This document shows, one piece after another, positions 1 through 64,000 of a stretch of DNA of 64,000 nucleotides; position 1 is the first letter of the stretch; every line of letters starts with the position of its first letter. The notes under the pieces were generated by a model. The model was not told the DNA's origin. It made no database searches and worked only from the letters and a program-made list of their open reading frames with translations. Source of the DNA: a phage. The position numbers were made by a program, and so were the translations under genes. The stretch lies in sequence record OZ346164.1. One strand, written 5' to 3'.

Positions 1-1224
1 CAGCAGAATATTCAATCTGATGGTGAAGCATTAAGAATCTACAGCAAGGCTCAGAATAATTCTTCTTACATTGTTGGTAAGAATACTGATAACACAAATA
101 AGTGGTTTATCGGTTGTGGTACTAATGGTTCTGGTACGGCATCATTCCATAACTACTTGACTGGTGCAAGAATTGATTTAGCTGACGAAATTCTTCTGTC
201 TAAATCTCTACAGATTACTGGACAGGTAAAACCTTCTGATTGGGGTAACTTGGATGCAAGGTACTTCACGCAGACAGCAGCTAACTCAAGATTCATGTTG
301 GCATCAAATACTGGTCAGTACACTGCTACAGACTGGAATGCTGTCCCTTGGGATGCTAAAACAGGGCTGTACAACATCATGAATGGTGGTGGTTCGCAGA
401 TGATTTTCCACATGTATCAAGCAGTTGGTTCATGTCGTTCTGCACAACTACGTTTTAACTACAAAAATGGTGGAATGTTTTACAGGTCGTCAAGGGATGG
501 TTTTGGTTTTGAAGCAGATTGGTCTAAGATTTATACAGAAGCACAGAAACCAACCCCTTCAGAGCTTGGTGCATACACTAAAGCTGAAACTGACCAGAAG
601 ATTGCACAGGCAGTAAGTGACTCTACAGACCTTAACAAAATCTATCCAGTGGGTATTGTGACGTGGTTTAACAGTAATGTTAACCCTAATACAGCACTGC
701 CTGGTCTAACTTGGACGTATCTGAACAATGGTGTTGGTAGAACTATCAGAATTGCAGCAGCAAACGGTTCAGATGTTGCTACAACTGGTGGTTCAGACTC
801 TGTGACGTTAGCTGTTGGGAACTTGCCTTCACACACTCACAGTTTTTCTGCGACTACCTCATCGTTTGACTACGGAACAAAAAACACTAACACGACTGGT
901 GCTCACACACACTCTGTAAGTGGCTCTACTTCATCTGCTGGTAACCACAACCATTCCATTTCGTGGATTGGTCAGAACTCTACACACTACTCTGGTGGTG
1001 GTGGTGGTAAAATCGGTACAGGTCCGGGTTACACTGATGCTGCTGGTGCGCACACCCACTCTGTAAGTGGTACTGCTGGTTCTGCTGGTAACCACGCTCA
1101 CAGTGTTGGTATTGGTGCTCACAGTCATACAGTTAGTGGTAACACTGGTGGTACAGGTTCTGGTTCCGCATTTAGTGTTACTAACCAGTTCTATAAGTTA
1201 ATGGCTTGGGTAAGAACTGCTTAA
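1..1224 (+). CDS. tail fiber protein, C-terminal part (5' end lies outside window)
   Basis: Reading frame open from nt 1; Gly/Ser/Thr-rich with repeated His boxes ([27 protein letters not shown]) as in T4-type distal tail fibers. Confidence 0.6.
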
Positions 1225-1303
1225 TCCCTTGTTGACTGATTGTTAAGATGGTGTTAATATTCTTTATGGGTATTCTCACCATCTTGGCTGATGAGGTGAT
1301 TAA

Positions 1304-1501
1304 ATGCCTACAATCCTAGCAATTCTTCTAAAAAATCTAGGTAGCTTCTTCTGGAAACTCATTTTATCCCTTCTAAGTGAATACATGATTGAGAAAGTGT
1401 TCTTTAAGCTTGCAAGATACCTTGCGAGTAAAACAGACACACCTATTGATGATGAGTTCGTAGATAACTTAGAAAAAGCTTTTAAGGGGGAGAATAAATG
1501 A
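1304..1501 (+). CDS. small hydrophobic protein
   Basis: 65 aa ORF with hydrophobic N-terminus, directly after tail fiber gene. Confidence 0.3.
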   Translation: MPTILAILLKNLGSFFWKLILSLLSEYMIEKVFFKLARYLASKTDTPIDDEFVDNLEKAFKGENK

Positions 1502-1869
1502 AGTGGCTAGAGGAAGCTTTTAAAAACAATATTGGTGCAATTGTTGTTGGTATTTTTAGTGTTATTGGGATGTATACCACTATGCAAGTTTCAAGTGGTA
1601 AGCAAGAAGTGTCTGTCACAACAAAGTTACAGCAGCTAGATAATTATTCCAAAAGTAACTATTCAGCTATTCGTGATTTACAGTCTGACATGAGACTGAT
1701 TCAGCTAGGGATGGAGAACCAGAAAGTTCAGTTAGAGAATGTTAAGGGTGAAAACGCAAAACTCACCAAAACTCTTGATAAATTCTCTGACAGTGTGAAC
1801 AATCTGGCTCAATCAGTATCAGCCCTCCAAGCTATTACTGAAAAGAACACAAAGAATACTGAAAAATAA
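1498..1869 (+). CDS. membrane-anchored coiled-coil protein
   Basis: One N-terminal TM segment then heptad-like helical region; followed by terminator. Confidence 0.35.
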   Translation: MKWLEEAFKNNIGAIVVGIFSVIGMYTTMQVSSGKQEVSVTTKLQQLDNYSKSNYSAIRDLQSDMRLIQLGMENQKVQLENVKGENAKLTKTLDKFSDSVNNLAQSVSALQAITEKNTKNTEK

Positions 1870-1876
1870 AGTTTAA

Positions 1877-1905
1877 GGCTCCTTTTTACGGGAGCCTTTT
1901 TTGTT
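1877..1905. terminator. bidirectional rho-independent terminator
   Basis: GGCTCC...GGAGCC hairpin followed by T-run, between convergent genes. Confidence 0.6.
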
Positions 1906-2805
1906 TTACTTACCTACTGACAAAGGTGCTTCAATCTTTCCTGCATGTTGGTAGTTGCTAATACCACCAATAAAATCACTTGCGGTAAGGTGTTTTAGGT
2001 CACTTAGTGTGTTAAGCTGCACACCAATCTCAAAAGTAGGTGCATGGAACTCTTTATTGTTCATCAGTTCATAAACCTGCTTCATATGGTTCTGATAAAT
2101 CTGAGTATCTCCAAAGACACCTATCAAGTATCGTGGAGTATACCCAGTCATCTTGCAAAGAACTTCCAGAATAAAGCCATAGGATGCAATGTTAAACGGA
2201 AGTCCTAAAAAGGTGTCTACAGAACGTTGATACCATTGTAAATCAACTTCACCCTCATTAGTAATGTAAATCTGAAACAGAACATGACAAGGTGCTAAAG
2301 CCATCGAGTTGGCTGCAATATCTGCTGCATTCCAAGCATTAACAAGCATGTAACGGTCTGTGATATCACCTTTCATCTTCGTTACTAAGGTCTCTAACTG
2401 GTCTACAACACAACCATTATGACCTTCAAAGTTTCTCCACTGAACCCCGTAGATTCTTCCACCTGCATCTTCTAACCAGTCTTGCTCAGAGGAATAGCTA
2501 GAGCTTAACCAGCGTTTAAAATCATCTGACCAGATAGTCCAACGTTCCCCATCATTTTCACCCCAAGTACGGTAACGGAGTTCACCAAGTTTATTCTCAC
2601 CGTTCAGGAACCATAAAGCTTCCCCAATAACTTGCCGTGTAAACACCTGTTTAGATGTTAAGAGTGGGAAACCAGTACGCATATCAAAACGAAATTTTGG
2701 TGGAGCAAAAGCAGAGATAACATCTCCAGTTCGTGTAGTACGCAGTTCACCAACTGATAAAACATGGTTCAGGATATTTTTGTAGCTTGTATCTGCTTGT
2801 GACAT
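1906..2805 (-). CDS. thyA: thymidylate synthase
   Basis: Active-site motif ALAPCHVLFQ and LGLPFNIASY conserved in ThyA family. Confidence 0.9.
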   Translation of the reverse strand: MSQADTSYKNILNHVLSVGELRTTRTGDVISAFAPPKFRFDMRTGFPLLTSKQVFTRQVIGEALWFLNGENKLGELRYRTWGENDGERWTIWSDDFKRWLSSSYSSEQDWLEDAGGRIYGVQWRNFEGHNGCVVDQLETLVTKMKGDITDRYMLVNAWNAADIAANSMALAPCHVLFQIYITNEGEVDLQWYQRSVDTFLGLPFNIASYGFILEVLCKMTGYTPRYLIGVFGDTQIYQNHMKQVYELMNNKEFHAPTFEIGVQLNTLSDLKHLTASDFIGGISNYQHAGKIEAPLSVGK

Positions 2806-2806
2806 A

Positions 2807-3352
2807 TTAAAAGTGCCCTTTTACTTGTGGAACATAAATTTCAAAGGTTGCTTTACCATCCTCTGATGGTTTTGACTGTACCTTTGTAAATACACGGTTA
2901 TCATACAGCTTCTCAAAGAAGTTTTCAAAAGGTAAATGCACAGTGGCCTCTTCAGTAACTTTATGGAAAACAGTATGGAACACCACACTAGCATATGGTA
3001 AAGCGTTGACAAGGATACCTGCACCACCAATTACAAAGATATCTTCATCAATAGAGCTATCAAGATACTTCAAAAATGCTCCAAATGACTCTTTACTGGC
3101 TTTAGCATACATTACATCATCTTTGCCAAAGTCTATGCCTAAGTATGGTACAGAATTTGTTAAGATGAGGTTTGCACGTTCTGGTAAAGGTTTACTACCC
3201 AGAGTCTTAAAAGTCTCATTACCCATGACTACTAAGTTATTTTTAGTGAGTCTCTTAAACTCTTGCATGTCCTGTTTATGTCGAGGCCACGGCATACCAG
3301 TCGGTGTACCAAATTCACCGTTTTCACCACTTGCAAATATTAGTTTAATCAT
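2807..3352 (-). CDS. folA: dihydrofolate reductase
   Basis: N-terminal MIKLIFA...GMPWP and VVMGNETFKTL motifs typical of DHFR; adjacent to thyA. Confidence 0.8.
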   Translation of the reverse strand: MIKLIFASGENGEFGTPTGMPWPRHKQDMQEFKRLTKNNLVVMGNETFKTLGSKPLPERANLILTNSVPYLGIDFGKDDVMYAKASKESFGAFLKYLDSSIDEDIFVIGGAGILVNALPYASVVFHTVFHKVTEEATVHLPFENFFEKLYDNRVFTKVQSKPSEDGKATFEIYVPQVKGHF

Positions 3353-3609
3353 TTTGTAAACCCTTTCTTAATGAACCAGTTGATGACACTCTTCACAAAT
3401 TTACTACGATGGTAGATAAAATGTGGAGAGGGTTGGTATGAACCATAAGCCCAGAAAGCGATAATTTCATTACACCCTGTGCATCGGGTACTTTCTTCAG
3501 CAATATGACCGTTGACTATTTCATTTACCTCACCTTGTAAGTCTGTACACCCACAATGTGGACAACGGATAGGTGTTCCATCAGACTCATAGCAGTGTTC
3601 AATTTTCAT
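3349..3609 (-). CDS. zinc-ribbon protein
   Basis: CPHCGC ... CTGCNE paired Cys motifs. Confidence 0.4.
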   Translation of the reverse strand: MKIEHCYESDGTPIRCPHCGCTDLQGEVNEIVNGHIAEESTRCTGCNEIIAFWAYGSYQPSPHFIYHRSKFVKSVINWFIKKGFTK

Positions 3610-4125
3610 CTATTTAACCTCAAAAACTGGCTCAAGAACCAATATAAAGTCTACACAGTCATCTTCTTCATCCAGAACACCATCAAAGTTCTTAGGAACG
3701 AAGTCGAAGAGGCTCATAACAAAACAGTCAGAAGTGACCCTGATAGTTCCTCCCATGTTCTCTACAGTTAACACTGTACGACTTTCTTTTACCTCCCTCA
3801 GAAGATTACCCACAAAGTCATCCAAGAAGTGCTTCATCAGTGACTTAAAACCTTTAGGGTAATCTGTACCAGAGTATGTTTCAATCTGGGGAACAAGCTT
3901 AACATTTATACTAGTCTTTGTTAAGAATGTATTAGAGAACATACTATCAGGTAACTTACAAACAGTCTTTCCAGTACCTTCATGTTCAATCTCAACAAAA
4001 CCAGCTTCATCGCCACATGTAACTATTTTAAAAGATGCTTCATTCTCATACTGTGAAGCCATAAACTTTTTAAGCATCACTTTAAGGAAGTCTGCATGAG
4101 CATCTTGTAAGAAGATATCAATCAT
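3610..4125 (-). CDS. hypothetical protein
   Basis: 171 aa ORF in minus-strand operon, no recognised motif. Confidence 0.4.
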   Translation of the reverse strand: MIDIFLQDAHADFLKVMLKKFMASQYENEASFKIVTCGDEAGFVEIEHEGTGKTVCKLPDSMFSNTFLTKTSINVKLVPQIETYSGTDYPKGFKSLMKHFLDDFVGNLLREVKESRTVLTVENMGGTIRVTSDCFVMSLFDFVPKNFDGVLDEEDDCVDFILVLEPVFEVK

Positions 4126-4138
4126 AGTTAATCACCTA

Positions 4139-4498
4139 TTATGGGAACAAGCACTTAATGTCATCGTTTTTGAAAACAAAACTTGTGTAGTTATGACCAT
4201 CAACATCCAGCCAAACAGCCTGAACATCTACACCATCAAGATTCTGGTAAAGTTCTTTGATGAAGTGGTCTTTCACAATCTGACTGCTAGTTGTTTCCAG
4301 CTTAATGTTCGAGATTGCTGAACCTACAGCCATATAGCCCATGACACGTTTCTTCTCAGTATGCTTAATCTTACCATCTTTGTAAGCCATAATGAGATTG
4401 GAAAGAATCTTTACACCATAATACTTTTCAAGGTGAGTAGGTACACCATAAAAGCCTAATGCGAAGTTTTCAGAGTGGATAATGTTTTCACGTTTCAT
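4139..4498 (-). CDS. hypothetical protein
   Basis: 119 aa ORF, tight spacing with neighbours. Confidence 0.4.
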   Translation of the reverse strand: MKRENIIHSENFALGFYGVPTHLEKYYGVKILSNLIMAYKDGKIKHTEKKRVMGYMAVGSAISNIKLETTSSQIVKDHFIKELYQNLDGVDVQAVWLDVDGHNYTSFVFKNDDIKCLFP

Positions 4499-4499
4499 A

Positions 4500-4829
4500 T
4501 TAATCTGCCAGCCTTAAATTAAAATTAACACCAAATTTTTCGCATACTTCCAACATATACTCAAGCGAGACATTACCAGTGAGGTGGACTATGTTGGATA
4601 CACGAGCTTGAGAGATACCACAAATTTTAGCAACTTGCTCTTGAGAAAGACCTCTGGATTTAATCTCTCTCTTAAAACGATGTGCAACGAAATCTCTCAT
4701 TTCGTCTACATCCATTGGACAAATATAACTCTCCATTTCAGCCTCTCTGTCAGCCTCCCAATCATCTTGTGGAGCATAAGGGTCAAAAACCTCATTCATC
4801 TTTCTTCTTCCGTTTGCGTGAAGTGTCAA
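4500..4829 (-). CDS. helix-turn-helix DNA-binding protein
   Basis: QEQVAKICGISQARVSNIV resembles XRE-type HTH. Confidence 0.5.
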   Translation of the reverse strand: MTLHANGRRKMNEVFDPYAPQDDWEADREAEMESYICPMDVDEMRDFVAHRFKREIKSRGLSQEQVAKICGISQARVSNIVHLTGNVSLEYMLEVCEKFGVNFNLRLAD

Positions 4830-5004
4830 TCAATGAATCTATGTTTGTAGCCCTAACCTTTTCACGTTCATCATTAAGATAATCGTCAAGAGCCTTTTCA
4901 ATCTGTGAATCATCTTGACAGATAACTGTAAAGACTGTAAAGCCATCTGTATCGTCAATTATCTTGCCATAACCACTTCTGGGATGTAACTTTTTAAGAG
5001 CCAT
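4792..5004 (-). CDS. hypothetical small protein
   Basis: 70 aa ORF overlapping upstream gene end; start uncertain. Confidence 0.25.
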   Translation of the reverse strand: MALKKLHPRSGYGKIIDDTDGFTVFTVICQDDSQIEKALDDYLNDEREKVRATNIDSLIDTSRKRKKKDE

Positions 5005-5005
5005 A

Positions 5006-5389
5006 TCAAATACCTGTGCAGCTTCTGTTTTCTAAGAAATACTCAACACCATACATAGCTTTTTGCATCAAATCCTCTTTAAACTGGATACGATGATTTA
5101 GCATAGCCTGTACATCAATATTATCAGGGTGCTTCTCTTTAATGTTTGCAGATTGCAAGAAATACTCTGCAAGAACACGATACTGATAGTCAGTTACTTT
5201 ATCAGTCATCTCTGTTAAAGACTCTTCAGAGATTGGTTTAAGTAACTCACCATTAGCCAGAGCAACACCTTTAACAATCTGACAAGTATCTTCTGGAACA
5301 CCTGATAAGTCCACATTTGGGAGTTCTGTTGCATTGACTGGTAAATTCATTGCCATAACCATTGCAGCAGCTAATAAAATCTTTTTCAT
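5006..5389 (-). CDS. secreted protein
   Basis: N-terminal signal peptide MKKILLAAAMVMAMNLPVNA. Confidence 0.45.
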   Translation of the reverse strand: MKKILLAAAMVMAMNLPVNATELPNVDLSGVPEDTCQIVKGVALANGELLKPISEESLTEMTDKVTDYQYRVLAEYFLQSANIKEKHPDNIDVQAMLNHRIQFKEDLMQKAMYGVEYFLENRSCTGI

Positions 5390-5822
5390 AATGACCTCAA
5401 AGTTATATTAAATTTTGTATTACATTGAGTATAAAAATAAGCTATAATACCTGACTTGTCAACAGATTTTATAGCTTATTTGGCAGATTTTTTATAAGGC
5501 TACTGCCATCCTTCCATACCAGACCACACCATGCCAAACCAGACTTCACATCACCTTACCGTGCAATACATTACTTAAAAACCCTCTTAAAAGGGTCTTA
5601 AGTGATGCTGGTGAGTACCCGTTGGTTTATGCTGCTCAGTATACTCACCAAATTTTCTATGTCAACAACTTTTTATATAAAAGTCCTGATAGCTATATGT
5701 GTTACAAAACAGAAGATTGTGAACAAGACACCCATTGCAAAGGATGTGTTCAAAAGCTTACTTGTGATGTAAGACAACACAAAGATAACTAATGCAAATA
5801 GTATGATTATGCTTAGCATAGT

Positions 5823-6926
5823 TTACTCATAATCCCTAATAACTAGCCCGACAGGGAACTGTAAAGAACCCTTACGAGTCATCTTCTGGAACTGAACCGT
5901 TAGAGGCTTCCCGATAAACTCTTCAGGATGCTCAGCAAGATACTGTTTCTTCTCATGAGTAGTCTTCCATGAGACATCTACAAAGACGTTAGGAAGAGTC
6001 TCTACAACGAACTTACCATGACCACGTTTATCAGTCTTTACACCAGTAACTTTAAACTCTTCAGTGTGCATCTTCTTGTGCTTAATCAAGAAGTATGAAC
6101 GGTGACCACACTCATAGAAAGATTCTTCAGAGATTGAACGGTACATTGCACCTTCAAACTTAGCTTCAACCCACTTATCATGAGCTTCATCAAATTCTTC
6201 CCAAGAATTTACACGACGAGACTTAACAGGAACAACTTTACAGCCATCTCTAAAGTCATTCAATGGTGAAGTCTCAATAATATCTCTACGCTCAGGCCAC
6301 GTCTTAGTGCTGTCACAGATATCGTACCAGTAAAACTTGAGTAAATGTCGGTCAGGATTGTCTTCATTTTTAATCATGGAGACAATATCTTCTAAGTCCC
6401 ACCCATGAGCATAAATCTCACCATCAAATTCATCAACATCTTTATGGAGCCTCAACATTGCCATAATGTCAGGTATTAGCTCAGTAGGAATTTTATAAAT
6501 AGTGTTCTCACGAGAATATGCTGTAAATACACTGCCAATACTCAAGTGTCTTGAAATTCTACAACGGACACCATCAAGTTTTGGTTGAGCATCAGCAGGG
6601 AACTTCAGATACTTTGCATGGCTAACCTTTGCAGCATCATGAGCAAGCTGTACACCTACCTTCTCAGTATTCTGTGCAGACTCTTTTGTGTAAGCATAAC
6701 CTTTGCGGTCTACTTGCTTTTTATACTTAGCAGCAACTTCAAAGAGAGCTTGCTGTTCAGCATTACGCTCATTCTTTTTACCGATGTTCTTAGGCTCTGC
6801 TGTGTACTCTTCAAACATCATCTTGCCATTTTCTTTACCATAGGTTGTAATAACTTTGTTACCTATAGCACCGCATGACCAGATGTTGAAGGAACCGTCT
6901 TTATTTTGTTTGTATAGTGTTGTCAT
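5823..6926 (-). CDS. ATP-dependent DNA ligase
   Basis: Adenylation motif I KLDGVRC and overall size of T7-type ligases. Confidence 0.8.
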   Translation of the reverse strand: MTTLYKQNKDGSFNIWSCGAIGNKVITTYGKENGKMMFEEYTAEPKNIGKKNERNAEQQALFEVAAKYKKQVDRKGYAYTKESAQNTEKVGVQLAHDAAKVSHAKYLKFPADAQPKLDGVRCRISRHLSIGSVFTAYSRENTIYKIPTELIPDIMAMLRLHKDVDEFDGEIYAHGWDLEDIVSMIKNEDNPDRHLLKFYWYDICDSTKTWPERRDIIETSPLNDFRDGCKVVPVKSRRVNSWEEFDEAHDKWVEAKFEGAMYRSISEESFYECGHRSYFLIKHKKMHTEEFKVTGVKTDKRGHGKFVVETLPNVFVDVSWKTTHEKKQYLAEHPEEFIGKPLTVQFQKMTRKGSLQFPVGLVIRDYE

Positions 6927-7228
6927 TTTCTCTTACCACCAATCTCTACGTCGATAACCTGAACATCACCAGCAACATCAAACTTATGAATGATGCTTTC
7001 CACAGTGTAAGTCCAACCATCAATGCGAACCAACTCACCTTCTCGTGGGACGATTGGATTACGTTGAGCTATGGTTGTAGTGGAGTGAACAACATCATAA
7101 CGATAGATATAGTTTACTAATACTTCCATCGTGAAAACCTCACTCAATAACCGTAGTATGTGATTGACCATTTTTGCCATAGCTATAAGATGTTGTTGTT
7201 TGAGAGTTTGGGCATCTGACAACAACAA
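6923..7228 (-). CDS. hypothetical protein (start uncertain)
   Basis: 101 aa ORF; 5' end overlaps lipoprotein gene so true start probably an internal Met. Confidence 0.3.
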   Translation of the reverse strand: MLLSDAQTLKQQHLIAMAKMVNHILRLLSEVFTMEVLVNYIYRYDVVHSTTTIAQRNPIVPREGELVRIDGWTYTVESIIHKFDVAGDVQVIDVEIGGKRK

Positions 7229-7397
7229 TATCTCTGCTTATAGCATCACCATTGAGTTTGTAGATTTTGCAGTCTTGCATCTCTGGAGGGAGGCTGTAAG
7301 AAGCATCTTTGTTTTCATAAGATGGGTTGCAGCCAGCCAGAAAAATTACTCCAAGTGCAACCATTGCTTTCACACAACTCTTAACCTTATTGTTCAC
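7140..7397 (-). CDS. lipoprotein
   Basis: Signal peptide with lipobox LAGC, small Cys-containing mature part. Confidence 0.5.
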   Translation of the reverse strand: MNNKVKSCVKAMVALGVIFLAGCNPSYENKDASYSLPPEMQDCKIYKLNGDAISRDIVVVRCPNSQTTTSYSYGKNGQSHTTVIE

Positions 7398-7529
7398 GAT
7401 AGTCTACCTCTCTGTATGTTTTTAAATAGTGAGTGATGAGTTCTGGTAATTCACTACGTTTAACGTTTGAACGAAGAAGTGTCCAGTCAAAACCCTTACC
7501 AACCCTTCCCCAGAGACTGTACATTTTCT

Positions 7530-7763
7530 TCATAGCAACTCCAGAATATCAATACGTTCGCCTTTGAGTACTCCAGTACGGTCTTTTGCAATCTTACCGT
7601 CAACGATAAGGATGTGTGTAGACCTTAAAGCGTCGTTGTTAAAGGTTTTTACGAACTTGCTAGGCATGACTACAATGGACATCTCCTGAATTAACTCTGG
7701 AGTGTAGCAGTTATCATGAAGTTGCTGAATAACGTCTGCAAGTGTCATTTTTGATGTCTCCAA
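7530..7763 (-). CDS. hypothetical protein
   Basis: 77 aa ORF. Confidence 0.3.
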   Translation of the reverse strand: METSKMTLADVIQQLHDNCYTPELIQEMSIVVMPSKFVKTFNNDALRSTHILIVDGKIAKDRTGVLKGERIDILELL

Positions 7764-7954
7764 TATTCAATATCTACAAGTTCTTGTGCAATGCTTTTCA
7801 GATTACCTTTCAAGAAAACCTTCTCAGAACCTGAAAGAGATGAATTGTCAATTAACCTGTTCATTCTCTCAAACAACTTCTGCTTACGATTTTTGATAGT
7901 CTCCTTTGAAGCACCTTTCATCATCGCTGCATGGGTTCTTCCACGATGGCTCAT
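7745..7954 (-). CDS. hypothetical basic protein
   Basis: 69 aa ORF, Lys/Arg-rich. Confidence 0.3.
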   Translation of the reverse strand: MSHRGRTHAAMMKGASKETIKNRKQKLFERMNRLIDNSSLSGSEKVFLKGNLKSIAQELVDIEYWRHQK

Positions 7955-8005
7955 AAGCCCTCCTATATAAGATATAGTATAAGGTACTCTTCCATGAGCA
8001 CCTTG

Positions 8006-8539
8006 TCAACTTAGTTTTGCAAACTCTCCGTGGAGTTTAATAGCAGCTTCACAGTAAGCTTTATGGGCTTCTTCAGGTGTGTCATGGTGACCTAAAAACA
8101 TCTTCTTACCTTTATAACTTATCTGTGCGACCCACTTACCAGACTTCTTCTTAAGACTTACACCCTTGTACCCAGATTTATTGGTGACCGGTTTACCTTT
8201 ATTCCAAGCACTTTGAAAATCATCTGCTTCCCTTAAGTTTACAATCCTGTTGTCAAGTGAGTCTCCGTTGATATGGTCAATGATACCTTTTGGCATCTTG
8301 CCATACACGTAAAGCCATGCGAGTCTGTGTGCTTTATGTGCTTTCTTGTCAAAATAGATACTAACCTGTTTATGACCACTTGAATCAGTCTGGATATTAC
8401 CTGCCACCTTTCCTGCATAATTACTGTTAAAAACACTAACAGCTCTTGATTTACCTTCTCTACGAAGCCAAGTAAAGACCCCTGTTTCGGGGTCATAGTG
8501 CAGCAGCTCCTTTAAACGTTTTTGTAAAATTAAATCCAT
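8006..8539 (-). CDS. HNH homing endonuclease with AP2 DNA-binding domain
   Basis: IDHINGDSLDNRIVNLR HNH_3-like motif and SGYKGVS...WVAQI AP2-like motif; paralog of 18378..18893 (shared YDPETGVFTW). Confidence 0.75.
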   Translation of the reverse strand: MDLILQKRLKELLHYDPETGVFTWLRREGKSRAVSVFNSNYAGKVAGNIQTDSSGHKQVSIYFDKKAHKAHRLAWLYVYGKMPKGIIDHINGDSLDNRIVNLREADDFQSAWNKGKPVTNKSGYKGVSLKKKSGKWVAQISYKGKKMFLGHHDTPEEAHKAYCEAAIKLHGEFAKLS

Positions 8540-8542
8540 TAA

Positions 8543-9097
8543 TCAATGTACCTCATACCAGCTCTTACCAACCTTTGCTGTACCAGTTACAAGTGTTTCT
8601 TTCCTCAAACCTAAGTTTTTTGAAGCTTGTCCATACATCCAGTCAGCAATTGCTTTCATATCATGTGTCATACCCTCTGGACATTCCCAACTATTTTCAT
8701 CGTGATATGCCAGAAGTAACCTTGCTCCGATAGCTGGTTTTCGAGCATTCAGTTTTGTCAGGCCATCTTCACAGGCTTTTCTTGCTGCTAGGTTGATGGC
8801 CTCATTCTGAATCTGTGCTTCCGAACTCATCAGGAGGTAGTTCAGTAGTTTATGTGGAGATTTGCACCATATCCATGCTCCAGCGACCCTGATATAACCA
8901 CCTTTAGCAATTGAAGAATTCTTCCCAAAAACCTCTTCCAGAGCCTTTTTAGACGCCTTAAAATCGGCTTCTAAGCTATCAAGTAACTTCTTAATCTTTG
9001 GCAGACGCATATAGTAAGTTTGTTTAGTCAATGCACCTTCTTCCGTAGATGATGCCTTGATAGTTTTTGCAAACTTCTCGTCTCCAGCCCCGAACAA
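8543..9097 (-). CDS. DNA polymerase (family A), exon 2
   Basis: Begins LFGAGDEKF (second half of motif B) and contains LLAYHDENSWE (motif C HDE). Confidence 0.7.
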   Translation of the reverse strand: MFGAGDEKFAKTIKASSTEEGALTKQTYYMRLPKIKKLLDSLEADFKASKKALEEVFGKNSSIAKGGYIRVAGAWIWCKSPHKLLNYLLMSSEAQIQNEAINLAARKACEDGLTKLNARKPAIGARLLLAYHDENSWECPEGMTHDMKAIADWMYGQASKNLGLRKETLVTGTAKVGKSWYEVH

Positions 9098-9326
9098 TAC
9101 ATCTGGTCAATACACTCGCAAGGTGTACCAGTTCTCTTATGAACTTCTCCGCATTTCTACGGAGTGTCGGACTATATCACGTAGCAGTGGTGCTACCGTT
9201 GCACTTGGGATGGTCATTAGCTTACCACCCTACTCTACTCAGTTCATACGTTAAGTATGCTTTTCGATAGTCTCTGAACGTTCCTCTTAAGAGGCTTCGC
9301 TGCTGATTACCATATCTTTACAGACT
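9098..9326 (-). other. group I-like intron in DNA polymerase gene
   Basis: Minus strand carries GTTCAGAGACTA (R-like) and GATATAGTCCG (S-like) core elements; splits motif B; no ORF. Confidence 0.6.
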
Positions 9327-11539
9327 TAGGCTTCCAGCAATTCACAACGTTTTACATGCGCCACTGACGCATAAATGCCATTTTTGGCTTTCTTACGACC
9401 TTTTGTAATCTCGTGGAGAAGTTCCTCATCCTGTGTCTCCCTACAACGAACAATGTCTTCTTCCTTGTTCAGACCAAAGTAAATACTATTCAGTGTATGT
9501 GCATCAGTACCTGTGTAGACTTCATAGAGGTCATTCTCAGCATCATAACGCAGATACTTGTCAGTTTCTGGGTTAAGATACTTGTCAAGATGCTTGCAGT
9601 AGTATCTACCATCATCTTGCTTAGTGAACTCAACTGACTCTTTACCCTCAGTTACCGCTTTAGTGAAGTCTTCATCACCCATAAAGTTACAAAGAAGAAC
9701 TAGCTGGGCTGAGTTTTGGTCTACAGAGACAACGTTAGTACCTTCTTCACAAATCCACACCTCCCTCATAGGTGCTCCATAGACAGCAGCACCAGACGGT
9801 ACGTTTACAATACCATATTGTGTCATACGTCCAGTTGAAGTACCAAACACCATTGCACCAGCACTAAGGCGACCATCAGGACGAATCTGGTTCAACCAAC
9901 CTTTTTCATCATCTTTTGAGTTCTCAATAGTTCTACGTCGGTGCATCAAAGTATAGTACTTAGCAATCTTCTGTCCAAGCTCACCTTCAATCGTATCATA
10001 AGATGATTCAGTAAGTTTTGGTGAAGTACGGATTAAGCAAGGCTCAAGCAAATCTGTGTATTTCTTCACAGACCAGTTATGCTCAATGTACTGGACACCT
10101 TCATGCTCAACATAGCTCAAACCACACCGCTCAACCATTTCCTGCCACTTAGGATGCTTTGTAATCATCTTTTTATTGTCTTTGAAACGACAAACTTTGA
10201 TAGGGCGACCATCTGAGTCTTTCTTGTAATTCCAGTCATCTGGAATCCAACCAACTGATTTCAAGTAGTCTTTAACAACTGCTACCTGAGTCATACGAGA
10301 AACTTCAAACTCAATTGGTGTATATGGTGCATCAATCAAACCTGTGTAGCGACTTGACTCAAGTTCAAAGTGGTTAACAACGTGGCTGTTATAGTACTTC
10401 ACAGTTTTGACTGTTTTTACTGGCTTCCAGTCTTTGCATTTCTTACCAATCTTTGCGTTCAACTCATTGCAAATTGCACGAGCATCCTTCATTGCTACAA
10501 AACCTTCCTTGTACTCTTCACCAGTTACAGAGTTGGTTGGTGTATAGCAATTCCTTTTTTCAATGTTAAAAATCTTTGTAGTTGGCTTACCAAATGGTTT
10601 GATTTCGTATGTCTGCATCTCACCATTACGTACCTGCTGACGATACTTTGTCTTAGGGTACTTGGTAATTCTTTTCAGTCCATCTGCATGACCAAATGTT
10701 TCAACATACTCATTCCAAGCTTTTGCAAACTCTTCTCCAGTGACTTTACCTTTGGTCTTAATAGTTGGAGGAAGATGTGGTTCAACCTCTGAAGCAAGCT
10801 CATTAGTCAACTTGTCAAGTTCCTTTACATGGAACTCCATAAGCTCTTTATCAGCTTTCCAACCATTAATAGCTTGTTGACTCATCCAGAAAGATGTTTC
10901 TTTAGCTCGCATGTAGGTTTCATAAGTGTCTATGCCACACTTCTTAAGCTTGAGATACTCATTATCAAGTGCCCGTTTAGTTTTGGCGTTAATACGGATA
11001 TCTTCTACAACACGAGTGAAGATTTCTGCATTCCACACACCCCAATGTTCAATCTCTGGTTTACGAACACCAACACGAGCACCCCATGCAGCCAAGCCAT
11101 GAGCACCTTTATAACCCTTTGGAGTTGGTCTATCCATCCACTGAACACGAGACTGGATAAGAGAATCCTGAAAGAAATTACTCCACGGCTTACACTTTGG
11201 ATTATCAAAGTTCCATAAATCCGGTGCAATGTGATTGAAAACCCACCAGTCATAACCTAGACCATTATGAATGCAAAGACGTTTTGCCTTTAACGCAAAC
11301 TCAACACCTTCACGTAAGCCACCCTTAATGTACTTGGTATACTTGTGACCGAGGATAGGCTCATCTGTAAAGACCCATACAGGCGGCTCTTTATCGTCAG
11401 ATTTATAGTCTGCGAAAGCCATTACGTGCACTTTAGTGAACTCAAGGAGTAAACCATCAGTTTCTGTATCACCAACTAAATGTAAGTTTTTAAAATCTAC
11501 GTTTTCCATTTTTACTCCCTCTAAAATCATTAACCTCAT
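9326..11539 (-). CDS. DNA polymerase (family A), exon 1 incl. 3'-5' exonuclease
   Basis: Exo I motif DTETDGL, motif A-like VSVDQNSAQLVLL, ends RKKAKNGIYA (first half of motif B); annotated stop probably lies in intron. Confidence 0.8.
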   Translation of the reverse strand: MRLMILEGVKMENVDFKNLHLVGDTETDGLLLEFTKVHVMAFADYKSDDKEPPVWVFTDEPILGHKYTKYIKGGLREGVEFALKAKRLCIHNGLGYDWWVFNHIAPDLWNFDNPKCKPWSNFFQDSLIQSRVQWMDRPTPKGYKGAHGLAAWGARVGVRKPEIEHWGVWNAEIFTRVVEDIRINAKTKRALDNEYLKLKKCGIDTYETYMRAKETSFWMSQQAINGWKADKELMEFHVKELDKLTNELASEVEPHLPPTIKTKGKVTGEEFAKAWNEYVETFGHADGLKRITKYPKTKYRQQVRNGEMQTYEIKPFGKPTTKIFNIEKRNCYTPTNSVTGEEYKEGFVAMKDARAICNELNAKIGKKCKDWKPVKTVKTVKYYNSHVVNHFELESSRYTGLIDAPYTPIEFEVSRMTQVAVVKDYLKSVGWIPDDWNYKKDSDGRPIKVCRFKDNKKMITKHPKWQEMVERCGLSYVEHEGVQYIEHNWSVKKYTDLLEPCLIRTSPKLTESSYDTIEGELGQKIAKYYTLMHRRRTIENSKDDEKGWLNQIRPDGRLSAGAMVFGTSTGRMTQYGIVNVPSGAAVYGAPMREVWICEEGTNVVSVDQNSAQLVLLCNFMGDEDFTKAVTEGKESVEFTKQDDGRYYCKHLDKYLNPETDKYLRYDAENDLYEVYTGTDAHTLNSIYFGLNKEEDIVRCRETQDEELLHEITKGRKKAKNGIYASVAHVKRCELLEA

Positions 11540-11569
11540 ACATTACTGCAAAAAATTATAAAAAGCAAG

Positions 11570-11598
11570 TTGACAATGCACTTGACAAGGTGTTAATC
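11570..11598 (+). promoter_or_regulatory. tandem TTGACA element (TTGACAATGCACTTGACAAGGTG)
   Basis: Two -35-like hexamers 6 bp apart; near-identical element at 56449. Confidence 0.4.
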
Positions 11599-11706
11599 TT
11601 TGCGAAGTGGGTTTTTACTTAAAAGGTTACTTAACAGTTTAACTATACAGATACTTTAAAACTCTTAAAAGATTATTTAATAGCTTTTAAAAAGCTTTAA
11701 AATATA

Positions 11707-11723
11707 ACGTATAGAATACGTTA
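11707..11723. promoter_or_regulatory. palindromic operator-like site
   Basis: Perfect 7-3-7 palindrome AACGTAT-AGA-ATACGTT in divergent intergenic region. Confidence 0.35.
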
Positions 11724-11766
11724 AGATAAAAGATTAAAACTTAATAGTTACTTAAAAGAGGCTTAC

Positions 11767-12189
11767 ATGCAGAAAATGTTTGTTCACCCAGACATAGCTG
11801 ACTTTGTTAGAGCTTTGCAGAAGTTGGAAGAACTTGACATTGCTGCTCAACGGGAATATGCTCACCATCACAGGAGAATGGTTGATATACAACATGAAAT
11901 AGAGTTGTCTGAAAACTATGAAGATGACTTAAAATGCTCTGTATTTGAGCATATGAAAGATGTTGCTACAGCTAGACGTAAAGCTAAAGACACAGTTGCT
12001 TTACTAGATTCTCTTAAAAAGAGGTTGCAAAGTGGTACAGACCTGTGTAATCTAGCGTCACTGATTAACGATGTTGAAACTTCTTGGGATAGGCACTATT
12101 ATCCACGTTCTGAAAAGACACTTGACTTTTCTTCATCAGAAAACTTAAAATGTTCTAGAAAGAAACTTAACCAACTGAGAGAGAAATAA
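11767..12189 (+). CDS. hypothetical protein
   Basis: 140 aa ORF, first gene after divergent promoter region. Confidence 0.4.
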   Translation: MQKMFVHPDIADFVRALQKLEELDIAAQREYAHHHRRMVDIQHEIELSENYEDDLKCSVFEHMKDVATARRKAKDTVALLDSLKKRLQSGTDLCNLASLINDVETSWDRHYYPRSEKTLDFSSSENLKCSRKKLNQLREK

Positions 12190-12190
12190 T

Positions 12191-12991
12191 ATGAATATCG
12201 ATGTAGAAAAGATGCTTGAAGAGAAAGGTATTGATGAAGCATTTTTAATCAATGCCGTAGAAAGCATGGCTATGATTCTTCGTGGCAACAACTACACAGA
12301 AAAGTTTATGCCTGCAAGCTATAACTTGCCTGAAGACAAGTCTGATAACGGTGCTTTTGCAGAACAGGTTAATATGATGTTGACAGACACTACACTTGCT
12401 CTGGCATCTATTGCGGTTGGTGTTGATGCACTTGCTGAGTTCATTTTTTATGAAATGCAAAAGAATGACTATATCAGGATGTCAGACGAAGATAAGGAAC
12501 TGTTGCTGACTAAGGACACTGATTTCATTATTGATACGCTTATCTCATCAACGAGTGCTGTTATGGCTGTTCTTGAGAAGCGTATGGAAGAGAAACTTTC
12601 ACGATATGAAAAACTTGATTGGGGCGTAGAAGAATTAAACCCACGAATCAAAGAGATTATCCAGCAAACTAAAGAGTCTTTGGAAGAAGCTGTTGAAAAT
12701 GACTCTGTAGCTGACATTGAACCACTTCAGGTGAAAGTTGCACTGATGATTCCAGCTATATCTACGATGATGAATATCGTTGCACTAATCCAACTGTCAC
12801 AGATGATGGGTGTGAGTATTGAGTTCATTGAGGAAATGACTGGTGGCGTTAGTATGCAAGCAATCAATGATGTTTTGGTGAACATTGGTGCTTCAATCAT
12901 TGAAGAGAAACTACGCATTAACTTCGGTGATGATTTTGTGAAGCAAATCTCAGCTATGGCTGAAAAAGAGTCTGCTGAGCAACTGCACTAA
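12191..12991 (+). CDS. hypothetical acidic protein
   Basis: 266 aa ORF, Glu/Asp-rich. Confidence 0.4.
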   Translation: MNIDVEKMLEEKGIDEAFLINAVESMAMILRGNNYTEKFMPASYNLPEDKSDNGAFAEQVNMMLTDTTLALASIAVGVDALAEFIFYEMQKNDYIRMSDEDKELLLTKDTDFIIDTLISSTSAVMAVLEKRMEEKLSRYEKLDWGVEELNPRIKEIIQQTKESLEEAVENDSVADIEPLQVKVALMIPAISTMMNIVALIQLSQMMGVSIEFIEEMTGGVSMQAINDVLVNIGASIIEEKLRINFGDDFVKQISAMAEKESAEQLH

Positions 12992-13052
12992 GTCTTTATA
13001 AATCTTACAAGCCTCCTTAGTTGGGGGCTTTTTAGTAATTAAGGGAGATAAA

Positions 13053-13796
13053 ATGAGTAATATTATCGCATTTACTGGAAAGGCACGTTCTGGAAAAGAC
13101 ACCTCATGTTCTATTGTGAAGAACATCTTAGAGGATGAGTATGGCTACAATGTTGCTGTAATGGCCTTTGCAGACAACCTTAAACTATCTGCATCAAAGA
13201 TATTTGACTTGACTTGGAATGACCTGTACGGTGAAACTAAAGAGACTCCGCAGGTATTTGACTTATCATATCATGAACTGATGTTTAAAGTTACGGAAGC
13301 TATGGAGTTCACCTTCAGGGATGAACGTTACCATATGGACTTCAAGCTTATGTCAGAGTTAACCGGACGATTAATCATGGAGCTTAAGAAGGTTGCTAAA
13401 CCGACTCTATTGACACGTCTGGGGTTTAGTAAAAAGTATAAATTCTCATCAAGACAAATTCAACAGATTTGGGGTACTGAAGTTGTCCGTAAAGTAATGG
13501 GCGACAAGTTCTGGTCTAAAGACCTTGAAAAAAGAATGGTTAGATTCCATGAAATGTGCTCACTTAGAAACCAATATGGTTTTGTCTTAATCAGTGATTT
13601 AAGATTTGACTCTGAAGCTGAATGGCTGAGTAGATTTGCACACCAAACTATTGAAGTAAAAAGAGACAATGTGGACAAAGTTTCATCACATGTTTCAGAA
13701 AATGGGATTTCTACAAAATATGAGCGTGACATTATTCATAATAATGGTACTCTTGCAGACCTTGAGAACAAGCTAAGAGCCATCATTAAAGTTTAA
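13053..13796 (+). CDS. deoxynucleoside monophosphate kinase
   Basis: N-terminal P-loop IAFTGKARSGKDT matches T4 gp1-type dNMP kinase start. Confidence 0.6.
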   Translation: MSNIIAFTGKARSGKDTSCSIVKNILEDEYGYNVAVMAFADNLKLSASKIFDLTWNDLYGETKETPQVFDLSYHELMFKVTEAMEFTFRDERYHMDFKLMSELTGRLIMELKKVAKPTLLTRLGFSKKYKFSSRQIQQIWGTEVVRKVMGDKFWSKDLEKRMVRFHEMCSLRNQYGFVLISDLRFDSEAEWLSRFAHQTIEVKRDNVDKVSSHVSENGISTKYERDIIHNNGTLADLENKLRAIIKV

Positions 13797-13804
13797 AAGA
13801 GAGA

Positions 13805-14005
13805 ATGAAGATGAGAGTAAAAGACAATTTTAAAGTTATTGACCACCGTTTAGTGGAACTCTCATCTCTTTCCAATGAGGTAATGATTGAACGTCTTAAG
13901 AGAGTTGAATCACGAAGGAAAGAGATTGCAGATGAAATTCATGAACTGGACAAGATTGAAAATGGATTGAAGGCAGAACTACAACGAAGAGGTGCTAATG
14001 TCTAA
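13805..14005 (+). CDS. hypothetical small protein
   Basis: 66 aa helical ORF. Confidence 0.3.
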   Translation: MKMRVKDNFKVIDHRLVELSSLSNEVMIERLKRVESRRKEIADEIHELDKIENGLKAELQRRGANV

Positions 14006-15983
14006 AGGTCGTAAATTGAAAGAGGCTGGTCAGTTTGTTGGTCATTGCGCATGTCCACGTTGTGGTTCATCAGATGCTGGTTCAATCTATCATCATGACG
14101 ATGATTCTTATTCAATGACTTGCTTTAGTTGTAACAAAGGTTTCCCAGAGTGGGATTTTGATAAAGGACAAATCGTGAGCACTTATTCTACTGGTTCAGA
14201 CAATAAAAACCGTACTTTCCGTGGAATGGATTTAGACGATGTAAAAGAAAACCTTGAAGCAATGGACTTAAAGGATAGGAAGATTCCTGCAAAAGTCCTT
14301 GAACGCTTAGGTATCAAGGTTGACATTGACAGTGACGGTGAAATTGATGCGCACTTCTATCCAACTTACAAACGTAATGAAGATGGTAAGCTAGAACATG
14401 TTGGCTACCGTGTTCGTCACCGTTACCCAGAAGACCATCCAAAAGAGCACCTACGTGGTAAGCTAAAAGACTTTTCTGGTGGTGTTGGAGACATTAAAGG
14501 TGAACTAGCAATGTTCGGTTCATGGATTGCTCCAGAAGGTGGTAACCGTCTATTCATCTGGGAAGGTGAGATGGAATGTGCGACAGCAATCTATATGACT
14601 TCTCTTGCGATTAAGGACAAGTCTCGTCGTAAGAATTACTGTCACGTATCTGTTCCATCAGGTGCAAACATTAAGTCTATCAAAGACAACTATCAGTACA
14701 TCACATCATTTGATGAGATTTACTTGTGCTTTGATAACGATGAAGCAGGTGCTAAAGCTACCAAAGAGGCTGCTGGTATCCTACCTATTGAGAAGGTTCG
14801 CTTATTCCAGTATCCAGAAGGCGTAAAAGACCTTAACGAGTGGTGGACAAAGTTCTATAAAGAGAAAGATACAGTTCTGGAAGGATTTAAGCAGCGTATC
14901 TACAATGCACCTCGTTACTGTCCTGCTGGTATCAAGAACTTTGCAGATGGTTTTGAGGCAATGAAGAATCGTGGTCAGATTCCATTGATTCCTTTCCCAG
15001 AATCTTTCGGAGATTTGAACAGGCTGACTTATGGTGGTTATGGTCTAGGTGAGATTACAACTATTGCAGCCCCATCTTCAGTAGGTAAGTCAGCTTACAC
15101 TCGTGAGATGATTTACTCAGCTTGGAAAGAAACTGATTATAATATCGGTGTAATTCCTGTAGAAGATACCTATGAAGAGTTGATGGAGATGCTCTGTGCA
15201 ATCCACTTAAGCAAGCAGATTTCTGAGATTCCTTATGATGAACGAGATTGGGATGAATTAAAGGGAGCACACGCCGAGCTTTCAAAAGGTCGTCGCATCA
15301 ATATCGTTGACCATCAAGGGGCAATTGACCAAGATAACCTGCTGGAGTTTGTTGACTATCTTGTTAATAGCTTAGACTGTAAGATTATCATTCTTGACCC
15401 TATTACGTTGGCTCTGTCACGTTCAGATACGGATGAAGAGGAAGTTTTATCTGAGCTATTGCGTCGTTGCAAACGCTACCAGTATGCACAGGTAAACGTC
15501 TGTCACGTTCGTAAGAGTGCAGGTGGTCAGAAAGCTAACTCTGAAGGTGGAGATATCTCTGAAGAGGACATTAAAGGTTCTGGTGCGTATTTCCAGATTT
15601 CCATGAACAACATTCTGTTAATGCGTAACAAGGTTGACCCAGACCCTGTTAAGAAAAACTTGACAAAAATTAAGTTAACTAAGTGTCGTCGTCATGGCAA
15701 GTCAACAGGTATTGCTGGTCATACTTGGTACAATCCAGACACAGGACGTCTTATCAAAGCTTCTGGATGTGGTGTTGACATTGATGGTGCAGCAGAAAAT
15801 ATTCGTCAACAGTTTGGTATTGGTGAAGCCGAAGACCATTATGACGACTCTTTGCCTCATTATGAGGATGAAGTGTTTGACCGTGAGACTGGTGAAGTCT
15901 ATACTGAAGAACAGCGTCAAAGCTCAACGATTCCACCTGTATTAAGTGAGGATGCAGATGACTGCCCGTTTGAAACTGAGTGA
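13992..15983 (+). CDS. DNA primase-helicase (T7 gp4-like)
   Basis: N-terminal Cys4 zinc motif CPRCG...CFSCN, central TOPRIM-like region, Walker A APSSVGKS. Confidence 0.85.
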   Translation: MLMSKGRKLKEAGQFVGHCACPRCGSSDAGSIYHHDDDSYSMTCFSCNKGFPEWDFDKGQIVSTYSTGSDNKNRTFRGMDLDDVKENLEAMDLKDRKIPAKVLERLGIKVDIDSDGEIDAHFYPTYKRNEDGKLEHVGYRVRHRYPEDHPKEHLRGKLKDFSGGVGDIKGELAMFGSWIAPEGGNRLFIWEGEMECATAIYMTSLAIKDKSRRKNYCHVSVPSGANIKSIKDNYQYITSFDEIYLCFDNDEAGAKATKEAAGILPIEKVRLFQYPEGVKDLNEWWTKFYKEKDTVLEGFKQRIYNAPRYCPAGIKNFADGFEAMKNRGQIPLIPFPESFGDLNRLTYGGYGLGEITTIAAPSSVGKSAYTREMIYSAWKETDYNIGVIPVEDTYEELMEMLCAIHLSKQISEIPYDERDWDELKGAHAELSKGRRINIVDHQGAIDQDNLLEFVDYLVNSLDCKIIILDPITLALSRSDTDEEEVLSELLRRCKRYQYAQVNVCHVRKSAGGQKANSEGGDISEEDIKGSGAYFQISMNNILLMRNKVDPDPVKKNLTKIKLTKCRRHGKSTGIAGHTWYNPDTGRLIKASGCGVDIDGAAENIRQQFGIGEAEDHYDDSLPHYEDEVFDRETGEVYTEEQRQSSTIPPVLSEDADDCPFETE

Positions 15984-16392
15984 TAGTTATAAAAGAGAGG
16001 GATTCATACCCTTCTTTCAAGAAAAAAGTTTAAATGAATTTCAGGAAGAGTGTTTGACAAAGATTGATAGGTTCTATAGAATGCTCTACATGAAATGTGA
16101 TGGAGGTGTTGAGGTAGAAGAAAAGTTCCATCATAGTATTATCACAGTCACTATTACTATACCTGAACATAATATTGGTTGGCTGTTTATAATGAAAGAA
16201 AATGTGTTTGAATATCAAGTATATCGGAGAATATCATGAAACACTCTAAAGCATTTGAAAAAGTTTTTGGGGATTCCTTAAAAGCCACTGCTGGAAAACC
16301 AGCAAAATACTATGAAGAGAAGCGTGTAAGAACTGGAAAAACTGCACGTAAAGCAGCTTCTAAAGATAAGCACAACTTCCAGTAATTAGTAT

Positions 16393-16421
16393 TTGACAAT
16401 AGAGTATCAACAAATTAGAAT
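16393..16421 (+). promoter_or_regulatory. sigma70-like promoter
   Basis: TTGACA, 17 bp spacer, TAGAAT. Confidence 0.5.
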
Positions 16422-16457
16422 TGGTACTCTTCATAAATTGAGATAGAGGTTTAAATA

Positions 16458-17315
16458 ATGTCTAAAGTTGTTAAAATGAAAGCTCCGGTAGAGAAGTACA
16501 ACGGTACTGAACGTCAAACTCTGCGTTACCTGCTGAAAGATGTCTGGTTTTATTACCTGAACACTTCACCACGTCCGGGAAAAGGTAAGTCTATTGATAA
16601 GAAATTCCCAGGAAAAGATTGTAACTACAGCGTATCAATTCTGGCAGAAGACGGTAACAAACTGTTTAAAGAGTTTACTAAGTCTAAGAAAAATCCAGAA
16701 GGCTGGGATAAAGTTACTACTGAAGCAGTTGATGCAGATGACTTCGAAGAGAAGTTTGGTTGTAAACCACCTTTTGAAGCAGACACTTACTACATCTTGA
16801 AAGTAAGTCGTGCAGCAGCTTATAAAGATGGTGCTGTATGGACAGCTAAACAGTCATTCCCTGTAATGCTGATTGAAGAAGTAAATGGTAAGCGTGTAGC
16901 TGTTAAGCAGCCGATGAAGAAAATCAAAGCTCAAGCATCTGATAAACATGAAGATGACAAGAACTATGATGTAATTCATCCAGATATTGCAGTTGGCAAC
17001 GGTTCTTTTGGTAGTGTGATTCTTTCTACTCACTTCTACACTTTTGAGAACAATGTTCTGACAAAACCTATTCAGGAACAGTTTATCATTGACACTCTTG
17101 TACCTTACACTGGTGGTAACGGTGCTAATGGTGAGCCTGAACTGGATGAAGATGAACTGGCTATGCTTGGTCTTGATGGTGTTGAAGATAACGGTGAAAT
17201 CACTGAAGAAGACGCAACAGACCATAAACCTTCGAATGCTTCTGATGATGGTGATGATGAAGATTTACCAGACCCAGATGACGAAGAAGATGAAGACTTC
17301 GATACAGAAGACTAA
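16458..17315 (+). CDS. single-stranded DNA-binding protein (putative)
   Basis: Position in replication module and strongly acidic C-terminal tail DDEEDEDFDTED as in T7 gp2.5-type SSB. Confidence 0.45.
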   Translation: MSKVVKMKAPVEKYNGTERQTLRYLLKDVWFYYLNTSPRPGKGKSIDKKFPGKDCNYSVSILAEDGNKLFKEFTKSKKNPEGWDKVTTEAVDADDFEEKFGCKPPFEADTYYILKVSRAAAYKDGAVWTAKQSFPVMLIEEVNGKRVAVKQPMKKIKAQASDKHEDDKNYDVIHPDIAVGNGSFGSVILSTHFYTFENNVLTKPIQEQFIIDTLVPYTGGNGANGEPELDEDELAMLGLDGVEDNGEITEEDATDHKPSNASDDGDDEDLPDPDDEEDEDFDTED

Positions 17316-17377
17316 TCTCTAAAAGTTACTTTAAAGCCCTGTACTTAGTATGGGGCTTTTTCATATGGAGAGCCATA

Positions 17378-18424
17378 ATGGAGAAGTACACATTAACAAA
17401 ACTTCCCGATTCAGTTACACATGTTTTTATTGACTCTGACAGTATTGCCTATAAAGGTGCTTGTGTAGTTGAGAAAGCAAAGTATAAATATGTCAATAAA
17501 CTCACAGCAGAAGAATCTGAACCATTTGATAATGCGAAAGATGCTGCAAGATGGTTAGCAGACCAGAGAATCCTTGTGGAAGAACTTGGCCTGACATTTG
17601 ATGAAGATGAATGGGAAAGACAGACTTGGAAAGAAGCTAAGAGTGAAAAAGAAGCTATCATGGCTACTCAACAGGTTCTTCAGGAATGGCTTAAGGTTGT
17701 TGGTAAAGAGAGAATTTGGGTAGGTTATCTAACAGAGAAAGGTGTGCATAAGCATAAAGACATTAAAGGTCTTGAGCACCAATATCAAGGTAACCGTAAA
17801 GATGCTGTCACACCAACACACTTAGTTGCTTGTCGTGAGTATCTTCTGTCAAGACCAGAGTTCAAACTAATTCTTGATGGATTTGAAGCCGATTCTATCG
17901 TTATTGCTAAAGCTGAAAAGATGGGTAAAAAGGCTGCCTTGATGAGTATTGATAAAGACCTTCGTCAAGCTGAAGGGACTTACTGCATTGATATGACCTA
18001 TGAAAAGTCACCTTTGATTTTCATTGCTGACAACAACGTAGGTGAAATTTGGGATTGCCCAATAAAATCGACACCAAAAGCTAAGAAGACAGTTGGGGTA
18101 GGTTTTAAATTTCTTTGTTACCAAGCTGTGGCTGGTGATAATGCTGATAATTATTTTGGTTTAAAGGGCGTTGGTAAGGCTACTGTAATGAAAGCACTTG
18201 AAGGTAAAACCACCTACAAAGAGTGTCTTGATGCAATTTATGAGCTTTATGCTAAGAAAGAGTCATACACTTATGTCTCGTGGGATGGTCAAACAATTAC
18301 CAGAACACCTTTAGAGTTAATGCAGCAACACTTTTTCTTAGCTTATCAGGAAAGAAACAAGAAAGACGATTTTACTTTTGATAAGTATGGGTGGACACCA
18401 AATGTTAACTCAACAAACTCTTAA
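17378..18424 (+). CDS. 5'-3' exonuclease / flap endonuclease
   Basis: N-terminal HVFIDSDSIAYKGA resembles FEN/T5 D15 nuclease catalytic region. Confidence 0.55.
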   Translation: MEKYTLTKLPDSVTHVFIDSDSIAYKGACVVEKAKYKYVNKLTAEESEPFDNAKDAARWLADQRILVEELGLTFDEDEWERQTWKEAKSEKEAIMATQQVLQEWLKVVGKERIWVGYLTEKGVHKHKDIKGLEHQYQGNRKDAVTPTHLVACREYLLSRPEFKLILDGFEADSIVIAKAEKMGKKAALMSIDKDLRQAEGTYCIDMTYEKSPLIFIADNNVGEIWDCPIKSTPKAKKTVGVGFKFLCYQAVAGDNADNYFGLKGVGKATVMKALEGKTTYKECLDAIYELYAKKESYTYVSWDGQTITRTPLELMQQHFFLAYQERNKKDDFTFDKYGWTPNVNSTNS

Positions 18425-18893
18425 AGAGTACCTACATTATGACCCCGAAACAGGGGTCTTTACTTGGATTAAGAAATCTGCTAGACACACAAAAATTGGC
18501 TCTGTTGCAGGTACAAACTTAAGAGGGTATACCAGAATTTATTTGTTTGGTAAGGGCTATTATGCACATACCCTAGCCGTTCTGTATATGGATGGATACC
18601 TACCTGAGTGTGTTGACCATAAAAATCATGTAACACTAGACAATCGCTGGGTAAATCTTAGGGCATGTACGTTATCAGAGAACCAATGTAATAGGTTGCT
18701 CAATAAGAACAATAAATCAGGTGTTAAAGGTGTGTACTACAAAAAACAGTATGGTAAGTGGTCTACACAGATAACTTTTAAGAAGAGGGTTTACTTCTTC
18801 GGCAACTATGACACTATTGATGAAGCAGCAGAGGTTGTAAATAGGGAACGTCAACGTTTACACAAAGAGTTTGCTAATAAAGGTGATGAATGA
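18378..18893 (+). CDS. HNH homing endonuclease with AP2 domain
   Basis: VDHKNHVTLDNRWVNLR and SGVKGVYY...KWSTQI motifs; overlaps 3' end of exonuclease gene. Confidence 0.75.
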   Translation: MISMGGHQMLTQQTLKEYLHYDPETGVFTWIKKSARHTKIGSVAGTNLRGYTRIYLFGKGYYAHTLAVLYMDGYLPECVDHKNHVTLDNRWVNLRACTLSENQCNRLLNKNNKSGVKGVYYKKQYGKWSTQITFKKRVYFFGNYDTIDEAAEVVNRERQRLHKEFANKGDE

Positions 18894-19390
18894 GAAAAAT
18901 AAAAGGTTTTGGCAATTGCCCTGAATATGGACATTGGGTTTCACTATGTGGTGAAGTTGACCCAGCAAAGCACTTTGGTTTTGTCTACCTAGTGTACTGC
19001 AAAAAGACTGGACAGTACTATTTGGGTAAAAAACAGCTTAACAGTGTGACCAAAAGAAAAGTTGCTGGGAAGACTCGGAAGAAGATAGTCACTAAGGAAA
19101 GTGATTGGATGACTTATGAGACTTCTTCTGAGTATATTAAAAAAGATATTGAAAGCTTTGGAAAAGAATTTTTTGACTTTTACATTATTCAGACCTACTA
19201 CACAAAAGGTGGCCTAGTCTATGGTGAAGCAAACCTTCAACATAAATTCGATGTAATGACAAAAAGGATTGACTCGAAGCTCAGACTCTTCTACAATGCC
19301 AATATTGCAGCAATTAAGTTTATTACTAAAGAAACTTATGAAGATGCTGAAAAAAGAATCCATAAGGTAATGAAAGCAAACTGTGCTTGA
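18890..19390 (+). CDS. GIY-YIG endonuclease-like protein
   Basis: GFVYLVYCKKTGQYYLGKK matches GIY...YIG motif spacing. Confidence 0.5.
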   Translation: MRKIKGFGNCPEYGHWVSLCGEVDPAKHFGFVYLVYCKKTGQYYLGKKQLNSVTKRKVAGKTRKKIVTKESDWMTYETSSEYIKKDIESFGKEFFDFYIIQTYYTKGGLVYGEANLQHKFDVMTKRIDSKLRLFYNANIAAIKFITKETYEDAEKRIHKVMKANCA

Positions 19391-19396
19391 TAACTA

Positions 19397-19642
19397 TTGA
19401 GAGAGAATAAAATGTTTAACAAAAGTAAAGCTGTGAGTCATGTAGCAAAGGTTGACAGCAAGATTGAAGAACTTGAGCGCATTCTTGCAAATGCCAGAGA
19501 GTCAATAATTAAAGAAGTTGAAGCTGTTGAATCTCAAATGCAACACCTAATGCTTAAACGTCAAGAGTTACGTGAGCATCTGGAATATATTGAAACACGA
19601 GAGCTAAAGGTTAACAGATTTTTAAGGAGTCCAAATGTTTAA
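19397..19642 (+). CDS. hypothetical small protein
   Basis: 81 aa ORF. Confidence 0.3.
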   Translation: MRENKMFNKSKAVSHVAKVDSKIEELERILANARESIIKEVEAVESQMQHLMLKRQELREHLEYIETRELKVNRFLRSPNV

Positions 19643-20390
19643 CTCAAGAGAAGCAGTAAAAAACTGGAATCTTCGTTGTGGAAACACTCAAAAGCAACCT
19701 TACAGTGATGAGTATTGGGAATCTTTAAAATCCCAGTCTCTGTGTATGCTTGAAGAAGCAAAAGAGCTTGTAAAAGCAATTGAAGAGAAAGACCCCATTG
19801 AGACACTGGATGCTCAGGCAGATTTGCAATATGTTCTTGATGGTCTGATTTATCTGTCACAACATGACCATAACGGTGCTATGAAAGCTGTTTGCCATAA
19901 TAATGACCTGAAATACACAGATAACTATGAAGAAGCTTTAAAACGTCTTGCAGATATTGAAAAGCGTACTGGTCAAGAGTGTATTATCAGAATGTCAGTA
20001 GTTGATGGTAAAGAGTGGTATGCAATTGTTCGTGCAGCAGATGGGAAGATTATGAAGCAATCAAATCTCCCTAAAGTACAGCTTGGTGAATACATTGTAG
20101 AACTTGAAAGCCAAGAACTTTTTGTGGTAGTATCTGAGACATGCGTTATCTGCAAAGGTATTGTATGTAGCTTAAAGGATTTGGGTGTAGATGGTTTTGT
20201 AGAAGTTAATCCAATTACCTCTAAAGCAGATAAAGATTTCTGTAAAGAGAATGGACTATGGATTGCAGATATTGTCTACTATGATGGTGAGCAGTTCCAT
20301 GTAACCTCATACCCGAAACTGAATTATGATGCTAATAACCTGAAGTGCTGGTTAAAAGGGGTTGGTTATAATGGATTCACAGAACATTAA
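19635..20390 (+). CDS. hypothetical protein
   Basis: 251 aa ORF. Confidence 0.4.
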   Translation: MFNSREAVKNWNLRCGNTQKQPYSDEYWESLKSQSLCMLEEAKELVKAIEEKDPIETLDAQADLQYVLDGLIYLSQHDHNGAMKAVCHNNDLKYTDNYEEALKRLADIEKRTGQECIIRMSVVDGKEWYAIVRAADGKIMKQSNLPKVQLGEYIVELESQELFVVVSETCVICKGIVCSLKDLGVDGFVEVNPITSKADKDFCKENGLWIADIVYYDGEQFHVTSYPKLNYDANNLKCWLKGVGYNGFTEH

Positions 20391-20694
20391 TAAAGAGGGT
20401 GTGGCTCAGAAGAGCCACTTCTCAAACTACAATATTTCTATGACGGTGTTTATGAATGACCCGTTACTAGAAAAATATGGTGAGACTCCAGATACACTTC
20501 TGGACAATGAACAAGTTTTAAAAGCAGTCCTGTACAAATATGGGATTGATATTGAGAAAGAGTATTCTTTTGAAATCTGCCAACACAGAAATACTTTTGG
20601 GAAAGTTGTAATGGCTCCACTCTTCATGGGTGTAGAAAGGACTGACTATGGTTGGTTATATCTAAAAAGAAACTTGGAGAAATACCGTGTCTAA
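20362..20694 (+). CDS. hypothetical protein
   Basis: 110 aa ORF. Confidence 0.3.
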   Translation: MVIMDSQNINKEGVAQKSHFSNYNISMTVFMNDPLLEKYGETPDTLLDNEQVLKAVLYKYGIDIEKEYSFEICQHRNTFGKVVMAPLFMGVERTDYGWLYLKRNLEKYRV

Positions 20695-21022
20695 AACAAA
20701 AAAGCTATCTTATGATGACATTATCTCAGGTGCTAAGTTAGGTGTTGACAGTATCGGACAAGATATCAAGCACGGAGACACAGTCATGTACTGTGATGAC
20801 CGAAGAGGAAGAAGTGCAATCTTGTTTGGAAGGATTGTTTGCAAGATGCGAGGTAATTACGTTGTTGCAGACATGGATGTGAACGTTACACAAAAACTTG
20901 AAACAATTATGGATGATAATACACCATCATGGTTCCTAAATTGTATGCACACCTCGTCAGTCACAAAAGTAAGTGATAAGTTTTACGATATGTGGCAGAA
21001 TGAGCAAATTTTCAAGATTTAA
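20687..21022 (+). CDS. hypothetical protein
   Basis: 111 aa ORF followed by terminator. Confidence 0.35.
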   Translation: MSKTKKLSYDDIISGAKLGVDSIGQDIKHGDTVMYCDDRRGRSAILFGRIVCKMRGNYVVADMDVNVTQKLETIMDDNTPSWFLNCMHTSSVTKVSDKFYDMWQNEQIFKI

Positions 21023-21025
21023 ACT

Positions 21026-21052
21026 ATGGAGCCTCTTCGGAGGCTCTTTTCA
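21026..21052 (+). terminator. rho-independent terminator
   Basis: GGAGCCTCTTCGGAGGCTC hairpin plus T-run. Confidence 0.6.
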
Positions 21053-21068
21053 TCTGTAGGATTCAAAA

Positions 21069-23303
21069 ATGATTAAGACAATTAAAAAATCAAACGGTAC
21101 AGTAGTAAGCTTTGACCCAGAAAGACTGAATAAGTGGGCATCATGGGCAGATAAACGTGGGATTATCTGGTCAGAAGTCACTATGGAAGCCATGAAACGT
21201 GTCTATGAGGGTTGCACTACAAAAGAGATGCACCAAGCCATGATTGATGTTTGTGTTGATAAACAAACTCAAGAGTACTCAGATATGGCTGGACGACTGC
21301 TTTTGGGTATTATCTACAAAGAAGCCTTTGGAGGCTTTACTAAGGTTCCTACGCTGGTTACCTTCGTTAAAAATATGGAGAGAGCAGGACTTTGGGAGAA
21401 GATGGACTATTCACAGGAAGAGCTTGAATATCTGCAAGGTTACATCGTACACTCAAAAGATATCTCTTACGGCTATGCAGTCTTGAAACAGTTCAGAGAC
21501 AAGTATGGTATCCGTGATATTAAAACTGGAAGACTTTTTGAGTCACCACAATTTATGTTTATGGGTATGGCTATGAAAGCCTTTGAGAAGCAACCAAAGC
21601 ACCGTAGACTGCAAGATGTTATCAAGCTGTACACTTACCTATCCGACCTGAAGATTAACGCTCCTACGCCTTATTTAAATGGTTTAAGAGCAACTAAATC
21701 AGGTTATGCGTCATGCTGTTTGATTAAGGCAAATGATACTGCTGAGTCTCTCGGTATTGCTGCAAAGGTTGCTTATGATATGACCACAAAGCAAGCTGGT
21801 ATTGGTATGCTGATGGAGACACGTACTATTGGTGATGGTATCCGTCAAAACACTATTGAGCACATGGGTAAACTACCTTATTACAAGCTTGTACGTTCAT
21901 CTGTAGAGGCAAACAAACAGAAGAGCCGTGGTGGTTCAGCTAATAACTTCTACACCGCTCTAGACCCGCAGATTGAAGACTTACTGCGTTTGAAGCACCC
22001 TACAACGGTTCCTTCTAAACGTATTAATGAGATGGACTACTCATTCGGCACAAACGATTATTTCTGGCAGTGTGTTCAGTATGATACAGATTGGTTGCTA
22101 TTCTCGTACAAAGATGCACCAAAACTCTATGACATGTTCTACACAGCATCTGCTGATGAGTTTGCTATGGCAGTTGGTCACGCAGTACACTCAGGAGTTA
22201 AGCACAGACGAGTTAAGGCTCGTGAAATTGCTAAGCTGTTTATTCAACAGCGTTATGCTACAGGACGTGTGTATCCATTCTTCACTAACAATGCAAACAC
22301 ACATACACCATTTAAAGAGCCTTTGAAGATGTCAAATCTTTGTATGGAAATTGTGTTGCCAGTGTATGGTTTTGAGAAAGAGACAGACCTTTACAGAGAC
22401 GATGCTGTGAAAGAGGATGGTGAGGTGGCTCTTTGCTTCCTAGCTAGTTTGGTTGCAGGGAGAATTTCAGAAGATGAATACGCTGACGTTGCTTATTATG
22501 CTCTTGCAATGGTTGACTCCGTTATTGACCTTATGGATTATCCGTATCCGTCGATGCGTAACCATGTTCAGAAGCGTCGTTCTGTTGGGATTGGCCTTAC
22601 AAATGTGGCTCATTACCTTGCGAAGAACTACGTGAACTACTCTTCACGAGCAGGTAAAACGAAACTTCATGAACTTGCAGAGATGCACTCTTACTATCTG
22701 CATGAAGCTTCTCTGAGACTTGCTAAAGAGCGTGGTGTTCCAGAGTACATGAAGTTCACTAAGTATCCTGAAGGCTGGGTTCCTCCAAAGACAGCTAACA
22801 AGAAGATTGATGAAAAGCATGATGCAAAACTACGATATGATTGGGATGACTTAGCACAACGTATCAAAGAAAATGGTGGAATCCGAAACTCTGTATTAGA
22901 AGCTTACATGCCTAATGAGAGTTCTTCACTAGCAACTAATACGACAAACGGCTTGTACCCAATTCGTGACTTTATTTTAACTAAAAAGTCTGCAACTGGT
23001 AACGTACTGTTTATTGTTCCAGATTATGAAGAGTTGAAGTATGTCTATGAAATTGCTTGGAATATTGACACCTTTGATATGATTGATTGTTATGCAATTG
23101 TTCAAAAGTTCACTGGTCAAGCTATCTCTTCAGACTTCTATGTTGACTATGCAAAGTCTAAGAAGGTATCATTGGCTCAAGCTCTGAAGTACATGATTTA
23201 TGCCAACTCGGTAGGTATGAAAACAATGTACTACCTTAACAGTCGCATTGGTGTAGGTAAATCTGCACTGCAAGATGCTTATTGCGAGGGTTGTGGTGTT
23301 TAG
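21069..23303 (+). CDS. nrdA: ribonucleotide reductase class Ia alpha subunit
   Basis: 744 aa, N-terminal ATP-cone-like region, C-terminal CEGC redox tail. Confidence 0.85.
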   Translation: MIKTIKKSNGTVVSFDPERLNKWASWADKRGIIWSEVTMEAMKRVYEGCTTKEMHQAMIDVCVDKQTQEYSDMAGRLLLGIIYKEAFGGFTKVPTLVTFVKNMERAGLWEKMDYSQEELEYLQGYIVHSKDISYGYAVLKQFRDKYGIRDIKTGRLFESPQFMFMGMAMKAFEKQPKHRRLQDVIKLYTYLSDLKINAPTPYLNGLRATKSGYASCCLIKANDTAESLGIAAKVAYDMTTKQAGIGMLMETRTIGDGIRQNTIEHMGKLPYYKLVRSSVEANKQKSRGGSANNFYTALDPQIEDLLRLKHPTTVPSKRINEMDYSFGTNDYFWQCVQYDTDWLLFSYKDAPKLYDMFYTASADEFAMAVGHAVHSGVKHRRVKAREIAKLFIQQRYATGRVYPFFTNNANTHTPFKEPLKMSNLCMEIVLPVYGFEKETDLYRDDAVKEDGEVALCFLASLVAGRISEDEYADVAYYALAMVDSVIDLMDYPYPSMRNHVQKRRSVGIGLTNVAHYLAKNYVNYSSRAGKTKLHELAEMHSYYLHEASLRLAKERGVPEYMKFTKYPEGWVPPKTANKKIDEKHDAKLRYDWDDLAQRIKENGGIRNSVLEAYMPNESSSLATNTTNGLYPIRDFILTKKSATGNVLFIVPDYEELKYVYEIAWNIDTFDMIDCYAIVQKFTGQAISSDFYVDYAKSKKVSLAQALKYMIYANSVGMKTMYYLNSRIGVGKSALQDAYCEGCGV

Positions 23304-23358
23304 TTTTAACAACTATGAGGGTCGTAAAAGACCCTCTAAAAATAACTTTGGAGAGACC

Positions 23359-23616
23359 ATGAAAGATTTAATAGAAAAACATGAGCGACCTATATACTTG
23401 CTCCACAAGCCTCGGAAAACGATGTACTATGTGAGTAGCACAGACATGATGATAAAACAAAATGATGACTCATGGGTTGCTGGTATCTCTTACATCTCTA
23501 CAGCAGATGGTAAAATCTATGCAAGACCTTATGAGATGTTTAACAAAGAAAATTGGGAAGTTTTAGACAGAAAACAAGCCTTAGAAATGATAAAGAAAGG
23601 AGAAATCACACTATGA
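23359..23616 (+). CDS. hypothetical small protein
   Basis: Internal Met with GGAGA upstream; lies between nrdA and nrdB. Confidence 0.3.
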   Translation: MKDLIEKHERPIYLLHKPRKTMYYVSSTDMMIKQNDDSWVAGISYISTADGKIYARPYEMFNKENWEVLDRKQALEMIKKGEITL

Positions 23617-24686
23617 TTAACCAGCACCCAATCTTTTTAGGTGGTGAGAGAAAAACTTTTGACTCACTTAATAAACACTACCCAAAAATCTTTGAGCTTT
23701 ATAAGCAACAAAAAGCACAAGACTGGTCAGAAGATGAGTTCCCTTTTGAACAATCACGTCTTGATTTTGAGAGTGTCCCAGCATCAATGTCAGGTGTAAT
23801 GCTTGAGATTCTTAAGTGGCAGTGGGAAGCAGATACCCAAGTTGCTAAGAGCTTGGCATTTGCCTTTGCACCATTTATCTCTGATGACATCTATGCAACT
23901 GCAATTATGAAGCAGTCTGAGATTGAAAACCTACATGCTCTTACTTACTCAGAGATTGTAAGGCAATGTATTAAAAACCCTGAAACAATCTTAGATGAGA
24001 TTAACCAGAATGTTGCTGTGCAAGACCGATTAAAAACTGTGAATCGTGTTCTTGAAGAATTACTGGATGAAGGTATAAACTATCGTCTGAATTATGTTCG
24101 TGATTCACTTCTGGACAAAGACCCTTTACACTTCCATAAAGTGATTCTGAAAGGGCTGTTTGCAGTGACTGCACTTGAAGGTATATCTTTTATGGCATCA
24201 TTTGCATGTACTTTTGCACTTGATGCTCAAGATAAATTTCAGGGTATTGCTCAAGCTGTCCAGAAAATTATGCTTGATGAAATCCTTCACACTAAAATTG
24301 ATATTGAAGTTTTAAAAGAAACTTTAAGAGATGATGAGTGGCAGAAAGCTTTTCAACAGATTCTTCCAGAGATTAAAGTAATCTTAGATGAAGTAGTTGA
24401 AAGTGAAGAGAAATGGTCGTATTATATCTTCTCCGAAGGACGTGCTGTAGTTGGCTTAAATACAAAGCTTCTTCATGAGTGGGTTTACTATAATGCTGCC
24501 CCACTGTATGATATGTTTGGCATTCCCAGAGATTTTGTAGCTCCTAAAGAACCACCTTTGAAGTACATGATTAAGAAGATGGAAATTGATAAAGAGCAGA
24601 ATGCTAATCAGGAGCAACAGAACGGTGCGTACCTATTGAATACTGTTGTAGATGATTTGAATAGTGGATTTTTAGAGGTTCCTTAA
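23613..24686 (+). CDS. nrdB: ribonucleotide reductase class Ia beta subunit
   Basis: Size and position after nrdA; start chosen at Met preceded by AAGGAG. Confidence 0.8.
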   Translation: MINQHPIFLGGERKTFDSLNKHYPKIFELYKQQKAQDWSEDEFPFEQSRLDFESVPASMSGVMLEILKWQWEADTQVAKSLAFAFAPFISDDIYATAIMKQSEIENLHALTYSEIVRQCIKNPETILDEINQNVAVQDRLKTVNRVLEELLDEGINYRLNYVRDSLLDKDPLHFHKVILKGLFAVTALEGISFMASFACTFALDAQDKFQGIAQAVQKIMLDEILHTKIDIEVLKETLRDDEWQKAFQQILPEIKVILDEVVESEEKWSYYIFSEGRAVVGLNTKLLHEWVYYNAAPLYDMFGIPRDFVAPKEPPLKYMIKKMEIDKEQNANQEQQNGAYLLNTVVDDLNSGFLEVP

Positions 24687-24928
24687 TGACTTATGTAATT
24701 TACTCCAAAACTGGATGCCCTCAGTGTGAGACTGCAAAGAATTTTGCAAAAGCTCGTGGTATTGACCATGTTGTGAGAATGTTAGGGCAGGATTATGAAC
24801 TGTCAGACCTGATGGATATTGCACAGATGCCAGTCCGTCAGATGCCATTCATCATGAAAACCGATGGACAAAACCTAAAACCTGTTGGGACGCTACAGAA
24901 TTTTATGGCAGAGGTGAATAATGCTTAA
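24686..24928 (+). CDS. glutaredoxin-like protein
   Basis: 80 aa with CPQC redox motif, adjacent to nrd genes. Confidence 0.6.
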   Translation: MTYVIYSKTGCPQCETAKNFAKARGIDHVVRMLGQDYELSDLMDIAQMPVRQMPFIMKTDGQNLKPVGTLQNFMAEVNNA

Positions 24929-25127
24929 ACGCATTTGGGAAGGTTTGGTTGTTGATGCACCAGCTATTGTGATTGGTATGCTTATTGTTAACCTATTTAC
25001 TGACTTTGAACAAGGTTCATTGTTTGGAGCCATGTTACTATGGGTTATCTTCGAAATATTAGAGATACAGCTAGGCATCACTGAAAAACTAAGAGAAATC
25101 TTTGCGAAGTTTTCTAAAAAGATTTAA
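24921..25127 (+). CDS. small membrane protein
   Basis: 68 aa, two hydrophobic segments. Confidence 0.3.
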   Translation: MLKRIWEGLVVDAPAIVIGMLIVNLFTDFEQGSLFGAMLLWVIFEILEIQLGITEKLREIFAKFSKKI

Positions 25128-25131
25128 AATG

Positions 25132-25158
25132 AAAGGGTCTCTTCGGAGACCTTTTTAG
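25132..25158 (+). terminator. rho-independent terminator
   Basis: AGGGTCTCTTCGGAGACCT hairpin plus T-run. Confidence 0.6.
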
Positions 25159-25175
25159 CATGTAAAGGGGCAATA

Positions 25176-26375
25176 ATGAACAAAGTACAGATTATTAAAA
25201 AGAATGGCTCACTTGAAGAACCTGATATCAAAAAAGTTTTAGCAGCAGTCACAAAGTCAGCTAACAGAGTTGGTTATAAAGAGCTTCCACCAGATGTTAC
25301 TCAAGCTCTTGAGTCAGCATTTATGAGGATTCTGGTAAAGTCCACTAAGCAGAATAATTTGCTAATTTCGGTAAATGATATTCACAGTATTGTTGAGGGT
25401 GCTTTGGCAGAAGTCAATCACGAGATTTATGAGTCTTACTCAACATATAGAAATTACCGTAAAGAGGTTGCTCAAAATTGGGATGAACTCTACCAGAAGA
25501 CCAAAGATACACTCTTCTTAGGCGACCGAGAAAACGCTAATTTTGACAGCAGTTTAATTTCTACAAAAGGCTCAATTATTCGTGGTTACCTGACTAAAGA
25601 AATCTTTAAACAGTACCATTTAACACCAGAGGAACTTGAAGCCATTGAAAAAGGATTTATCTATATCCATGATTTAAGAGACCTAATTTTTGGTGGTATC
25701 AACTGTTGCCTGTTTGACATTGGTAAAGTCCTGAAAGGTGGCTTTGAAATGTCTGGCATTGAATATTGTGAACCGAAGTCTGTGCTGTCAGCCTTACAGG
25801 TTATTGGTGATGTAGTTCTTTCAGCAACTGCACAGCAATTTGGTGGCTTTACTTTAGCAGAGATTGATAAGGTACTTGTACCGTATGCTAAGAAGTCTCT
25901 ACGTTACCATGCTGAAAAAGCAACAGCTTATGGTATTCCTAAAGAACATTACCACAACTATGTCATGGAGCAGCTACAGATTGAATTAACTCAAGGTTTT
26001 CAGTCTCTTGAAATGAAGCTCAATACTGTGCCTTGTAGCCGTGGTGATTTTGCATTCACAACTTTGACATTCGGGTTACTTGACTCAGATATGTCTAATG
26101 AAGATAACCGACTGCAATACATGATTGCGAGCACTCTCCTAGATGTTCGTATGAATGGACAAGGTAAGAGCAAGAAACCTGTTGTATTCCCTAAACTGGT
26201 TTATATTTATGACCAGAAGAGACACAATGAGAATATCTGTCAAGGCCACCTGTACAGTAAAGCTATTGAGTGTTGCTCTAAAGCTATGTATCCAGATTTC
26301 TTAAGTGTATCTGGACATGGTGCTGTAGCAGAGGCTTTTGAGCGTTCTGGCAAGGTAATTTCCCCGATGGGTTAA
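25176..26375 (+). CDS. nrdD: anaerobic ribonucleotide reductase, exon 1
   Basis: ATP-cone N-terminus; reading frame interrupted, resumes at 26678. Confidence 0.75.
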   Translation: MNKVQIIKKNGSLEEPDIKKVLAAVTKSANRVGYKELPPDVTQALESAFMRILVKSTKQNNLLISVNDIHSIVEGALAEVNHEIYESYSTYRNYRKEVAQNWDELYQKTKDTLFLGDRENANFDSSLISTKGSIIRGYLTKEIFKQYHLTPEELEAIEKGFIYIHDLRDLIFGGINCCLFDIGKVLKGGFEMSGIEYCEPKSVLSALQVIGDVVLSATAQQFGGFTLAEIDKVLVPYAKKSLRYHAEKATAYGIPKEHYHNYVMEQLQIELTQGFQSLEMKLNTVPCSRGDFAFTTLTFGLLDSDMSNEDNRLQYMIASTLLDVRMNGQGKSKKPVVFPKLVYIYDQKRHNENICQGHLYSKAIECCSKAMYPDFLSVSGHGAVAEAFERSGKVISPMG

Positions 26376-26677
26376 CAAGCTCTATAGCTCATCTAAAACG
26401 TGCCTAAACAGGGAAACTCTACAGATGTAGACAATCCTGTGCTAAATGATGTACGATGTAAGAAACTATACAACATAGGAGTCTTACATGCCAAATAACT
26501 TCGAATATGAGTTTGAATACATCTAAATGCCGAACGACTAACCGTGATGAATGTAGCGGTGTAGGGTCAAGCGACTCGAAATGGTACGCTACTTAGAAAT
26601 AAGTAGAAGATATAGTCTGGACTTACTGGCGACAGTAAGCAGCTTGAATAAAGCGGGGTAAGCTTAGCGAACTTACT
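26376..26677 (+). other. group I-like intron in nrdD
   Basis: About 300 nt without ORF, contains CAGGGAA/ATCCTGT (P4-like) and GACTAACC/AGATATAGTCT (P7 R/S-like) elements. Confidence 0.6.
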
Positions 26678-27636
26678 TGAACAACAAGTGTAGAGCATTT
26701 TTATCACCATACCATAACGAACATGGTGAAGAGTTTTATGTAGGTCGTGCTAACATTGGTGCTGTATCTTTGAACTTACCAATGATTTATCAGTACACCA
26801 AAGAGAATGGCTTAGATTTCTGGAAAGAGCTTGATAAGTACCTAGAAATGATTCGCAGCTTCCACAAGAAACGTTACGAAATGATTGCTAATATGCCAGC
26901 AAGTTCTAACCCTCTTGCATTCACACAGGGTGGTCTGTACAAAGGGAATAAGAAACCTACTGACAAGGTTGGCTGGGATATCGTGAAGTCCTTCACAGCT
27001 TCTTTTGGGGTTACTGCGCTTGATGAGCTATCTGTTCTTGCTGAAGGTAAACGACTCCATGAAGTTGGAAGCTGTAGTTTTGCATATGATGTTCTGGCAT
27101 ACATTAACATGAAAACTGAAGAGTTTAAGAACGAAGATGGCTTCTTGTATGCGGTATATGGCACTCCAGCAGAATCACTTTGTGGAACTCAGTTAAAACA
27201 GTTCAGAGATATGTTTGGCGTTATTAAAGGTGTCTCTGACAAGGAATACTTTACAAACAGTTTCCATATGAATGTTGCAGCAGACATCTCACCATTTGAG
27301 AAGCAGGACTTAGAAGAGCCATTCTTCCATATCTGTAGAGGTGGTAGAATCCAGTATGTAAGGGTAGCTAACCCAGAAAACTTAACAGCACTTAAAAGTT
27401 GTATTACAAGAGGGATGTTGAAAGGTTTCTATCAGGGGCTTAACTTTGACTTAGCAATCTGTGAACATTGTGGTAACAGACCAAAGGCTGATGTTGAAGA
27501 ATGTGAGGTTTGCCATTCACATGATATCTCTGTGATTAACAGGGTGTGCGGGTACTTGTCATTCACAAAAATTAAAGGTCAGTCTCGAATGAATGACGCT
27601 AAGATGGCAGAAATTAAGGATAGGGTTTCTATGTAA
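26678..27636 (+). CDS. nrdD: anaerobic ribonucleotide reductase, exon 2
   Basis: C-terminal glycyl-radical motif RVCGYLSF and Cys4 zinc site CEHCG...CEVCH. Confidence 0.8.
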
Positions 27637-27647
27637 AACTTGACAAG

Positions 27648-28034
27648 GTGGTGTGGGTCTTGATAGGCTTACATCACCTTTTTATTTGGAGTTACATTAT
27701 GGACTTGTGGCTTTATGTAGCAGTTTGTGGGATTGTATGTCTGATAATCTTATTTATTCTTGGAATAATGCGATTTAGAGACATCATACAGTCAGATTTT
27801 TTGCCTGAGTTTACCATGATAGTTGGAGTTATTACACTTTGTGTCTTGGCTGTGTTCTATTCATACAAAACTGTGATATGGATGGAGGCAAACAATTGTG
27901 TAAAAACTCATCAGCATCGTGAGGTTACTCATTCTGTGAGTGTACTTAGTGGTAGCACCACTATACTTGTCCCACAAACTTCTGTAGAGTATCTTTACAC
28001 ATGTGATAATGGTAAAACTATATGGTGGAATTAA
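27648..28034 (+). CDS. membrane protein
   Basis: 128 aa, several TM segments. Confidence 0.35.
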   Translation: MVWVLIGLHHLFIWSYIMDLWLYVAVCGIVCLIILFILGIMRFRDIIQSDFLPEFTMIVGVITLCVLAVFYSYKTVIWMEANNCVKTHQHREVTHSVSVLSGSTTILVPQTSVEYLYTCDNGKTIWWN

Positions 28035-28237
28035 CAATGACAACACTCTTAAAAGTATTGATACCCATACTACATATAGCAGTCTTCTTTTTTGGTGTTA
28101 GTGTTATGGTATGGGGATTTTCAGACCCACAATGGAGTTTCTCATATCATGGTCAGATGGATTTATGGTCATGCTTCAAACCATTTTTAGGGTTAGCTAT
28201 AGCATTCAGTGCATTACCAACTAAGGTGAAATTATGA
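28022..28237 (+). CDS. small membrane protein
   Basis: 71 aa, two TM segments. Confidence 0.3.
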   Translation: MVELTMTTLLKVLIPILHIAVFFFGVSVMVWGFSDPQWSFSYHGQMDLWSCFKPFLGLAIAFSALPTKVKL

Positions 28238-28629
28238 TTAAGTTGAACCAAAAACAGTTAGAGTGGCTTAAAGATTACGCCTCAGAGTGTGGCTCTTGCG
28301 AAAAGAATCACGTAAAATACTCAACATTCCATACAACCTTCACATTGTATATTGGCGACAACGTTCTAAGTGATTCCGTAGAAGATGGTGTACCGTTGCC
28401 TAATGAATTGCTTGACAAATTAGCTGTAGTCACTGGAACTTGGTCTGAAGAAGACGGTCATGAATTATCTGACAATGTTGTCTTCTACAGTCTTGAAAAT
28501 ATTATGAATCCAGAGTACATTATGCTAATGACTTGTGCACAAGATTGTGTGCCATTGCAAAACTTCATTAAAGAGCACTGTGAAGAATTTATTACTAAAC
28601 AGGTTCCCTGTCAGGTAGTGTTTGAATGA
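28234..28629 (+). CDS. hypothetical protein
   Basis: 131 aa ORF. Confidence 0.35.
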   Translation: MIKLNQKQLEWLKDYASECGSCEKNHVKYSTFHTTFTLYIGDNVLSDSVEDGVPLPNELLDKLAVVTGTWSEEDGHELSDNVVFYSLENIMNPEYIMLMTCAQDCVPLQNFIKEHCEEFITKQVPCQVVFE

Positions 28630-28688
28630 GTAAAACAATTCGAAGAAAAGGTTTAAAGAGCGATTAAATAAATTGGTGAGGTAACTAG

Positions 28689-29174
28689 ATGAATTACATG
28701 GAGATTAGACCATTCGATACATCTAATGGTGAAGGGGTTCGTGTAAGCCTCTTCGTAGCTGGTTGTAAGCATCACTGTGAAGGCTGCTTTAACAGGGAGT
28801 CTTGGAAGTTTAATGCTGGTAAAGTATTTACTTATGCAAACTTCTACGGCATCATTAAGTTAATGGATGATGATGCTGTCAGTGGGCTGTCAATACTTGG
28901 TGGAGAACCTCTGGATGATAGAAATATTCAAGAGGTTACCAACATATGCAAACGTATTAAAACCGTTTACCCAGAAAAATCTATCTGGCTCTGGACAGGT
29001 TTTCAGTTACACGAAAAAATTCACCTAGATGTGATGAAATATGTTGACGTGGTGATTGATGGTAAGTATGATTCATCTAAACCAACAGTTAAACCATATC
29101 GTGGTTCTGATAACCAAAACCTCTGGAGAAAAGAGTATGGATGGCAAGGCGATTGTCAATGGCGAGCAGAGTGA
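28689..29174 (+). CDS. nrdG: anaerobic ribonucleotide reductase activating protein
   Basis: Radical-SAM-like Cys cluster CKHHCEGC near N-terminus; follows nrdD. Confidence 0.7.
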   Translation: MNYMEIRPFDTSNGEGVRVSLFVAGCKHHCEGCFNRESWKFNAGKVFTYANFYGIIKLMDDDAVSGLSILGGEPLDDRNIQEVTNICKRIKTVYPEKSIWLWTGFQLHEKIHLDVMKYVDVVIDGKYDSSKPTVKPYRGSDNQNLWRKEYGWQGDCQWRAE

Positions 29175-29412
29175 TTATTCTGGCAAATGGACTTACGACA
29201 TCAACAAGTTAGATGCTTGGATGATTTATACGAGAGAAAAATTTGGTGCAAGTTCATTATGTGCTCTTGCAACGATGGTGAAGAACGTTACCTTTGACAT
29301 TCATGACTCAGATAAGTTTGGAGACTTCTACAGGATTCAAAACATCAGAGAAGGCATGACTCCAATTGGTATCACTGAAGAAGAACTTCATAAGTTCTGT
29401 ATTAAACTTTAA
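29137..29412 (+). CDS. hypothetical protein
   Basis: Start moved to internal Met with GGAG upstream to avoid nrdG overlap. Confidence 0.3.
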   Translation: MDGKAIVNGEQSDYSGKWTYDINKLDAWMIYTREKFGASSLCALATMVKNVTFDIHDSDKFGDFYRIQNIREGMTPIGITEEELHKFCIKL

Positions 29413-29693
29413 TGAGAGAGACTAAAATGGGAATTTTAGGTAATATGAAAGCTGGCTTCTTGAAGGCACTGGCAAAAGCAGCAGCAATCATTTCTATGAC
29501 TGGAAAGCAGGTTGGTGTAGATGCTTCAGCAGTTGCACAAGTTCTTACAAGCCAAATTGAACAGCAACCTTACATCTACGTAGGCCGTGGCAAAGGTGGT
29601 AAAAAACAAGCACATCGACCAACTGGTGCAGCAGCAATTAAACGTGCAGCTAAAAAAGCTCGTAACCGTAAACGTAATAAGAAGGCTAAATAA
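29412..29693 (+). CDS. hypothetical basic protein
   Basis: 93 aa, highly basic C-terminus. Confidence 0.35.
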   Translation: MRETKMGILGNMKAGFLKALAKAAAIISMTGKQVGVDASAVAQVLTSQIEQQPYIYVGRGKGGKKQAHRPTGAAAIKRAAKKARNRKRNKKAK

Positions 29694-29695
29694 TC

Positions 29696-30016
29696 ATGAG
29701 CAAAGTTTATAACACTCGCAAATTACAGATTTTCGTACTGTGCCAGTTTATGGCTAAAGAATACAACTTCTACTATTGCGGCACAGGTTTTATTAGCGAC
29801 GATGATGGTTCATACCTACCATTCAAAGAAGCTGTAAAACTCTTTAATGAAGAGAAAAGCTCTAAGAAAGATATTGAAAAGGTTAAGCTAACTTACAGTA
29901 AGAAAGATAAGAAGATTATCTGCCTAGATAACTTTGTAAAAGTTACTGGAGAAGCAAAAGAGTTTATGGATGAGAGTGAGATTTCATTCACAAGCATCTT
30001 GAAAGTAGCTCAGTAA
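29696..30016 (+). CDS. hypothetical protein
   Basis: 106 aa ORF followed by terminator. Confidence 0.35.
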   Translation: MSKVYNTRKLQIFVLCQFMAKEYNFYYCGTGFISDDDGSYLPFKEAVKLFNEEKSSKKDIEKVKLTYSKKDKKIICLDNFVKVTGEAKEFMDESEISFTSILKVAQ

Positions 30017-30027
30017 ACAGATACTAT

Positions 30028-30057
30028 AAGGGAACTGTAAAGGTTCCCTTTTTATTT
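30028..30057 (+). terminator. rho-independent terminator
   Basis: GGGAAC...GTTCCC hairpin plus T-run. Confidence 0.6.
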
Positions 30058-30180
30058 TGGAGATGATATGTATCTGTCAAACCTAAAACGTTCTGCTGCA
30101 ATGTCAGTGTTAAGACTTAGCTTTGAGGAACGTCAAGAGTTCATTGACTCCACCAATACGACCCCTCAAACTCCAATCAC

Positions 30181-30453
30181 ATGATTCTCTGGAATCGTGA
30201 AAGTACTCGTGAAAGAGTACTATTCCGTTATTACCCACACTACACTATAGATAACCTGTATGAATGTTTTGTTGTGAAGAACACCATTGCAGTGCTCAAT
30301 AAGCTTTGTAGATACACAGGTAGTCAATCCTTCACATTAGGCCACCACAAACCTGTTACAAAAGGTGGTGAACATCACTGTGCAAACTGGTTTATTCAGA
30401 CTAAAGCTGATAACCAGAAGCAAGGAGATAACCTTTTAAGTGCCCTAAGATGA
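30181..30453 (+). CDS. small HNH endonuclease
   Basis: GHHKPVTKGGEHHCANW...NQKQ matches HH..GG..N..N HNH pattern. Confidence 0.5.
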   Translation: MILWNRESTRERVLFRYYPHYTIDNLYECFVVKNTIAVLNKLCRYTGSQSFTLGHHKPVTKGGEHHCANWFIQTKADNQKQGDNLLSALR

Positions 30454-30573
30454 CCTATGAAGAGCAAGAGAGATATATCAAAAATAATATGCCAGATGTG
30501 CTTGACAACAACTATACAGATTTGGCAATATCTCTCCTGTTGAAGTTCGAGACAGTTTATAGGGCAACTTATA

Positions 30574-30852
30574 ATGGCTAAAGAAAAGTGGGAGATTTTA
30601 CCATTAGTCAGTGAAGGAGGTAATGGTTGTGAAATGTACATGATACGTGGTCATGTTCCAGAGCCAATTGCACTTGAGATGGTAAACAACTTTACAGATG
30701 GTTCTTACAAAGACTTAGGCGAACCAACTGTCAAGCAACAATGGGTTAAACCTGTACCAGACAGCACAGGTAACTGTAGTGTACTTTATCACGTTGTAGA
30801 CCCTGCAAAATGCAAATCTGCAATGGCAGTAACAAACGTAACTTTTGATTGA
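30574..30852 (+). CDS. hypothetical protein
   Basis: 92 aa ORF. Confidence 0.3.
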   Translation: MAKEKWEILPLVSEGGNGCEMYMIRGHVPEPIALEMVNNFTDGSYKDLGEPTVKQQWVKPVPDSTGNCSVLYHVVDPAKCKSAMAVTNVTFD

Positions 30853-31745
30853 GAGAGAAAACTATGAAAACTGTTATTGAAGCCGTCATCACCGCTCAAG
30901 AGAAATTCTTCCACACAGAAAAATTTAATATCATTCAATTCCCATCTGGAGAAATTGGTGGAAACTTCTCTGAAGATTTTGTTAAGTTTACTGAGCGTAA
31001 TGCCGGTAAGATTGATAATGTTATAATTACTGTACAGGGATATGACAAAGATACACTGTTTGCATTAGCTTTGGCTAAGGATGCCGTTGACAGTCTTGTT
31101 CCCCAGAAATCAGCGATGAAAACCGTTGTTTTCGGGTTCTTACCAAATGCTCGATATGACCGCCACATGTTCAAAGGTGATGCAGCAGCACTGAAAGTCT
31201 TTGCCAACCTAGTTAATGCAATGGGTTTTGATGCAGTATGTGCTCTTGACCCTCATAGTAATGTTGCAGAAAACTTATTTAAGTGCTTTCAAAGCATGAA
31301 GCAAAAAGATGTGGCAGTACACTTTGCAAGTGACCCACGCATTGATTTCTTGGTAGCCCCAGATGCAGGTGCAGCTAAGAAGACTGAAGATACCGCTAAA
31401 GAGGTGGATAAACCGTATATCACAATGTCTAAGGTGCGCAATCTTAAGACTGGAGAAATCACTGGTATGCGAATCCTAGACGATGTTGATTTGACCGATA
31501 AAACTGTCATGATTCTTGATGATATCTGTGATGGTGGTCGAACCTTCGTAGAGGCAGCTAAACACCTACGTGAAGCAGGTGCAAAACGTGTGGAACTCTA
31601 TGTAACTCATGGTATTTTCTCTAAAGGTGTTGAAAACTTACTTGACAACGGTATTGACCATATCTACACTACAAACACCTTAGGTGAAGCTAAAGACCGT
31701 GGCTTAACACATTACGCCCAAGTTACTGTAGCAACCATTGATTGA
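30849..31745 (+). CDS. ribose-phosphate pyrophosphokinase-like protein (candidate ADP-ribose pyrophosphate synthetase)
   Basis: PRTase motif ILDDICDGGRT and ALDPHS region typical of Prs family. Confidence 0.7.
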   Translation: MREKTMKTVIEAVITAQEKFFHTEKFNIIQFPSGEIGGNFSEDFVKFTERNAGKIDNVIITVQGYDKDTLFALALAKDAVDSLVPQKSAMKTVVFGFLPNARYDRHMFKGDAAALKVFANLVNAMGFDAVCALDPHSNVAENLFKCFQSMKQKDVAVHFASDPRIDFLVAPDAGAAKKTEDTAKEVDKPYITMSKVRNLKTGEITGMRILDDVDLTDKTVMILDDICDGGRTFVEAAKHLREAGAKRVELYVTHGIFSKGVENLLDNGIDHIYTTNTLGEAKDRGLTHYAQVTVATID

Positions 31746-31792
31746 AACTTTATATGGGCTTGAAAGCCCCACTTTGAGAGAGAGATTAAAAG

Positions 31793-33574
31793 ATGACTAA
31801 ATCACTTTACGCAGTACCAGCAGGTCTTAATGCAGATGCTTACAAGGCATCACATATATATCAGTATCCAGATGCTACGCAATATCTTATGTTGAACCTG
31901 ACACCACGTAGTGATAAATGGTTTAACAGCCCTTTGGCAATTGACGGTGTAGTGGCTTTTGGTATTCAACGTTTCGTTAAAGATTACTTGATAGACCACT
32001 GGAACGCCACTTTCTTTGAACGTGATAAAAAAGAAGCCATTGATGAAATCTTAGAAGTCATGAATGGTGTTCTGGGTAAAGATGCTATCGGTCGAGAGCA
32101 CTGGGAAGCACTTCACGACTTAGGTTATCTACCAGTTGAAGTATACGCTGTAGAAGAAGGTACAGTTGTCCCTATGCGCGTCCCAATGATTGTCTTCCAG
32201 AACACTGTTTCAGGCTTCCATTGGGTAGCGGGGTATCTGGAAGATGCTTTCTCTGCTGAGATTTGGAAGGCTTGTACCATTGCAACTATTGCATTGCACT
32301 ACAAACGTATCTGTAAGAAGTGGGCTGACCTTACTTGTGACAACGACTTGCATTTGCCTTATCAGTGCCATGACTTTGCTATGCGTGGTATGTCCGGCTT
32401 TACTGATGACGCATTTAACGCTGTAGGCCACTTAACCAGCTTTAAAGGAACTGATAGCTTCCCTGCTGTGTATACGGCTAAACGAATCTATGGACAGTCC
32501 TACCCAATCTCTGATATTGGTAGCTCTGTACCAGCCACTGAGCACTCTGTAATGTGTGCAAACATTGCTTGGGAAGGTGGTAATGAGTTGATTGAAGAAG
32601 AAAGACGCTTTAAAGGTGAGTTACAAACCTTCCGTCGTTTCTTAACAGAAACTTACCCAACTGGTATTGCAAGTGTTGTTTCAGACACTTATAACTTCTG
32701 GAGAACTGTGTCAGAAATTTTACCAGCACTTCGTAAAGAAATTATGGAACGTGATGGCAAACTGGTAATTCGTCCTGACTCTGGAGACCCTGTACATATT
32801 GTCACAGGTTATAAAGCAATCCACTTAGAATGTGCTAAAAAGGCTTATTACGAGCACCTAAGCAAGCTGGAAGCCAGTGACACAATGTTGAATGCTGTTC
32901 TGAACATGAAGCTTGAAAATATCAACTATGGTATTGCTGGATGGCTACTGTCAGAAGGCTACGAAATGGTTGTTGACAGAGAAGACTTTGAAGTTGCTGA
33001 TACAGTGATGTTGAAAAATGCTTATATGGTTGGTTCTGCAAACGTTGTAACACGTCCTGTAGCTGAGATTGATGGAGCTATTAAGACACTGTACAACATC
33101 TTCGGAGGGACTATTAACTCTAAAGGGTTTAAGGTACTGGATGAGCACATCGGCCTTATCTATGGTGACTCTATCACGCTGGAACGTGCAAACGAAATCC
33201 TGAAGCGTCTGTATGAAATGGGTTTTGCAAGCTCTAACGTAGTGTTTGGTGTAGGCTCTTACACTTACCAGTACATGACTCGTGACACCTTTGCATTTGC
33301 TGTCAAAGCAACTCTTGCAAGCATTGGTGGTAAAGAGATTATGCTTGCAAAAGACCCTAAAACAGATAGTGGTGTTAAGAAATCTGCCTTTGGTGGTGTA
33401 GCACCTATGTGGGATGGTGATAAGCTGAAAGCTGTAGATGGCTATGGATTCCAGAGTTTTGCAGATGTACTTGACCACCAAGCTTGTGCTTTACGTTTAG
33501 TCTTTAGCGACTCTGAGCAGTTCGGTTATACAACTCTTGGAGATATTCGAAATAATATTGACAAGCAGCTTTAA
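31793..33574 (+). CDS. nicotinamide phosphoribosyltransferase-like protein
   Basis: N-terminal NADAYKASHIYQYP resembles NAMPT/NadV signature. Confidence 0.7.
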   Translation: MTKSLYAVPAGLNADAYKASHIYQYPDATQYLMLNLTPRSDKWFNSPLAIDGVVAFGIQRFVKDYLIDHWNATFFERDKKEAIDEILEVMNGVLGKDAIGREHWEALHDLGYLPVEVYAVEEGTVVPMRVPMIVFQNTVSGFHWVAGYLEDAFSAEIWKACTIATIALHYKRICKKWADLTCDNDLHLPYQCHDFAMRGMSGFTDDAFNAVGHLTSFKGTDSFPAVYTAKRIYGQSYPISDIGSSVPATEHSVMCANIAWEGGNELIEEERRFKGELQTFRRFLTETYPTGIASVVSDTYNFWRTVSEILPALRKEIMERDGKLVIRPDSGDPVHIVTGYKAIHLECAKKAYYEHLSKLEASDTMLNAVLNMKLENINYGIAGWLLSEGYEMVVDREDFEVADTVMLKNAYMVGSANVVTRPVAEIDGAIKTLYNIFGGTINSKGFKVLDEHIGLIYGDSITLERANEILKRLYEMGFASSNVVFGVGSYTYQYMTRDTFAFAVKATLASIGGKEIMLAKDPKTDSGVKKSAFGGVAPMWDGDKLKAVDGYGFQSFADVLDHQACALRLVFSDSEQFGYTTLGDIRNNIDKQL

Positions 33575-33587
33575 AAGTATATGATAA

Positions 33588-33612
33588 GAGGCTCCTACGG
33601 GAGCCTTTTTAA
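33588..33612 (+). terminator. rho-independent terminator
   Basis: GGCTCCTACGGGAGCC hairpin plus T-run. Confidence 0.6.
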
Positions 33613-33627
33613 TTTCTGGAGAAGACT

Positions 33628-33963
33628 ATGAAAATCAAAGAAATGAACATCAACATTGTCTTAGAAGAACGTTGGGAGAACATCAAGAAGCCTGAAGATG
33701 GTAAAAAGTTCCTTAACAAAATTTTAGTAGCAGCTAAAGAAGAACTGACTGGCAAGATTGCAGCAGCAATCACAATAAAAATCTGTGTAAAAGGTCTTCC
33801 ACAACATCACCAATTTGCACTTGACGAGTTTAAAGAAAGCTTCTACAATCCAAACAAACAGATGCTTGAAAGTAACTTTGCAGTGTCTACAAGTATCGTC
33901 CATGACAGAAGCTTTATCCTTTACAAGAATATGAGAGGTGAGTCATGCAAGCATATTGGATAG
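33628..33963 (+). CDS. hypothetical protein
   Basis: 111 aa ORF. Confidence 0.35.
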   Translation: MKIKEMNINIVLEERWENIKKPEDGKKFLNKILVAAKEELTGKIAAAITIKICVKGLPQHHQFALDEFKESFYNPNKQMLESNFAVSTSIVHDRSFILYKNMRGESCKHIG

Positions 33964-34121
33964 AAATTTTACTGTCACTTGGTAGTGTAGCAGTATTTGT
34001 TTACCTTCTTTGCAAGTACTATGCAGAGCACAAGAAGTGTGATTACTGCAACGGGGAAGGGTACACAAGAGCAGGCTGTTGCCCTATGTGTGGTGGTTCT
34101 GGTAAAATGTTTAATAAGTAA
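33945..34121 (+). CDS. small membrane-anchored zinc-finger protein (not in ORF track)
   Basis: 58 aa: hydrophobic N-terminus then two CxxCxGxG repeats (CDYCNGEG, CPMCGGSG). Confidence 0.3.
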   Translation: MQAYWIEILLSLGSVAVFVYLLCKYYAEHKKCDYCNGEGYTRAGCCPMCGGSGKMFNK

Positions 34122-34149
34122 TTTAACAGTAAACTAAGAGGAAAGTATT

Positions 34150-36516
34150 ATGCGCATGGTAAATGACCACGCAGAAGTGATTAAGAGTTCAACTTCTTTA
34201 GAGACGTCTCAAGCACAGATTACAATGACACCTGAGATGTTCAGCCTTTTGAGTTCTGGTGTATACACCTTTAAAGAAAGGGCAGTGATTCGCGAACTGT
34301 CATGTAACGCAGTAGATGCTCAGAAAGAAGCTGGAAAAGAGAACATCCCATTCCATGTGCATTTACCTACTCGTTTTGAGCCTTACTTCGAAGTTCGTGA
34401 TTTTGGAACTGGATTGACTCATGATAAAGTTATGAGTTTGTACCTAAACTATGGAGCTTCTACGAAGAATGACTCTAATGACTACATTGGTGCAATGGGT
34501 ATCGGCTCAAAGTCACCATTTGCAATTGCTCAGTCATTCACAGTATCTAGCTATGTTGACGGTGTTGTTAATAAATACTCTGTTTATCTTGAGAATGGTA
34601 TCCCTCAAGTAACTAAGCTGACAACTAACCCAACAAAAGAACCTAATGGTTTGGCTGTACGTGTGGCAGTTGCTGACCACCGTATCTCAAAGTTCTTTGA
34701 AGAAGCTGGAAATGTGTACTCATACTTCACTGTAAAACCAGAAAGTAATATTGAGTACGACGATGTATTAGCAGATATGAACGTCATTGCCCGTGAAGAA
34801 GGTGTTTATGATGCCATGATTCATAAGCAAAGCTGGCGTTCTAGTGGTAACAGGACAGAGTTTAATGTGGTGATGGGTAATATTGCCTATCCAGTGAACA
34901 TGGAAGCATTACTTGGTGATGATTTCTTCAAAGTCTTGCCAGAGTTTTTCCGTAGGAGCGTAGACCTTGTAAACATCTACATGCCTATTGGTTCAGTTGC
35001 TATAGCAGCTTCTCGTGAAGCATTGCAGATGAATGATACGACAAAAAATGTTATCATCGAGGCTACCAAAAAGATAACTGAAGCAATTACAAAGGATGTT
35101 ATCAAGAAAGTTAATAGTCAACCTACACTTATGGATGCTGCACAGGCTTATGCTGAGTTACGTTTGAACTCACGAGAGATGTTTAATGCTGTGTGTCCAA
35201 AGCTAGAGTGGGGAGGCGTTAAGCTTGATTCTCTGGAAGAAGAATTACTAAACATTCGTCGTGGAATTATCTACGCAGAAGACGGCTCAGTCATTTATGA
35301 ACGTGACGGCAAAGGTAATATTAAGGTTGATAGGAATGGGAACAATATCCCTAAAGTAGATTATCTTTATGACCCAGTTGCTTATGTCAAGTTCAACTCT
35401 TTAGAGAGTAAGATTCGTGCAACATCACTTTCCTACACTCAAGAGGCAAGTATGTTCAATATCTTTGGCGCAATGCGTAAAAGCCAAATTGAACAGTTTT
35501 TGTTTGTTATAAATGACCGTCGAAATAAAAACGGTACTGAGAAGACTGTAGGACGCAACCAAATCTTGCGTGGTGCATGTCGAGACTATGCCAGTGAATC
35601 AAGTCTGTTTCACAGATACAATGGTATTGTCTTTGTATTCTCTACAGAGAAAGAGCTAGACGACTTAATCAATCTGCACAAACTTGATAAAAGCTTGTTA
35701 AAGATTGTGAAGATGTCTGATAAGGAACATCATTATCAGCGTAAAGAAGCTGTAAGAGGCGTTGTAAAACTTTGGAAAGCTGTTCCAGCAGAAGGTGTAG
35801 CTTCCTATAAAGAGGTTTCAGAGGACTTTGATACAATTGAAGAACCTCAGCTTTACATTAAGGCAGTCGGTGACACAGTTGATGGTGAATGTTTTTGCTC
35901 ATCTCCAGAAGATGTAGCTAAGTCAGTTGCTAATGTTACAGGTAAGACAGTCTATGTTTTCCGAAAAGCAAATTGGAAAAAGATACCAGAAGACTGGATT
36001 GAAGTAGATGAGAAACTCTTGAACGACAGCTTAACTGATGTTCATTGGATTAATCATAACAGGTATATGACACGTATCTATATGAATGGTGTCCTCGACC
36101 TTACAAGCAGTTGGATTATTGCCAGAAACTTTACGTTCAATAACAGGAAGATTTCTCGTGGCTATTGTTATTCACGGGATACAAACAAAACTATCTTCTT
36201 AGAAGGTAATGAAGATGCTGTAGAGGCAATGTTTGGTAAAATCCAATACGTTGCTGCGCCTTTTGCATACACTTACACTATTAGTGTGTTGCAAGATTTA
36301 AAAAGCTGTCTTGATAATGATACAAAGCTGTACAAGAAAATTAAGAAAGCTGGTGACCGTATGGTCATCAAGGTGACAAACTACCTTTCAAAAAGAAAAC
36401 AAGAAAACTTCTTGCTTTCTCATTTAGATTGGAATAAAGTGTCACCCATCGAAGTGAGTAAGTTCTTAGGCTTTGATGTGAAGTGTGTTCCAGAAGGGAC
36501 TACAATTTACGATTAA
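34150..36516 (+). CDS. rIIA: rIIA-like protein
   Basis: 788 aa; N-terminal ATPase-like region (NAVDA, DFGTGL, GIGSK motifs); followed by rIIB-sized gene. Confidence 0.7.
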   Translation: MRMVNDHAEVIKSSTSLETSQAQITMTPEMFSLLSSGVYTFKERAVIRELSCNAVDAQKEAGKENIPFHVHLPTRFEPYFEVRDFGTGLTHDKVMSLYLNYGASTKNDSNDYIGAMGIGSKSPFAIAQSFTVSSYVDGVVNKYSVYLENGIPQVTKLTTNPTKEPNGLAVRVAVADHRISKFFEEAGNVYSYFTVKPESNIEYDDVLADMNVIAREEGVYDAMIHKQSWRSSGNRTEFNVVMGNIAYPVNMEALLGDDFFKVLPEFFRRSVDLVNIYMPIGSVAIAASREALQMNDTTKNVIIEATKKITEAITKDVIKKVNSQPTLMDAAQAYAELRLNSREMFNAVCPKLEWGGVKLDSLEEELLNIRRGIIYAEDGSVIYERDGKGNIKVDRNGNNIPKVDYLYDPVAYVKFNSLESKIRATSLSYTQEASMFNIFGAMRKSQIEQFLFVINDRRNKNGTEKTVGRNQILRGACRDYASESSLFHRYNGIVFVFSTEKELDDLINLHKLDKSLLKIVKMSDKEHHYQRKEAVRGVVKLWKAVPAEGVASYKEVSEDFDTIEEPQLYIKAVGDTVDGECFCSSPEDVAKSVANVTGKTVYVFRKANWKKIPEDWIEVDEKLLNDSLTDVHWINHNRYMTRIYMNGVLDLTSSWIIARNFTFNNRKISRGYCYSRDTNKTIFLEGNEDAVEAMFGKIQYVAAPFAYTYTISVLQDLKSCLDNDTKLYKKIKKAGDRMVIKVTNYLSKRKQENFLLSHLDWNKVSPIEVSKFLGFDVKCVPEGTTIYD

Positions 36517-36521
36517 AGTGT

Positions 36522-36551
36522 TTGACAAGGGGCTTCAAAGCCCCTTAGAAT
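36522..36551 (+). promoter_or_regulatory. sigma70-like promoter with hairpin in spacer
   Basis: TTGACA, 18 bp spacer forming AGGGGCTTCAAAGCCCCT hairpin, TAGAAT. Confidence 0.45.
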
Positions 36552-36595
36552 AGCCTTACAAAATGATTTATTAACTAACAAGAGAGAGTAATAAG

Positions 36596-37705
36596 ATGAC
36601 TACTAAAACTAAAGCACAGATTGACGCAGAAATTTACGAACTGGTTAAAGAAGGTAAGCTGACTAAAACAGCTATTGCACAGAAGTTCAATACTTCAACC
36701 CGTTCAGTTGGTCGTGCTGTAGAGCGTCATGAAGCAACCTTAAAAGGTAAGAAGAAGGTGACTTCTACACCAGCTAAGAAGACCCTAAAGCAAGTTGCTA
36801 AGTCAGTTAAAAAGAAAGCTGGCAAACCAGTTGAAAAGGCCGTTAAAGATGCTGTACAGAAAGCCCCAGTAAATAAACTGCATGAAGCTATGCAGAAAGA
36901 TGACAAGATTGAGTACATGATTACTGGTGACTCTGTAATTATGACTTACGGTTCAGAATCTGAAATTGTTGAGTCTACTCATCCGAACTATCAAGAAATT
37001 GTAGTCCATGTTGTGAAAGGTGAGTTCAAGAAAGCATTTGAACTAATGAACATTCGTAAGTCTATCGAAAACTTCACTCAGGGTGCTATCACAATCAAAG
37101 GCGATAAGCTCTTCTACGGTGCTGTTGAGATGCGTTCTACTCTGGTTGACCGTATTCTTCACATGATGAAGACTGGAGATAAGGGTTTTGAACGCCTTGT
37201 GATGTTCTTCGAAAAACTGATGGAAAACCCATCTAAAGATTCTGTAGAACAACTTTGGGGATTCGTATCTCACCTTGATGTTGAAATTGATGAAGAAGGC
37301 TACATCATTGGTTGGAAGAAAGTCTCTACTCATGAAGGCAAGCTGGTTGACTCCCACACCTACAGAGTACCTAATGATTTGGGTAACATTGTAGAAATGC
37401 CACGTTGGATGGTTGATAATAACCGTAACGTGACTTGCTCTCAGGGTCTTCACGTTGGTGCTTGGGATTATGTTCGTTGCTTCTCAGGTGATACAATCCT
37501 GAAGGTTCGTGTCCATCCACGAGATGTTGTATCTGTTCCAACTGATTACAACGATATGAAGATGCGTTCGTCTCGTTATGAAGTTGCAGCAATCGTTGAT
37601 AATCAACGTAAAGTGCTGAAAGAATGGGATGGCAAGACTGAAGCTTTGCATGTCATCGTTGGCACTGCTGGTGAACTAATCTCCCAACGTAAACGTGAAA
37701 TCTAA
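36596..37705 (+). CDS. rIIB: rIIB-like protein
   Basis: 369 aa immediately downstream of rIIA-like gene; assignment by synteny. Confidence 0.55.
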   Translation: MTTKTKAQIDAEIYELVKEGKLTKTAIAQKFNTSTRSVGRAVERHEATLKGKKKVTSTPAKKTLKQVAKSVKKKAGKPVEKAVKDAVQKAPVNKLHEAMQKDDKIEYMITGDSVIMTYGSESEIVESTHPNYQEIVVHVVKGEFKKAFELMNIRKSIENFTQGAITIKGDKLFYGAVEMRSTLVDRILHMMKTGDKGFERLVMFFEKLMENPSKDSVEQLWGFVSHLDVEIDEEGYIIGWKKVSTHEGKLVDSHTYRVPNDLGNIVEMPRWMVDNNRNVTCSQGLHVGAWDYVRCFSGDTILKVRVHPRDVVSVPTDYNDMKMRSSRYEVAAIVDNQRKVLKEWDGKTEALHVIVGTAGELISQRKREI

Positions 37706-37719
37706 TAAGTAATTTCTTA

Positions 37720-37748
37720 AAAGGCTGCTTCGGCGGCCTTTTTTATTT
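37720..37748 (+). terminator. rho-independent terminator
   Basis: GC-rich hairpin AAGGCTGCTTCGGCGGCCTT plus T-run. Confidence 0.55.
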
Positions 37749-37805
37749 GTATTTTGTGCAGAGTGCTGTATAATTGTTGTCACGATAAACTAAACAGGAG
37801 AACCA

Positions 37806-38354
37806 ATGAAGAAATTGATTCTAGGTTTGTGCTTAATGTTTACAGCACACTTATCTTATGCAGTTGACTGCCCAGAGCTATCAATTAGCCAAAAAGTAAA
37901 CATGTTAAAAGCTTACCAGTATGGTGAGAATAACATGGGTAAAGGTTGGGGTATCACTCTAGCTGCTATAGCCTTACAAGAGTCAGAGTTAGGTCTGAAG
38001 GTAGAGAATAAAAAGACACATGACTATGGTATTTTCCAGAATCACTTGAAGACTGTTGTAAAGCGTAACAAAATCAGTCCTAATGTGGCTAAAAAGAAAC
38101 TCTTAAAAGATTTTGATTATGCTGCGAAGGAAACGCACAAAGAACTTGAGTTTTGGACAAAGGTGCATGGTCAGCCAAAGTCAAAGAAGGCTTTACAAAA
38201 AGTTTTAGCATCTTATAATGCTGGGTATTCGTACAGAATCCCTAAAGCTAAGAAATATTCTCAAGATGTCTATAACAATATGAAAGTAATTGCTCAATGT
38301 GAATTTGCAACAAACATTTCTAAGGTAAACCATGAAAAAATTAAGAAAGTCTGA
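37806..38354 (+). CDS. secreted protein, possible lytic transglycosylase
   Basis: Signal peptide; LQESELG...DYGIFQ resembles SLT catalytic region. Confidence 0.35.
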   Translation: MKKLILGLCLMFTAHLSYAVDCPELSISQKVNMLKAYQYGENNMGKGWGITLAAIALQESELGLKVENKKTHDYGIFQNHLKTVVKRNKISPNVAKKKLLKDFDYAAKETHKELEFWTKVHGQPKSKKALQKVLASYNAGYSYRIPKAKKYSQDVYNNMKVIAQCEFATNISKVNHEKIKKV

Positions 38355-39027
38355 TGAAGTACTGTGTCATGCTTATGACTTACATCCTCATGAGTTGGGT
38401 CTTGATTCCTGTGTATGGACTCCAGAACAGTGTAGAGACTTTGAAGACACCGCAAGAGAAGTTGTATGTTCACTTGAAGAGTTCCACACATCAGAACCAA
38501 TTGTGAACGTTGTGGACAAAGAGACTGGGCAATCCATAGGTGTAAAACGTGATAGCTTAGTCATAGTCAACAAAGACCTTGTAGAGAAAGGTAATCTTAT
38601 CTTAGCAGATATTGATGGAGTTCTTACAAATTTTAATCACGAAGATTGTTCAACGGAATTGACTGATGGTTCATTTTCACAGTACACTAATCTTCTTGAT
38701 TCTGTAAGAGCAAAACCAACGTATGTTTTCAATATCATTGATGCAATTGCTAATCATGCTGCCGTTGGACTCTTGACAGCGAGAGGCGAATCTCAGAGAA
38801 TACCCACTGAGATGTTTTTAAGGCATAACACAGAGCATAACTACATGCTTTTTATGCGTGGTTTTGGTACTAACTCTATAAGTGCAGAAAGTTTGAAAGT
38901 GAGGATGATTCAGTCTTGCATTCTGCCTTACTTTAATATAGTATGTTTTATAGAAGATACAGAGAAGAATGTGCAGAAGGTGAACAGAATCCTTCCACAC
39001 ATCAAAACCATGTTAGTTAAACATTGA
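38332..39027 (+). CDS. hypothetical protein
   Basis: 231 aa ORF. Confidence 0.35.
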   Translation: MKKLRKSDEVLCHAYDLHPHELGLDSCVWTPEQCRDFEDTAREVVCSLEEFHTSEPIVNVVDKETGQSIGVKRDSLVIVNKDLVEKGNLILADIDGVLTNFNHEDCSTELTDGSFSQYTNLLDSVRAKPTYVFNIIDAIANHAAVGLLTARGESQRIPTEMFLRHNTEHNYMLFMRGFGTNSISAESLKVRMIQSCILPYFNIVCFIEDTEKNVQKVNRILPHIKTMLVKH

Positions 39028-39037
39028 GAGAAAACTT

Positions 39038-39502
39038 ATGAACAATATCATTACGGTAGCACTGGACGTTACGGCAAACAAATCTGAAGTAGTTCGTAAC
39101 ATTATCAAGAGCAACTTTGAGGGTAAAATCTTCCGTGCTGTCAATGTAAAAGCAGACGGCAACATCCGAGAGTATCGTGCTCTTTTGAATGTTAAGAAAC
39201 ACGTAAAAGGTTCTGGTTCAACGACAGCACACAAAGAAAACCTGATGACCATCTATGATATGGGGATGGCTTCAGAATTAGGTGCTGAAGGTATCGTTAA
39301 AGAAGGTGCTCCGTATCGCTCTTTCAATCTGGAAACTGCTCTCATGCTTTCCTTTACAAGTGGTTCTAAAACAACTACTTATCTCTTTACTGATGCTGCA
39401 ACGGTATCTGCTATCAAGGATAGCACTGTCAAAGCTGGGGTAGCTGCTGCTGCAAAAGCTTCTTCGATGGCTGCAAATGTCCTTGCTAAAGTCCTCGGTT
39501 AA
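39038..39502 (+). CDS. hypothetical protein
   Basis: 154 aa ORF followed by terminator. Confidence 0.4.
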   Translation: MNNIITVALDVTANKSEVVRNIIKSNFEGKIFRAVNVKADGNIREYRALLNVKKHVKGSGSTTAHKENLMTIYDMGMASELGAEGIVKEGAPYRSFNLETALMLSFTSGSKTTTYLFTDAATVSAIKDSTVKAGVAAAAKASSMAANVLAKVLG

Positions 39503-39513
39503 GGTTAAGATAC

Positions 39514-39537
39514 AGGCTCCTTCGGGAGCCTTTTTCA
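39514..39537 (+). terminator. rho-independent terminator
   Basis: GGCTCCTTCGGGAGCC hairpin plus T-run. Confidence 0.6.
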
Positions 39538-39554
39538 TTTCAGGAGATTGTTAA

Positions 39555-39902
39555 ATGACATTTAAAGAGTTCTGTCAAGCTACTTTCATAATTGTTTTCT
39601 TAGTTGGGGCAGGTGTCTGGGGAGGATACTCTTACAGAGACTACCAAGTTGCTGAAGCTGAGTTAAGCAATGAGAAACTAATAAGTGTTGCTAAAGATGC
39701 TTATCAGGAAGGTTTAGCCACACTCAGCACCAATTACAAAAATGATTTGAAAGATGTGCTTGCTAAGAATAAGCATACAAAAGAGGTACTAACATATGAA
39801 AAAACTAAGCCAGAGTTTTATAATGTTTGTGTTACTGATAATTATGTCAGGGTGTTCAACCAACAAAGTGAACAGTACATTCAAAAACTCCCAAGTAAGT
39901 GA
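39555..39902 (+). CDS. inner-membrane spanin (Rz-like)
   Basis: N-terminal TM anchor then helical periplasmic domain; lipoprotein gene overlaps its 3' end in another frame. Confidence 0.5.
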   Translation: MTFKEFCQATFIIVFLVGAGVWGGYSYRDYQVAEAELSNEKLISVAKDAYQEGLATLSTNYKNDLKDVLAKNKHTKEVLTYEKTKPEFYNVCVTDNYVRVFNQQSEQYIQKLPSK

Positions 39903-40065
39903 GAGTGACAAGTACACTCAAGATGAGTCAAGATTCACTGTCAAAGGTAATACCGGTAGTGATGTGGCAGCAGCCCTTGAGTTTTACCGTGATGGATTCT
40001 ACCAGTGTACAATCAAAGCTAATAACCTTATTGATATGATTTTATTAGGAAACAAACAGCAATGA
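39796..40065 (+). CDS. outer-membrane lipoprotein spanin (Rz1-like)
   Basis: Lipobox IMSGC signal; ORF starts inside preceding gene in a different frame. Confidence 0.5.
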   Translation: MKKLSQSFIMFVLLIIMSGCSTNKVNSTFKNSQVSESDKYTQDESRFTVKGNTGSDVAAALEFYRDGFYQCTIKANNLIDMILLGNKQQ

Positions 40066-40331
40066 CAGAGAATGAAGATACTTTTTACGTAGAAGGTTAC
40101 TTACTGTTACCACGACCAAAAGAAACTTATATGCGGGTTGATTTCTCACCAACCATTATGGATAACGTGATGTGTCATATCTTTATGCAAGGTGTCACAG
40201 CACAGCTTAAGCACGTTGATAAAGAGTGCAAAATAAAGGTTGACACTCATCCAGAAATCAAAGAGAATCACTACACATGGTTCTTACCAGACTCTAAAGA
40301 AATCTTAGCAGTTCTTAAAACGAGGAAGTAA
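40062..40331 (+). CDS. hypothetical protein
   Basis: 89 aa ORF. Confidence 0.3.
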   Translation: MTENEDTFYVEGYLLLPRPKETYMRVDFSPTIMDNVMCHIFMQGVTAQLKHVDKECKIKVDTHPEIKENHYTWFLPDSKEILAVLKTRK

Positions 40332-40333
40332 CT

Positions 40334-40660
40334 ATGCAGATTAATGGAAGAGATTTTGTAGCCGTTTACTACGAGAAAGATAAAGAGGTTGGTGTAGCAC
40401 AAGTAACTTACGGCAATGGTAAGTGGCTATATGGAACAATCGCAGTAGTAGGAACAAGAAGTGATACAAAAACTTTTAAAGATTGTGTTGACCTTCTTGA
40501 AGAATCCATCCACAATCATTGGTGTCTGATATGGATGACTGACAATGAAGTGATGGAACGTTTCAAAAAGATTGATATCAACATAGACAGCATTGAGCAT
40601 GTTGACTTGTATGAACTGACTGAGAAGGTAAATTATGAAAGTAATTCTAGCCAGAGATAA
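40334..40660 (+). CDS. hypothetical protein
   Basis: 108 aa ORF. Confidence 0.3.
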   Translation: MQINGRDFVAVYYEKDKEVGVAQVTYGNGKWLYGTIAVVGTRSDTKTFKDCVDLLEESIHNHWCLIWMTDNEVMERFKKIDINIDSIEHVDLYELTEKVNYESNSSQR

Positions 40661-40862
40661 AAAGACACGGAAAATTATCCGGTCAGCAGTATTTATTGGA
40701 AGAAATGAAGTGATTCCTTTTACAGCAAATGATGTGATAGTCTACAGGAAAAAATTAGCATTCAGTTATTGCTTACGTGGCTTTATCTCCCAGCCATTAG
40801 AAGATTTTAAAAATCGTTGTGGTAAAGGCATCATCATTCAAGAGGCAATTATTCATGGCTGA
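40635..40862 (+). CDS. hypothetical protein
   Basis: 75 aa ORF. Confidence 0.3.
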   Translation: MKVILARDKKTRKIIRSAVFIGRNEVIPFTANDVIVYRKKLAFSYCLRGFISQPLEDFKNRCGKGIIIQEAIIHG

Positions 40863-41055
40863 CTTCTGTAAAGATTGTTCTATCGAAATGTTCGGACGTG
40901 ATACAGGTGACTTAAAAGGTCTTATCACTGAAGATGACTTTAAAGCTGGTTATGCAATGCCAGTAATCTGTGAAGGTTGTGGGTGCATCTGGGTAGACCA
41001 CGAAGGGCAGCGTGTAAAACCTTCAGAAGATAAAGAATCTTGGGAGAGATGTTAA
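40819..41055 (+). CDS. Cys-rich small protein
   Basis: CKDC ... CEGCGC motifs. Confidence 0.3.
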   Translation: MVKASSFKRQLFMADFCKDCSIEMFGRDTGDLKGLITEDDFKAGYAMPVICEGCGCIWVDHEGQRVKPSEDKESWERC

Positions 41056-41841
41056 ATGGGTATTGTAAAAATCATCAATGGCGATATCTTTGCCGCATTT
41101 GATAAAGGTAAGTTTGACATTATTGGTCACGGTTGCAACTGTATGAATTTAATGGGTGCAGGTATCGCTGACAAGATTTCTAAACTTTACCCAAAAGCAT
41201 ATGAGACAGATACAGAAGTCTATCTATATGCAGGTGGCATAGGTCACAAACCCTGTGAAAATTTACTGGGTAATTTCTCTGTAGCACGTTTAAAACAAGG
41301 TCGTATAGCTAACCTTTACACTCAGCTTAAGACTGGTAAAGATGCCCGATACAGTGCTTTAGAGTCATCTTTGAAGCAACTTAACAGATACTGTGAAGTT
41401 AATCAGTTGAAGAAAGTTGGTTTACCTATGATTGGTGCAGGTATCGGTGGACTTGACCCTCAAGCCGTCACAGTTATCATCAATCAGGTGATGAAGAGCG
41501 TAGATGTTTATCTATATGTCTATGAAGGAGAGATGTACCATAAGTTACTCTCAGGTTGGAAGAACTACTGTGAACCAGAATACTTTGCAGGTGTAGCAGT
41601 GTTCACAGATAACGCAGTTACCCTCTTCAGACGAAGAAAAGGTAAGATACATCAAAGTAACCCTCCGGTTGAAAAGATGTCTCTAAGTAACGCTCTAGTT
41701 ACCCACCTGTCAAAGAGCAATCACAGAATTGCTGTAACATTTGGTAGTGATGCAGAAGCTTATATCTATGCAAGAACTGATGAGGATATTGAGGCAATCT
41801 TCTCTTCACCAGAAGTTACCTTCTTAGACGCAAAGAACTAA
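41056..41841 (+). CDS. macro-domain-like protein
   Basis: N-terminal INGDIF...GHGCNCMNLMGAGIA resembles macro (ADP-ribose binding) fold signature. Confidence 0.4.
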   Translation: MGIVKIINGDIFAAFDKGKFDIIGHGCNCMNLMGAGIADKISKLYPKAYETDTEVYLYAGGIGHKPCENLLGNFSVARLKQGRIANLYTQLKTGKDARYSALESSLKQLNRYCEVNQLKKVGLPMIGAGIGGLDPQAVTVIINQVMKSVDVYLYVYEGEMYHKLLSGWKNYCEPEYFAGVAVFTDNAVTLFRRRKGKIHQSNPPVEKMSLSNALVTHLSKSNHRIAVTFGSDAEAYIYARTDEDIEAIFSSPEVTFLDAKN

Positions 41842-41910
41842 GAAACTCTGTAGGATATTCACAATAGACTAAGCCTTTCTTATCTGGTAAATTTTTCAGG
41901 TAAGGAGGGC

Positions 41911-42093
41911 TTTTTCATTTCAGATTTGTGCAGGTAGAGTTCTGTAGAGAAATCTATAGAGAAAATTTTGAACTCCAAAGAGAAAATTCATTCTCAAACT
42001 GTGCAGGTAATCTCCAAAGAGCTTTTTCATTTTCAAAACGTGCAGACCCCGCTCAGGTCGGGCAAGAAAAATCATTTTAGAATTGTGCAGGTA
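41911..42093 (+). repeat. four direct repeats TTTTCATTTT-N-TGTGCAGGTA
   Basis: Copies at about 41911, 41983, 42022 and 42066, each ending in (T)GTGCAG(GTA). Confidence 0.6.
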
Positions 42094-42107
42094 GGTTTTT
42101 ATAGACA

Positions 42108-42150
42108 GCCAGCCCAACCCCTCTCCCCCTCTTACTCCCCCTCTCCCCAA
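42108..42150. repeat. C-rich tract (G-rich on minus strand)
   Basis: CCAGCCCAACCCCTCTCCCCCTCTTACTCCCCCTCTCCCC; five or more G-runs on complement. Confidence 0.6.
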
Positions 42151-42269
42151 AAGTCAAGAGAAAAATTTGTAGCGGATTGAAAAATAATTCTTGATTTGCG
42201 TTCTGTTTTGTGGTAGTCGTGCGCACCCGTTTCATTACAGTTTTGCCAAAAATATTTTTAAAATTTTTA

Positions 42270-42364
42270 TTGACTCTTTGAACGTGGTTATCTAATATTT
42301 GCATCAACGGAGAGGGAATAACCTTCCCCACTAAATAACTAACCTTAAACTAGGAGACTCTAAA
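42270..42364 (+). promoter_or_regulatory. type-A cassette: promoter + hairpin leader + RBS
   Basis: TTGACT-17-TAATAT then GAGAGGGAATAACCTTCCCC hairpin, ACTAAAT, TAAACTAGGAGA, ATG. Confidence 0.55.
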
Positions 42365-42745
42365 ATGGCATATCGTGCACCTAAATTCATCAATAAAGAC
42401 AACTTTCGCAACGCACTGGAGAAGGCACTTGATGAGAATTTCAAAGGTAACGTTATCGTTGTTCACTCGTTCAATTTCAAGTATGATATCAACGGGAACA
42501 AAATCAACCACTACACTGCAACCATGCTAGATGGTACACTATCAAGTGAAAAAGCCGTACTGAATGCACTAGCAGGACGCGGAAAAGTATTAGTAAGATG
42601 TGATAAGAGACGTTATCAAGGCGGCGCATATGGTTACGACGATGCTATTTATCATCTTGAAAATATGGGCTATCAAGTAGAAAAAGCTGGGGTATCACAA
42701 ATCATCGGTAGTGATGGCTACGTGACAATCTTCAAAATTAAATAA
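42365..42745 (+). CDS. small early-type protein
   Basis: 126 aa, behind type-A cassette. Confidence 0.5.
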   Translation: MAYRAPKFINKDNFRNALEKALDENFKGNVIVVHSFNFKYDINGNKINHYTATMLDGTLSSEKAVLNALAGRGKVLVRCDKRRYQGGAYGYDDAIYHLENMGYQVEKAGVSQIIGSDGYVTIFKIK

Positions 42746-42833
42746 AAAGTACTTTACAAGGGGCTTATAGTTCGATAAAGTAAGCCCCAGATAAAGAGCT
42801 TTACCACTAAATCCTAAATTGGAGAACTTAAAA
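42746..42833 (+). repeat. type-B cassette: GC hairpin + conserved leader + RBS
   Basis: AAAGTACTTTACAAGGGGCTTATAGTTCGATAAAGTAAGCCCCAGATAAAGAGCTTTACCACTAAATCC...GGAGA. Confidence 0.55.
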
Positions 42834-43124
42834 ATGGCTACTATCAAAAACGTTGTAATTCCTGCAAAAACTCGTGATGACGCTCGCATTATGGCTAAAA
42901 AGTTAGGCGGGAAAGTGGTTGACAACGGAAAACAATCTGCTGTAAGATGGGGCGTGAAGACTGATAGACAGTTGAAGTTAAAAAATTCACCAATAAACCT
43001 TTTTACATGTGTAAACACTATCGGGAAGACAAATGTATACACGAAAAAGGCATATATTAGACGCGTAGCCTTAACATCCCCCATTCGTACAATGAGAGGT
43101 TATGCAAAACTGAAAATTAACTGA
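42834..43124 (+). CDS. small early-type protein
   Basis: Start placed at conserved ATG after cassette RBS rather than track start 42819. Confidence 0.5.
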   Translation: MATIKNVVIPAKTRDDARIMAKKLGGKVVDNGKQSAVRWGVKTDRQLKLKNSPINLFTCVNTIGKTNVYTKKAYIRRVALTSPIRTMRGYAKLKIN

Positions 43125-43212
43125 TAAAGTACTTTACAGGGGGCTTAAAAGTTGGTATCTTAAGCCCCAGATAAAGAGCTTTACCACTAAATCCTAAACT
43201 GGAGATTCAAAA
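43125..43212 (+). repeat. type-B cassette
   Basis: Near-identical copy of 42746..42833. Confidence 0.55.
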
Positions 43213-43725
43213 ATGAAAACTGTAGACGCTACCTTTGAAGTTGTAAAAGAAAAATTCACCATTATCTATGAAGCGGTAAATTGCTACGAAGCAAGCCATA
43301 ACCTTGATAATTGGAAGTTTACAGATGACCATCAAGGCGGCGTGACTGTTAAAAATCCTAACTATCAGCATAATGCATTTAAATATGCAATCCCTTTGCA
43401 TTACAGCCTTAAACAGCTTTCAAGTGACTATGCAAAACAAGGCCGGGAAAATCCATCGAAAGAGGCTTACACCAGCTTACAGAAAGAACTAGAAAGAGAT
43501 TTAGAGGCTTCAGAATACAACCTTGCCGCGAAAGTTGTGGATGCAAACGGTAACACGGTTTTAGAAAGTTTTTATCTTGGTTATGCTTTCGATTGGTGCT
43601 ATCGTGACGGCGATGATTTAGAGGATAGACTAAAAGAAGAGGTGAACAATTCAGACGCAGAAACTGAAGTATTAGAACGTTTGGAATCGTTGAAAGACTC
43701 AGTGATGAATATCTTTAAGAACTAA
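43213..43725 (+). CDS. small early-type protein
   Basis: 170 aa behind type-B cassette. Confidence 0.5.
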   Translation: MKTVDATFEVVKEKFTIIYEAVNCYEASHNLDNWKFTDDHQGGVTVKNPNYQHNAFKYAIPLHYSLKQLSSDYAKQGRENPSKEAYTSLQKELERDLEASEYNLAAKVVDANGNTVLESFYLGYAFDWCYRDGDDLEDRLKEEVNNSDAETEVLERLESLKDSVMNIFKN

Positions 43726-43817
43726 ATAGCTTTCTTTACACGGGGTTATCAAGCTGGTAGGATAGCCCCAGATAAAGAGATTTATCAAATAAAGCCCTTA
43801 AACTAGGAGATTCTAAA
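43726..43817 (+). repeat. type-B cassette (variant)
   Basis: GGGGTTATCAAGCTGGTAGGATAGCCCC hairpin then conserved leader. Confidence 0.5.
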
Positions 43818-44114
43818 ATGAAATTATCAAATCAAGTGCGTGAAAATCTGAGCAAATTACTCAACAAAATTGATTTCATTGAAACATCAAGGAATAGTCA
43901 TGATGTTATGGAATGGTTACACGGCAAAATAAAAGGCCGTCGTGTAGTGATTTGCTTATGGAATAGTTGCAGGGAATATAAAAAACCTGTATTGCAAGTT
44001 AATATTTATGATGATACTTTTAAAAGTCCTGTAAAGTCTAAAAGCGATTTATTAGAATCCTATGAGATAACTGTAAATGGCAAAGTATCACGTAAAGAGG
44101 AAACACCATGTTAA
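43818..44114 (+). CDS. small early-type protein
   Basis: 98 aa. Confidence 0.45.
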   Translation: MKLSNQVRENLSKLLNKIDFIETSRNSHDVMEWLHGKIKGRRVVICLWNSCREYKKPVLQVNIYDDTFKSPVKSKSDLLESYEITVNGKVSRKEETPC

Positions 44115-44440
44115 TGACTGGTATCACTGCAATCATTGCCATTTTCGCGCTATATAAGGCATATAAAGCCTATAATCTAGCAAATAAGGCAATCACACAG
44201 CAGGTCAGCAATAACCTTGTAGAGAGCTTTCTAGGGCGTCTCAGTGATGAGCAAATAAAGCGGCTAGAGATGAGCTTCAGATACAAAGCGAAAACCTATC
44301 AGATAAGTGACATCTTCAAAGATGATTTTCAGTTAATCGATGATTATAATTCACTAATAAATGCTTTAAATATCAGTGACTTAAAAGACTACTACGCTGT
44401 AATTGTTCAAGAATTGAGCAAACGAAAACAAAACTGTTGA
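44108..44440 (+). CDS. small membrane protein
   Basis: 110 aa, N-terminal TM helix; overlaps previous gene end. Confidence 0.4.
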   Translation: MLMTGITAIIAIFALYKAYKAYNLANKAITQQVSNNLVESFLGRLSDEQIKRLEMSFRYKAKTYQISDIFKDDFQLIDDYNSLINALNISDLKDYYAVIVQELSKRKQNC

Positions 44441-44530
44441 CACTGGTTTTTAGATAGATTAAATTACACATCAACGGGGAGGGAATGACCTTCCCCACTA
44501 AATAAAGTCCTTAAACTAGGAGATTCTAAA
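44436..44530 (+). promoter_or_regulatory. type-A cassette
   Basis: TTGACA-17-TAAATT then GGGGAGGGAATGACCTTCCCC hairpin leader and AGGAG. Confidence 0.55.
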
Positions 44531-44803
44531 ATGTATACTACTAACAACGGTCGCACTTTAAATGTCACACTACGTCACTATGTAGATGGTGTCATGCACT
44601 TTGAAGACTTACAAGCTGAGCAACATATCTTAGATTGGCAAGTAGCAGGACTCCAAAAAACTGCTACGGGATACGGTAAAAAGATTCCAACCAGTTGGAA
44701 AGTACACTACGAAGGACGTTTGCGCAGAATTTATCAGGATGTGCAAAGCAATAGCGCATCGAGTTACATTATAGTAAAAGGCAAAAAACTGCATTTAATG
44801 TAA
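44531..44803 (+). CDS. small early-type protein
   Basis: 90 aa. Confidence 0.45.
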   Translation: MYTTNNGRTLNVTLRHYVDGVMHFEDLQAEQHILDWQVAGLQKTATGYGKKIPTSWKVHYEGRLRRIYQDVQSNSASSYIIVKGKKLHLM

Positions 44804-44889
44804 AGTACTTTACATGGGGCTTGGAAGTTGATATCTTAAGCCCCAGATAAAGAGCTTTACCACTCAATCCTAAATTGGAGAACTTAAAA
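44804..44889 (+). repeat. type-B cassette
   Basis: GGGGCTTGGAAGTTGATATCTTAAGCCCC hairpin then conserved leader. Confidence 0.55.
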
Positions 44890-45294
44890 ATGGCTATTAA
44901 TAACCGTGAATTATCAATGTTAAAAGCACGTTTGACCGTTAATCGAATCAACATTATGACATCATCAGCGCCTGATGAGACATTGCACAACATTATCGGA
45001 AAGATTCAAAGCGTTATTTTAGACGTTGAAAACGTAAAAAGTTCATTGGCTGACGTTGCAGCAGGTATCACGCTAGACGGTGCGCAATATGAAATGTCCG
45101 ACATGTTAGGCAAATCAAAGGTAATGAATAAAGAGCTTGATTTAAAGATGTTCCGATTTGCTGTTAAAGTATGGCTATCCGTCGAGTATGACGCTAATTT
45201 TGCAATCGCTGATTTCTTTGCCACTTGGTTACAACGTAATTTGACAAATCACGATTTTCGTGATGTCTGTGATGCAATTTATGCAGAACTCTAA
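44890..45294 (+). CDS. small early-type protein
   Basis: Start at conserved ATG (MAINNREL) rather than track start 44875. Confidence 0.5.
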   Translation: MAINNRELSMLKARLTVNRINIMTSSAPDETLHNIIGKIQSVILDVENVKSSLADVAAGITLDGAQYEMSDMLGKSKVMNKELDLKMFRFAVKVWLSVEYDANFAIADFFATWLQRNLTNHDFRDVCDAIYAEL

Positions 45295-45303
45295 AAAATT
45301 TTG

Positions 45304-45395
45304 TTGACACTGGTTTTTAGATAGATTAAATTACACATCAACGGGGAGGGAATGACCTTCCCCACTAAATAAAGTCCTAAACTGGAGATTCTAAA
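45304..45395 (+). promoter_or_regulatory. type-A cassette
   Basis: Identical to 44436..44530 over about 85 nt. Confidence 0.55.
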
Positions 45396-45599
45396 ATGGC
45401 TATTATTAACGGTTTAACCATTGAAACTACACACATCAAAGATATCAAAGTTGGCGATATAGTCCTTTCCCACGGCGTAGAAAAAACTGTCACTGCAAAG
45501 GATATCAAAGAGGATTCTTTCATGGGTAGGACTCTTTTCGGTGATTCTTATTGCTTAGGTTACCTTGCAGTTTTAAAAGTTGTCAAAAATAACAAATAA
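45396..45599 (+). CDS. small early-type protein
   Basis: 67 aa. Confidence 0.45.
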   Translation: MAIINGLTIETTHIKDIKVGDIVLSHGVEKTVTAKDIKEDSFMGRTLFGDSYCLGYLAVLKVVKNNK

Positions 45600-45683
45600 A
45601 GTACTTTACATGGGGCTTATAGTTCGATAAAGTAAGCCCCAGATAAAGAGCTTTACACAATCCTTAAACTAGGAGATTAAAAA
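45600..45683 (+). repeat. type-B cassette
   Basis: GGGGCTTATAGTTCGATAAAGTAAGCCCC hairpin. Confidence 0.55.
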
Positions 45684-45932
45684 ATGATGAATTATTTCAA
45701 TATCCCTGATACCTGCCGACTGTTGACACGAGAAGAAAACTTGGGTAAACCTTTTCTTTACCACATGCCAGATAACACACCAAAAACTTATAGTTACAAT
45801 GTCAACCGTTTTACCGCATACGCTGCAAAGAACGGTTATAAGTTGGTCACTCAAAAAGTAATGCTGGTTACAATCGCTGACGAGGTTCCTACGGTTGCAG
45901 TTAAACTAATTTTCTCAAAGAAAGTTAAATAA
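45684..45932 (+). CDS. small early-type protein
   Basis: 82 aa. Confidence 0.45.
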   Translation: MMNYFNIPDTCRLLTREENLGKPFLYHMPDNTPKTYSYNVNRFTAYAAKNGYKLVTQKVMLVTIADEVPTVAVKLIFSKKVK

Positions 45933-46016
45933 AGTACTTTACAAGGGGCTTATAGTTCGATAAAGTAAGCCCCAGATAAAGAGCTTTACACAATCCTTAA
46001 ACTAGGAGATTCAAAA
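45933..46016 (+). repeat. type-B cassette
   Basis: Identical hairpin and leader to 45600..45683. Confidence 0.55.
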
Positions 46017-46559
46017 ATGAAATGCTATCACGGAACTACTCAAGAAAATTTCCTCAACCTGATTAATAACGGTGATAAACCATCAGGCGCATGGAATTGT
46101 TCGGATATGGACGGCAATTTTTACGTGTATCCAGAAAATAAAATCTATGGCGACGATGAGGAAGAAATAGCATCAGAGGGCATTCAGCAAGCTCTAGGCA
46201 ATGCCACTATCACCGCAGCTTTTCAGATGAAGACTCAAAATATTGTTATCTTAGAACTCGATATTCCAGAGGATGAGCTAAATGATGATTATTCTTGTGA
46301 TAATATGTCGAGTGTAGCAAGTTTTACAGAGTACTTTGATGTAAATTGGATTAAAAAGGTCTATACAACAGAGTTTAACGCTATGTATTCACCTTTTTGT
46401 CTTCCTTCATTGGATAACCCAAATTTAAACTATCTTGATGAGCCTCTGGAGCTTCTTGCTAAAAGTGTCCAACAGTCGGACAGTATTCAGGTTTTTTGTG
46501 ACATCATGGACACACTAACGGGAAACATCGCAGAAGAGGATTTAAAGAGCTTTTTCTAA
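46017..46559 (+). CDS. small early-type protein
   Basis: 180 aa acidic protein. Confidence 0.45.
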   Translation: MKCYHGTTQENFLNLINNGDKPSGAWNCSDMDGNFYVYPENKIYGDDEEEIASEGIQQALGNATITAAFQMKTQNIVILELDIPEDELNDDYSCDNMSSVASFTEYFDVNWIKKVYTTEFNAMYSPFCLPSLDNPNLNYLDEPLELLAKSVQQSDSIQVFCDIMDTLTGNIAEEDLKSFF

Positions 46560-46591
46560 AAACCTATGCAATCGCCTTATAAACACTGATT

Positions 46592-46612
46592 AGCCCCTCA
46601 CAGGGGCTTTTA
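46592..46612 (+). terminator. terminator-like hairpin
   Basis: AGCCCCTCACAGGGGCT followed by TTT. Confidence 0.4.
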
Positions 46613-46625
46613 AGAGGCTTAAATC

Positions 46626-46859
46626 ATGCTTACAACCGTTTATCTTATCCTTTCTATTTGTAATGGTCATTCATGTGATTTTAAAGGGCTTGATGAGTTT
46701 ACAGGAAGTAAAGAAAATGCTGTTCAGGTCTGTCAGATAGCAAGGCAAGACTACCCCGCCAGTGATGACATACAATGTTACTTTAAGACAGAAGATGAAG
46801 ATGGTATCTATTTCGATAGTGTAGACGGTCAATATGAAATAATTATAGAAAAAGACTAG
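46626..46859 (+). CDS. small Cys-containing protein
   Basis: 77 aa. Confidence 0.4.
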   Translation: MLTTVYLILSICNGHSCDFKGLDEFTGSKENAVQVCQIARQDYPASDDIQCYFKTEDEDGIYFDSVDGQYEIIIEKD

Positions 46860-46948
46860 ACAAGCCTGATAAAAATCTGTAAATTACTAATCAACGGGGA
46901 GGGAATGACCTTCCCCACTAAACAAAATCCTAAACTGGAGATTCAAAA
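46857..46948 (+). promoter_or_regulatory. type-A cassette
   Basis: TAGACA-17-TAAATT then GGGGAGGGAATGACCTTCCCC hairpin leader. Confidence 0.5.
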
Positions 46949-47290
46949 ATGGCTTATGTAACCGTAATTACCGATAAAGCTGGCGCATCTTGGTCAACTC
47001 AGGTTAGTGATAAGATGTCGCCTATGCAGTGCCTAAAATACTTTGAACAGTGGAACAAAGGCGAGGACACAAGCCCCTTTCACGTAATGCAGATTATTCA
47101 TGTAGACAATGAAGGGAAGAAAACAACCCTGAATAGTGAGTACTACGCAAGCCGTTTTGAAACGAGAAGTAAAGCAATGAAGCTCTTACGTGAGGCCGGA
47201 TATGGTCACATTGCCGCGATAATCTGGGATGACCTTCTAAAAAGTCAACGTATCAGCTATGTAAAGCCTGAAAAAATATTCATCAGTTAA
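46949..47290 (+). CDS. small early-type protein
   Basis: 113 aa. Confidence 0.45.
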   Translation: MAYVTVITDKAGASWSTQVSDKMSPMQCLKYFEQWNKGEDTSPFHVMQIIHVDNEGKKTTLNSEYYASRFETRSKAMKLLREAGYGHIAAIIWDDLLKSQRISYVKPEKIFIS

Positions 47291-47419
47291 TCAATAACTT
47301 ACAAAAAACTTTTAAAAAAGTGTTGACAATACCCCTTGACATTGGTAACTTTGTTCGAGGGGGTTTATCTAAAAGGGATTCACTTAAAAGATTCTTTATA
47401 GATAAGCTTAAAAAATTGC

Positions 47420-47509
47420 TTGCAATCAGCTATCAAAACAAGTAAATTACTAATCAACGGGAGGGATGACCTCCCCACTAAATAAAATCCTTAAACTAGG
47501 AGAGTCAAA
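47420..47509 (+). promoter_or_regulatory. type-A cassette
   Basis: TTGCAA-17-TAAATT then GGGAGGGATGACCTCCCC hairpin leader. Confidence 0.5.
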
Positions 47510-48040
47510 ATGAACAAGTTTAAAGCTATCAACTTCATTCGTTCAAATGCTGTAATGTCAAAACCTGTAAAAGACACATACGAATTTCGCTGCAATGGGG
47601 TACACTTTGCAACCATCACTAAGTCAGAAAACGGGGCTTATTACGTACATCGTCGTAATGTTGCAACCGTTGTAGTCTCTCACTTTATGCAAGCTGTAGC
47701 GGAGTTATTACCGTTATTCTTAGAGATTTATCTAGGTGAGTGTAAAAACGTTCGTAACCACGTTAAAAACCTTTTAAACGGTTATAAAATGGCTTATGAA
47801 CGTTCTATCAAGTCCTTGAACAAGTTCTATAAAGCCCCTGTAAATACTGTTTCAATGGCTTACAGTGTAAGCGGTGAGTTGGTTAGCCTCTTCGAAGTAG
47901 AAGAAATTGAACTATATGACTCACGTCCTAGCGGTTACTCTAAGACACTGGGAGAAGGATTATCTTTCAATATCAAGAACTTAGAAAAAACTTTAAAAGA
48001 TATTGAAAAAGATATTGACGAAACAATAAAAAGTCTGTAA
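47510..48040 (+). CDS. small early-type protein
   Basis: 176 aa. Confidence 0.45.
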   Translation: MNKFKAINFIRSNAVMSKPVKDTYEFRCNGVHFATITKSENGAYYVHRRNVATVVVSHFMQAVAELLPLFLEIYLGECKNVRNHVKNLLNGYKMAYERSIKSLNKFYKAPVNTVSMAYSVSGELVSLFEVEEIELYDSRPSGYSKTLGEGLSFNIKNLEKTLKDIEKDIDETIKSL

Positions 48041-48108
48041 ATTACTAATCAACGGGGAGGGAATGACCTTCCCCACTAAATAAAACCCTTAAACTAGGAG
48101 ATTCAAAA
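48014..48108 (+). promoter_or_regulatory. type-A cassette
   Basis: TTGACG-17-TAAATT (inside end of previous gene) then hairpin leader. Confidence 0.5.
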
Positions 48109-48357
48109 ATGGCAACTATCCGCGCTACTGTTAACGAGTTCGGTTTTTCCTCTCTGGATGTTAAATTTGACATTGTAGGCACTGATAACGCCTTTGAAAT
48201 GGTGAAAGGTCTTATCAGTCAGACCATCAAAGGCTATAATCCTTCTAATGAGTTCTGGGAGGAAACAAAACAGGAAGTTCTTAAAGAGGGTTATTCTTTT
48301 CACTATTGGGGTGAAAAAATTGTCTCCCTGTACTACGACAAAGAAGGCACTAACTAA
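48109..48357 (+). CDS. small early-type protein
   Basis: 82 aa, last gene of array. Confidence 0.45.
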   Translation: MATIRATVNEFGFSSLDVKFDIVGTDNAFEMVKGLISQTIKGYNPSNEFWEETKQEVLKEGYSFHYWGEKIVSLYYDKEGTN

Positions 48358-48395
48358 TCCACGCAGCGGGGCTAAATAGCCCCAGATACCTTTAC

Positions 48396-48423
48396 AGCCC
48401 CTTTCCCATAGGGGCTTTTTTAC
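48396..48423 (+). terminator. rho-independent terminator
   Basis: AGCCCCTTTCCCATAGGGGCT hairpin plus T-run; ends small-gene array. Confidence 0.6.
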
Positions 48424-48425
48424 GT

Positions 48426-49398
48426 CTATCCAATCCTCATACAACCCCTTTCCCTTTCCTTTCCAGAATCTTATCAGACCTTAAAAAGCAATAACTTTAC
48501 AGCCTTTTACTAAGTCAATTAATTGGCCTTATTAATAAGCCCTTAAACATAAGCCAATAACCCCAGAAAGGGGGCAACCCATTTAAACGCCATATAAAGC
48601 CCTATAACGGCCTTTTTAACCTAACTTAAGGGATTGCATTACCTCACCCTTAAAAGCCCTTTATAAAGCTTCACAGAGCCTTAAAAGAATCTTATAAGGG
48701 TGTGTTAAGACTTTTGAAGATTTGTTAAGAGCTTGAGAGAGTTGTTAAGAAATTGTTAAGGATATTTTAAAATTTTGCAAAGTACTTGTAAGGGAGCTGT
48801 TAAGGGCTACCAAGCAGATATACATCTTCTACAGATATTTTTCAGTTCCTTCAAAGACCCTAAAAAATGACTTGATAGTCCTATTTTATAAAAATTTTAA
48901 GATTCTGAATAATTACCTAGACAGTCTTTTAAAAATACAGGTAATAACAGGCTTATAAGATACCTTGTTAGTACCGTGTTAGACCTTGTGAGATAAGGTC
49001 TGTAAAGATATTCCTGTTAAGTTTGTTAAAACAGTCTATATAGAGGCTTAGTAATACCTAGTGAACACCTATAGAGGGTATCATAGCTAACCTAGAGATT
49101 AAGAGGTGTATAGGAGCTTCTAAGAGGGTATAGAGAGATGGTTAAGGTGATTGTATAGGTTGTTAAGAAGGCTTGTTAGAGGGCTTGTTAGAAGGGTTAT
49201 ACAGAGGGCTATTAAGACCACTAGATAGTTACTAAGATACTATATAGTACTATATAACTATATAGAGAGTAAGATTAAGAGGGTTGTTAAGAAGGATAGA
49301 TATTTTGTTCACATATGCTGGTGACCCAGAGGTTGGGACAACCGATGGAATTTTATAAAAATTAAAAAGCCCCCAATTAAGGAGGCTCTTAAGATATT
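48426..49398. repeat. about 1 kb non-coding region with dense short direct repeats
   Basis: No ORF of 60 aa or more on either strand; many copies of CCTTAAAAG-like, TGTTAAGA-like and TATAGAG-like units. Confidence 0.7.
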
Positions 49399-50004
49399 TT
49401 AAATCAGACTTTCTAAAACTGTTTTTAGTGATGACTTGGTTGTCTGATAAAAATGAGTGAATCCGTTGTTGTTATCGAATATCTGCATCATAACAGCATC
49501 TCCCTTGATTGGGTACACTCGGATATCATAGTGAAACCCATTAAAGACAGCAGAACCATTACAGAATACACTAAAATCACTTGCTGAGATATACTCTTCA
49601 TGACCTGTGATTTTTATACAGACACCTTTACTCGGTCTCTTAGGGTTGATATCTTCCATAATAGACATACTCTGTCCACCAAGAGATACCATAGTGACCA
49701 CTTTACGGTTCTTCTGTCTGAAGTACATTTTAACCTTCTGCAAGGTGTCTTCATAGAACGGATAAGACTTCTCTACAAAGATTCCTTCAAGTGGCTCTTT
49801 ACCGTTTACAATACCTCTGGTATGGCGTACTGAGAAGATAAGTTGCTCTAGCAGGTCAAGGCTTTCTTCGGATAGTGCTTCCCGAATATCGCTCCAGTCA
49901 AGTACTAGGTAGTTACCTTCAACTTCTTTTAAGTTATCTTTTTCCATAGCTATCACACCATTATCGTAAAACTTGGTAGGCTGGTACTGCAAACTTGTTG
50001 CCAT
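49399..50004 (-). CDS. hypothetical protein
   Basis: 201 aa ORF. Confidence 0.4.
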   Translation of the reverse strand: MATSLQYQPTKFYDNGVIAMEKDNLKEVEGNYLVLDWSDIREALSEESLDLLEQLIFSVRHTRGIVNGKEPLEGIFVEKSYPFYEDTLQKVKMYFRQKNRKVVTMVSLGGQSMSIMEDINPKRPSKGVCIKITGHEEYISASDFSVFCNGSAVFNGFHYDIRVYPIKGDAVMMQIFDNNNGFTHFYQTTKSSLKTVLESLI

Positions 50005-50425
50005 TGTTCTTAATAAGGTCTTCTTCTGTTACTAAGAATGTAATCCCACATAAGTGCGTATAGTGGCTATCATACTCAAATATTTTAAGTAAGTATTTAC
50101 CATCATGATAAACAGATTCTACTACACCTTTTGCAACAATCTTTCCAGTCTTGAAATCTTTAAGAGGGTATGTATTACCGACTCTAGGGACTGTTTTCAT
50201 CTCAGGCTCTTTTAGCTTATCACCAGCTTCTACATCACCTAGCAAGTGAGAACTTTCAAAAGCTACATATTGCATATAAGCCTCTGAGCATTCCCAGATA
50301 AAACAATGTACAAGAGCCTTAGCAGCATGTCTTGAACAATTCAACTTATCACAAATCTCTTTGTACATTTCATCTTTAGTTGAGTTGTCAAGCATTGCTT
50401 TTTGAACGACTTCTTTAATTTTCAT
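49961..50425 (-). CDS. hypothetical protein
   Basis: 154 aa ORF. Confidence 0.4.
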   Translation of the reverse strand: MKIKEVVQKAMLDNSTKDEMYKEICDKLNCSRHAAKALVHCFIWECSEAYMQYVAFESSHLLGDVEAGDKLKEPEMKTVPRVGNTYPLKDFKTGKIVAKGVVESVYHDGKYLLKIFEYDSHYTHLCGITFLVTEEDLIKNNGNKFAVPAYQVLR

Positions 50426-50477
50426 TTCGCTACCTTCTAAGTTTCTACAAAGGGGCTATCAAGTAACCCCTAAGTTA

Positions 50478-50702
50478 TTACTCAGACTTTTCAGTCTTCT
50501 TGTCGGATTTCTTACTAGTCTTCTTCTCAGCTTTCTGTTCAGGCTCCTTCTCAGAAGTTGCCTTAATAACCATATCAAGAAGCTCTGATAAGTCACTCTT
50601 CAGCAAAGTAACAGGCTGCTCGTTGTAGAAGTTTTTGTCAAGATAAACTTTGAACTCTTCTATAGAAGGAAATCCAAAAATTGGTACAGGTGTCTTAATC
50701 AT
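50478..50702 (-). CDS. hypothetical small protein
   Basis: 74 aa, Lys-rich C-terminus. Confidence 0.3.
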   Translation of the reverse strand: MIKTPVPIFGFPSIEEFKVYLDKNFYNEQPVTLLKSDLSELLDMVIKATSEKEPEQKAEKKTSKKSDKKTEKSE

Positions 50703-50778
50703 TGTTTAGTCTCTCCATAGGCATCTTTTAAGATTGCCTTGTTAATCATTTCAGCGATTGCAAAACGAACACATACAG

Positions 50779-51312
50779 CTATAATTGTAGGTTGCATTCT
50801 TTACTTACCTCTTCAAGTTTAACTTCAGAGTCCTTAAGTCGTTTCTTATGAACTCTGAATCTTAGTAGTGAGATTATGATACCAGCTAAAGGAACAGCAT
50901 ACAAGTACCAAACATCATATACCTTTGCAGTAATCTGTGTAATAGTCAAGTCTTGAGCTATGTAGCTGATTGCTGATACGGCTAGTAATGTTGCTAAGAA
51001 GAAAACCAGTATCATGGCAATATTCAGACAACCTCTGGCATGGTATTCATGCTTAATGCACTTATTCTTCTCTTCAACAACACTGTTGTAGTCATTTGTA
51101 AAGTCTCTGTAGAAAGCTTTCAAGTATTCTTGAGTGTAGCCTTCAAAGCAACCTGTACCGTACCAGTAATCACCACCAAAATGTGCTATGATACCGGTAT
51201 CTCCATTTGGTTTTGTTACTCTTAGGGAGACATGATGACCAGTCTTCTGGTAATCTATTTTGTATCTTTCTTCGTAAATCATTTCCCAACCCCTCTCAAT
51301 CGTTTGTTCCAT
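50779..51312 (-). CDS. membrane protein
   Basis: 177 aa with two C-terminal TM segments. Confidence 0.4.
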   Translation of the reverse strand: MEQTIERGWEMIYEERYKIDYQKTGHHVSLRVTKPNGDTGIIAHFGGDYWYGTGCFEGYTQEYLKAFYRDFTNDYNSVVEEKNKCIKHEYHARGCLNIAMILVFFLATLLAVSAISYIAQDLTITQITAKVYDVWYLYAVPLAGIIISLLRFRVHKKRLKDSEVKLEEVSKECNLQL

Positions 51313-51497
51313 TCAAGGTCAACAAATCTTTGCAGAACTTTCCCTCTAGGTGTTACGCCTTTTAAATCTGCATCATAGCAATGGTAAAAATCGCCTTCAG
51401 CGTACTTACCATAGCATTTTCTGATATTCTGGCTTCTGCGATACTGTTCTAACAGGGAAAGTTTGTAGTAATCTTCAACTGTAGTTAACTTTTTCAT
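51279..51497 (-). CDS. hypothetical small protein
   Basis: 72 aa. Confidence 0.3.
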   Translation of the reverse strand: MKKLTTVEDYYKLSLLEQYRRSQNIRKCYGKYAEGDFYHCYDADLKGVTPRGKVLQRFVDLEWNKRLRGVGK

Positions 51498-51580
51498 TCT
51501 TTTACCATGTCTCTTCTCTAGAAACTAAAAAGGGAACTACCTCTCGATAGCTCCCATCATAATCAGTTTTGTATACTCGG

Positions 51581-52162
51581 TCAAGAGTATTTTTTAGGCA
51601 GTAATGCACTGCGCTTGTTACTCTCTTCACTCAATAGTGCAATGAAATCATCACTTTTACCTTTCCACGGGCTGAATGAAGGGATGTGTTCACGGATAGC
51701 ATCAATCACTGTTTTAAGTGCTGTGTTCTTCATCCACCAATCAGAATCTGCTGATGCTACCACGTAGTATCCACCATCATCAGTTAAAATTGGCTCTGAA
51801 ATACATGGTGAAATCAAAGTGGTGATGATTGAACCATTGTTCATGTAATATGTGCGCTTAATAACCTTTTCAAGAAGCTTGTGAAGGTCACCAAACAGTG
51901 TTACAAGTTCTTTGTGGTCGATGTCTTTTTCTAGGCTTGCTCGGTACTTCAATAGTGCAGCATCAACCTCTCTGTCATTAAACTTGAAGTACTGGACTTC
52001 ATCAACAAGGCAGACACTAATGTTATTAACATTCATAGTCAACTTGCAAACTTTTGCAGGGGAATTGATACTCGGTTGAAAAAGTGCAACACACCCTTCA
52101 ATGTTTCCAAAATGTTGGACTAATGTTACTTGTGGAATGATATCCTGTTGCTCTTCGGACAT
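51581..52162 (-). CDS. hypothetical protein
   Basis: 193 aa ORF. Confidence 0.4.
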   Translation of the reverse strand: MSEEQQDIIPQVTLVQHFGNIEGCVALFQPSINSPAKVCKLTMNVNNISVCLVDEVQYFKFNDREVDAALLKYRASLEKDIDHKELVTLFGDLHKLLEKVIKRTYYMNNGSIITTLISPCISEPILTDDGGYYVVASADSDWWMKNTALKTVIDAIREHIPSFSPWKGKSDDFIALLSEESNKRSALLPKKYS

Positions 52163-52506
52163 TACAGTTTCCTCATTAAATACTTTTTAAGTTGTGTGTT
52201 AGGTTTCTCAAAAACTTCTATAGAAGATATCTTGACAGCTTCACCACGCATACCTGTATGTTTGAATATGTAATACTCTAACATCCCTATGTACTTTGCT
52301 GGTAAGTCATATTTGACATACACCGTCACAGAATCTTCAAACTCAACAACCTTTGTACCATCTTTGTAGTTGAACTCTTTAGGATGGTTGTAGTTGTCTA
52401 TATCGTACATTAAAAAGAGTCTTTTACGTTGTAAGTCAAGCTTATTTGTTAAAGACTCTTTGATATCTGAGAAGTTTTTGTACACTGTGACATGGAGCTT
52501 ACTCAT
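52162..52506 (-). CDS. hypothetical protein
   Basis: 114 aa ORF. Confidence 0.35.
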   Translation of the reverse strand: MSKLHVTVYKNFSDIKESLTNKLDLQRKRLFLMYDIDNYNHPKEFNYKDGTKVVEFEDSVTVYVKYDLPAKYIGMLEYYIFKHTGMRGEAVKISSIEVFEKPNTQLKKYLMRKL

Positions 52507-52792
52507 CGTTAAACTCTCTGACGAAGAAATAGTTGACTTTATTATTACCTACCATAAGGTCAAAGCAGGTATTTTCAAAAGGCTTGTTGTAGGCATCGTA
52601 TGCAGTGTACGTATCAGCTACTTGTTTAGTGTTGAGCTTTTTACTTGATGGGTTTAAGAGGCCACCATACAGCTTCTTGATAGCCTCTTCTACAACAGAC
52701 CAGATGATTTCGTCAGTAATTTCTTCGTACAGGTCAAGTTCACGCTCTAGTGAGAAGTCACAAATAGGGAAAACAACCTGTACTTTACTCAT
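52499..52792 (-). CDS. hypothetical protein
   Basis: 97 aa ORF. Confidence 0.35.
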   Translation of the reverse strand: MSKVQVVFPICDFSLERELDLYEEITDEIIWSVVEEAIKKLYGGLLNPSSKKLNTKQVADTYTAYDAYNKPFENTCFDLMVGNNKVNYFFVREFNDE

Positions 52793-53181
52793 TAACGAAT
52801 AACCTGTGAGACTTGAATTGCTTCAGTTACAGACAAATCACCAACTTTCTCTTCTTTGATAAAAGTGAAGGTGAGTTCAACAGGCTCTTGCTCTTCTTGC
52901 TCAACTGGAATACCGTTAAGCTCATCACGGATTGATTGAGTTGTCCAATCTTCCCCACCATCTGGATAATGGATTGCATAAAGTGGGAACTCCATGTCAT
53001 ACCAACCAAATACAGGGCAGCCATCTGCATCATCTCGCATCCTACGTAGTGTGCTACCTGAGCCTGTAAAACGAAGGCTGATATTACCATTACACTCAAA
53101 AATTACTGCATCAGCAAGACCAGCGTCTTCACGGCCATCATGGCCAAAAGTGTCAACTTTTACTTGAATCTCTTTATTCAT
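52792..53181 (-). CDS. hypothetical protein
   Basis: 129 aa ORF. Confidence 0.35.
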   Translation of the reverse strand: MNKEIQVKVDTFGHDGREDAGLADAVIFECNGNISLRFTGSGSTLRRMRDDADGCPVFGWYDMEFPLYAIHYPDGGEDWTTQSIRDELNGIPVEQEEQEPVELTFTFIKEEKVGDLSVTEAIQVSQVIR

Positions 53182-53572
53182 AGAAACCTCTCTCTGCTTG
53201 TTCGATTTTTGCTCTTAAAGCTTCGCAATGTTGTAAATGATAGTTAGCTTCTTGTTCATGTGTTGCTAACTGCCTTTCCAGAACAGTTTTATAATAACTT
53301 GCAAGTTGCTCTTTTGTCAATGGGTGCTCTGAAATAATATCAAGTCCACTTTCACCGAGAGGGTTGAATTGTCCATGTTCGTTGACATTGTAAGTCTCAA
53401 ACTTGAACAGGCCATTGTTCACAGACTCAATAGGTGACAGTTCAACAAGCTCTACAGTAAACCGTGTATATACCTTGTCACCTCTTGAAACCACATTGTT
53501 CCCGACAATGCGTACAAGCGAGCCATTACGAGTGTACTTAAAAGTCCCAAAGTCACTAGCCCAAAGTTTCAT
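53174..53572 (-). CDS. hypothetical protein
   Basis: 132 aa ORF. Confidence 0.35.
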   Translation of the reverse strand: MKLWASDFGTFKYTRNGSLVRIVGNNVVSRGDKVYTRFTVELVELSPIESVNNGLFKFETYNVNEHGQFNPLGESGLDIISEHPLTKEQLASYYKTVLERQLATHEQEANYHLQHCEALRAKIEQAERGFYE

Positions 53573-53587
53573 AGTTTTCTCCTTAGA

Positions 53588-53613
53588 AAATAAAAAAGGC
53601 TCCCGAAGGAGCC
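53588..53613 (-). terminator. rho-independent terminator (minus strand)
   Basis: GGCTCCTTCGGGAGCC hairpin followed by T-run on minus strand, after lysozyme gene. Confidence 0.55.
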
Positions 53614-53623
53614 TATGAAGATA

Positions 53624-54088
53624 TTACTTTGGGTATACACTGTCAAGATAAATGTCAGCTTCCATTCTACGTCTGTTTTTCAGTCCGTTTGAAGTGACCT
53701 TCTTACCTTTGACTGTAACCTTGTTCCACCACTGCATAGCTTCTGCACAACCCACCTTATTACCAGCATTGTGGCGCTTGATAAATGTGGAATCCTGCAT
53801 AGCTGTGATACCAATGTTGTATGTTTCACTTACAAGTGCGTCAAACTCATTCTGAGAAGTTGGAACATTGACGGCTTTGTTCACTGCTGCAACAAACTTT
53901 TCAACATCTGCGAGAAGATACTGTTCAGCTTGTTCAGCGGTAATCTTCATACCCATCTTAACAGGTTTTCCGTCAATACGGATTGTCCCATACCCGATTG
54001 TTGGGATTCCGGCAGAATCTTCGTAAGCCTCTAACTTCAGACCTTCAAAGAACTTAATAGCTTCTAAACCTTTTCTTGAGAGTTGCAT
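53624..54088 (-). CDS. endolysin, T4-type lysozyme
   Basis: EGLKLEAYEDSAGIPTIGYG carries Glu/Asp/Thr catalytic arrangement of T4 lysozyme family. Confidence 0.8.
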   Translation of the reverse strand: MQLSRKGLEAIKFFEGLKLEAYEDSAGIPTIGYGTIRIDGKPVKMGMKITAEQAEQYLLADVEKFVAAVNKAVNVPTSQNEFDALVSETYNIGITAMQDSTFIKRHNAGNKVGCAEAMQWWNKVTVKGKKVTSNGLKNRRRMEADIYLDSVYPK

Positions 54089-54972
54089 TATGCCTCCCCT
54101 GCTGGATTAACTGTAACTGTTGCTGCATTAGATGTTACAGAGCCACCTGCGCCAGTAACTACACAGGTGTAGCTTCCTGAATCAGCAGCGGTTGCTCCTT
54201 CTTTGGTGTAGGTTGCAGTAGTTGCATCGAGGATGTCTTCCTCATCTTTCTTCCACTGATAACCTGTTGCACCTGTTGCCACAACATTCAACGTTAAGGT
54301 CTCACCTTCATTGATTTCTTGATTGGTTGGCTGTTGAGTGATGACAGGAAGTGCATTCACAGTCACTGTTGCTGCATCTGAGGTAACACTTGTTCCACCC
54401 TCTCCAGATACAACACAAGTGTATGAACCAGCATCAGAAGGTGCTACTGACTGTTTTGTGTAAGTTGCAGAATTGGCACTAGGGATGTCCTCACCATCCT
54501 TCTTCCACTGATATCCAGTGGCGTTAGTTGCTAGAATGCTTAGAGTAAGTGTGCCACCCTCATTGACTGTTTGACCTGTCGGTTGCTGAGTAATTGCTGG
54601 TGGCTTAATAGCATCCTTCAACTTAGCATTCAACATTGAGAACGGCTTAACTCTTGCCAACCATTCACAGTAAATTGTGTCAACATCTTTACCATTGATG
54701 ATTGCATACTGCAAATCCATGAAGAAATCAGCAGTTCTCATCTGTGCACCAACACTGTAAAGCAATTCATCACTAAATGGAACTTTGTAGTCTGGTTTGT
54801 AGTCAAACTTCTCAACTTCTGCAATATCAGCTTCAGGCCAATATGAACTATAGGTAAGTGGTAAAATAGCCTCTTGATATGTTCTAAAATCATACCTCTT
54901 ACCAGCCTTTACATTTGCAATGAAACCCTTCACAAACTCTTTGAAGTCTGGGTAAGTCTTTGCTTTAATCAT
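54088..54972 (-). CDS. protein with two tandem Ig-like domains
   Basis: Two repeats of ITQQPT..EG.TLTL...ATGYQWKKD...SGSYTCVV..G; N-terminal domain paralogous to next gene. Confidence 0.5.
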   Translation of the reverse strand: MIKAKTYPDFKEFVKGFIANVKAGKRYDFRTYQEAILPLTYSSYWPEADIAEVEKFDYKPDYKVPFSDELLYSVGAQMRTADFFMDLQYAIINGKDVDTIYCEWLARVKPFSMLNAKLKDAIKPPAITQQPTGQTVNEGGTLTLSILATNATGYQWKKDGEDIPSANSATYTKQSVAPSDAGSYTCVVSGEGGTSVTSDAATVTVNALPVITQQPTNQEINEGETLTLNVVATGATGYQWKKDEEDILDATTATYTKEGATAADSGSYTCVVTGAGGSVTSNAATVTVNPAGEA

Positions 54973-55340
54973 TTCTTTTTAGCCTCTAAATGTGCGTTTA
55001 GTCTAAAATAACCTTTGTGATGCGGAGATACATCACCAACAACAATACCTTTAACCTTATAGCCTTTACCAATTACATACTGGATATCCATAAGGAATCT
55101 TCCAAGTCCAACAATATGGAACATTGGATATAATAGGTTCTCAGAATCTGGAATATTGATTTCAGGTTTGTAGGTGCATTGTTCGATTGTTGGTGTAATA
55201 TCTTCTTCAGGCCATTTGCTGAGTCTCCATGTCAAAGGTGTTGGGATAACATCATTAAGGTTGTACCTTTCACCATTTTGCACGGAATTGATATAGGATT
55301 GTAGGAAGCAATAAAAGTCTTTTGCACTCTTAGCTTTCAT
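54969..55340 (-). CDS. hypothetical protein (paralog of N-terminus of 54088..54972)
   Basis: Shared pattern KAK..Y.F...Y...V..G.RY...WPE.DI...YKP...LY...F.MD.QY.I..GK. Confidence 0.4.
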   Translation of the reverse strand: MKAKSAKDFYCFLQSYINSVQNGERYNLNDVIPTPLTWRLSKWPEEDITPTIEQCTYKPEINIPDSENLLYPMFHIVGLGRFLMDIQYVIGKGYKVKGIVVGDVSPHHKGYFRLNAHLEAKKK

Positions 55341-55387
55341 TAAATATCCTTATAAATAGTTAAAGGGGCATCAGCCCCTATTCACAC

Positions 55388-55978
55388 TTAAGCTTTGGTC
55401 TTAAGTAGGTTCTTAAGTTTTTTAAGATTCATACTCTCATCAAACTTAAAACCAAATCCATTGACATAATCAATGAACTCGGATTTCTTACTAAGTGACA
55501 ATGCGTAACTCATATCAAAGTTCTTACTTGTTTCTGCGTCTGGACTAGAGTTCACATCAAATGAAATTTCTGTAGGCTCTTGCTTACTTTTTCTCATATT
55601 ATCAACCAACAAACATGTATAGTTTGCTGGATAGAAGTTTACACTACCATCAACGTAGCTGTACTTATTATTATGGATAAGGTTGGAAAATACCTTAAGG
55701 AATGTTTCTGAGTCGTGGCAAACAAGTTTGAATTGGCTGCTCTCTCCAAGCGCAACTAATGAGTACGGACTTTCACTATCAAAGTCATAATTTAGATTCG
55801 ATGCCGTCACTGTTACACGCATCAAGTTATTAGCAATAGTCTTCTGTTTAAAAGAATTTTGAACATAGTGAAGACCTCTATCACACTGATTGACTAGCTC
55901 TTTAAGCAGGTCATTTGCATATGGTGAATTAATTGATACAGAGCCATCACTATTGTAATTAAAACTTACTGTTAACAT
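55388..55978 (-). CDS. hypothetical protein
   Basis: 196 aa ORF. Confidence 0.4.
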   Translation of the reverse strand: MLTVSFNYNSDGSVSINSPYANDLLKELVNQCDRGLHYVQNSFKQKTIANNLMRVTVTASNLNYDFDSESPYSLVALGESSQFKLVCHDSETFLKVFSNLIHNNKYSYVDGSVNFYPANYTCLLVDNMRKSKQEPTEISFDVNSSPDAETSKNFDMSYALSLSKKSEFIDYVNGFGFKFDESMNLKKLKNLLKTKA

Positions 55979-56205
55979 TTTTCAGTTCTCCTGCGATTTA
56001 TAATTTTGCTGCAATAGAGAAACGAAGTAAACTCACTGGAAGAAACTACTAAGTGTTGTTCACTAGATTGAGCCATTGCCCTGAAATACATTCCAGTCAA
56101 AGCATCATAGTGACTATTCTTTCCAATTGAGGTTATATAGCCATGACTCTTTGCAGTTTGATATAAATCTATAATATCTGCGATTTCTAATTGGGAACTA
56201 CACAT
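55972..56205 (-). CDS. hypothetical small protein
   Basis: 77 aa. Confidence 0.3.
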   Translation of the reverse strand: MCSSQLEIADIIDLYQTAKSHGYITSIGKNSHYDALTGMYFRAMAQSSEQHLVVSSSEFTSFLYCSKIINRRRTEKC

Positions 56206-56369
56206 AGATAATCCTCTTGTCTTCTGTAATTTTGAAAGAACAGGTACAGACCAATTTCAGAGGATGAATAGTAGAGTAACTCTACCCTTTTTGATTCCTT
56301 ACAGTGATTGGTATTTTTACCTTTCTTCGGGTTGTTTGATTTTCTCATTAAGTCTCCTTTGTAGAACAA
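56187..56369 (-). CDS. hypothetical small basic protein
   Basis: 60 aa, first gene of minus-strand operon. Confidence 0.25.
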   Translation of the reverse strand: MFYKGDLMRKSNNPKKGKNTNHCKESKRVELLYYSSSEIGLYLFFQNYRRQEDYLCVVPN

Positions 56370-56448
56370 GGCAGACCTACAGCTTTAAGTAAGATGGTAC
56401 AGTAATCCATACAACAAGTCAAGAACTATTGCAAGTTAAAAAAGTTGT

Positions 56449-56477
56449 TGACAAAGTACTTGACAAGGTGTAGGCTT
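56449..56477 (+). promoter_or_regulatory. tandem TTGACA element (TTGACAAAGTACTTGACAAGGTG)
   Basis: Near-identical to element at 11570; divergent intergenic region. Confidence 0.4.
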
Positions 56478-56597
56478 ATAAATACTTAGAAGATAACTTA
56501 AAAGGTTCCTCTAAAAAGGCTATTTAAACAGATATCTTTCTGGATATCTATCTTTTATCTTAAAAGCCTTTTAAGAGGTCTTATAAGAGGCATACCA

Positions 56598-56969
56598 ATG
56601 AAAAACAGAACAAACAAAGGCCAGTTTAAAAAAGGCCAGTCTGGAAACCCATCTGGAAGACCAAAAGGCTCTCGTAACAAAAGTTCACTCGTAAAAGCTC
56701 AACTGACCATTGATAATTCTGCTGAGTTCGCTGCAAAGCTGTTTGAGGCGATTGTTACAAGGGACGCGGCTAAGCTTGCAGAGTTCGGGTTAAACACAGA
56801 TGACGTAACCATCAAGAGTATGATTGAGGTCGGTAAAACTATCTTTACTCACTCAGCAGGTGAGATGAAAGCACTTGCAGCAGACACTAAGAAGACTCCT
56901 GATAATGGTGGTCAACAACAGACAGATAACAAACCAACGTTCTCTGCTGTAGCGACTCTCAAAAAATAA
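56598..56969 (+). CDS. hypothetical protein with basic N-terminus
   Basis: 123 aa; KGQSGNPSGRPKGSRNK motif. Confidence 0.4.
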   Translation: MKNRTNKGQFKKGQSGNPSGRPKGSRNKSSLVKAQLTIDNSAEFAAKLFEAIVTRDAAKLAEFGLNTDDVTIKSMIEVGKTIFTHSAGEMKALAADTKKTPDNGGQQQTDNKPTFSAVATLKK

Positions 56970-57050
56970 TCTTAAAAGATGTTGACAGACTCTACAAAGT
57001 TGCTCTAAAGTCTGTCACATCAAACAACAAATGAGAGAAGAGAGTAAAAT

Positions 57051-58466
57051 ATGAGCGAGTTATTTAAACATGCGCACCTTCATGCAGGTCGAACTGAAAA
57101 TGGTGCTGTAAACCATACTTCATCAATGTCTGCTCTGGTAGACTTCTACAAAGCCGCTGGCTCAAGCCGTAGCAATGTAGAAGTCTTACCAGACCTGTTC
57201 TACAAAGCTTTGCGTGAGGATGTTGATGTTGCAGTTCGTATTTTACTGCATATGCGAGATGTACGAGAGGGTATGGGTGAGCGTAAAGCCTTCCGAACTG
57301 TTTTACTTCAAGCAATTGAAGATAAGGTTTTAGAACCTACACAGGTTCTTCGCATTATGGATAAGATTGCAGAACTTGGTCGTTTTGATGACTTCAAAAT
57401 CTTCGTAGGTACTCGTTTTGAGACAGATGCCTTCAAACATTTAGAAGCAGCATTACTAGACCCTGCAACAGCAGGTTTGGCAGCTAAGTGGTTACCACGA
57501 GTCAAACCACGTCATAAGCAGTTTGTAAAACGTTTCTGCAAGTTTGCCAACTTGAGTGAGAAAGAGTACCGCACACTGTTGTCTGCACTATCTGATACAG
57601 TTGAGCAAAAAATCTCTGCTAATGAGTTTGGTAAGATTGACTACAGTAAGATTCCTTCACTTGCTGCTGCACGTTACCAAAAACTGTTTAACCGTAAAGA
57701 TGGAGAGCGTTACAAAGCTTACATCGAGTCCTTATCAAAAGGTGAGACTAAGATTAACGCTGGTGCTGTTTACCCATACGATGTGATTAAATCTGTCAAG
57801 TATGGTAATGCAGATGTTGCTAATGAGCAGTGGAAAGCACTACCAAACTGGATGGCAGAAGGTGAAAACATCTTGTGTATGTCTGATGTATCAAGTTCAA
57901 TGTCTTGGGTGAATTTTGGCTCCATTACTGCTCTGGATATTGGTGTATCACTTGCCTTGTATGTAGCAGAACGCAATACAGGTTGCTTTAAGAATGAGTT
58001 AATGGTTTATTCAACAAACCCTCACTTCATCGAACTGAGTGGTGATTTACGAAACCGTCATCGTCAGGTGATGCGACACGTTGAATATGGCTCAACTAAC
58101 TTACAAGCAGCTTTTGACCGCATTCTTGAAACAGGTAAAAGAAACAACTTGACTCAGAAAGATATGCCAAGTAAGCTTATCATCTTCTCCGATATGGAGT
58201 TCAATCAGGTTGATGGAGCTAACGGTCGTACAAACTTTGAAGCAATTCAGAGTAAGTACAAAAAAGCTGGATATGAGATGCCACAACTGGTATTCTGGTA
58301 CTTAGCAAACCGTAATGGTACTTGCGAAGTATCTGTTAAGGATAACGGTGTAGCAATGTTATCAGGGTTCTCTCCAGCCACTTTAAAAGCTCTGCTTGGT
58401 GGTGAGAAGTTTGACCCAATCAGTGTAATGCTCAAAGCAGTAATGATTGACCGTTATATCTGGTAA
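57051..58466 (+). CDS. von Willebrand factor A domain protein
   Basis: MIDAS-like DVSSSMS motif in C-terminal half; 471 aa. Confidence 0.5.
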   Translation: MSELFKHAHLHAGRTENGAVNHTSSMSALVDFYKAAGSSRSNVEVLPDLFYKALREDVDVAVRILLHMRDVREGMGERKAFRTVLLQAIEDKVLEPTQVLRIMDKIAELGRFDDFKIFVGTRFETDAFKHLEAALLDPATAGLAAKWLPRVKPRHKQFVKRFCKFANLSEKEYRTLLSALSDTVEQKISANEFGKIDYSKIPSLAAARYQKLFNRKDGERYKAYIESLSKGETKINAGAVYPYDVIKSVKYGNADVANEQWKALPNWMAEGENILCMSDVSSSMSWVNFGSITALDIGVSLALYVAERNTGCFKNELMVYSTNPHFIELSGDLRNRHRQVMRHVEYGSTNLQAAFDRILETGKRNNLTQKDMPSKLIIFSDMEFNQVDGANGRTNFEAIQSKYKKAGYEMPQLVFWYLANRNGTCEVSVKDNGVAMLSGFSPATLKALLGGEKFDPISVMLKAVMIDRYIW

Positions 58467-58484
58467 AAAGTTTTAAAAAGGGTA

Positions 58485-58513
58485 TTGACAATGTGTTTAA
58501 TACCCTTTAATAT
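58485..58513 (+). promoter_or_regulatory. sigma70-like promoter upstream of tRNA cluster
   Basis: TTGACA-17-TAATAT, flanked by AAGGGTATT/AATACCCTT inverted repeat. Confidence 0.5.
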
Positions 58514-58630
58514 GTTCTACATAGTAGCGAAATGAGAGCTTTTCTAAGATACTGAAAAATATTTTAAAAAAGTTCTTGACAATCACTAAAAAATAATGTT
58601 AAAGTGGTTACATAGAGTTTGAAAAGTTTA

Positions 58631-58708
58631 TCTCTGTTTAGCTCAGCTTGGTAGAGCGTTCCGTTTGGGGCGGTAAGGCCGGAGGTTCAAGTCCTCCAAC
58701 AGAGACCA
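58631..58708 (+). tRNA. tRNA-Pro (anticodon UGG)
   Basis: 7 bp acceptor, D stem GCTC/GAGC, loop TTTGGGG, T arm GGAGG-TTCAAGT-CCTCC. Confidence 0.75.
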
Positions 58709-58715
58709 AATTAAT

Positions 58716-58793
58716 GTTCCAGTAGACAAAATGGTATAGTCACCACTCTTTCAAAGTGGATATCTGAGGGTTCAAATCCCTTCTGGAACGCCA
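58716..58793 (+). tRNA. tRNA-Glu (anticodon UUC)
   Basis: Acceptor GTTCCAG/CTGGAAC, anticodon stem CCACT/AGTGG, loop CTTTCAA, encoded CCA. Confidence 0.75.
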
Positions 58794-58883
58794 GTTTTGA
58801 CAGAAGACCAATTACAGCAAACTTAATCTACTCATCTGAAAGTTAATCGGACAAAGAAGATATTTGGTCTGGTCATTAAGAAT

Positions 58884-58960
58884 TGCGGGTATAGAGAAAG
58901 GGCGTCTCACATGTCTCATTAGCATGGTATCGGCAGGTTCGACTCCTGCACCCGCCTCCA
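58884..58960 (+). tRNA. tRNA with anticodon CAU (Met or Ile2), 1-72 mismatch
   Basis: Loop CTCATTA, T arm GCAGG-TTCGACT-CCTGC, acceptor pairs 2-7 only. Confidence 0.6.
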
Positions 58961-59042
58961 AATTTACAGAAGACCGTTTACAGCAATATTTATTAAATTT
59001 TTAGCGGAAAAATTGAAAGATACGGTCTGGTAATACTAAATA

Positions 59043-59120
59043 TGGTTAGGAAGCACATAAGGTATGTGCGGTCGCCTGTTAAGCGAATGGCACAGGGTTC
59101 GAATCCCTGACTAACCGCAA
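59043..59120 (+). tRNA. tRNA-Asn (anticodon GUU)
   Basis: D stem GCAC/GTGC, loop CTGTTAA, T arm CAGGG-TTCGAAT-CCCTG. Confidence 0.7.
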
Positions 59121-59128
59121 AATTAAAT

Positions 59129-59216
59129 GTGTCGTTATCCCGTAGATGGTAGCGGTGGGGACTGTAAATCCCTTGTCATTGAGACTCGGTAGGTTCGACT
59201 CCTACACGGCACACCA
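59129..59216 (+). tRNA. tRNA-Tyr (anticodon GUA), long variable arm
   Basis: Acceptor GTGTCGT/ACGGCAC, loop CTGTAAA, about 15 nt variable arm, encoded CCA. Confidence 0.75.
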
Positions 59217-59221
59217 ATAAA

Positions 59222-59298
59222 GGCTATGTAGTTTAACTGGAGAAAATACTCCCCTGTCACGGGAGATGATGTGAGTTCAAGTCTCATCGTAGCCGCCA
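59222..59298 (+). tRNA. tRNA-Asp (anticodon GUC)
   Basis: Acceptor GGCTATG/CGTAGCC, stem CTCCC/GGGAG, loop CTGTCAC, encoded CCA. Confidence 0.75.
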
Positions 59299-59499
59299 AT
59301 TTTGAGAGGGCTATTTAGCCCCTCCCTTAAAGAGTTCTTACGAGTATTCTTTAAAGGAGCAGAAGACCAAATACAGCAAGAATGTATGATATTTTCAAGC
59401 CAATTCAATTTTGAAAAATTTAAAACTTGGTCTGGCTCAACAAATTTACAGAAGACCGTTTACAGCAAAACTTAAACAATCTATTTCTCGGTAAAGAAA

Positions 59500-59540
59500 A
59501 GGCGAAGGTTCGATTCCTTCACTCGGCAGAGGTCGAGTTG
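59500..59540 (+). ncRNA. tRNA-like T-arm plus acceptor minihelix (not a full tRNA)
   Basis: GAAGG-TTCGATT-CCTTC T-arm-like hairpin directly followed by ACTCGGC-AGAG-GTCGAGT hairpin and D-loop-like GTTGGTGTAATGGTAG. Confidence 0.4.
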
Positions 59541-59730
59541 GTGTAATGGTAGCACTTAAGATGATAAACAACGGTCTGGTAATTATCTTTGCAGTAGCTT
59601 ATGTGGCTAATTATGTCGTCCCATGAGTGCCGATGAATTTCCTTAGCATGATTCTAGATTAGCTTAATAGGAAATGACTCTACAGACCCTTTAGCAAGGT
59701 CTGCGTAGGTTACTGCAAAGATGATTTAAT

Positions 59731-59806
59731 GGAAGTGTAGCAGAATGGTGATGCGGCAGACTTTTAATCTGACAGGCGATGGGTTCGAATCCCTCCACTT
59801 CTACCA
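59731..59806 (+). tRNA. tRNA-Lys (anticodon UUU)
   Basis: Acceptor GGAAGTG/CACTTCT, loop CTTTTAA, TTCGAAT T-loop, encoded CCA. Confidence 0.65.
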
Positions 59807-59811
59807 AAAAT

Positions 59812-59888
59812 GGTTCAGTCGCAGATAAGGTAATGCAAGGGTTTCATAAGCCCTATGAATGTGGGTTCGATTCCCATCTGAACCTCCA
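59812..59888 (+). tRNA. tRNA-Met (anticodon CAU)
   Basis: Acceptor GGTTCAG/CTGAACC, stem AGGGT/GCCCT, loop TTCATAA, encoded CCA. Confidence 0.7.
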
Positions 59889-59890
59889 AT

Positions 59891-59966
59891 GCTGTGAAAG
59901 CACATATGGATGTGCATTCGGCTGATAACCGAAAGGCAGAAGGTTCGAATCCTTCTCACAGTACCA
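59891..59966 (+). tRNA. tRNA-Ile (anticodon GAU)
   Basis: Stem TTCGG/CCGAA, loop CTGATAA, T arm GAAGG-TTCGAAT-CCTTC, encoded CCA. Confidence 0.75.
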
Positions 59967-59982
59967 ATTTCAATAAAGTTGT

Positions 59983-60010
59983 TGACATTAAGATGTGACT
60001 ACTTTATAGT
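59983..60010 (+). promoter_or_regulatory. sigma70-like internal promoter in tRNA cluster
   Basis: TTGACA, 16-17 bp spacer, TATAGT. Confidence 0.5.
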
Positions 60011-60214
60011 AACCTTAGTTTTCGTTGCGTAGCGTCTATTTTGCAAATTTAAAATAAATGCAAACGACAATGTTTTTCTGGCAGTAGCTTGATAGGCTAA
60101 ACACCAGTGAGGTCTTCCAATCCCTCATCAAAGAATTTGGCGTACTCGCCCACGGTATGATTAATAAGGTGGGCATCTTTAAGGGCTTTCTAATAGAGTC
60201 TTTAAAGATAATTA

Positions 60215-60296
60215 CGGGGCGTATCTCAGCGGTCTTCTAAACCGCCGTTAACCGAGTAAGTGGAGTATGCGGGTTCGAGTCCTGCCGCCTCGACCA
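60215..60296 (+). tRNA. atypical tRNA-like gene, possible anticodon UCU (Arg)
   Basis: Good T arm and acceptor (CGGGGCG/CGCCTCG, CCA encoded) and GCGGT-CTTCTAA-ACCGC anticodon-like hairpin, but D-arm spacing non-canonical. Confidence 0.35.
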
Positions 60297-60439
60297 ATTT
60301 AGTTAGCAGATTACTTAGACGACCTAAGCGGGTCTTCCTGTAGGGAGGTGGTCTGTATCTCATGTTTTCCAGAACATGTAAATAATCTGAGAAGGGGCTT
60401 TACAGTGTTGAGATAATACGGTAAGCTTCGAATTATAGT

Positions 60440-60522
60440 ATGGGACGATGTTAAGACTCTAAGGCATGAGCAACGGCCTCCAAAACCGTTTCAAAGGGGT
60501 TCAACTCCTCCGTCCCATGCCA
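60440..60522 (+). tRNA. tRNA-Trp (anticodon CCA), enlarged D region
   Basis: Acceptor ATGGGAC/GTCCCAT, loop CTCCAAA, TTCAACT T-loop, CCA encoded; about 7 extra nt in D region. Confidence 0.5.
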
Positions 60523-60535
60523 AAGTCTTATTAGG

Positions 60536-60623
60536 GGTAGGTAGCGGCTAATGGCAGCCAAACAGTCTTGAAAACTGTTGCCACTGTAGAGATACGGTGA
60601 GGGTTCGACTCCTTTACTTACCG
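60536..60623 (+). tRNA. tRNA-Ser (anticodon UGA), long variable arm
   Basis: Acceptor GGTAGGT/ACTTACC, stem ACAGT/ACTGT, loop CTTGAAA, about 20 nt variable arm. Confidence 0.7.
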
Positions 60624-60881
60624 CCTAATAAGATTTTAAAGCCAAGCTTCATTCGGATGTCGCTTTGGTATCCCTCGTGTATTGTCGTACACACTGATAA
60701 AACACCTAGTAGGTGTCACGGAGAAGAGATAATATCAAGCTCTCCAAAGGTTCTAGTCACCGGATTAAACAAGACTATGCAAAGACCTTTTTAGGTCTTT
60801 TTAGAGGGCTTCTAAGGTTATTACAGCTTGTTGTGGAACCTTGTTGCTTAGGTTCTTAGAAGTTCTCTAAAAAGATTTAAT

Positions 60882-60958
60882 GCACCTATAGCCCAACTGG
60901 TAGAGGCAGCAGACTTAGAATCTGCTCAGTGTGAGTTCGAATCTCTCTAGGTGTACCA
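60882..60958 (+). tRNA. tRNA with Leu anticodon UAG but short variable arm
   Basis: Stem GCAGA/TCTGC, loop CTTAGAA, discriminator A, CCA encoded; only 5 nt variable loop. Confidence 0.55.
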
Positions 60959-60965
60959 AATTAAT

Positions 60966-61041
60966 GCAGGTGTAGCAAAATGGTTATGCGGCTGACCCTT
61001 AATCAGTAAGACGATGGGTTCAATTCCCTCCACCTGTACCA
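60966..61041 (+). tRNA. tRNA-Lys (anticodon CUU), tentative
   Basis: Acceptor GCAGGTG/CACCTGT, loop CCCTTAA (C at position 33), CCA encoded. Confidence 0.5.
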
Positions 61042-61047
61042 AACAAT

Positions 61048-61123
61048 GGGGTCATAGTTTATATGGTTAAAATTCGAGTTTTGCAAACTTGGGAACTGAG
61101 TTCAATTCTCAGTGACTCCACCA
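61048..61123 (+). tRNA. tRNA-Ala (anticodon UGC)
   Basis: Acceptor GGGGTCA/TGACTCC, loop TTTGCAA, T arm CTGAG-TTCAATT-CTCAG, CCA encoded. Confidence 0.7.
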
Positions 61124-61129
61124 ATTAGT

Positions 61130-61204
61130 GCATCCATAGTTTAAACGGGAAAATTACAGTCTTCCAAACTGAGGTTGAGGGTTCGATTCCCTCTGGATGC
61201 TCCA
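61130..61204 (+). tRNA. tRNA-Gly (anticodon UCC)
   Basis: Perfect acceptor GCATCCA/TGGATGC, loop CTTCCAA, T arm GAGGG-TTCGATT-CCCTC. Confidence 0.8.
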
Positions 61205-61211
61205 AATTAAT

Positions 61212-61287
61212 GCTCCTATCGTATAATTGGTTATTACGGTTGCCTTGTAAGCAACTTATCAGGGTTCGAGTCCTTGTGGGAGCACCA
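61212..61287 (+). tRNA. tRNA-Thr (anticodon UGU)
   Basis: Stem GTTGC/GCAAC, loop CTTGTAA, TTCGAGT T-loop, CCA encoded. Confidence 0.8.
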
Positions 61288-61290
61288 ATT

Positions 61291-61380
61291 CAGAGGTCAA
61301 GTGAAAGACCGCTTTGAGTCAACTGAAGACCGTAACAAATTCCACGAAGTTGAGTTAGCGGCACAACTTCAGACCTCTTT
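61291..61380 (+). ncRNA. long structured hairpin element between tRNAs
   Basis: CAGAGGTC ... GACCTCTT closing stem around about 75 nt containing GAAGACCG motifs; no T-loop. Confidence 0.35.
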
Positions 61381-61383
61381 CAT

Positions 61384-61458
61384 ACTCGCTTAGTTTATAT
61401 GGTAAAACATCACCCTTACAAGATGAAGAAAAAGGTTCAAGTCCTTTAGTGAGTACCA
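61384..61458 (+). tRNA. tRNA-Val (anticodon UAC)
   Basis: D stem GTTT/AAAC, loop CTTACAA, T arm AAAGG-TTCAAGT-CCTTT, CCA encoded. Confidence 0.7.
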
Positions 61459-61459
61459 T

Positions 61460-61537
61460 GTTCCAGTATCCCAATTGGCAGAGGATGCAAGCTCAAACCT
61501 TGTATTAGTGACGGTTCGAATCCGTCTTGGAACACCA
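61460..61537 (+). tRNA. tRNA with Leu anticodon CAA but short variable arm
   Basis: Stem GCAAG/CTTGT, loop CTCAAAC, T arm GACGG-TTCGAAT-CCGTC, discriminator A, CCA encoded. Confidence 0.55.
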
Positions 61538-61542
61538 ATTTT

Positions 61543-61618
61543 GCAGGATTAGTTCAAATGGATAGAGCAACAGTCTACGAAGCTGCTAATAGGGGTTCGA
61601 ATCCCTTATCCTGCGCCA
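61543..61618 (+). tRNA. tRNA-Arg (anticodon ACG)
   Basis: Perfect acceptor GCAGGAT/ATCCTGC, D stem GTTC/GAGC, loop CTACGAA, CCA encoded. Confidence 0.8.
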
Positions 61619-61637
61619 ATTTAAAGAGGCTATTTAG

Positions 61638-62195
61638 ATGAGATATTTGAAGTATGCTTCATGGATTTTCTTAGCTTTGTTAGAGCCATTTGCAGCAATC
61701 TTAGCAGTTATCTTAGCACCTTTTGTAGTTCCATTCTACAGTGAGAAGAAAGGGCACTTACCTTTCGGGTTCAGATGGATGGAGACATATGACAACCCAA
61801 TTGATGGTGATGAAGGTCACGTTAAAAGATGGGCTAATATTAGATGGATTGGTAAACTAGGTGTCTACATGCAAAGAGTCGGATGGCTCTGGAGAAACAA
61901 AGCTTATAACTTCTCTTACCATGTATTAGGAAGAGATGTAAGAGATGTTACTAAGTGGAAAGGTAATATCAACGTAAGTTCTGACCCCGAAGATAATCAG
62001 ACAGGTTATCTCCTAATGTGGAACAGTAATGCTTGGGGATTATTCGCTTTTATCCCATCAATTAAAATCTTTGGTAAACAATTTTACTGGAGAATTTATA
62101 TTGGATGGAAACTAAAAAGTGTTGTCCCAGAAGAAAGAGCATTCTCAAGGGAAAGAGTTATGTTGGCATTCTTTATTCATCCACTGAGAAAGTAA
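61638..62195 (+). CDS. membrane protein encoded inside tRNA cluster
   Basis: 185 aa, hydrophobic N-terminus, Trp-rich. Confidence 0.45.
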   Translation: MRYLKYASWIFLALLEPFAAILAVILAPFVVPFYSEKKGHLPFGFRWMETYDNPIDGDEGHVKRWANIRWIGKLGVYMQRVGWLWRNKAYNFSYHVLGRDVRDVTKWKGNINVSSDPEDNQTGYLLMWNSNAWGLFAFIPSIKIFGKQFYWRIYIGWKLKSVVPEERAFSRERVMLAFFIHPLRK

Positions 62196-62203
62196 AGATT
62201 TAA

Positions 62204-62279
62204 AGGGGATTAGTTTACAAGGTTAAAACCTCGGTCTTTGAAATCGAAGAAGTTGGTTCAATTCCAACATCCCCCGCCA
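62204..62279 (+). tRNA. tRNA-Gln (anticodon UUG)
   Basis: D stem GTTT/AAAC, stem TCGGT/ATCGA, loop CTTTGAA, T arm GTTGG-TTCAATT-CCAAC. Confidence 0.7.
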
Positions 62280-62281
62280 AT

Positions 62282-62360
62282 GCTCCATTACTCCAATTGG
62301 CAGAGAGGCCAGACTTAAAATCTGTGTTATGTATCGGTTCGAATCCGATATGGAGTACCA
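62282..62360 (+). tRNA. tRNA with Leu anticodon UAA but short variable arm
   Basis: Loop CTTAAAA, T arm ATCGG-TTCGAAT-CCGAT, discriminator A, CCA encoded. Confidence 0.5.
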
Positions 62361-62365
62361 AATTT

Positions 62366-62441
62366 AGCGGTATAGCATAACTGGCAATGCAGCAGCCTCT
62401 GAAGCTGTCCTATTAAGGTTCAAATCCTTATGCCGCTGCCA
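62366..62441 (+). tRNA. tRNA-Gln (anticodon CUG)
   Basis: D stem GCAT/ATGC, stem GCAGC/GCTGT, loop CTCTGAA, T arm TAAGG-TTCAAAT-CCTTA. Confidence 0.65.
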
Positions 62442-62472
62442 CTTCTAAGGATTCTTGCGAGAGTCCTTAAAT

Positions 62473-62548
62473 GTGGCCTTATCATAAACGGTAATGACCC
62501 ATGCTGTGAACATGGTCTATACGGGTTCAAATCCCGTAGGTCACCCCA
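62473..62548 (+). tRNA. tRNA-His (anticodon GUG)
   Basis: D stem TCAT/ATGA, stem CCATG/CATGG, loop CTGTGAA, T arm ACGGG-TTCAAAT-CCCGT. Confidence 0.8.
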
Positions 62549-62553
62549 ATTTA

Positions 62554-62630
62554 TAGTCCAAGTAGCTTATATGGTTAAAGCGCGTGTCTGAAAAACATGA
62601 GAAGAGAGTTCAAATCCCACTGGACTACCA
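62554..62630 (+). tRNA. tRNA-Phe (anticodon GAA)
   Basis: Acceptor TAGTCCA/TGGACTA, stem CGTGT/ACATG, loop CTGAAAA; T stem weak. Confidence 0.6.
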
Positions 62631-62646
62631 ATTTCAAAGGTGCTTA

Positions 62647-63381
62647 ATGAAAGAGATGACAGAACAAGGTAAGGAGATTTTTAATCTCTTAAAAACTGGT
62701 AAAGGGTTCTCTAACCCGCTTATTACTGGTGCAGCAGTTCTCGGTGGAACCGTAGCTGCCTCTACATCACTTGTAAGCTCTATTAGTTCTGTAACAGACC
62801 CTACAATGAAGGAGAAGCTTGTTGCTGCTGGACTTACAACAGTCCTTCTAAACAGCTTTACAACAAGCCTGACAAGCACTACAGCAACCACTAAGACCCT
62901 AACAGACTATGGTCAAAAGTCTATTGATGAGTTTTCATCACGTATGCAGGTAGCAAAGGGATACTCCAATGTTATGGGTGCAGCAGGAGAACAAGTTGGT
63001 TGTACACCATTCAGTGGTATTATGGGTGTTGCTACAGAATATGGTCAAAAAGCTATTGATACGATTAACAGTACACTAGAGAGTGTTAATGGTGTGTTAA
63101 GTGACTTACAAGATGCTATTGATAAGGGTCTTGATACTGTTTCTGATTTAGCTAATCAGGCTGTTAGTAAGATTAATGAAGGTATTTCAAAGATTACAGC
63201 TTATGCAGATGAAGTTGTGCAGATGATTGAAGAAGAAGCTGCCCTTATTGCAGAGTACCTTAAAACGAATATCAATGGGTTCTTAGCAGGTATCTTACCA
63301 GACTGGTTTGATGATGCTTGTAAAACTGGTGTAATCGACACTATTGCAACACCAGAAATGAAGAACGCATTGCAGAAATAA
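62647..63381 (+). CDS. hypothetical protein encoded inside tRNA cluster
   Basis: Start moved to Met after tRNA-Phe (track start 62584 overlaps the tRNA); Ser/Thr/Ala-rich helical protein. Confidence 0.45.
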   Translation: MKEMTEQGKEIFNLLKTGKGFSNPLITGAAVLGGTVAASTSLVSSISSVTDPTMKEKLVAAGLTTVLLNSFTTSLTSTTATTKTLTDYGQKSIDEFSSRMQVAKGYSNVMGAAGEQVGCTPFSGIMGVATEYGQKAIDTINSTLESVNGVLSDLQDAIDKGLDTVSDLANQAVSKINEGISKITAYADEVVQMIEEEAALIAEYLKTNINGFLAGILPDWFDDACKTGVIDTIATPEMKNALQK

Positions 63382-63382
63382 T

Positions 63383-63475
63383 GGAAGATTAACCCTAAAA
63401 GGTAAGGGAGCAGTTTGCTAAACTGCCAGTAGCTGAGAAATCGGTGTACCAGTTCAAGTCTGGTATCTTCCTCCA
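63383..63475 (+). tRNA. tRNA-Ser (anticodon GCU), long variable arm
   Basis: Perfect acceptor GGAAGAT/ATCTTCC, stem GCAGT/ACTGC, loop TTGCTAA, long extra arm. Confidence 0.75.
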
Positions 63476-63480
63476 ATTTT

Positions 63481-63555
63481 GAATCCGTGACAGAAATGGA
63501 TATGTGCCTGTCTGCAAAACAGGTTTATAAGGGTTCAAGTCCCTTCGGATTCTCC
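63481..63555 (+). tRNA. tRNA-Cys (anticodon GCA)
   Basis: Perfect acceptor GAATCCG/CGGATTC, stem CCTGT/ACAGG, loop CTGCAAA, CCA encoded. Confidence 0.8.
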
Positions 63556-63593
63556 AAGTTATTTTACTCTCTCTCAATTAAAATAATAATAAT

Positions 63594-63658
63594 GCCCTGC
63601 TATAAGTATTCTTCCTTTCGCTACCGAAGAGTATTTTTAGACAGGGCTTTTTTACAGA
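63594..63658 (+). terminator. rho-independent terminator closing tRNA cluster
   Basis: Long GCCCTG...CAGGGC hairpin followed by TTTTTT. Confidence 0.55.
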
Positions 63659-63778
63659 GTTATACTTTATAAGAAGGCTTATACAGTATGTCTCTGACGT
63701 ACATTGTGGTTTCTCCTTGACGGTCTCTGTGCCGTCTTTTTTAAGGAGAAACATGGTTAATTATTTGGAGAAAACATA

Positions 63779-63979
63779 ATGAGTGAGACCGTTTATAAAG
63801 AACTTTATGAAGCTAACAAAAAGCTAGAATTTATGCAGAACACTATCATGGCAATTGCAGATAGATTATCTGTAGCAACAGGTATTGATATCAAAGAAGC
63901 CTCTATGGATGCACTTCTTGATGCTGTTGATGCAAAGTTCGAAGTTAAGAAAGAAGAGACTGCTACAGACTCTGAATAA
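63779..63979 (+). CDS. hypothetical small acidic protein
   Basis: 66 aa ORF with AGGAGA-like RBS region upstream. Confidence 0.35.
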   Translation: MSETVYKELYEANKKLEFMQNTIMAIADRLSVATGIDIKEASMDALLDAVDAKFEVKKEETATDSE

Positions 63980-64000
63980 TTCTATTTGCGGAGGTGCTTA

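Follow-up and report, generated by a model that had tools for sequence, protein, structure and literature searches.

A probable self-splicing group I intron within motif B of a Felixounavirus DNA polymerase gene, followed by a predicted separate HNH-AP2 endonuclease gene

The DNA polymerase gene in sequence record OZ346164.1 is very probably split within motif B by a self-splicing group I intron that belongs to a mobile family, the HNH-AP2 gene just downstream most likely being a separate element. The source phage is a Felixounavirus (Felix O1-like myophage), and the whole 64-kb stretch of its DNA that was analysed is referred to here as the window. The interrupted gene, which is essential and lies on the minus strand, encodes a family-A DNA polymerase as judged by its motifs and structural matches, and the break falls in the O-helix that corresponds to motif B. 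A group I intron at this place had been proposed in a first-pass annotation of the DNA, and the Rfam match, the predicted folds, the identity of the spliced junction with intronless genes and the alignment to T7 DNA polymerase all bear the proposal out. The intron is already known, as it is annotated in near-identical phages. The features of the locus are listed in Table 1.

Table 1. Features of the interrupted DNA polymerase locus (window coordinates)
Feature	Position	Strand	Basis
Free-standing HNH-AP2 homing-endonuclease gene (predicted), 177 aa	8006..8539	minus	Pfam HNH_3 and AP2; variable slot in relatives
DNA polymerase exon 2	8543..9099	minus	ORF list; sequence reading; Pfam DNA_pol_A profile positions 217-381
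Group I intron, 267 nt	9100..9366	minus	Rfam RF00028; folds; compensatory changes; exact absence in intronless relatives
Terminal guanosine (omega G), 3' splice site	9100..9100	minus	intron copies all end ...CCAGATG
GAUAUAGUCCG (= GATATAGTCCG), J8/7 and P7 3' strand	9168..9178	minus	Rfam alignment
GUUCAGAGACUA (= GTTCAGAGACTA), J6/7 and P7 5' strand (guanosine-binding helix)	9268..9279	minus	Rfam alignment
P6 hairpin CCUC-UUAA-GAGG (intron positions 73-84)	9283..9294	minus	intron alignment
In-frame TAA within intron (intron positions 39-41)	9326..9328	minus	ORF list and sequence reading
P1 hairpin	9356..9372	minus	direct sequence reading
DNA polymerase exon 1	9367..11539	minus	ORF list; T7 and Taq polymerase structure matches; intronless alleles continuous here

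Exon 1 begins with an ATG at 11539 (or, alternatively, with a start at 11530 or 11509) and ends with U9367, the first base of a split Leu codon; its product comprises an N-terminal exonuclease region and the polymerase region as far as ...RKKAKNGIYA. The first-pass annotation gave the size of the corresponding ORF (9326..11539, minus strand) correctly as 737 aa but ended it at these residues, whereas the ORF overruns them by 13 codons (SVAHVKRCELLEA, then the stop) because the frame enters the intron and stays open until the TAA. Exon 2 opens with UA, which completes the split Leu codon, continues with LFGAGDEKF...AYHDE... and stops at a TGA (8543..8545). The second ORF (8543..9097, minus strand) begins (TTG)FGAGDEKF and lies 228 nt downstream of the first, in agreement with the earlier estimate of about 230 bp, and it holds motif C, as had also been noted. 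Both polymerase motifs, B (RxxxKxxxYxxxF/YG) and C (HDE), were thus found, as RKKAKNGIYALLFG and AYHDE. When searched singly against Pfam DNA_pol_A, the two halves scored 16.4 and 26.5 bits, both below the gathering threshold of 34.3, so that the family-A assignment rests on the motifs and on matches in the PDB, where the spliced protein retrieved T7 DNA polymerase structures (E = 1.7e-9) and Taq polymerase (E ~ 3e-6).

Removal of the intron in silico yields a protein of 909 aa (906-909 aa according to the start codon). A 400-nt stretch across the spliced junction has one uninterrupted 400-nt match in each of the phages Felix O1, ULIM9, SP116, bumzen and HY02. In all 18 intronless loci exactly one codon separates ...IYA from LFGAG, and alignment with these homologues places the insertion site after the first base of that Leu codon. 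The match to T7 DNA polymerase is gapless over residues 517-621 (TRDNAKTFIYGFLYGAGDEKIG), and the split Leu aligns with T7 Phe528 and with residue 764 of E. coli Pol I, in motif B; the Pol I position was assigned through the established O-helix numbering, R754/K758/F762/Y766.

The covariance model RF00028 (Intron_gpI) matches 9147..9429 on the minus strand over its full length (model positions 1-253) with 61.7 bits, the gathering score being 50, and with E = 3.1e-13 for the whole window, which is well above chance. Intron positions are counted from the 5' splice site, which lies directly after U9367, such that the window coordinate equals 9367 minus the intron position. Contrary to what the first-pass annotation had implied, the intron is not coextensive with the gap between the two ORFs; the annotation's remark that the intervening sequence is free of ORFs was correct, in that the program-made ORF list contains no minus-strand ORF of at least 40 aa within the intron. 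In P1, the exon sequence AUGCGU (9372..9367) pairs with the internal guide GCGCAU (9361..9356) such that U9367·G9361 forms a wobble at the 5' splice site, and a P10 helix of 5 bp joins the P1 loop CAGUG (9366..9362) to UAUUG of exon 2 (9099..9095). The flanks ATGCGT^TATTG (the caret marks the insertion site) and P1 are kept in 8/8 intron-bearing alleles, while intronless alleles read TACGCCC^TGTTA or TATGCAC^TGCTG at the same site.

Unconstrained minimum-free-energy and centroid folds both give P3, P4, P5, P6, P7.1, P7.2, P8, P9, P9.1 and P9.2 (z = -2.3), which agrees with the group I core suspected earlier. The two strings that had been singled out as core elements are J6/7 with the 5' strand of P7 and J8/7 with its 3' strand; P7 itself forms by pairing of GACUA in the former with UAGUC (9169..9173) in the latter, and these sequences are invariant. 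Other helices vary in a manner that preserves pairing: within the genus, both the closing pair of P6 and a pair of P8 have gone from C-G to U-A. In the tetraloop of P5, GUAA has become GGAA. In comparison with the homologous intron of phage ZQ2, which adopts the same helices when folded independently, both sides have changed in three pairs of P3, one of P5a, five of P8 and two of P9. Of the features that bear on subgroup IA2, for which the intron is at most a candidate, the P7.1 hairpin occupies 9245..9259 and P7.2 9207..9230, the linker between them being 14 nt long and not just GUA, and P2 is absent. By its predicted fold, the intron is accordingly of the IA type, with P1, P3-P9, P7.1/P7.2 and P9.1/P9.2 but without P2. 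At the base of P7.2, the copy in the source phage has 1 nt deleted (C4 to C3) in comparison with most relatives, and its 267-nt length is common to SUT_S720-type phages.

The reading that we favor is the following. The polymerase gene would be transcribed as a single RNA, in which the intron would fold into the core P3-P9, P7.1/P7.2 and P9.1/P9.2 and would form P1 with a U·G pair at the 5' splice site, while P10 would align exon 2. The intron would then excise itself by guanosine-initiated, two-step transesterification, and the resulting mRNA would encode a polymerase of 906-909 aa with the junction ...RKKAKNGIYA-L-LFGAGDEKF.... From unspliced RNA only a truncated exon-1 product would be expected, the stop codon being reached 13 codons into the intron. 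We infer actual splicing from the structure, the restored reading frame and the viability of the phages; about 97 sequenced, viable isolates carry the intron.

Alternatively, the gene could exist in pieces, with no RNA splicing and with products of 737 and 184 aa that assemble as a two-subunit polymerase; separately translated, assembling subunits are reportedly known from the split NrdA of phage Aeh1. Most GenBank records do present two separate 'DNA polymerase' CDSs, and the announcement of the Mushroom genome described two genes whose products align to a single Felix O1 protein (PMC4392139). However, in a reading of the sequence upstream of exon 2, neither an in-frame ATG nor a clear ribosome-binding site (Shine-Dalgarno) was found, and the frame opens only three codons upstream, after a TGA at 9107..9109, which leaves a TTG as the sole start. 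The break lies within a codon and inside the O-helix, the intervening RNA makes up, by its sequence, a full group I ribozyme in which P1, P10 and the terminal G are all correct, and the exon flanks are compatible with P1 and P10 in every intron-bearing allele. Separate translation is thus highly improbable.

The spliced gene has precedents in the annotation of close relatives. In the genome announcement of phage Meda, an intron without an HNH gene was described in the DNA polymerase gene (PMC6486253), and the GenBank record (MH586731) joins the polymerase CDS across it. In Meda and other Felixounavirus isolates this site is occupied by the same element, with introns 99.6-100% identical to the one analysed here, although the source copy measures 267 nt against 268 nt in Meda, whose downstream HNH-AP2 variant also differs (49% aa identity). 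No published splicing experiment on the Felixounavirus polymerase intron was found in the literature searched. For many Felixounavirus genomes, the two 'DNA polymerase' CDSs would be best treated as one spliced gene, joined at ...GCGT^TATTG..., a correction that matters because these phages are used in the biocontrol of Salmonella and E. coli.

Group I introns in phage replication genes are a well-known phenomenon, of which the present case is a routine instance. Group IA2 introns have been described in the family-A DNA polymerase genes of SPO1, SP82 and Bastille (with I-HmuI, I-HmuII and I-BasI), of ΦI and W31 (I-TslI) and of Pf-WMP3 (I-PfoP3I; PMC3428280). Those of the T7-like phages ΦI and W31 and of cyanophage Pf-WMP3 lack P2, possess P7.1/P7.2 and carry an endonuclease ORF in P6a (PMC3428280), and the Felixounavirus intron family has the same architecture, with no P2, with P7.1/P7.2 and with an ORF in P6. 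The endonuclease found in Felixounavirus relatives is of the Endonuclease_7 type and not of the I-HmuI type, and the source copy has no ORF. The insertion site is a modest addition to this picture: the published, experimentally studied introns interrupt positions equivalent to residues 674, 676 and 881 of E. coli Pol I (PMC3428280), whereas the Felixounavirus intron lies at 764, in the O-helix. A related core (85% identity by BLAST over intron positions 22-74) occurs in the Pol I intron of Escherichia phage KarlSchell_Bas89 (PQ850613), which likewise interrupts motif B (RDNAKTFIYAF^N..YGAGDAKLG) and whose GenBank CDS is joined. This phage belongs to another family, however, and its intron has a P2 hairpin, an internal endonuclease ORF and, to judge from P1 and the reading frame, a splice site that lies downstream by a further 6 nt, within the codon equivalent to Tyr766 (T^AT).

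Several observations bear on how the intron has moved. At this one site it is present in 8/26 alleles and absent from the other 18/26, and its core is 97-100% identical between phages that share only 67-78% identity in the flanking exons. Over ±90 nt, the source phage is the same as the intronless ULIM9 except in a patch from -23 to +14, where it is identical to JH2, a phage that has both the intron and its endonuclease gene; the JH2-like exon patch in this ULIM9-like background spans about 31 nt on the upstream side of the insertion site and 16 nt on the downstream side. Phage garuso differs from its intronless twin solely at the four bases required for P1 and P10. Since the intron is flanked by short co-converted stretches of exon in otherwise diverged or intronless backgrounds, these data indicate that it has probably spread within the genus by homing-type gene conversion, carrying along 5-30 nt of flanking exon.

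In relatives the same intron is 97-100% identical and takes four length forms. The 802-nt form (JH2) holds an intact Endonuclease_7 ORF in the P6 loop, the 780-nt form (VpaE1) has a 22-nt deletion that frameshifts this ORF, the 311-nt form (garuso) has lost it by deletion between short repeats while retaining a long P6 stem, and the 267/268-nt form has no ORF. In the JH2 type, P6 is an extended stem of 11 bp whose loop contains a 160-aa ORF (L017:3609-4091; Pfam Endonuclease_7, E = 1.1e-19) for a putative Endonuclease VII-type homing endonuclease with N-terminal zinc ribbons. The ORF-less copy would thus belong to a mobile intron family in which other members have an Endonuclease VII-type HNH homing endonuclease gene in the loop of P6. 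Within the 64-kb window no homologue of the JH2 intron endonuclease was found, and because no intron-type endonuclease gene is present there, the source phage's intron would not be able to home alone.

A question of history, not of mechanism, is whether the ORF-less form with the short P6 is ancestral and the Endonuclease VII-type gene entered the P6 loop later, which we hold as a tentative possibility, a little less probable than its opposite. Simple deletion from the long form (GUCUCUGUUAGG...CCUAACAGAGA) does not yield the short P6 (GCCUCUUAAGAGGA), the 311-nt form, clearly derived by deletion, still has the long stem, and the cores outside P6 are 99-100% identical, so that one recent insertion would suffice. 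However, the decaying endonuclease genes of VpaE1 (frameshift) and garuso (deletion) point to a loss in progress among these introns, and with so little divergence the direction of gain versus loss is not polarisable. Intronless alleles and introns that are ORF-less, ORF-deleted, frameshifted or equipped with an intact endonuclease gene form a natural series with very short co-conversion tracts, which could serve studies of the homing endonuclease gene life cycle.

The HNH-AP2 gene lies, as had been reported, directly after exon 2: it begins 3 nt after the polymerase stop codon and 557 nt from the intron insertion site, and its product exceeds the Pfam cut-offs for HNH_3 (54.5 bits against 24.8, residues 69-104) and AP2 (48.4 bits against 33.3, residues 122-171). 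The first-pass annotation went further and saw in this layout the arrangement expected for an intron that homes together with a neighbouring endonuclease. Related arrangements exist: in T4, the endonuclease-less nrdB intron interrupts an essential gene next to the HNH-family endonuclease gene mobE, whose product cuts nearby and mobilises the intron by trans homing (PMC2790892), and collaborative homing has been described for the psbA intron of S-PM2 with F-CphI and for T3/ΦI with I-TslI, which cut at the insertion site (PMC3984707). The locus resembles these systems in that an ORF-less intron stands beside a free-standing HNH endonuclease gene. By analogy, the HNH-AP2 enzyme might cut intronless polymerase genes at or near the insertion site, and repair would then copy the intron and the HNH gene as a mobile pair. 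A separation of 557 nt lies inside the reach of MobE in its mobilisation of the nrdB intron (PMC2790892; reviewed in PMC3984707), and the source phage's intron is without an endonuclease gene of its own. In the database, 33 phages combine its intron form with its HNH variant (variant A), and, by a rough estimate, there is a modest positive association, the intron occurring in ~33 of ~57 variant-A genomes against ~64 of ~206 others, which could reflect linkage or some functional tie.

The distribution of the two elements among relatives argues against such a pairing. In phages with and without the intron, the slot after the polymerase gene is either empty or occupied by one of at least four HNH-AP2 variants, and all four combinations of intron and HNH gene occur: the same HNH gene (97-99% aa identity) stands next to an intronless polymerase gene in bumzen, ULIM9 and HY02, the intron is present without a downstream HNH gene in JH2 and VpaE1, and this same intron is accompanied by different HNH variants in Tootiki, phiWec172 and Meda. 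A functional partnership is not supported, because the slot varies independently of the intron. Furthermore, at the insertion site intronless phages with variant A are identical in sequence to Felix O1 and SP116, which harbour other HNH variants, and over ±90 nt the source phage differs from these intronless variant-A phages only between -23 and +14, with no long tract toward the HNH gene; a patch so short, at the insertion site, points to an event centred there and not one begun by a nuclease near the HNH gene. The intron family also owns a cognate Endonuclease_7-type gene. Homing as a mobile pair is therefore unlikely, and the meaning first given to the arrangement is not supported; the Felixounavirus case differs from the T4, S-PM2 and T3/ΦI systems in the independent assortment of the two elements and in its short, insertion-site-centred co-conversion tract. 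Most likely, the HNH-AP2 gene is a separate, predicted free-standing homing endonuclease gene, an independent selfish element at a hot spot after the polymerase gene.

There is a slim chance that, in some intronless alleles, the HNH-AP2 enzyme may recognise the motif-B insertion site, or nick near it, and so mobilise the ORF-less intron in trans. If so, one essential gene of the Felixounaviruses would host a three-way system made up of an ORF-less intron, an intron-borne Endonuclease VII-type endonuclease and competing free-standing HNH-AP2 variants, and the transition between homing of the collaborative kind and a mobile intron of the composite kind would be on record in dozens of sequenced isolates.

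HNH-AP2 homing endonucleases of Felix O1 and RB49 were reported by Magnani et al. (2004), as cited in PMC4237383, and the protein encoded here has the same HNH_3 and AP2 architecture. The Felix O1 homologue in the same slot after the polymerase gene is ORF95, a different sequence variant with 47% aa identity.

Over positions 8000..11600, the window is 96-97% identical to many Felixounavirus genomes, which belong to Felix O1-like myophages of Escherichia and Salmonella (263 matching records), and the records of phages L27, pSJ21 and REP5 label this region 'DNA polymerase (x2)' and 'HNH endonuclease'. Matches to PDB sequences were used for the family-A DNA polymerase gene (pol), because each of its two halves falls under the gathering threshold of Pfam DNA_pol_A. 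The first-pass annotation had described a 737-aa minus-strand ORF ending in ...GIYA. The ORF is indeed present (Table), but GIYA is the end of the homology: the ORF runs 13 codons further, to a C-terminus reading ...RKKAKNGIYASVAHVKRCELLEA before the stop, and these codons and the TAA at 9326..9328 are intron sequence. Motif C was found in the second ORF, where it had been placed, in the form AYHDE. As a start for exon 2, the AUG at 9102..9100, at the 3' end of the intron, was ruled out because it is out of frame.

The sequence that interrupts pol is a real and well-formed group I intron. In the covariance-model search that had been proposed for it, the Rfam group I model matched 9147..9429 (-) with 61.7 bits, above its gathering score of 50 (E = 3.1e-13, calculated for the full 64-kb window), and both strings singled out earlier as core elements are present, GTTCAGAGACTA at 9268..9279 and GATATAGTCCG at 9168..9178. 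The structure model lacks P2, and an unconstrained fold recovers every one of its helices except the P7 pseudoknot (z = -2.3). Within the genus, variation is small and fits the model: C-G pairs are replaced by U-A in P6 and P8, and the P5a loop changes from GUAA to GGAA, which keeps a GNRA tetraloop. At the foot of P7.2 (9207..9210) one C is missing: the window reads CCC and most relatives CCCC (267 vs 268 nt). This deletion is probably neutral; in SUT_S720-type phages the intron, 99.3% identical, is also 267 nt long.

Table. Polymerase ORFs and helices of the pol intron model (window coordinate = 9367 minus intron position).
Feature	Window coordinates	Strand	Intron positions	Remark
pol ORF 1	9326..11539	-		737 aa
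pol ORF 2	8543..9097	-		184 aa, starts (TTG)FGAGDEKF
P3			18-22 / 166-170	
P4			28-33 / 61-66	
P5			37-38 / 56-57	
P5a			42-45 / 50-53	GUAA loop
P6			73-76 / 81-84	
P7			95-99 / 193-197	
P7.1			108-112 / 118-122	
P7.2			137-143 / 153-160	
P8			171-176 / 181-186	
P9			203-209 / 214-220	GAAA loop
P9.1			222-226 / 233-237	
P9.2			238-244 / 252-262	

The limits of the intron are set by its pairings with the exons. P1 is formed by exon AUGCGU (9372..9367) and intron GCGCAU (9361..9356), with the canonical U·G wobble, at U9367, at the 5' splice site; P10 pairs the first five bases of exon 2, UAUUG (9099..9095), with intron CAGUG, located between the two P1 strands; and the last intron base is G9100. 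The intron therefore corresponds to 9100..9366 (267 nt) and splits a Leu codon after its first base (U/UA, the slash marking the intron position). The ligated exon junction is predicted to read ...AUUUAUGCGU/UAUUGUUCGGG..., and the gene spliced in silico encodes 909 aa, with the junction ...RKKAKNGIYA-L-LFGAGDEKF.... Three independent checks of the boundaries agree, among them the comparison with intronless homologues called for in the first-pass annotation. Firstly, a 400-nt spliced junction finds a single uninterrupted 400-nt match in Felix O1, ULIM9, SP116, bumzen, HY02 and others, and two pieces 267-268 nt apart in intron-bearing phages. Secondly, among 26 alleles (25 fetched loci and the window), a single codon separates ...IYA from LFGAG in all 18 that are intronless. 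Thirdly, the spliced product aligns with T7 DNA polymerase without a gap over the junction (GRKKAKNGIYALLFGAGDEKFAKTI vs TRDNAKTFIYGFLYGAGDEKIGQIV, E = 1.7e-9). The intron is almost certainly spliced. The O-helix residues are R518, K522, Y526 and Y530 in T7 and R754, K758, F762 and Y766 in E. coli, which makes the split Leu equivalent to T7 F528 and to E. coli position 764.

Phage Pol A genes are a classic location of group I introns, as in SPO1, SP82, Bastille, ΦI, W31, phiL7 and Pf-WMP3. The characterized sites correspond to E. coli positions 674, 676 and 881 (PMC3428280), and position 764, in motif B, is not among them. Like the IA2 introns in pol of ΦI, W31 and Pf-WMP3, which have P7.1/P7.2 and an endonuclease ORF in P6 but no P2 (PMC3428280), the window intron contains P7.1/P7.2 and lacks P2; their P6 ORF is matched in relatives of the same intron family, whereas the window copy is ORF-less. 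A homologue in phage Bas89 (L028:~2470-3240) also occupies Pol I motif B. It contains an endonuclease ORF, the CDS is annotated as joined, and the predicted splice site would lie ~6 nt further downstream. Unrelated phages thus have introns of this lineage in motif B. Other homologues were found in a DNA polymerase gene of the crAss-like phage cr3_1 (L029:~2480-3560), again with an internal ORF, and, at 73% identity, in the N4-like virion/early RNA polymerase gene of ZQ2 (L027:~470-760), directly after a ...VHD motif. Window and ZQ2 helices were compared explicitly and by independent folding, because a sequence-only MAFFT alignment of the two cores misplaced P7.2-P8. Folded independently, the ZQ2 intron forms the same helices, and pairs with both bases changed number three in P3, one in P5a, five in P8 and two in P9.

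With the intron alone as a BLAST query, full-length copies were found in ~97 phage records, in four forms. The ORF-less form (267/268 nt; window, Meda, BPS17W1, tootiki, phiWec172) has no endonuclease gene; in the ORF-deleted form (311 nt; garuso, Mushroom, NJ12) this gene is deleted between short GACTCCTAAA-like repeats; in the frameshifted form (780 nt; VpaE1) the ORF is split by a 22-nt deletion; and the intact form (802-805 nt; JH2, Si3, FSL SP-012, others) has a P6 extended to 11 bp, whose loop carries a 160-aa ORF. This intact ORF has zinc-ribbon motifs at its N-terminus and matches Pfam Endonuclease_7 (E = 1.1e-19), and no homologue of this JH2-type endonuclease was found within the 64-kb window. 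This is thus a mobile intron family in which a homing endonuclease gene can be seen at different points of its life cycle, and the window copy is an endonuclease-less member of it. Simple deletion from the long form was rejected as the origin of the ORF-less form: the P6 sequences are incompatible with a single deletion, so that the gene may have been either lost or gained.

Movement of the intron is also visible in its flanks. Copies of the core share 97-100% identity even between phages in which the exons at a distance of 30-100 nt are only 67-78% identical (e.g., window vs JH2). Within ±90 nt of the site, the window differs from intronless ULIM9 by 12 substitutions, clustered from -23 (exon 1 side) to +14 (exon 2 side); here it matches JH2 at every base, and outside -31..+16 the two differ at many positions. 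Between garuso and its intronless twin, only four bases differ (GCAC/TGCTG to GCGT/TATTG), and these are the bases required for P1 and P10. Such patches are short co-conversion tracts centered on the insertion site, the expected product of gene conversion begun there, and they are also evidence of selection for splice-competent flanks.

The ORF that follows exon 2 (8006..8539) encodes an HNH-AP2 protein, as first described, with Pfam HNH_3 and AP2 both above their cut-offs. Directly 3' of pol, this slot is empty in JH2, VpaE1 and six IMG/VR phages, and elsewhere it is occupied by one of at least four variants: A (83-100% aa identity to the window; window, BPS17W1, bumzen, ULIM9, HY02, phiSUSP1, dune), B (~52%; garuso), C (~49%; Meda, phiWec172, SP116) or D (~47%; Felix O1, tootiki). 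A partnership of the intron with this neighboring endonuclease would take the form of collaborative homing or of trans homing as with MobE (PMC3984707, PMC2790892). Because an IMG/VR scan gave 16 loci, too few for statistics, co-occurrence was taken from a composite BLAST (intron plus variant A), in which 33 of 179 records contain both, ~24 variant A alone and ~63 the intron alone (approximate values, from even sampling down the ranking). The intron is modestly enriched in genomes with variant A; linkage over 557 nt predicts this by itself, and it is not evidence of function. Every combination of intron state and HNH-AP2 slot exists among relatives, and in intronless phages with variant A the sequence at the insertion site does not differ from that of Felix O1 and SP116, two phages with other variants. 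A partnership is thus improbable: the neighboring endonuclease described in the first-pass annotation is in place, but intron and variant assort independently across relatives.

Toward its 3' end, exon 2 is a mosaic whose sequence tends to switch along with the HNH variant. Over the first 100-300 nt of exon 2, identity to Felix O1, tootiki and Meda is 95-100%, and over the last ~250 nt (8543..8800) it is only 58-69%, beside the different variants of these phages. This drop marks a recombination boundary adjoining the nuclease gene, as would follow if each free-standing endonuclease drives exchange close to the point where it is itself inserted. The gene at 8006..8539 is probably an independent, free-standing homing endonuclease, a selfish element unrelated to the intron. 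HNH-AP2 endonucleases of Felix O1 have long been known, according to the passage of PMC4237383 that cites them. A second HNH-AP2-type paralogue, 41% identical in amino acids (tblastn), is located at 18378..18893 (+) and overlaps the end of a 348-aa ORF (17378..18424).

At the annotation level, the pol intron was already known, and the finding is an ordinary one. The Felix O1 genome paper reported one 906-aa polymerase and no introns (PMC3185647), and our check of this gene agrees. The Mushroom announcement of 2015 described a pair of polymerase genes separated by 383 bp that contain no endonuclease ORF (PMC4392139), and that of Meda, in 2019, an intron without an HNH endonuclease in the DNA polymerase gene (PMC6486253); the Meda CDS in GenBank is joined across the intron, which is identical to that of the window at 267/267 aligned positions. 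For SPJ41, 'two introns' were listed from an ncRNA scan (PMC9951933). The Felixounavirus comparative-genomics papers found treat the endonucleases and not the pol intron. In the literature searched, we found no experimental splicing data, no comparative treatment of endonuclease-plus and endonuclease-minus forms, and nothing on VpaE1 combined with polymerase and endonuclease. The present analysis adds a structure model and exact splice sites, together with the co-conversion tracts and the series of endonuclease-gene states.

A second group I intron (26258..26639 (+), RF00028, 54.6 bits vs a gathering score of 50) lies between ORFs 25176..26375 and 26677..27636 and splits nrdD, which encodes the anaerobic ribonucleotide reductase. 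No ORF of at least 70 aa was found in the nrdD gap, and a homing endonuclease gene is reported in the literature at the nrdD split of UAB_Phi87, Mushroom and Meda; this intron therefore looks endonuclease-less too. Finally, a tRNA cluster at 58632..63553 (+) gave 24 Rfam hits, two of them (60215..60293 and 60536..60623) barely above threshold. Such a cluster is typical of Felixounavirus genomes.

What the first reader, a model, noticed from the sequence alone, without database searches (positions are those of the whole stretch)
11570..11723. Conserved tandem TTGACA element shared by two divergent promoter regions, plus a perfect palindrome
TTGACAATGCACTTGACAAGGTG (11570) and TTGACAAAGTACTTGACAAGGTG (56449) are near-identical and both sit in divergent intergenic regions with ACTTAAAAGGTT nearby; CTTGACAAGGTG also occurs at 27634. 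The -10 spacing is not canonical for either hexamer, so this may be a regulator binding site and not a plain promoter. A perfect 7-3-7 palindrome AACGTATAGAATACGTT at 11707 is a candidate operator, possibly for the HTH protein at 4500..4829.
Basis: seen in the sequence. Interest (0 to 1): 0.4.

Follow-up and report, generated by a model that had tools for sequence, protein, structure and literature searches.

The report
Phage promoters with doubled -35 box
The repeated TTGACA pair is the core of three conserved host-RNA-polymerase promoters of a Felix O1-like phage, each with a second, unexplained but strictly conserved -35-type box inside its spacer; it is an unusual variant of an ordinary phage promoter, not a new kind of element.

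Summary
The window is a Felixounavirus (Felix O1/wV8-like coliphage). TTGACA-N6-TTGACA lies in both divergent intergenic regions (R1 11570/11582, R2 56448/56460), and a third pair lies at 47323/47336 (R3, N7).

The upstream hexamer always has an A-tract (UP-like) before it and a TAnnnT 17-18 bp after it: TAATCT with TGn, TAGGCT, TAACTT. Across 89 homologues (28 haplotypes), T, A and the final T of this hexamer never change, while R2's inner bases vary freely.

The downstream hexamer never has a -10. Even so, all 36 hexamer positions are invariant, while 15 of 19 linker positions vary. Only the six bases that sigma70 region 4 reads are shared between loci. Distant relatives (Kolesnikvirus, Pectobacterium phages) have a single -35 and lack the HTH gene.

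The palindrome is 8-3-8. Alone it is not statistically unusual, but its dyad is kept through two compensatory changes. It occurs once.

My verdict is sigma70 early-type promoters with a conserved auxiliary -35 box. The Felix O1 literature had partly predicted one of them (P41). The function of the second box is not resolved.

The parts
11549..11569 (+). R1 A-tract, UP-like sequence upstream of the -35 (CAAAAAATTATAAAAAGCAAG). Its last bases, read on the minus strand, are also the TTGCTT -35-like box of the proposed leftward DNA-polymerase promoter.
   Evidence: AAAAAGCAAG is invariant in 6 genomes of 3 genera
11570..11575 (+). R1 hexamer 1, TTGACA: proposed -35 of the rightward promoter
   Evidence: 18 bp to TAATCT; invariant in 33 homologues
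11576..11581 (+). R1 linker ATGCAC, unconstrained in sequence but fixed in length
   Evidence: 4 of 6 positions vary among 33 homologues
11582..11587 (+). R1 hexamer 2, TTGACA, lying in the spacer at about -24 to -19; no -10 of its own
   Evidence: no TAnnnT at 15-19 bp (sequence); invariant in 33 homologues
11591..11599 (+). R1 extended -10: TGT + TAATCT. The predicted start is near 11606 (inferred).
   Evidence: TG and TA(A/G)TCT are conserved while the -13 base varies
11617..11628 (+). R1 leader box ACTTAAAAGGTT, about +12 to +23 of the predicted transcript
   Evidence: identical 12-mer in R2; changes in parallel with the R2 box between genera
11705..11723 (.). Perfect 8-3-8 palindrome TAACGTAT-AGA-ATACGTTA in the R1 leader, 44 nt before the ATG at 11767
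   Evidence: two compensatory pair changes; single copy
11540..11568 (-). Proposed leftward promoter for the DNA polymerase gene: TTGCTT-N17-TAATGT (weak -35)
   Evidence: TTGCTT and TA(A/G)(T/G)GT are kept while the spacer varies among homologues; inferred
56427..56447 (+). R2 UP-like A-tract (TATTGCAAGTTAAAAAAGTTG)
56448..56453 (+). R2 hexamer 1, TTGACA: proposed -35. This is the hexamer of 'P41' in the Felix O1 paper.
   Evidence: 17 bp to TAGGCT; invariant in 34 homologues; PMC3185647
56460..56465 (+). R2 hexamer 2, TTGACA, in the spacer
   Evidence: invariant in 34 homologues while all 6 linker positions vary
56471..56476 (+). R2 -10, TAGGCT. The predicted start is near 56483 (inferred).
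   Evidence: variants TAGGCT, TAGCCT, TAAGTT, TAGTGT and TAGTAT keep T, A and the final T
56496..56507 (+). R2 leader box ACTTAAAAGGTT
56558..56576 (.). R2 leader palindrome TCTTAAAAG-C-CTTTTAAGA, just upstream of the ribosome-binding site; part of a long predicted leader hairpin
   Evidence: leader fold z = -2.8
56394..56422 (-). R2 leftward promoter candidate TTGACT-N17-TACCAT, back to back with the rightward promoter
   Evidence: invariant in 3 genera; an equivalent TTGACA-N17-TACCAT in Pectobacterium phage Wc4-1
47302..47351 (+). R3: near-consensus UP element, hexamer 1 (47323-47328), 7-nt linker, hexamer 2 (47336-47341), -10 TAACTT (47346-47351)
   Evidence: orthologue in Mordin; hexamers invariant in 22 homologues
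47331..47372 (+). R3 terminator-like hairpin (ACCCCTTG.../...GAGGGGGT plus a T-rich tail) that contains hexamer 2 and the -10
   Evidence: RNA fold -18 kcal/mol, z = -3.2
27640..27688 (+). Single CTTGACAAGGTG site: TTGACA-N18-TAGGCT embedded in a strong intrinsic-terminator hairpin after the nrdD-like gene
   Evidence: fold z = -5.3; a terminator is annotated at the matching place in Mordin
7981..8009 (-). Single GTTGACAAGGTG site: TTGACA-N17-TACCTT promoter candidate on the minus strand
4500..4829 (-).
   Evidence: Pfam HTH_3 E = 1e-9; PHROG 1373 transcriptional regulator; distribution limited to the tandem-hexamer clade

Best explanation
Each TTGACA pair is the core of a strong promoter read by the host sigma70 RNA polymerase. 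The layout is an A-tract (UP-like) sequence, then the upstream TTGACA as the -35, then a 17-18 bp spacer, then a TAnnnT -10 (with TGn in R1). Two of these promoters (R1, R2) head the rightward transcription units that leave the two divergent control regions. The third (R3) sits before the last genes of the small-early-gene block.

The downstream TTGACA lies inside the spacer, 12-13 bp after the first. It is not a second promoter. Conservation covers exactly the six bases that sigma70 region 4 recognises and nothing around them. I therefore infer that RNA polymerase itself reads it, as an auxiliary docking site. Such a site could capture polymerase and hand it to the productive register. Alternatively it could hold sigma region 4 again once the enzyme has moved about 12 bp, giving an early pause. 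Either way it would tune these three promoters.

Shown here: the promoter architecture, and the purifying selection on both hexamers and on the -10. Inferred: the start sites, the timing of use, and the role of the second hexamer.

The 8-3-8 palindrome is a separate element in the R1 leader. Its dyad symmetry is under selection, so it is either an operator for a dimeric protein or an RNA hairpin.
For: Identity of the window: 95-99% identical to Felixounavirus genomes.

Geometry:
- Hexamer 1 is followed at 18, 17 and 17 bp by TAATCT, TAGGCT and TAACTT.
- Hexamer 1 is preceded by A-tracts. R3 has CAAAAAACTTTTAAAAAAGTG, close to the UP consensus.
- About a dozen single-hexamer promoters in the window share this layout.

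Selection, using homologues fetched by anchors outside the hexamers:
- R1 n=33, R2 n=34, R3 n=22, giving 28 distinct haplotypes.
- There are 0 changes in 36 hexamer positions.
- 15 of 19 linker positions vary.
- The -10 keeps T, A and the final T, while R2's inner bases run through GGC, GCC, AGT, GTG and GTA.

Independent genome: the whole Mordin genome (Mooglevirus, roughly 80-88% identical in these intergenic regions) has exactly these three intergenic pairs.

Hexamer 2:
- It has no TAnnnT at 15-19 bp at any locus.
- Its flanks differ between loci, so only TTGACA is shared.

Earlier prediction: Felix O1 'P41' is TTGACA(N15)TATAGG (PMC3185647; sequence), and the AYO145A record annotates a promoter over the R2 pair.

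Precedents:
- T4 early promoters are UP/-35/TGn/-10 promoters (PMC2988021).
- Overlapping promoter-like signals can compete with the true promoter or collect polymerase for it (PMC1635534).
- Sigma70 region 4 bound to a -35-like element causes a pause at +14/+15 at the phage 82 PR' promoter (PMC3326312).
Against: - No transcription start has been mapped for any Felix O1-like phage in the literature I could search.
- The Felix O1 RT-PCR table puts ORFs 41 and 97 at maximal expression at 25 min, not 5 min. 'Early' is therefore not established.
- The -10 hexamers are only 3/6 matches to TATAAT. In R2 the TG abuts the hexamer instead of lying at -15/-14.
- A sigma-dependent pause normally needs a -10-like element in the early transcribed region. 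Only R2 has one (TACTTA). R1 has AAGTGG and R3 has GGGGGT.
- Related phages of Erwinia and Pectobacterium manage with a single -35 at the same loci. The second hexamer is therefore not needed for promoter function as such.
- Its restriction to the clade that also carries the HTH gene fits a phage factor as well as it fits polymerase.
- In R3, hexamer 2 is also part of a terminator stem, which could contribute to its conservation there.
Confidence: 0.6

Rival explanations
1. The doubled hexamer, or hexamer 2 alone, is the binding site of a phage-encoded regulator such as the Cro/C1-type HTH protein at 4500-4829. The regulator would switch these three promoters off or on during infection by occupying the -35/spacer region.
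For: - Hexamer 2 is conserved without a promoter role of its own.
- The doubled state is confined to Felixounavirus, Suspvirus and Mooglevirus.
- Distant Ounavirinae have a single -35.
- tblastn finds the HTH protein in 261 records of the same clade, plus only a weak partial match in Zymomonas records. It finds none in Erwinia, Pectobacterium or Hafnia phages, which do carry homologues of the two flanking genes.
- Temporal control in Felix O1 is stated to be unknown.
Against: - Conservation stops exactly at the hexamer edges, and the flanks differ between loci. HTH dimers usually read longer, dyad-symmetric sites, whereas this is a direct repeat.
- The co-distribution is a single phylogenetic event, so it is weak evidence.
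- The Sigma70_r4 Pfam match of the HTH protein is below threshold (21 against 24.1 bits).
- No binding data exist.
Confidence: 0.2
2. Two overlapping independent promoters: each TTGACA is a -35 with its own -10, giving two starts 12-13 nt apart.
For: - CTTGACAAGGTG is a working-looking -35 module elsewhere: 27640 with N18-TAGGCT, and 8009(-) with N17-TACCTT.
- R2 has TACTTA 17 bp after hexamer 2.
Against: - No TAnnnT lies 15-19 bp after hexamer 2 in R1 (AAGTGG) or R3 (GGGGGT).
- The R2 TACTTA lacks the final T, and it becomes CACTTA in haplotypes with a 1-nt insertion.
Confidence: 0.04
3. Loading site for a processive antitermination or similar elongation-modifying system. Hexamer 2 would pause early elongating polymerase through sigma region 4. 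The co-evolving leader box at about +12 to +23 would be the recognition element, as DNA or RNA, for a phage factor. That factor would let transcription run through the many internal terminators.
For: - All three doubled promoters are followed by a CT(T)AAAAGG box at about +11 to +23.
- The box changes in parallel in R1 and R2 between clades:
  - Felixounavirus: ACTTAAAAGGTT.
  - Suspvirus/Mooglevirus: CTTAAWAGACTC.
  - Kolesnikvirus: CTKAACAGRTTCTTT.
  - Pectobacterium phages: CTGAACAGTTAT.
- The Felix O1 paper notes numerous internal terminators with no explanation of how they are passed.
- There is a precedent for a -35-like element pausing polymerase at phage 82 PR'.
Against: - No Q-, N- or put-like component has been identified or searched for exhaustively.
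- The phage also has many internal promoters that could explain expression downstream of terminators.
- The parallel change of the two boxes could instead be gene conversion between R1 and R2.
- The leader box exists in clades that lack hexamer 2.
Confidence: 0.08
4. Replication-origin-type element: a strong promoter plus an AT-rich, repeat-bearing leader next to the replication genes, in the manner of the T7 primary origin or T4 oriA/oriF.
For: - R1 lies between the DNA polymerase gene and the primase/helicase block.
- The cumulative GC skew has its minimum there.
- The leaders are AT-rich and carry repeated CTTAAAAG/TTAACAG words.
Against: - The skew turn coincides with the switch in transcription direction, so it is not independent evidence.
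- The same module heads R2 (tRNA and structural genes) and R3.
- No iteron array or initiator protein was identified.
Confidence: 0.05
5. A neutral relic of a 12-bp duplication, or a chance similarity.
For: A 20/23 match between two 23-mers is not rare in an all-against-all comparison of 64 kb (my estimate).
Against: - Three loci, all intergenic, against 0.07-0.29 expected.
- Both hexamers are invariant in 89 homologues while the linker between them is saturated with changes.
- The same three loci are found in a different genus.
Confidence: 0.02

Closest known systems
T4-type 'uber' early promoters (UP/-35/TGn/-10), and strong coliphage early promoters such as T7 A1 and lambda PL (Hinton 2010, PMC2988021)
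   Same: - They are read by unmodified host sigma70 polymerase.
- They have an A/T-rich UP-like sequence, a consensus or near-consensus -35, a 17-18 bp spacer and a TAnnnT -10, sometimes with TGn.
- They belong to a virulent phage that encodes no RNA polymerase.
   Different: - Here a second perfect TTGACA lies inside the spacer at three conserved loci. I know of no such feature in the T4, T5 or T7 consensus (from memory, not tested).
- The -10 hexamers here are weaker (3/6 matches).
Predicted promoter P41 of Felix O1 (Whichard et al. 2010, PMC3185647) and the 'promoter' feature in the GenBank record of phage AYO145A (KR014248)
   Same: It is the same DNA. P41 uses hexamer 1 of R2, and the AYO145A feature spans both hexamers.
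   Different: - The paper pairs the hexamer with TATAGG at N15.
- The GenBank feature ends at TATAAA, which is 23 bp from hexamer 1 and 11 bp from hexamer 2. Neither is a workable spacing.
- The paper states that nothing similar was found in the 96-97 region (R1).
- Neither source notes the doubling, R3, or the conservation pattern.
Promoter-proximal sigma70-dependent pausing at lambdoid late promoters (lambda and 82 PR')
   Same: A -35-like hexamer downstream of the real -35 can be bound by sigma region 4 while the RNA is shorter than about 15 nt. At 82 PR' this gives a pause at +14/+15 (PMC3326312). The 12-13 bp offset here falls inside that window.
   Different: - The main determinant of such pauses, a -10-like element in the early transcribed region, is missing in R1 and R3.
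- No Q-type antiterminator is known in these phages.
- I could not read the primary paper (Perdue & Roberts 2010).
Clusters of overlapping promoter-like signals around real E. coli promoters (Huerta et al. 2006, PMC1635534)
   Same: Extra polymerase-binding signals overlap a functional promoter. Proposed roles are competition, pausing or collecting polymerase.
   Different: Those clusters are statistical and only weakly conserved. Here a single perfect hexamer at a fixed offset is invariant across three genera.
Activator sites made of direct repeats around the -35: lambda CII / P22 C1 (TTGC-N6-TTGC) and the Pho box (CTGTCAT repeats, 11-bp period)
   Same: A direct repeat of a short word sits in the -35/spacer region of a phage or host promoter.
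   Different: - The period here is 12-13 bp, not 10 or 11.
- The repeated word is itself a perfect -35, and the promoter is not -35-deficient.
- On the TGTCA-bearing strand the geometry fits a -10 only in this genome, not in relatives.
PeSL composite promoter-terminator cassettes of T4-like phages (PMC2839356, PMC4122927)
   Same: R3, the 27640 site and the TTTACA-GGGGCTTA repeats at 43-46 kb combine an early-type promoter with a stem-loop or terminator between small genes.
   Different: - R1 and R2 have no such hairpin (z = -1.3 and +0.2).
- PeSL-mediated shuffling was not tested here.

Membership tests
sigma70-dependent (host RNA polymerase) promoter | -35 hexamer close to TTGACA | tested here: met
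   Perfect TTGACA at 11570, 56448 and 47323
sigma70-dependent (host RNA polymerase) promoter | -10 hexamer of TAnnnT type, 17 +/- 1 bp downstream of the -35 | tested here: met
   TAATCT at 18 bp, TAGGCT at 17 bp, TAACTT at 17 bp. T, A and the final T are invariant, and R2's inner bases vary among homologues.
sigma70-dependent (host RNA polymerase) promoter | Located upstream of, and co-oriented with, a gene in non-coding DNA | tested here: met
   The promoters lie about 170, 120 and 160 bp upstream of the ATGs at 11767, 56598 and 47510
sigma70-dependent (host RNA polymerase) promoter | Transcription start 6-8 nt after the -10, dependent on sigma70 holoenzyme | not testable with these tools
   No start-site data for Felix O1-like phages were found
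Two overlapping promoters | Each -35 has its own -10 at 16-19 bp | tested here: not met
   Hexamer 2 is followed at 17 bp by AAGTGG (R1), TACTTA/CACTTA (R2) and GGGGGT (R3)
Sigma70-dependent promoter-proximal pause element (lambdoid PR' type) | [quoted passage not shown] | tested here: not met
   Only R2 has a weak candidate (TACTTA at about +1 to +6). R1 and R3 have none.
Sigma70-dependent promoter-proximal pause element (lambdoid PR' type) | -35-like element that sigma region 4 can reach before the RNA passes about 15 nt | tested here: met
   A perfect TTGACA lies 12-13 bp downstream of the -35. The functional meaning is inferred from PMC3326312.
Sigma70-dependent promoter-proximal pause element (lambdoid PR' type) | A cognate Q-type antiterminator gene | not tested
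   Only 8 proteins of the window were scanned against Pfam. None of those is Q-like.
Lambda CII / P22 C1 activator site | TTGC-N6-TTGC direct repeat (10-bp period) flanking a poor -35 | tested here: not met
   The repeat is TTGACA with a 12-13 bp period, and the -35 is perfect
Pho box (PhoB) | Two CTGTCAT-like repeats with an 11-bp period, about 10 bp upstream of a -10 and replacing the -35 | tested here: not met
   TGTCA repeats occur on the minus strand with a 12-bp period. A TATAAT lies 10 bp beyond them in this genome but is absent in Suspvirus and Mooglevirus.
Cro/CI-type operator (for the palindrome) | Dyad-symmetric site of about 14-19 bp | tested here: met
   8-3-8 perfect dyad. Symmetry is kept through C:G to T:A and A:T to T:A double changes.
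Cro/CI-type operator (for the palindrome) | Overlaps the regulated promoter, usually in several copies | tested here: not met
   Single copy. Near-matches are at chance level, 23 against 18.6 expected. It lies about 100 bp downstream of the predicted start.
Cro/CI-type operator (for the palindrome) | Binding by a cognate HTH dimer | not testable with these tools
   An HTH_3 protein is present at 4500-4829. Only its co-distribution is shown.
Known structured RNA family (leaders of R1 and R2) | Match to an Rfam covariance model | tested here: not met
   No hit for R1. For R2 there are only chance-level hits far below the gathering scores.
PeSL promoter-terminator cassette | Early-type promoter combined with a stable stem-loop | tested here: inconclusive
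   Met for R3 (z = -3.2) and the 27640 site (z = -5.3). Not met for R1 (z = -1.3) or R2 (z = +0.2).

The most novel reading that the evidence does not exclude
The three doubled promoters, together with their co-evolving +12 to +23 leader box, form a dedicated entry module. The second TTGACA would re-capture sigma70 region 4 after about 12 bp of movement and hold the early elongation complex. A lineage-specific phage factor that recognises the leader box (as DNA or RNA) could then modify the polymerase, for example for read-through of the many internal terminators or for temporal switching. This would be a Q-like logic built from different parts, in a phage family whose temporal control is unexplained.
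Probability: 0.1. Interest if true: 0.6.

Novelty: new variant of a known kind. Interest (0 to 1): 0.35.

Why it matters
Felix O1-like phages are widely used for Salmonella and E. coli typing, biocontrol and therapy. They have no RNA polymerase of their own, and their transcriptional programme is essentially unmapped. The 2010 genome paper says that how transcription is temporally regulated and how terminators are passed is unknown.

This analysis pins down the three most distinctive promoters. It corrects the published P41 geometry and finds the promoter that was missed in the polymerase-side control region (R1).

It also gives concrete, cheap targets for start-site mapping and mutagenesis: a strictly conserved second -35 box and a co-evolving leader box. 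If polymerase itself reads the second box, it would be a natural, strongly selected example of an in-spacer -35-like element tuning a promoter. That would interest people who study promoter design and polymerase escape or pausing.

If it turns out to be only a decoy with a small effect, the finding is a modest annotation improvement.

Tried and rejected
- **Own -10 for hexamer 2.** I looked at spacings of 15-19 bp and beyond in all three loci and their variants and found none.
- **Hexamers read on the other strand.** TTGTCA could in principle serve as a -35 for the leftward genes. In R2, TTGTCA-N18-(TG)AATAGT exists, but the hexamer weakens to ATGTCA in Mooglevirus. In R1 the spacings (10 or 22 bp) do not work, and the TATAAT there is not conserved. 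R3 has no leftward gene.
- **Pho box and CII-type readings.** Both fail on period and geometry.
- **Rfam search.** The two control regions give nothing meaningful.
- **RNA structure of the R1 leader as a whole.** It is no more stable than shuffles (z = -0.2). Only the two local dyads stand out.
- **Other copies of the palindrome.** None found.
- **A shared half-site, AAGCTWTWAAAT.** It links the R1 leader dyad (11675-11703) with a large inverted repeat around the promoter at 5462(-), upstream of the operon holding the HTH gene. There are three exact copies, and 9 matches with up to 1 mismatch against 4.3 expected. However, the half-site orientation differs, and the 5435-5481 repeat is absent from Mordin, so I dropped it as a conserved operator.
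- **Intergenic regions as unusually conserved.** I expected this but did not find it. Identity to other genera is 80-90%, about the same as the left flanking gene and only higher than the right one.
- **Transcriptome or start-site data.** Literature searches for Felix O1-like phages found none.
- **Perdue & Roberts 2010.** The paper could not be fetched.
Full report
**What the window is.** The 5-kb and 3-kb stretches around the two sites are 95-99% identical to more than 200 Felix O1/wV8-like phages of E. coli, Salmonella and Shigella, genus Felixounavirus. The Felix O1 genome paper describes four transcription blocks that leave two divergent intergenic regions, between genes 96/97 and 40/41. 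It notes that the phage has no RNA polymerase and no known polymerase-modifying factor. It found only one promoter-like site there ('P41', TTGACA-N15-TATAGG) and nothing in the 96-97 region. It states that temporal control and passage of the many terminators are unexplained (PMC3185647). In the window, the 96/97-type region is 11510-11766, between the DNA polymerase gene on the minus strand and a gene of unknown function on the plus strand; I call it R1. The 40/41-type region is 56348-56597; I call it R2.

**Checking the observation.**
- The two 23-mers are present. R1 starts at 11570. R2 starts at 56448, one base earlier than reported.
- CTTGACAAGGTG occurs exactly three times, at 11581, 27639 and 56459.
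- ACTTAAAAGGTT follows both pairs, at 11617 and 56496.
- The palindrome is 8-3-8, at 11705-11723.
- A third doubled hexamer, TTGACA-ATACCCC-TTGACA, lies at 47323-47341; I call it R3. It sits before the gene at 47510.
- Same-strand TTGACA pairs 10-14 nt apart number three, against 0.07 in shuffles and 0.29 expected from the observed TTGACA count. All three are intergenic.
- A perfect 8-3-8 palindrome is not remarkable in 64 kb: 3 observed against 1.4 expected. However, two of the three lie in the R1 and R2 leaders.

**They are promoters.** A scan for TTGACA-like hexamers followed by TAnnnT in non-coding DNA gives a coherent set of about two dozen sites. These share A-tract upstream sequences such as AAAAAGTTG-TTGACA. 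Two near-perfect UP elements lie before the tRNA cluster. All three doubled sites fit this set through their upstream hexamer:
- R1: TTGACA-N18-TAATCT, with TG at -15/-14.
- R2: TTGACA-N17-TAGGCT.
- R3: TTGACA-N17-TAACTT, with a near-consensus UP element.

The simple consensus scanner missed these sites because it demands 9 of 12 matches with at least 4 of 6 in each hexamer. The -10 hexamers here match TATAAT in only 3 positions, although these are the three most important ones.

**Evolutionary test.** I fetched homologues from GenBank phages of three genera. I also fetched IMG/VR contigs using anchors that lie outside the hexamers. This gave R1 n=33, R2 n=34 and R3 n=22, or 28 distinct haplotypes in all.
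- All 36 hexamer positions are invariant.
- 15 of the 19 linker positions between the hexamers vary, often with three or four different bases.
- Linker length never changes.
- The proposed -10 behaves as a -10 should. In R2 it reads TAGGCT, TAGCCT, TAAGTT, TAGTGT or TAGTAT: T, A and the final T are fixed and the middle is free. In R1 it reads TAATCT or TAGTCT, with the TG kept and the base between them variable.
- The complete genome of Citrobacter phage Mordin (Mooglevirus) contains exactly three intergenic doubled hexamers, at the orthologous places. It has one further pair inside a coding region with a 9-bp period.

Both hexamers are therefore under strong purifying selection, and so is the -10.

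**What the second hexamer is not.**
- It has no TAnnnT at 15-19 bp at any locus. R1 has AAGTGG and R3 has GGGGGT. R2 has TACTTA, which becomes CACTTA in some haplotypes.
- Read on the other strand it does not give a consistent leftward promoter, and R3 has no leftward gene.
- Its period (12, 12 and 13 bp) fits neither the CII-type (10 bp) nor the Pho-box (11 bp) arrangement.
- R1 and R2 form no significant hairpin there (z = -1.3 and +0.2). R3 and the single site at 27640 do lie inside strong terminator-like hairpins (z = -3.2 and -5.3). At 27640, Mordin has an annotated terminator at the matching position. That part of the pattern resembles the composite promoter-terminator cassettes (PeSLs) of T4-like phages.

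**What it may be.** Across the three loci the only shared conserved bases are TTGACA itself; the flanks differ. This matches the specificity of sigma70 region 4 better than that of a dimeric HTH regulator. I therefore favour a second polymerase contact.
- One version is a docking site that collects polymerase for the productive register or competes with it. Such roles have been discussed for overlapping promoter-like signals (PMC1635534).
- The other version is a site that region 4 meets again after about 12 bp of forward movement. A region-4-dependent pause at +14/+15 through a -35-like element is reported for the phage 82 late promoter (PMC3326312).

This step is inference. The usual -10-like pause determinant is missing in R1 and R3.

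**Evidence pointing the other way.** In Kolesnikvirus (Erwinia and Hafnia phages) and in Pectobacterium phages, the orthologous regions have a single TTGACA or TTTACA with TAnnnT at 17-18 bp. The second hexamer is thus a clade-specific addition. The Cro/C1-type HTH protein at 4500-4829 (Pfam HTH_3, PHROG 1373) has tblastn homologues in 261 records. Apart from a weak partial match in Zymomonas records, all are from the same clade. None is from the Erwinia, Pectobacterium or Hafnia phages that do carry the two flanking genes.

**The leader box.** The 12-mer ACTTAAAAGGTT that follows both pairs changes in parallel at R1 and R2:
- Felixounavirus: AAAAGGTT(A/C)C at both.
- Suspvirus and Mooglevirus: AAWAGACTC(C/T) at both.
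- Kolesnikvirus: CT(T/G)AACAG(A/G)TTCTTT at both.
- Pectobacterium phages: CTGAACAGTTAT at both.

Either the two regions are homogenised by gene conversion, or a lineage-specific factor reads the box. CTTAAAAG is also the most over-represented 8-mer in the window: 28 copies against 5.5 expected, with 16 of them in the 17% of DNA that is non-coding. Part of that excess reflects its overlap with ribosome-binding sites and with UP-like A-tracts.

**The palindrome.**
- Three haplotypes exist: TAACGTAT-AGA-ATACGTTA, TACGTAT-AGA-ATACGTA and TATGTAT-AAC-ATACATA. Symmetry is kept through two double changes.
- In Arno162 the symmetry is lost.
- It is unique in the window.
- It lies about 100 nt downstream of the predicted start and 44 nt before the start codon.

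It is therefore a selected dyad, either an RNA hairpin in the leader or a site for a dimeric protein. It is not a classical promoter-overlapping operator. R2 has its own leader dyads, and its leader folds into a long hairpin (z = -2.8). The R1 leader as a whole does not (z = -0.2). No Rfam family matches either region.

**Limits.**
- The intergenic regions are about as conserved as their left flanking genes, not more.
- No start-site or RNA-seq data for these phages were found.
- The old RT-PCR table places ORFs 41 and 97 at peak expression at 25 min, so the time of use is open.

**Verdict.** The elements are sigma70-type phage promoters, one of which had been loosely predicted before. The conserved in-spacer second -35 box, its restriction to one clade and the co-evolving leader box are new details that deserve a start-site map and a handful of point mutants. 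I rate the finding as a new variant of a known kind, of moderate interest.

Noticed in passing
window 9147-9429 (-) and 26258-26639 (+): Two group I introns by Rfam (61.7 and 54.6 bits against a gathering score of 50). One interrupts the DNA polymerase gene; relatives annotate 'DNA polymerase (x2)'. The other interrupts the anaerobic ribonucleotide reductase gene.
   Followed up: no
window 43133, 43735, 44809, 45605, 45938 (+); also 44437 and 45304 (+): Repeated cassettes AAAGTAC-TTTACA-nGGGGCTTA...TAnnnT-AAGCCCCAGATAAAGAG lie between small genes. The promoter's spacer and -10 sit inside a GGGGCTTA/TAAGCCCC hairpin. They correspond to the 57-bp and 39-bp direct repeats listed in the Felix O1 paper and resemble the PeSL promoter-terminator cassettes of T4-like phages.
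   Followed up: partly
window 58460-58610 (+): Promoters before the tRNA cluster carry near-perfect rrnB-type UP elements. An example is GAAAAATATTTTAAAAAAGTTC-TTGACA-N18-TAAAGT at 58576.
   Followed up: no
whole window; for example 11618, 11664, 11751, 47383, 48649, 48680, 56497, 56559, 56971: CTTAAAAG occurs 28 times against about 5.5 expected, with 16 copies in the 17% of DNA that is non-coding, mostly co-oriented with transcription. Some copies overlap ribosome-binding sites, some sit 11-12 bp upstream of -35 hexamers, and some are in leaders. Mordin has 23 copies.
   Followed up: partly
window 11617-11635 and 56496-56512; L002-L018: The leader boxes after the R1 and R2 promoters change in parallel between genera (GGTT to GACTC, and CTTAAAAG to CTGAACAG in distant clades). 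This indicates gene conversion between the two control regions or a shared lineage-specific factor.
   Followed up: partly
window 5435-5481: An inverted repeat with 19-nt arms (89% complementary) brackets the -35 hexamer of the minus-strand promoter at 5462, upstream of the operon that includes the HTH gene. It shares the word AAGCTATAAAAT with the R1 leader dyad (11675-11703). It is absent from the corresponding region of Mordin.
   Followed up: partly
window 11674-11704: A second conserved near-palindrome, TATTTAATAGCTTTT-A-AAAAGCTTTAAAATA, lies directly upstream of the 8-3-8 palindrome in the R1 leader. It is almost invariant across three genera.
   Followed up: no
window 56497-56587: The R2 leader RNA is predicted to fold into one long imperfect hairpin (-28.4 kcal/mol, z = -2.8). 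The hairpin pairs the 5' CUUAAAAGG box with the region just upstream of the ribosome-binding site. The sequence is invariant in relatives, so covariation could not be assessed.
   Followed up: partly
window 48358-49398: About 1 kb without an ORF of 45 codons or more lies between the convergent ends of two transcription blocks. It contains two CTTAAAAG copies and has no Rfam hit.
   Followed up: no
GenBank records MG065664, MG065668, OK283618 and others: Records labelled Campylobacter, Staphylococcus or Listeria phage carry Felix O1-like sequence. The Campylobacter records are 96-99% identical to this window. These are probably contaminant or mislabelled entries.
   Followed up: no

Follow-up and report, generated by a model that had tools for sequence, protein, structure and literature searches.

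A putative HNH-AP2 homing endonuclease gene occupies a polymorphic slot beside a probably domesticated GIY-YIG nuclease gene in a Felixounavirus genome

The window, that is, the whole 64,000-nucleotide stretch of DNA analysed here, is a genome of the genus Felixounavirus (Felix O1-like phages, subfamily Ounavirinae), and its 16400-20400 region was matched by 259 phage records, almost all belonging to Felixounavirus or close Ounavirinae relatives. The four endonuclease ORFs listed by a sequence-only reading of this genome were all found where they had been placed: an HNH-AP2 ORF at 18378-18893 (plus strand, 171 aa from a TTG start as delimited mechanically), a GIY-YIG ORF at 18890-19390 (plus strand, ATG start, 166 aa), an HNH-AP2 paralogue ORF at 8006-8539 (minus strand, 177 aa), and a small "HNH" ORF at 30181-30453 (plus strand, 90 aa). 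Describing them as clustered was generous, since two of the genes adjoin but all four are spread over 22 kb. Domain searches detected HNH_3 in both HNH-AP2 ORFs and a GIY-YIG domain in the third, while no Pfam HNH match was obtained for 30181-30453. The 18378-18893 ORF overlaps, as had been read, the 3′ end of the 5′-3′ exonuclease gene (17378-18424, plus strand), which was identified by a phrog_107 exonuclease match (6.8e-66) and a weak Pfam 5_3_exonuc match. A scan for promoters and terminators between 17200 and 19800 gave the same counts as shuffled sequence.

The true start of the HNH-AP2 gene is likely the ATG at 18402 (163 aa) rather than the TTG at 18378, a choice made because of the relatives and the comparison with the paralogue. 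The gene (18402-18893, plus strand) overlaps the exonuclease stop codon by 23 nt and the ATG of the GIY-YIG gene by 4 nt (ATGA). Pfam HNH_3 was found in 18378-18893 at 1.2e-11 (44.4 bits, curated cut-off 24.8), and the AP2 match (4e-4, 20.9 bits) lay below the Pfam cut-off of 33.3; the C-terminal AP2 region aligns with that of the paralogue, whose AP2 domain passes (1.2e-12), and the Sf14 orthologue carries an InterPro AP2/ERF annotation. The 18402-18893 gene also matched phrog_99 (7e-69), and the HNH motif D72-H73...N81...N93 is intact in the window protein and present in all alleles. The paralogy of the two HNH-AP2 genes was borne out by 41% identity (BLASTP E=2e-39) and by the HYDPETGVFTW segment occurring in both. 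We read 18402-18893 as a genuine free-standing homing endonuclease gene of the HNH_3/AP2 type, referred to below as the window-type (W) allele. Within this allele class, dN/dS was 0.04-0.05 at a dS of 0.26-0.59, compared with a backbone dS of 0.07-0.13; purifying selection thus acts on the allele class of the window.

Alignment of filled and empty sites revealed that the insert is approximately 485 bp long, lies between the exonuclease and GIY-YIG genes, and is missing from JK55, UAB_Phi87, SUSP1, and others. It provides the last ~7 codons of the exonuclease gene, whose product ends in ..WTPNVNSTNS* in the window vs. ..WEPCMNED* in phages with an empty site, and it restores the overlap between the stop codon and the start of the gene that follows. 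The slot was empty in ~165 of 252 related records, as indicated by full matches to an empty-junction probe; 21 records contained the window-type allele (at least 80% coverage) and 41 the Felix O1-type allele, all these counts being drawn from phylogenetically non-independent phages. At least three allele classes with 55-58% amino acid identity occupy the same slot with identical boundaries, and the first 22 residues are common to the otherwise divergent alleles. As far as the compared genomes indicate, the site between the exonuclease and GIY-YIG genes is a long-standing polymorphic one.

Polymorphism was not confined to the insert. The left flanking block (type A, 17860-18385), which is partially linked to the HNH insert, showed 78-80% identity to the type B phages vs. 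95-99% in the backbone, and it is bimodal database-wide: 97 records were at least 90% identical, and nearly all others were near 80%. The linkage is broken in recombinants of both kinds, JK55 and REP7 having an A-type left flank with an empty slot, and HY02 having the window-type HNH gene next to a B-type left flank. The right block (type A′, 18894-19050), which is the 5′ end of the GIY-YIG gene, was 77-85% identical to the empty-site and V-allele phages, compared with 96-98% for the remainder of the GIY-YIG gene. It was at least 90% identical in 53 records, a W or F allele being present in all among the matches listed, so this block is tightly linked to these two alleles. Altogether the flanks are dimorphic over ~0.5 kb on the left and ~0.15 kb on the right, the two haplotypes being as divergent as different genera, and the dimorphism is repeated in Mooglevirus (Sf14 vs. 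Mijalis). The wV8-type allele is located in "empty-type" flanks (TP8), so a phage can carry an HNH gene without divergent flanks. The divergence of the flanks appears consistent with homing accompanied by co-conversion. Polarising haplotypes A and B by outgroups failed, as both were ~79-82% identical to the outgroups. Distribution and flank patterns of the same kind could also come from ordinary recombination combined with repeated loss.

The GIY-YIG-like ORF (18890-19390) proved to be a gene for a real SegE-type nuclease (Pfam 1.1e-26, I-TevI fold) consisting of the nuclease domain only. The conserved Tyr/Tyr/Glu/Asn set is present with invariant catalytic-type residues. Clear conservation is not seen for the canonical Arg that follows the YIG motif, where Lys47 and Lys48 are found instead. 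No further Pfam match indicated a DNA-binding domain (NUMOD3, NUMOD1, or HTH) in this protein, where 27 residues follow the nuclease domain; in the family, which comprises 2200 representatives, NUMOD3 occurred in 19 of 66 sampled members. A PDB sequence search with the protein gave nothing significant. One copy of the gene was present in each of 298 records, that is, in every related record detected, and its position after the exonuclease gene is kept in Felixounavirus, Mooglevirus, Suspvirus, Kolesnikvirus, and the Hafnia phages. Its dN/dS (0.035-0.05) was as low as that of the exonuclease gene. Being single-copy, syntenic, under strong purifying selection, and without a DNA-binding domain in its product, the gene behaves as a fixed core gene rather than an active mobile one, and we consider it most likely that it encodes a nuclease domesticated to serve the phage. 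Candidate roles are the breakdown of host or competitor DNA and the processing of replication and recombination intermediates. In the annotation of EC6 the gene is in two pieces, and for this reason it may be dispensable.

The 90-aa ORF at 30181-30453, which had been taken for a small HNH gene, is instead the middle fragment of a disrupted gene. The conserved gene of ~160-171 aa (phrog_3500; orthologues garuso gp51 and Mordin gp062) spans 30068-30581 on the plus strand, and a three-way DNA alignment with garuso and Mordin located 1-nt deletions near 30150 and 30443, by which it is distributed over three frames in the window. The fragment matched phrog_3500 at 2.7e-49, spanning positions 39-125 of 170. 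Pfam searches with the fragment and with the intact orthologues gave no match at E<=10, and a PDB sequence search with an intact orthologue gave nothing significant. A conserved HNH-like motif (GHHKP..KGGEHH..NW..DNQKQG) is visible, and a weak PHROG HNH match (phrog_2214, 1e-4) was obtained. The AF2 model of the gene product, built from four sequences only, had a pLDDT of 52 and was unusable. The surrounding region (29600-31000) was covered to at least 80% in 224 of 252 records. The orthologue of 29696-30016 is labelled "putative HNH homing endonuclease" in garuso, a label that we rejected because Pfam gives only DUF7390.

These results bear on the proposal of the sequence-only reading that all four ORFs are selfish homing endonuclease genes, active at present and directed against replication genes. 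It draws support from the membership of the GIY-YIG ORF in the SegE family of T4-type homing endonucleases, from GenBank relatives labelled "GIY-YIG homing endonuclease", and from the HNH-like motif and PHROG match of the small ORF. Nevertheless, a GIY-YIG gene that is syntenic in at least five lineages with a dN/dS of ~0.04 and encodes no DNA-binding domain, and a small ORF that is frameshifted, embedded in a widely conserved region, and without Pfam HNH support, both conflict with it. Ongoing selfish activity is thus plausible for the two HNH-AP2 genes, which are sporadic in close relatives, but not for the other two, whose conservation in relatives fails the mark that the proposal itself had set for active selfish elements; likewise, comparison with related phages, which it had put forward as a check, found the 18378-18893 slot often empty but the GIY-YIG gene in place in every related record detected. 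The distribution data largely refute the proposal as a whole, and we regard it as very unlikely.

The paralogue (8006-8539, minus strand) is a second free-standing HNH_3-AP2 homing endonuclease gene, in which HNH_3 (9.1e-15) and AP2 both exceed the Pfam curated cut-offs. As stated earlier from the letters alone, it sits after polymerase exon 2, its start lying 4 nt past the C-terminal exon of the family A DNA polymerase gene (8543-9097, minus strand; phrog_6375 7.2e-84, weak Pfam DNA_pol_A match). It is patchy in relatives, and the region downstream of the polymerase is highly mosaic, coverage reaching at least 80% in just 49 of 258 records. The two introns mentioned in the same reading are both real group I introns, scoring above the Rfam RF00028 gathering score of 50. 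One interrupts the DNA polymerase gene at approximately 9102-9429 (minus strand; Rfam match 9147-9429, 61.7 bits), and the 267 nt absent from the intron-less polymerase gene of HY02 map to ~9102-9368. The other (26258-26639, plus strand, 54.6 bits) splits nrdD, the anaerobic ribonucleotide reductase gene, and is flanked by exon ORFs at 25176-26375 and 26677-27636, both with Pfam NRDD. No ORF for an intron-encoded homing endonuclease was found in either intron (~270-380 nt).

In the "collaborative homing" of the cyanophage psbA intron and F-CphI, a free-standing endonuclease acts together with an ORF-less group I intron. The window resembles this arrangement in having an ORF-less intron in the polymerase gene and an HNH gene directly downstream. 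However, HY02, SP116, and Felix O1 lack the polymerase intron. HY02 has the same HNH gene behind an intron-less polymerase (96.8% nucleotide identity over the matched polymerase/HNH region), and in Felix O1 and SP116 the intron-less polymerase is followed by a similar-sized gene at the HNH position. The HNH gene of HY02 without the intron rules out obligate collaborative homing; the intron and the endonuclease gene are not obligately paired here.

Mobility of the HNH-AP2 gene is inferred here from distribution and flank patterns only. On these data, we consider it quite probable that a homing gene of the HNH-AP2 type occupies a polymorphic slot beside a domesticated GIY-YIG gene, the 30181 ORF being a fragment of a frameshifted gene. 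In a mixed infection, the HNH enzyme would cut genomes without the HNH gene at or near the exonuclease/GIY-YIG junction, possibly in the initial ~150 nt of the GIY-YIG gene, a location suggested by the tighter linkage of this flank to the HNH gene. Recombinational repair off the HNH-carrying genomes would then transfer both the gene and the markers beside it (intron-less homing with co-conversion), and the paralogue would act likewise downstream of the DNA polymerase gene.

It could be argued instead that the HNH-AP2 gene lacks mobility, or has lost it, and encodes an accessory or regulatory DNA-binding nuclease that some lineages kept and others lost by deletion, the flanks reflecting ordinary mosaic recombination between phage lineages. 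Such a role would fit the purifying selection within the allele class, which a decaying selfish element need not show, as well as the existence of AP2 domains that are pure DNA binders (PMC10448857), and empty recombinants such as JK55 show that the gene can be lost via recombination. Against this, the same clean junction is found at empty sites of several genera, where the exonuclease keeps its native C-terminus, so that the empty state is ancestral and did not arise by independent deletions. Moreover, three divergent alleles share exactly the same boundaries, the peak of divergence coincides exactly with the slot in two genera, the catalytic HNH motif has been preserved, and the synonymous divergence of the HNH gene exceeds that of the backbone, as expected if it moves between backbones. 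We therefore hold a non-mobile HNH gene to be unlikely and prefer homing.

The proximity of the two nuclease genes also permits a reading in which they form a "HEG island", the GIY-YIG protein still cutting related phages or other competitors via a targeting partner and the HNH gene piggy-backing on it or targeting its 5′ end. In favour of this, translational coupling joins the two neighbouring genes, linkage to the HNH alleles is tightest in the flank formed by the 5′ part of the GIY-YIG gene, and HEG islands have been proposed for other phages (PMC10448857). The GIY-YIG gene is, however, equally conserved in the majority of genomes, which have no HNH neighbour; neither a partner nor, by Pfam, a DNA-binding domain was found for its product; and there are no cargo genes between the two nucleases. 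A joint island of this kind seems extremely improbable. We tentatively entertain another relationship between the neighbours, in which the GIY-YIG protein would be a domesticated homing endonuclease with a core function and the 5′ end of its gene may be a battleground, or even the target, of the competing HNH-AP2 alleles inserted just upstream. If true, the homing site of a selfish element would be linked to a formerly selfish gene.

Free-standing homing endonucleases of the T4 type, SegF being one with co-conversion of flanking markers, provide a close frame for this slot. SegG, as cited in PMC10448857, is a further comparator with co-conversion. Like SegB (PMC2330249) and MobE (PMC2790892; reviewed in PMC2988022), the window HNH gene is intergenic and missing in close relatives; its enzyme, too, would be expected to cut alleles that lack the endonuclease gene close to where it is inserted, and its localised flank divergence suggests that flanks are inherited along with the gene as in T4-type systems. 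It differs in combining HNH_3 with AP2, in place of the T4-type GIY-YIG plus NUMOD or the MobE-type HNH modules, and in that several divergent alleles compete for one slot. The GIY-YIG protein resembles the SegE family (Pfam PF19835) and the I-TevI catalytic domain in profile, fold, and the Tyr/Tyr/Glu/Asn set, but it lacks a NUMOD3 or helix-turn-helix DNA-binding extension, and its gene is fixed, syntenic, and strongly constrained across the subfamily rather than sporadic.

HNH-AP2 homing endonuclease genes form an established family, with members in phages, cyanobacteria, and protists (Magnani, Sjolander & Hake 2004, as cited in PMC10448857). These have an N-terminal HNH_3 motif followed by a C-terminal AP2 domain and, like the window gene, are small, free-standing between conserved genes, patchy, and present as several paralogues per genome. 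The window gene differs from them in nothing essential, apart from its AP2 match falling below the Pfam cut-off. For Felix O1, the reported number of HNH copies is six (PMC3185647). Near-identical genes already bear the annotation "HNH (homing) endonuclease" in VpaE1, pinkbiff, HY02, and others, so the finding of the gene itself is ordinary; in the literature searched, we found no biochemical characterisation of an Ounavirinae HNH-AP2 protein. Felixounaviruses with and without the HNH gene whose backbones are 97-99% identical (window-type vs. JK55, tootiki, and UAB_Phi87) would be a convenient system for studying possible homing by HNH-AP2 enzymes. Regarding annotation, many records wrongly label the GIY-YIG gene "NAD synthetase"; the name "GIY-YIG homing endonuclease" probably credits it with too much mobility, and the 90-aa ORF is best annotated as belonging to a disrupted gene. 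In phages, recombination boundaries are marked by nuclease genes (PMC10448857). The exonuclease/GIY-YIG junction is a hot spot of recombination, and its flanks should be left out of phylogenies.

A 30-nt stretch encoding YDPETGVFTW (18438-18467, plus strand) is identical to 8468-8497 on the minus strand in the paralogue and is invariant in the Felix O1 and Mijalis alleles, too. It contains a 6-bp GC hairpin (18441-18458) followed by TTTACTT, which was considered as a functional RNA or DNA element in the 5′ region of the HNH gene. Among 86 distinct sequences coding for YDPETGVFTW in viral contigs, six form the full stem, where ~1/16 is expected by chance; a stem at chance frequency argues against general selection for the hairpin, and the candidate was rejected. 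The lineage-specific conservation of the 30-mer possibly reflects gene conversion between the paralogues.

All four ORFs that the sequence-only reading had proposed as homing endonuclease genes were recovered: the HNH gene at 18378–18893 (+), its suggested paralogue at 8006–8539 (−), a GIY-YIG gene at 18890–19390 (+) and a small ORF at 30181–30453 (+). The paralogy of the first two was upheld (41% identity, E=2e-39, HYDPETGVFTW in both), and PHROG assigned both to phrog_99, ‘HNH endonuclease’ (about 1e-70), while a search within the window for a third HNH paralogue found none. Their supposed HNH-AP2 architecture was borne out in part: Pfam HNH_3 scored above cut-off in both genes, and AP2 passed clearly in 8006–8539 but stayed below cut-off in 18378–18893. 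TTG 18378 simply opens the longest ORF; the conserved protein begins with MLTQQTLKEY at ATG 18402, the start chosen in the Mijalis, EC6, SWJM-02, TP8 and Sf14 records, and its distance from HYDPETG agrees with that in the paralogue. Despite 41% protein identity, the two genes have an identical 30-nt stretch, TATGACCCCGAAACAGGGGTCTTTACTTGG, at 8468–8497 (−) and 18438–18467 (+), which encloses a 6-bp GC hairpin. The alleles of Felix O1 and Mijalis have this stretch unchanged as well, while adjacent synonymous sites are variable; across the wider HNH family the hairpin is no more frequent than chance predicts. Gene conversion between the paralogues is a possible source of the invariance.

HNH-AP2 endonucleases are treated as a recognised homing endonuclease family in PMC10448857, with reference to Magnani et al. 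2004; six HNH copies were reported in Felix O1 (PMC3185647), and near-identical genes are labelled ‘HNH homing endonuclease’ or ‘GIY-YIG homing endonuclease’ in GenBank (e.g. pinkbiff). Thus, the finding is real, yet already known in kind and sequence. What is added here is the exact anatomy of the HNH insertion site, the allele classes and flank haplotypes, and the finding that the GIY-YIG and small ‘HNH’ genes are conserved rather than sporadic, the latter being frameshifted in the window.

The 4-kb region around the HNH/GIY-YIG pair matched 259 phage records (best identity 97.4%), nearly all from Felixounavirus or its near relatives in Ounavirinae. Locally, the Felix O1 gene order is kept: primase/helicase, two small ORFs, a 285-aa protein, the 5′–3′ exonuclease (17378–18424), [HNH], GIY-YIG, an 81-aa protein, MazG and further genes, then nrdA. 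The region also matched, at 82–96% identity, two entries named as Campylobacter phages (A132/A126; MG065664.1, MG065668.1) and one named as a Staphylococcus phage, all probably mislabelled or contaminated. Elsewhere in the window, Rfam matches marked a plus-strand cluster of about 24 tRNA genes (58632–63553), a usual feature of Felix O1-like phages.

Alignment with JK55, UAB_Phi87 and SUSP1, which have no HNH gene, defined an insertion of about 485 bp between the exonuclease and GIY-YIG genes. In such empty genomes the exonuclease ends in KYNWEPCMNED and its stop codon overlaps the GIY-YIG ATG. In filled genomes the final codons are swapped for KYGWTPNVNSTNS, the HNH ATG lies 23 nt upstream of the new exonuclease stop, and the HNH stop restores the ATGA overlap with the GIY-YIG start. 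The expected sporadic distribution was confirmed, since a probe for the empty junction matched over its full length in about 165 of 252 records (an estimate from the 182 records with at least 80% coverage, less the filled sites that appeared as two-piece matches among the rows sampled). The window-type allele (W) was found in 21 records (at least 80% coverage), the Felix O1-type (F) in 41, and a third class, V/M (wV8, typing phage 8, Mijalis), in further records. The three proteins are mutually just 55–58% identical, with identical boundaries and first 22 residues, and W-type and V/M-type alleles each occur in both Felixounavirus and Mooglevirus (Sf14, Mijalis). The W-class gene is under purifying selection (dN/dS 0.04–0.05), and its dS of 0.26–0.59 is far above that of the backbone gene mazG (0.07–0.13), as expected for a functional gene moving between backbones.

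Sliding identity over 5 kb in 15 genomes showed a backbone 95–99% identical, with a drop confined to the DNA adjoining the insertion site. Identity fell to 78–80% in the left flank (17860–18385, the final 0.5 kb or so of the exonuclease gene) and to 77–85% in the right flank (18900–19050, approximately the first 150 nt of the GIY-YIG gene). Each block exists as two haplotypes, A or B on the left and A′ or B′ on the right, whose divergence is that seen between genera. In the sample, A/A′ flanks (the window's type) accompanied the W or F allele in all seven carriers, and B/B′ flanks were present in the V carrier and in three phages with an empty site. Recombinants also occur: JK55 and REP7, both with an empty site, have a type-A left flank that changes to B within about 25 nt of the junction, and in HY02 the W allele lies between a B-type left and an A′-type right flank. 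Both flanks were bimodal database-wide: the left was at least 90% identical in 97 records and near 80% in nearly all others; the right reached at least 90% in 53, with a W or F allele in all among the matches listed. A similar local peak of divergence separates the Mooglevirus phages Sf14 (W) and Mijalis (M), whose identity is 95% in the 5′ part of the exonuclease gene, 88% in the left flank, 56% in the HNH body, 81% in the right flank and 96% in the remainder of the GIY-YIG gene. Judged from sequence comparison, this is the pattern that free-standing homing endonucleases make by co-conversion of flanking markers, as described for the T4 Seg and Mob enzymes (PMC2988022, PMC2330249, PMC2790892). 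It also agrees with the position of nuclease genes at recombination boundaries in other phages (PMC10448857); that gene conversion linked to homing endonucleases troubles the alignment of large phage genomes is already recognised (PMC8594841). That the right flank is the more tightly linked to the HNH gene suggests that the enzyme would cut at the exonuclease/GIY-YIG junction or within the 5′ part of the GIY-YIG gene.

The GIY-YIG assignment of 18890–19390 was supported by Pfam (SegE_GIY-YIG, 1.1e-26), but the view of this gene as a sporadic selfish element was not. Searched alone, it was present as a single copy in each of 298 records, Erwinia (Kolesnikvirus) and Hafnia phages among them, and in every locus inspected its immediate upstream neighbour was the exonuclease gene or, where present, the HNH insert. 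Its dN/dS of 0.035–0.05 over genus-level divergence equals the low value of the exonuclease gene. Its distribution and constraint are those of a core gene. An exhaustive profile search gave 2200 representatives of the family; among 66 sampled members Y44, G46, K48, W73, Y76, S79, E113 and N136 were invariant and G30, F31 and Y33 near-invariant. NUMOD3 was present in 19 of these 66, and NUMOD1 or helix-turn-helix modules in others; none of the three was found in the window protein, and a 270-aa relative (43% identity) has NUMOD3. The confident AlphaFold model (pLDDT 94.9) matched the I-TevI catalytic domain best (7.4), followed by PD-T4-3 (6.6), the UvrC N-terminal domain (5.0), T4 endonuclease II (4.7) and R.Eco29kI (4.3). 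The domain call is therefore right, and the name ‘NAD synthetase’ (phrog_447), given to this gene in many GenBank/RefSeq records (e.g. locus L001, 3500–4000), is wrong, having neither sequence nor fold support. Most economically, the gene would descend from a Seg-like endonuclease, domesticated and with the nuclease domain alone; that this fixed nuclease may have acquired a core function is the sole mildly novel point. The EC6 record (locus L008, 2992–3493) gives two overlapping ORFs for this gene (2992–3255 and 3218–3493), pointing to either a frameshift or an error of sequencing in a gene otherwise universally intact.

The two introns reported earlier were confirmed by Rfam as group I introns, interrupting the family-A DNA polymerase gene (9147–9429, −) and nrdD (26258–26639); neither contains an ORF. 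The polymerase intron boundaries are approximate, as the Rfam match does not coincide with the 267-nt gap relative to HY02 (about 9102–9368). The paralogue 8006–8539, placed after polymerase exon 2, proved to be a genuine HNH_3-AP2 gene; it begins 4 nt after that exon, in a highly mosaic region (7400–9700, at least 80% covered in only 49 of 258 records). The intron (9102–9429, −) is absent from HY02, SP116 and Felix O1. HY02, 96.8% identical to the window over the matched polymerase/HNH region, has an intron-less polymerase gene followed by an HNH gene of the 8006–8539 type, and the uninterrupted polymerase genes of Felix O1 and SP116 are each followed by a gene of similar size, annotated in Felix O1 as a T7 gene 3.8 counterpart. 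From these arrangements the intron and the downstream endonuclease are independent elements, consistent with the statement that Felix O1 has no introns (PMC3185647).

The small ORF at 30181–30453 did not stand as a separate 90-aa HNH gene. When garuso gp51 (160 aa) and Mordin gp062 (171 aa) were aligned with the window, the ORF proved to be the middle piece of one gene at about 30068–30581, which two 1-nt deletions near 30150 and 30443 split into three reading frames here. The frameshifts reflect either a pseudogene in this isolate or a sequencing/assembly error. Nor is the gene sporadic: this phrog_3500 gene is conserved in Felixounavirus and Mooglevirus (160–171 aa), and the surrounding 1.4 kb (29600–31000) was at least 80% covered in 224 of 252 records. 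A conserved motif in its product, GHHKP..KGGEHH..NW..DNQKQG, recalls a His-Me finger; no Pfam model matched the product, the PHROG match of the small ORF was weak and the structure model was unusable. In vB_Si_35FD a deletion of about 720 bp (region homologous to 30020–30850) removes the gene, and SP2 SHa-2019 (MW362867.1) has apparent DNA methylase genes in its place, so the position is not fully invariant. The garuso orthologue of the 106-aa ORF at 29696–30016 is labelled ‘putative HNH homing endonuclease’, while its only Pfam match is DUF7390 (1.1e-16).
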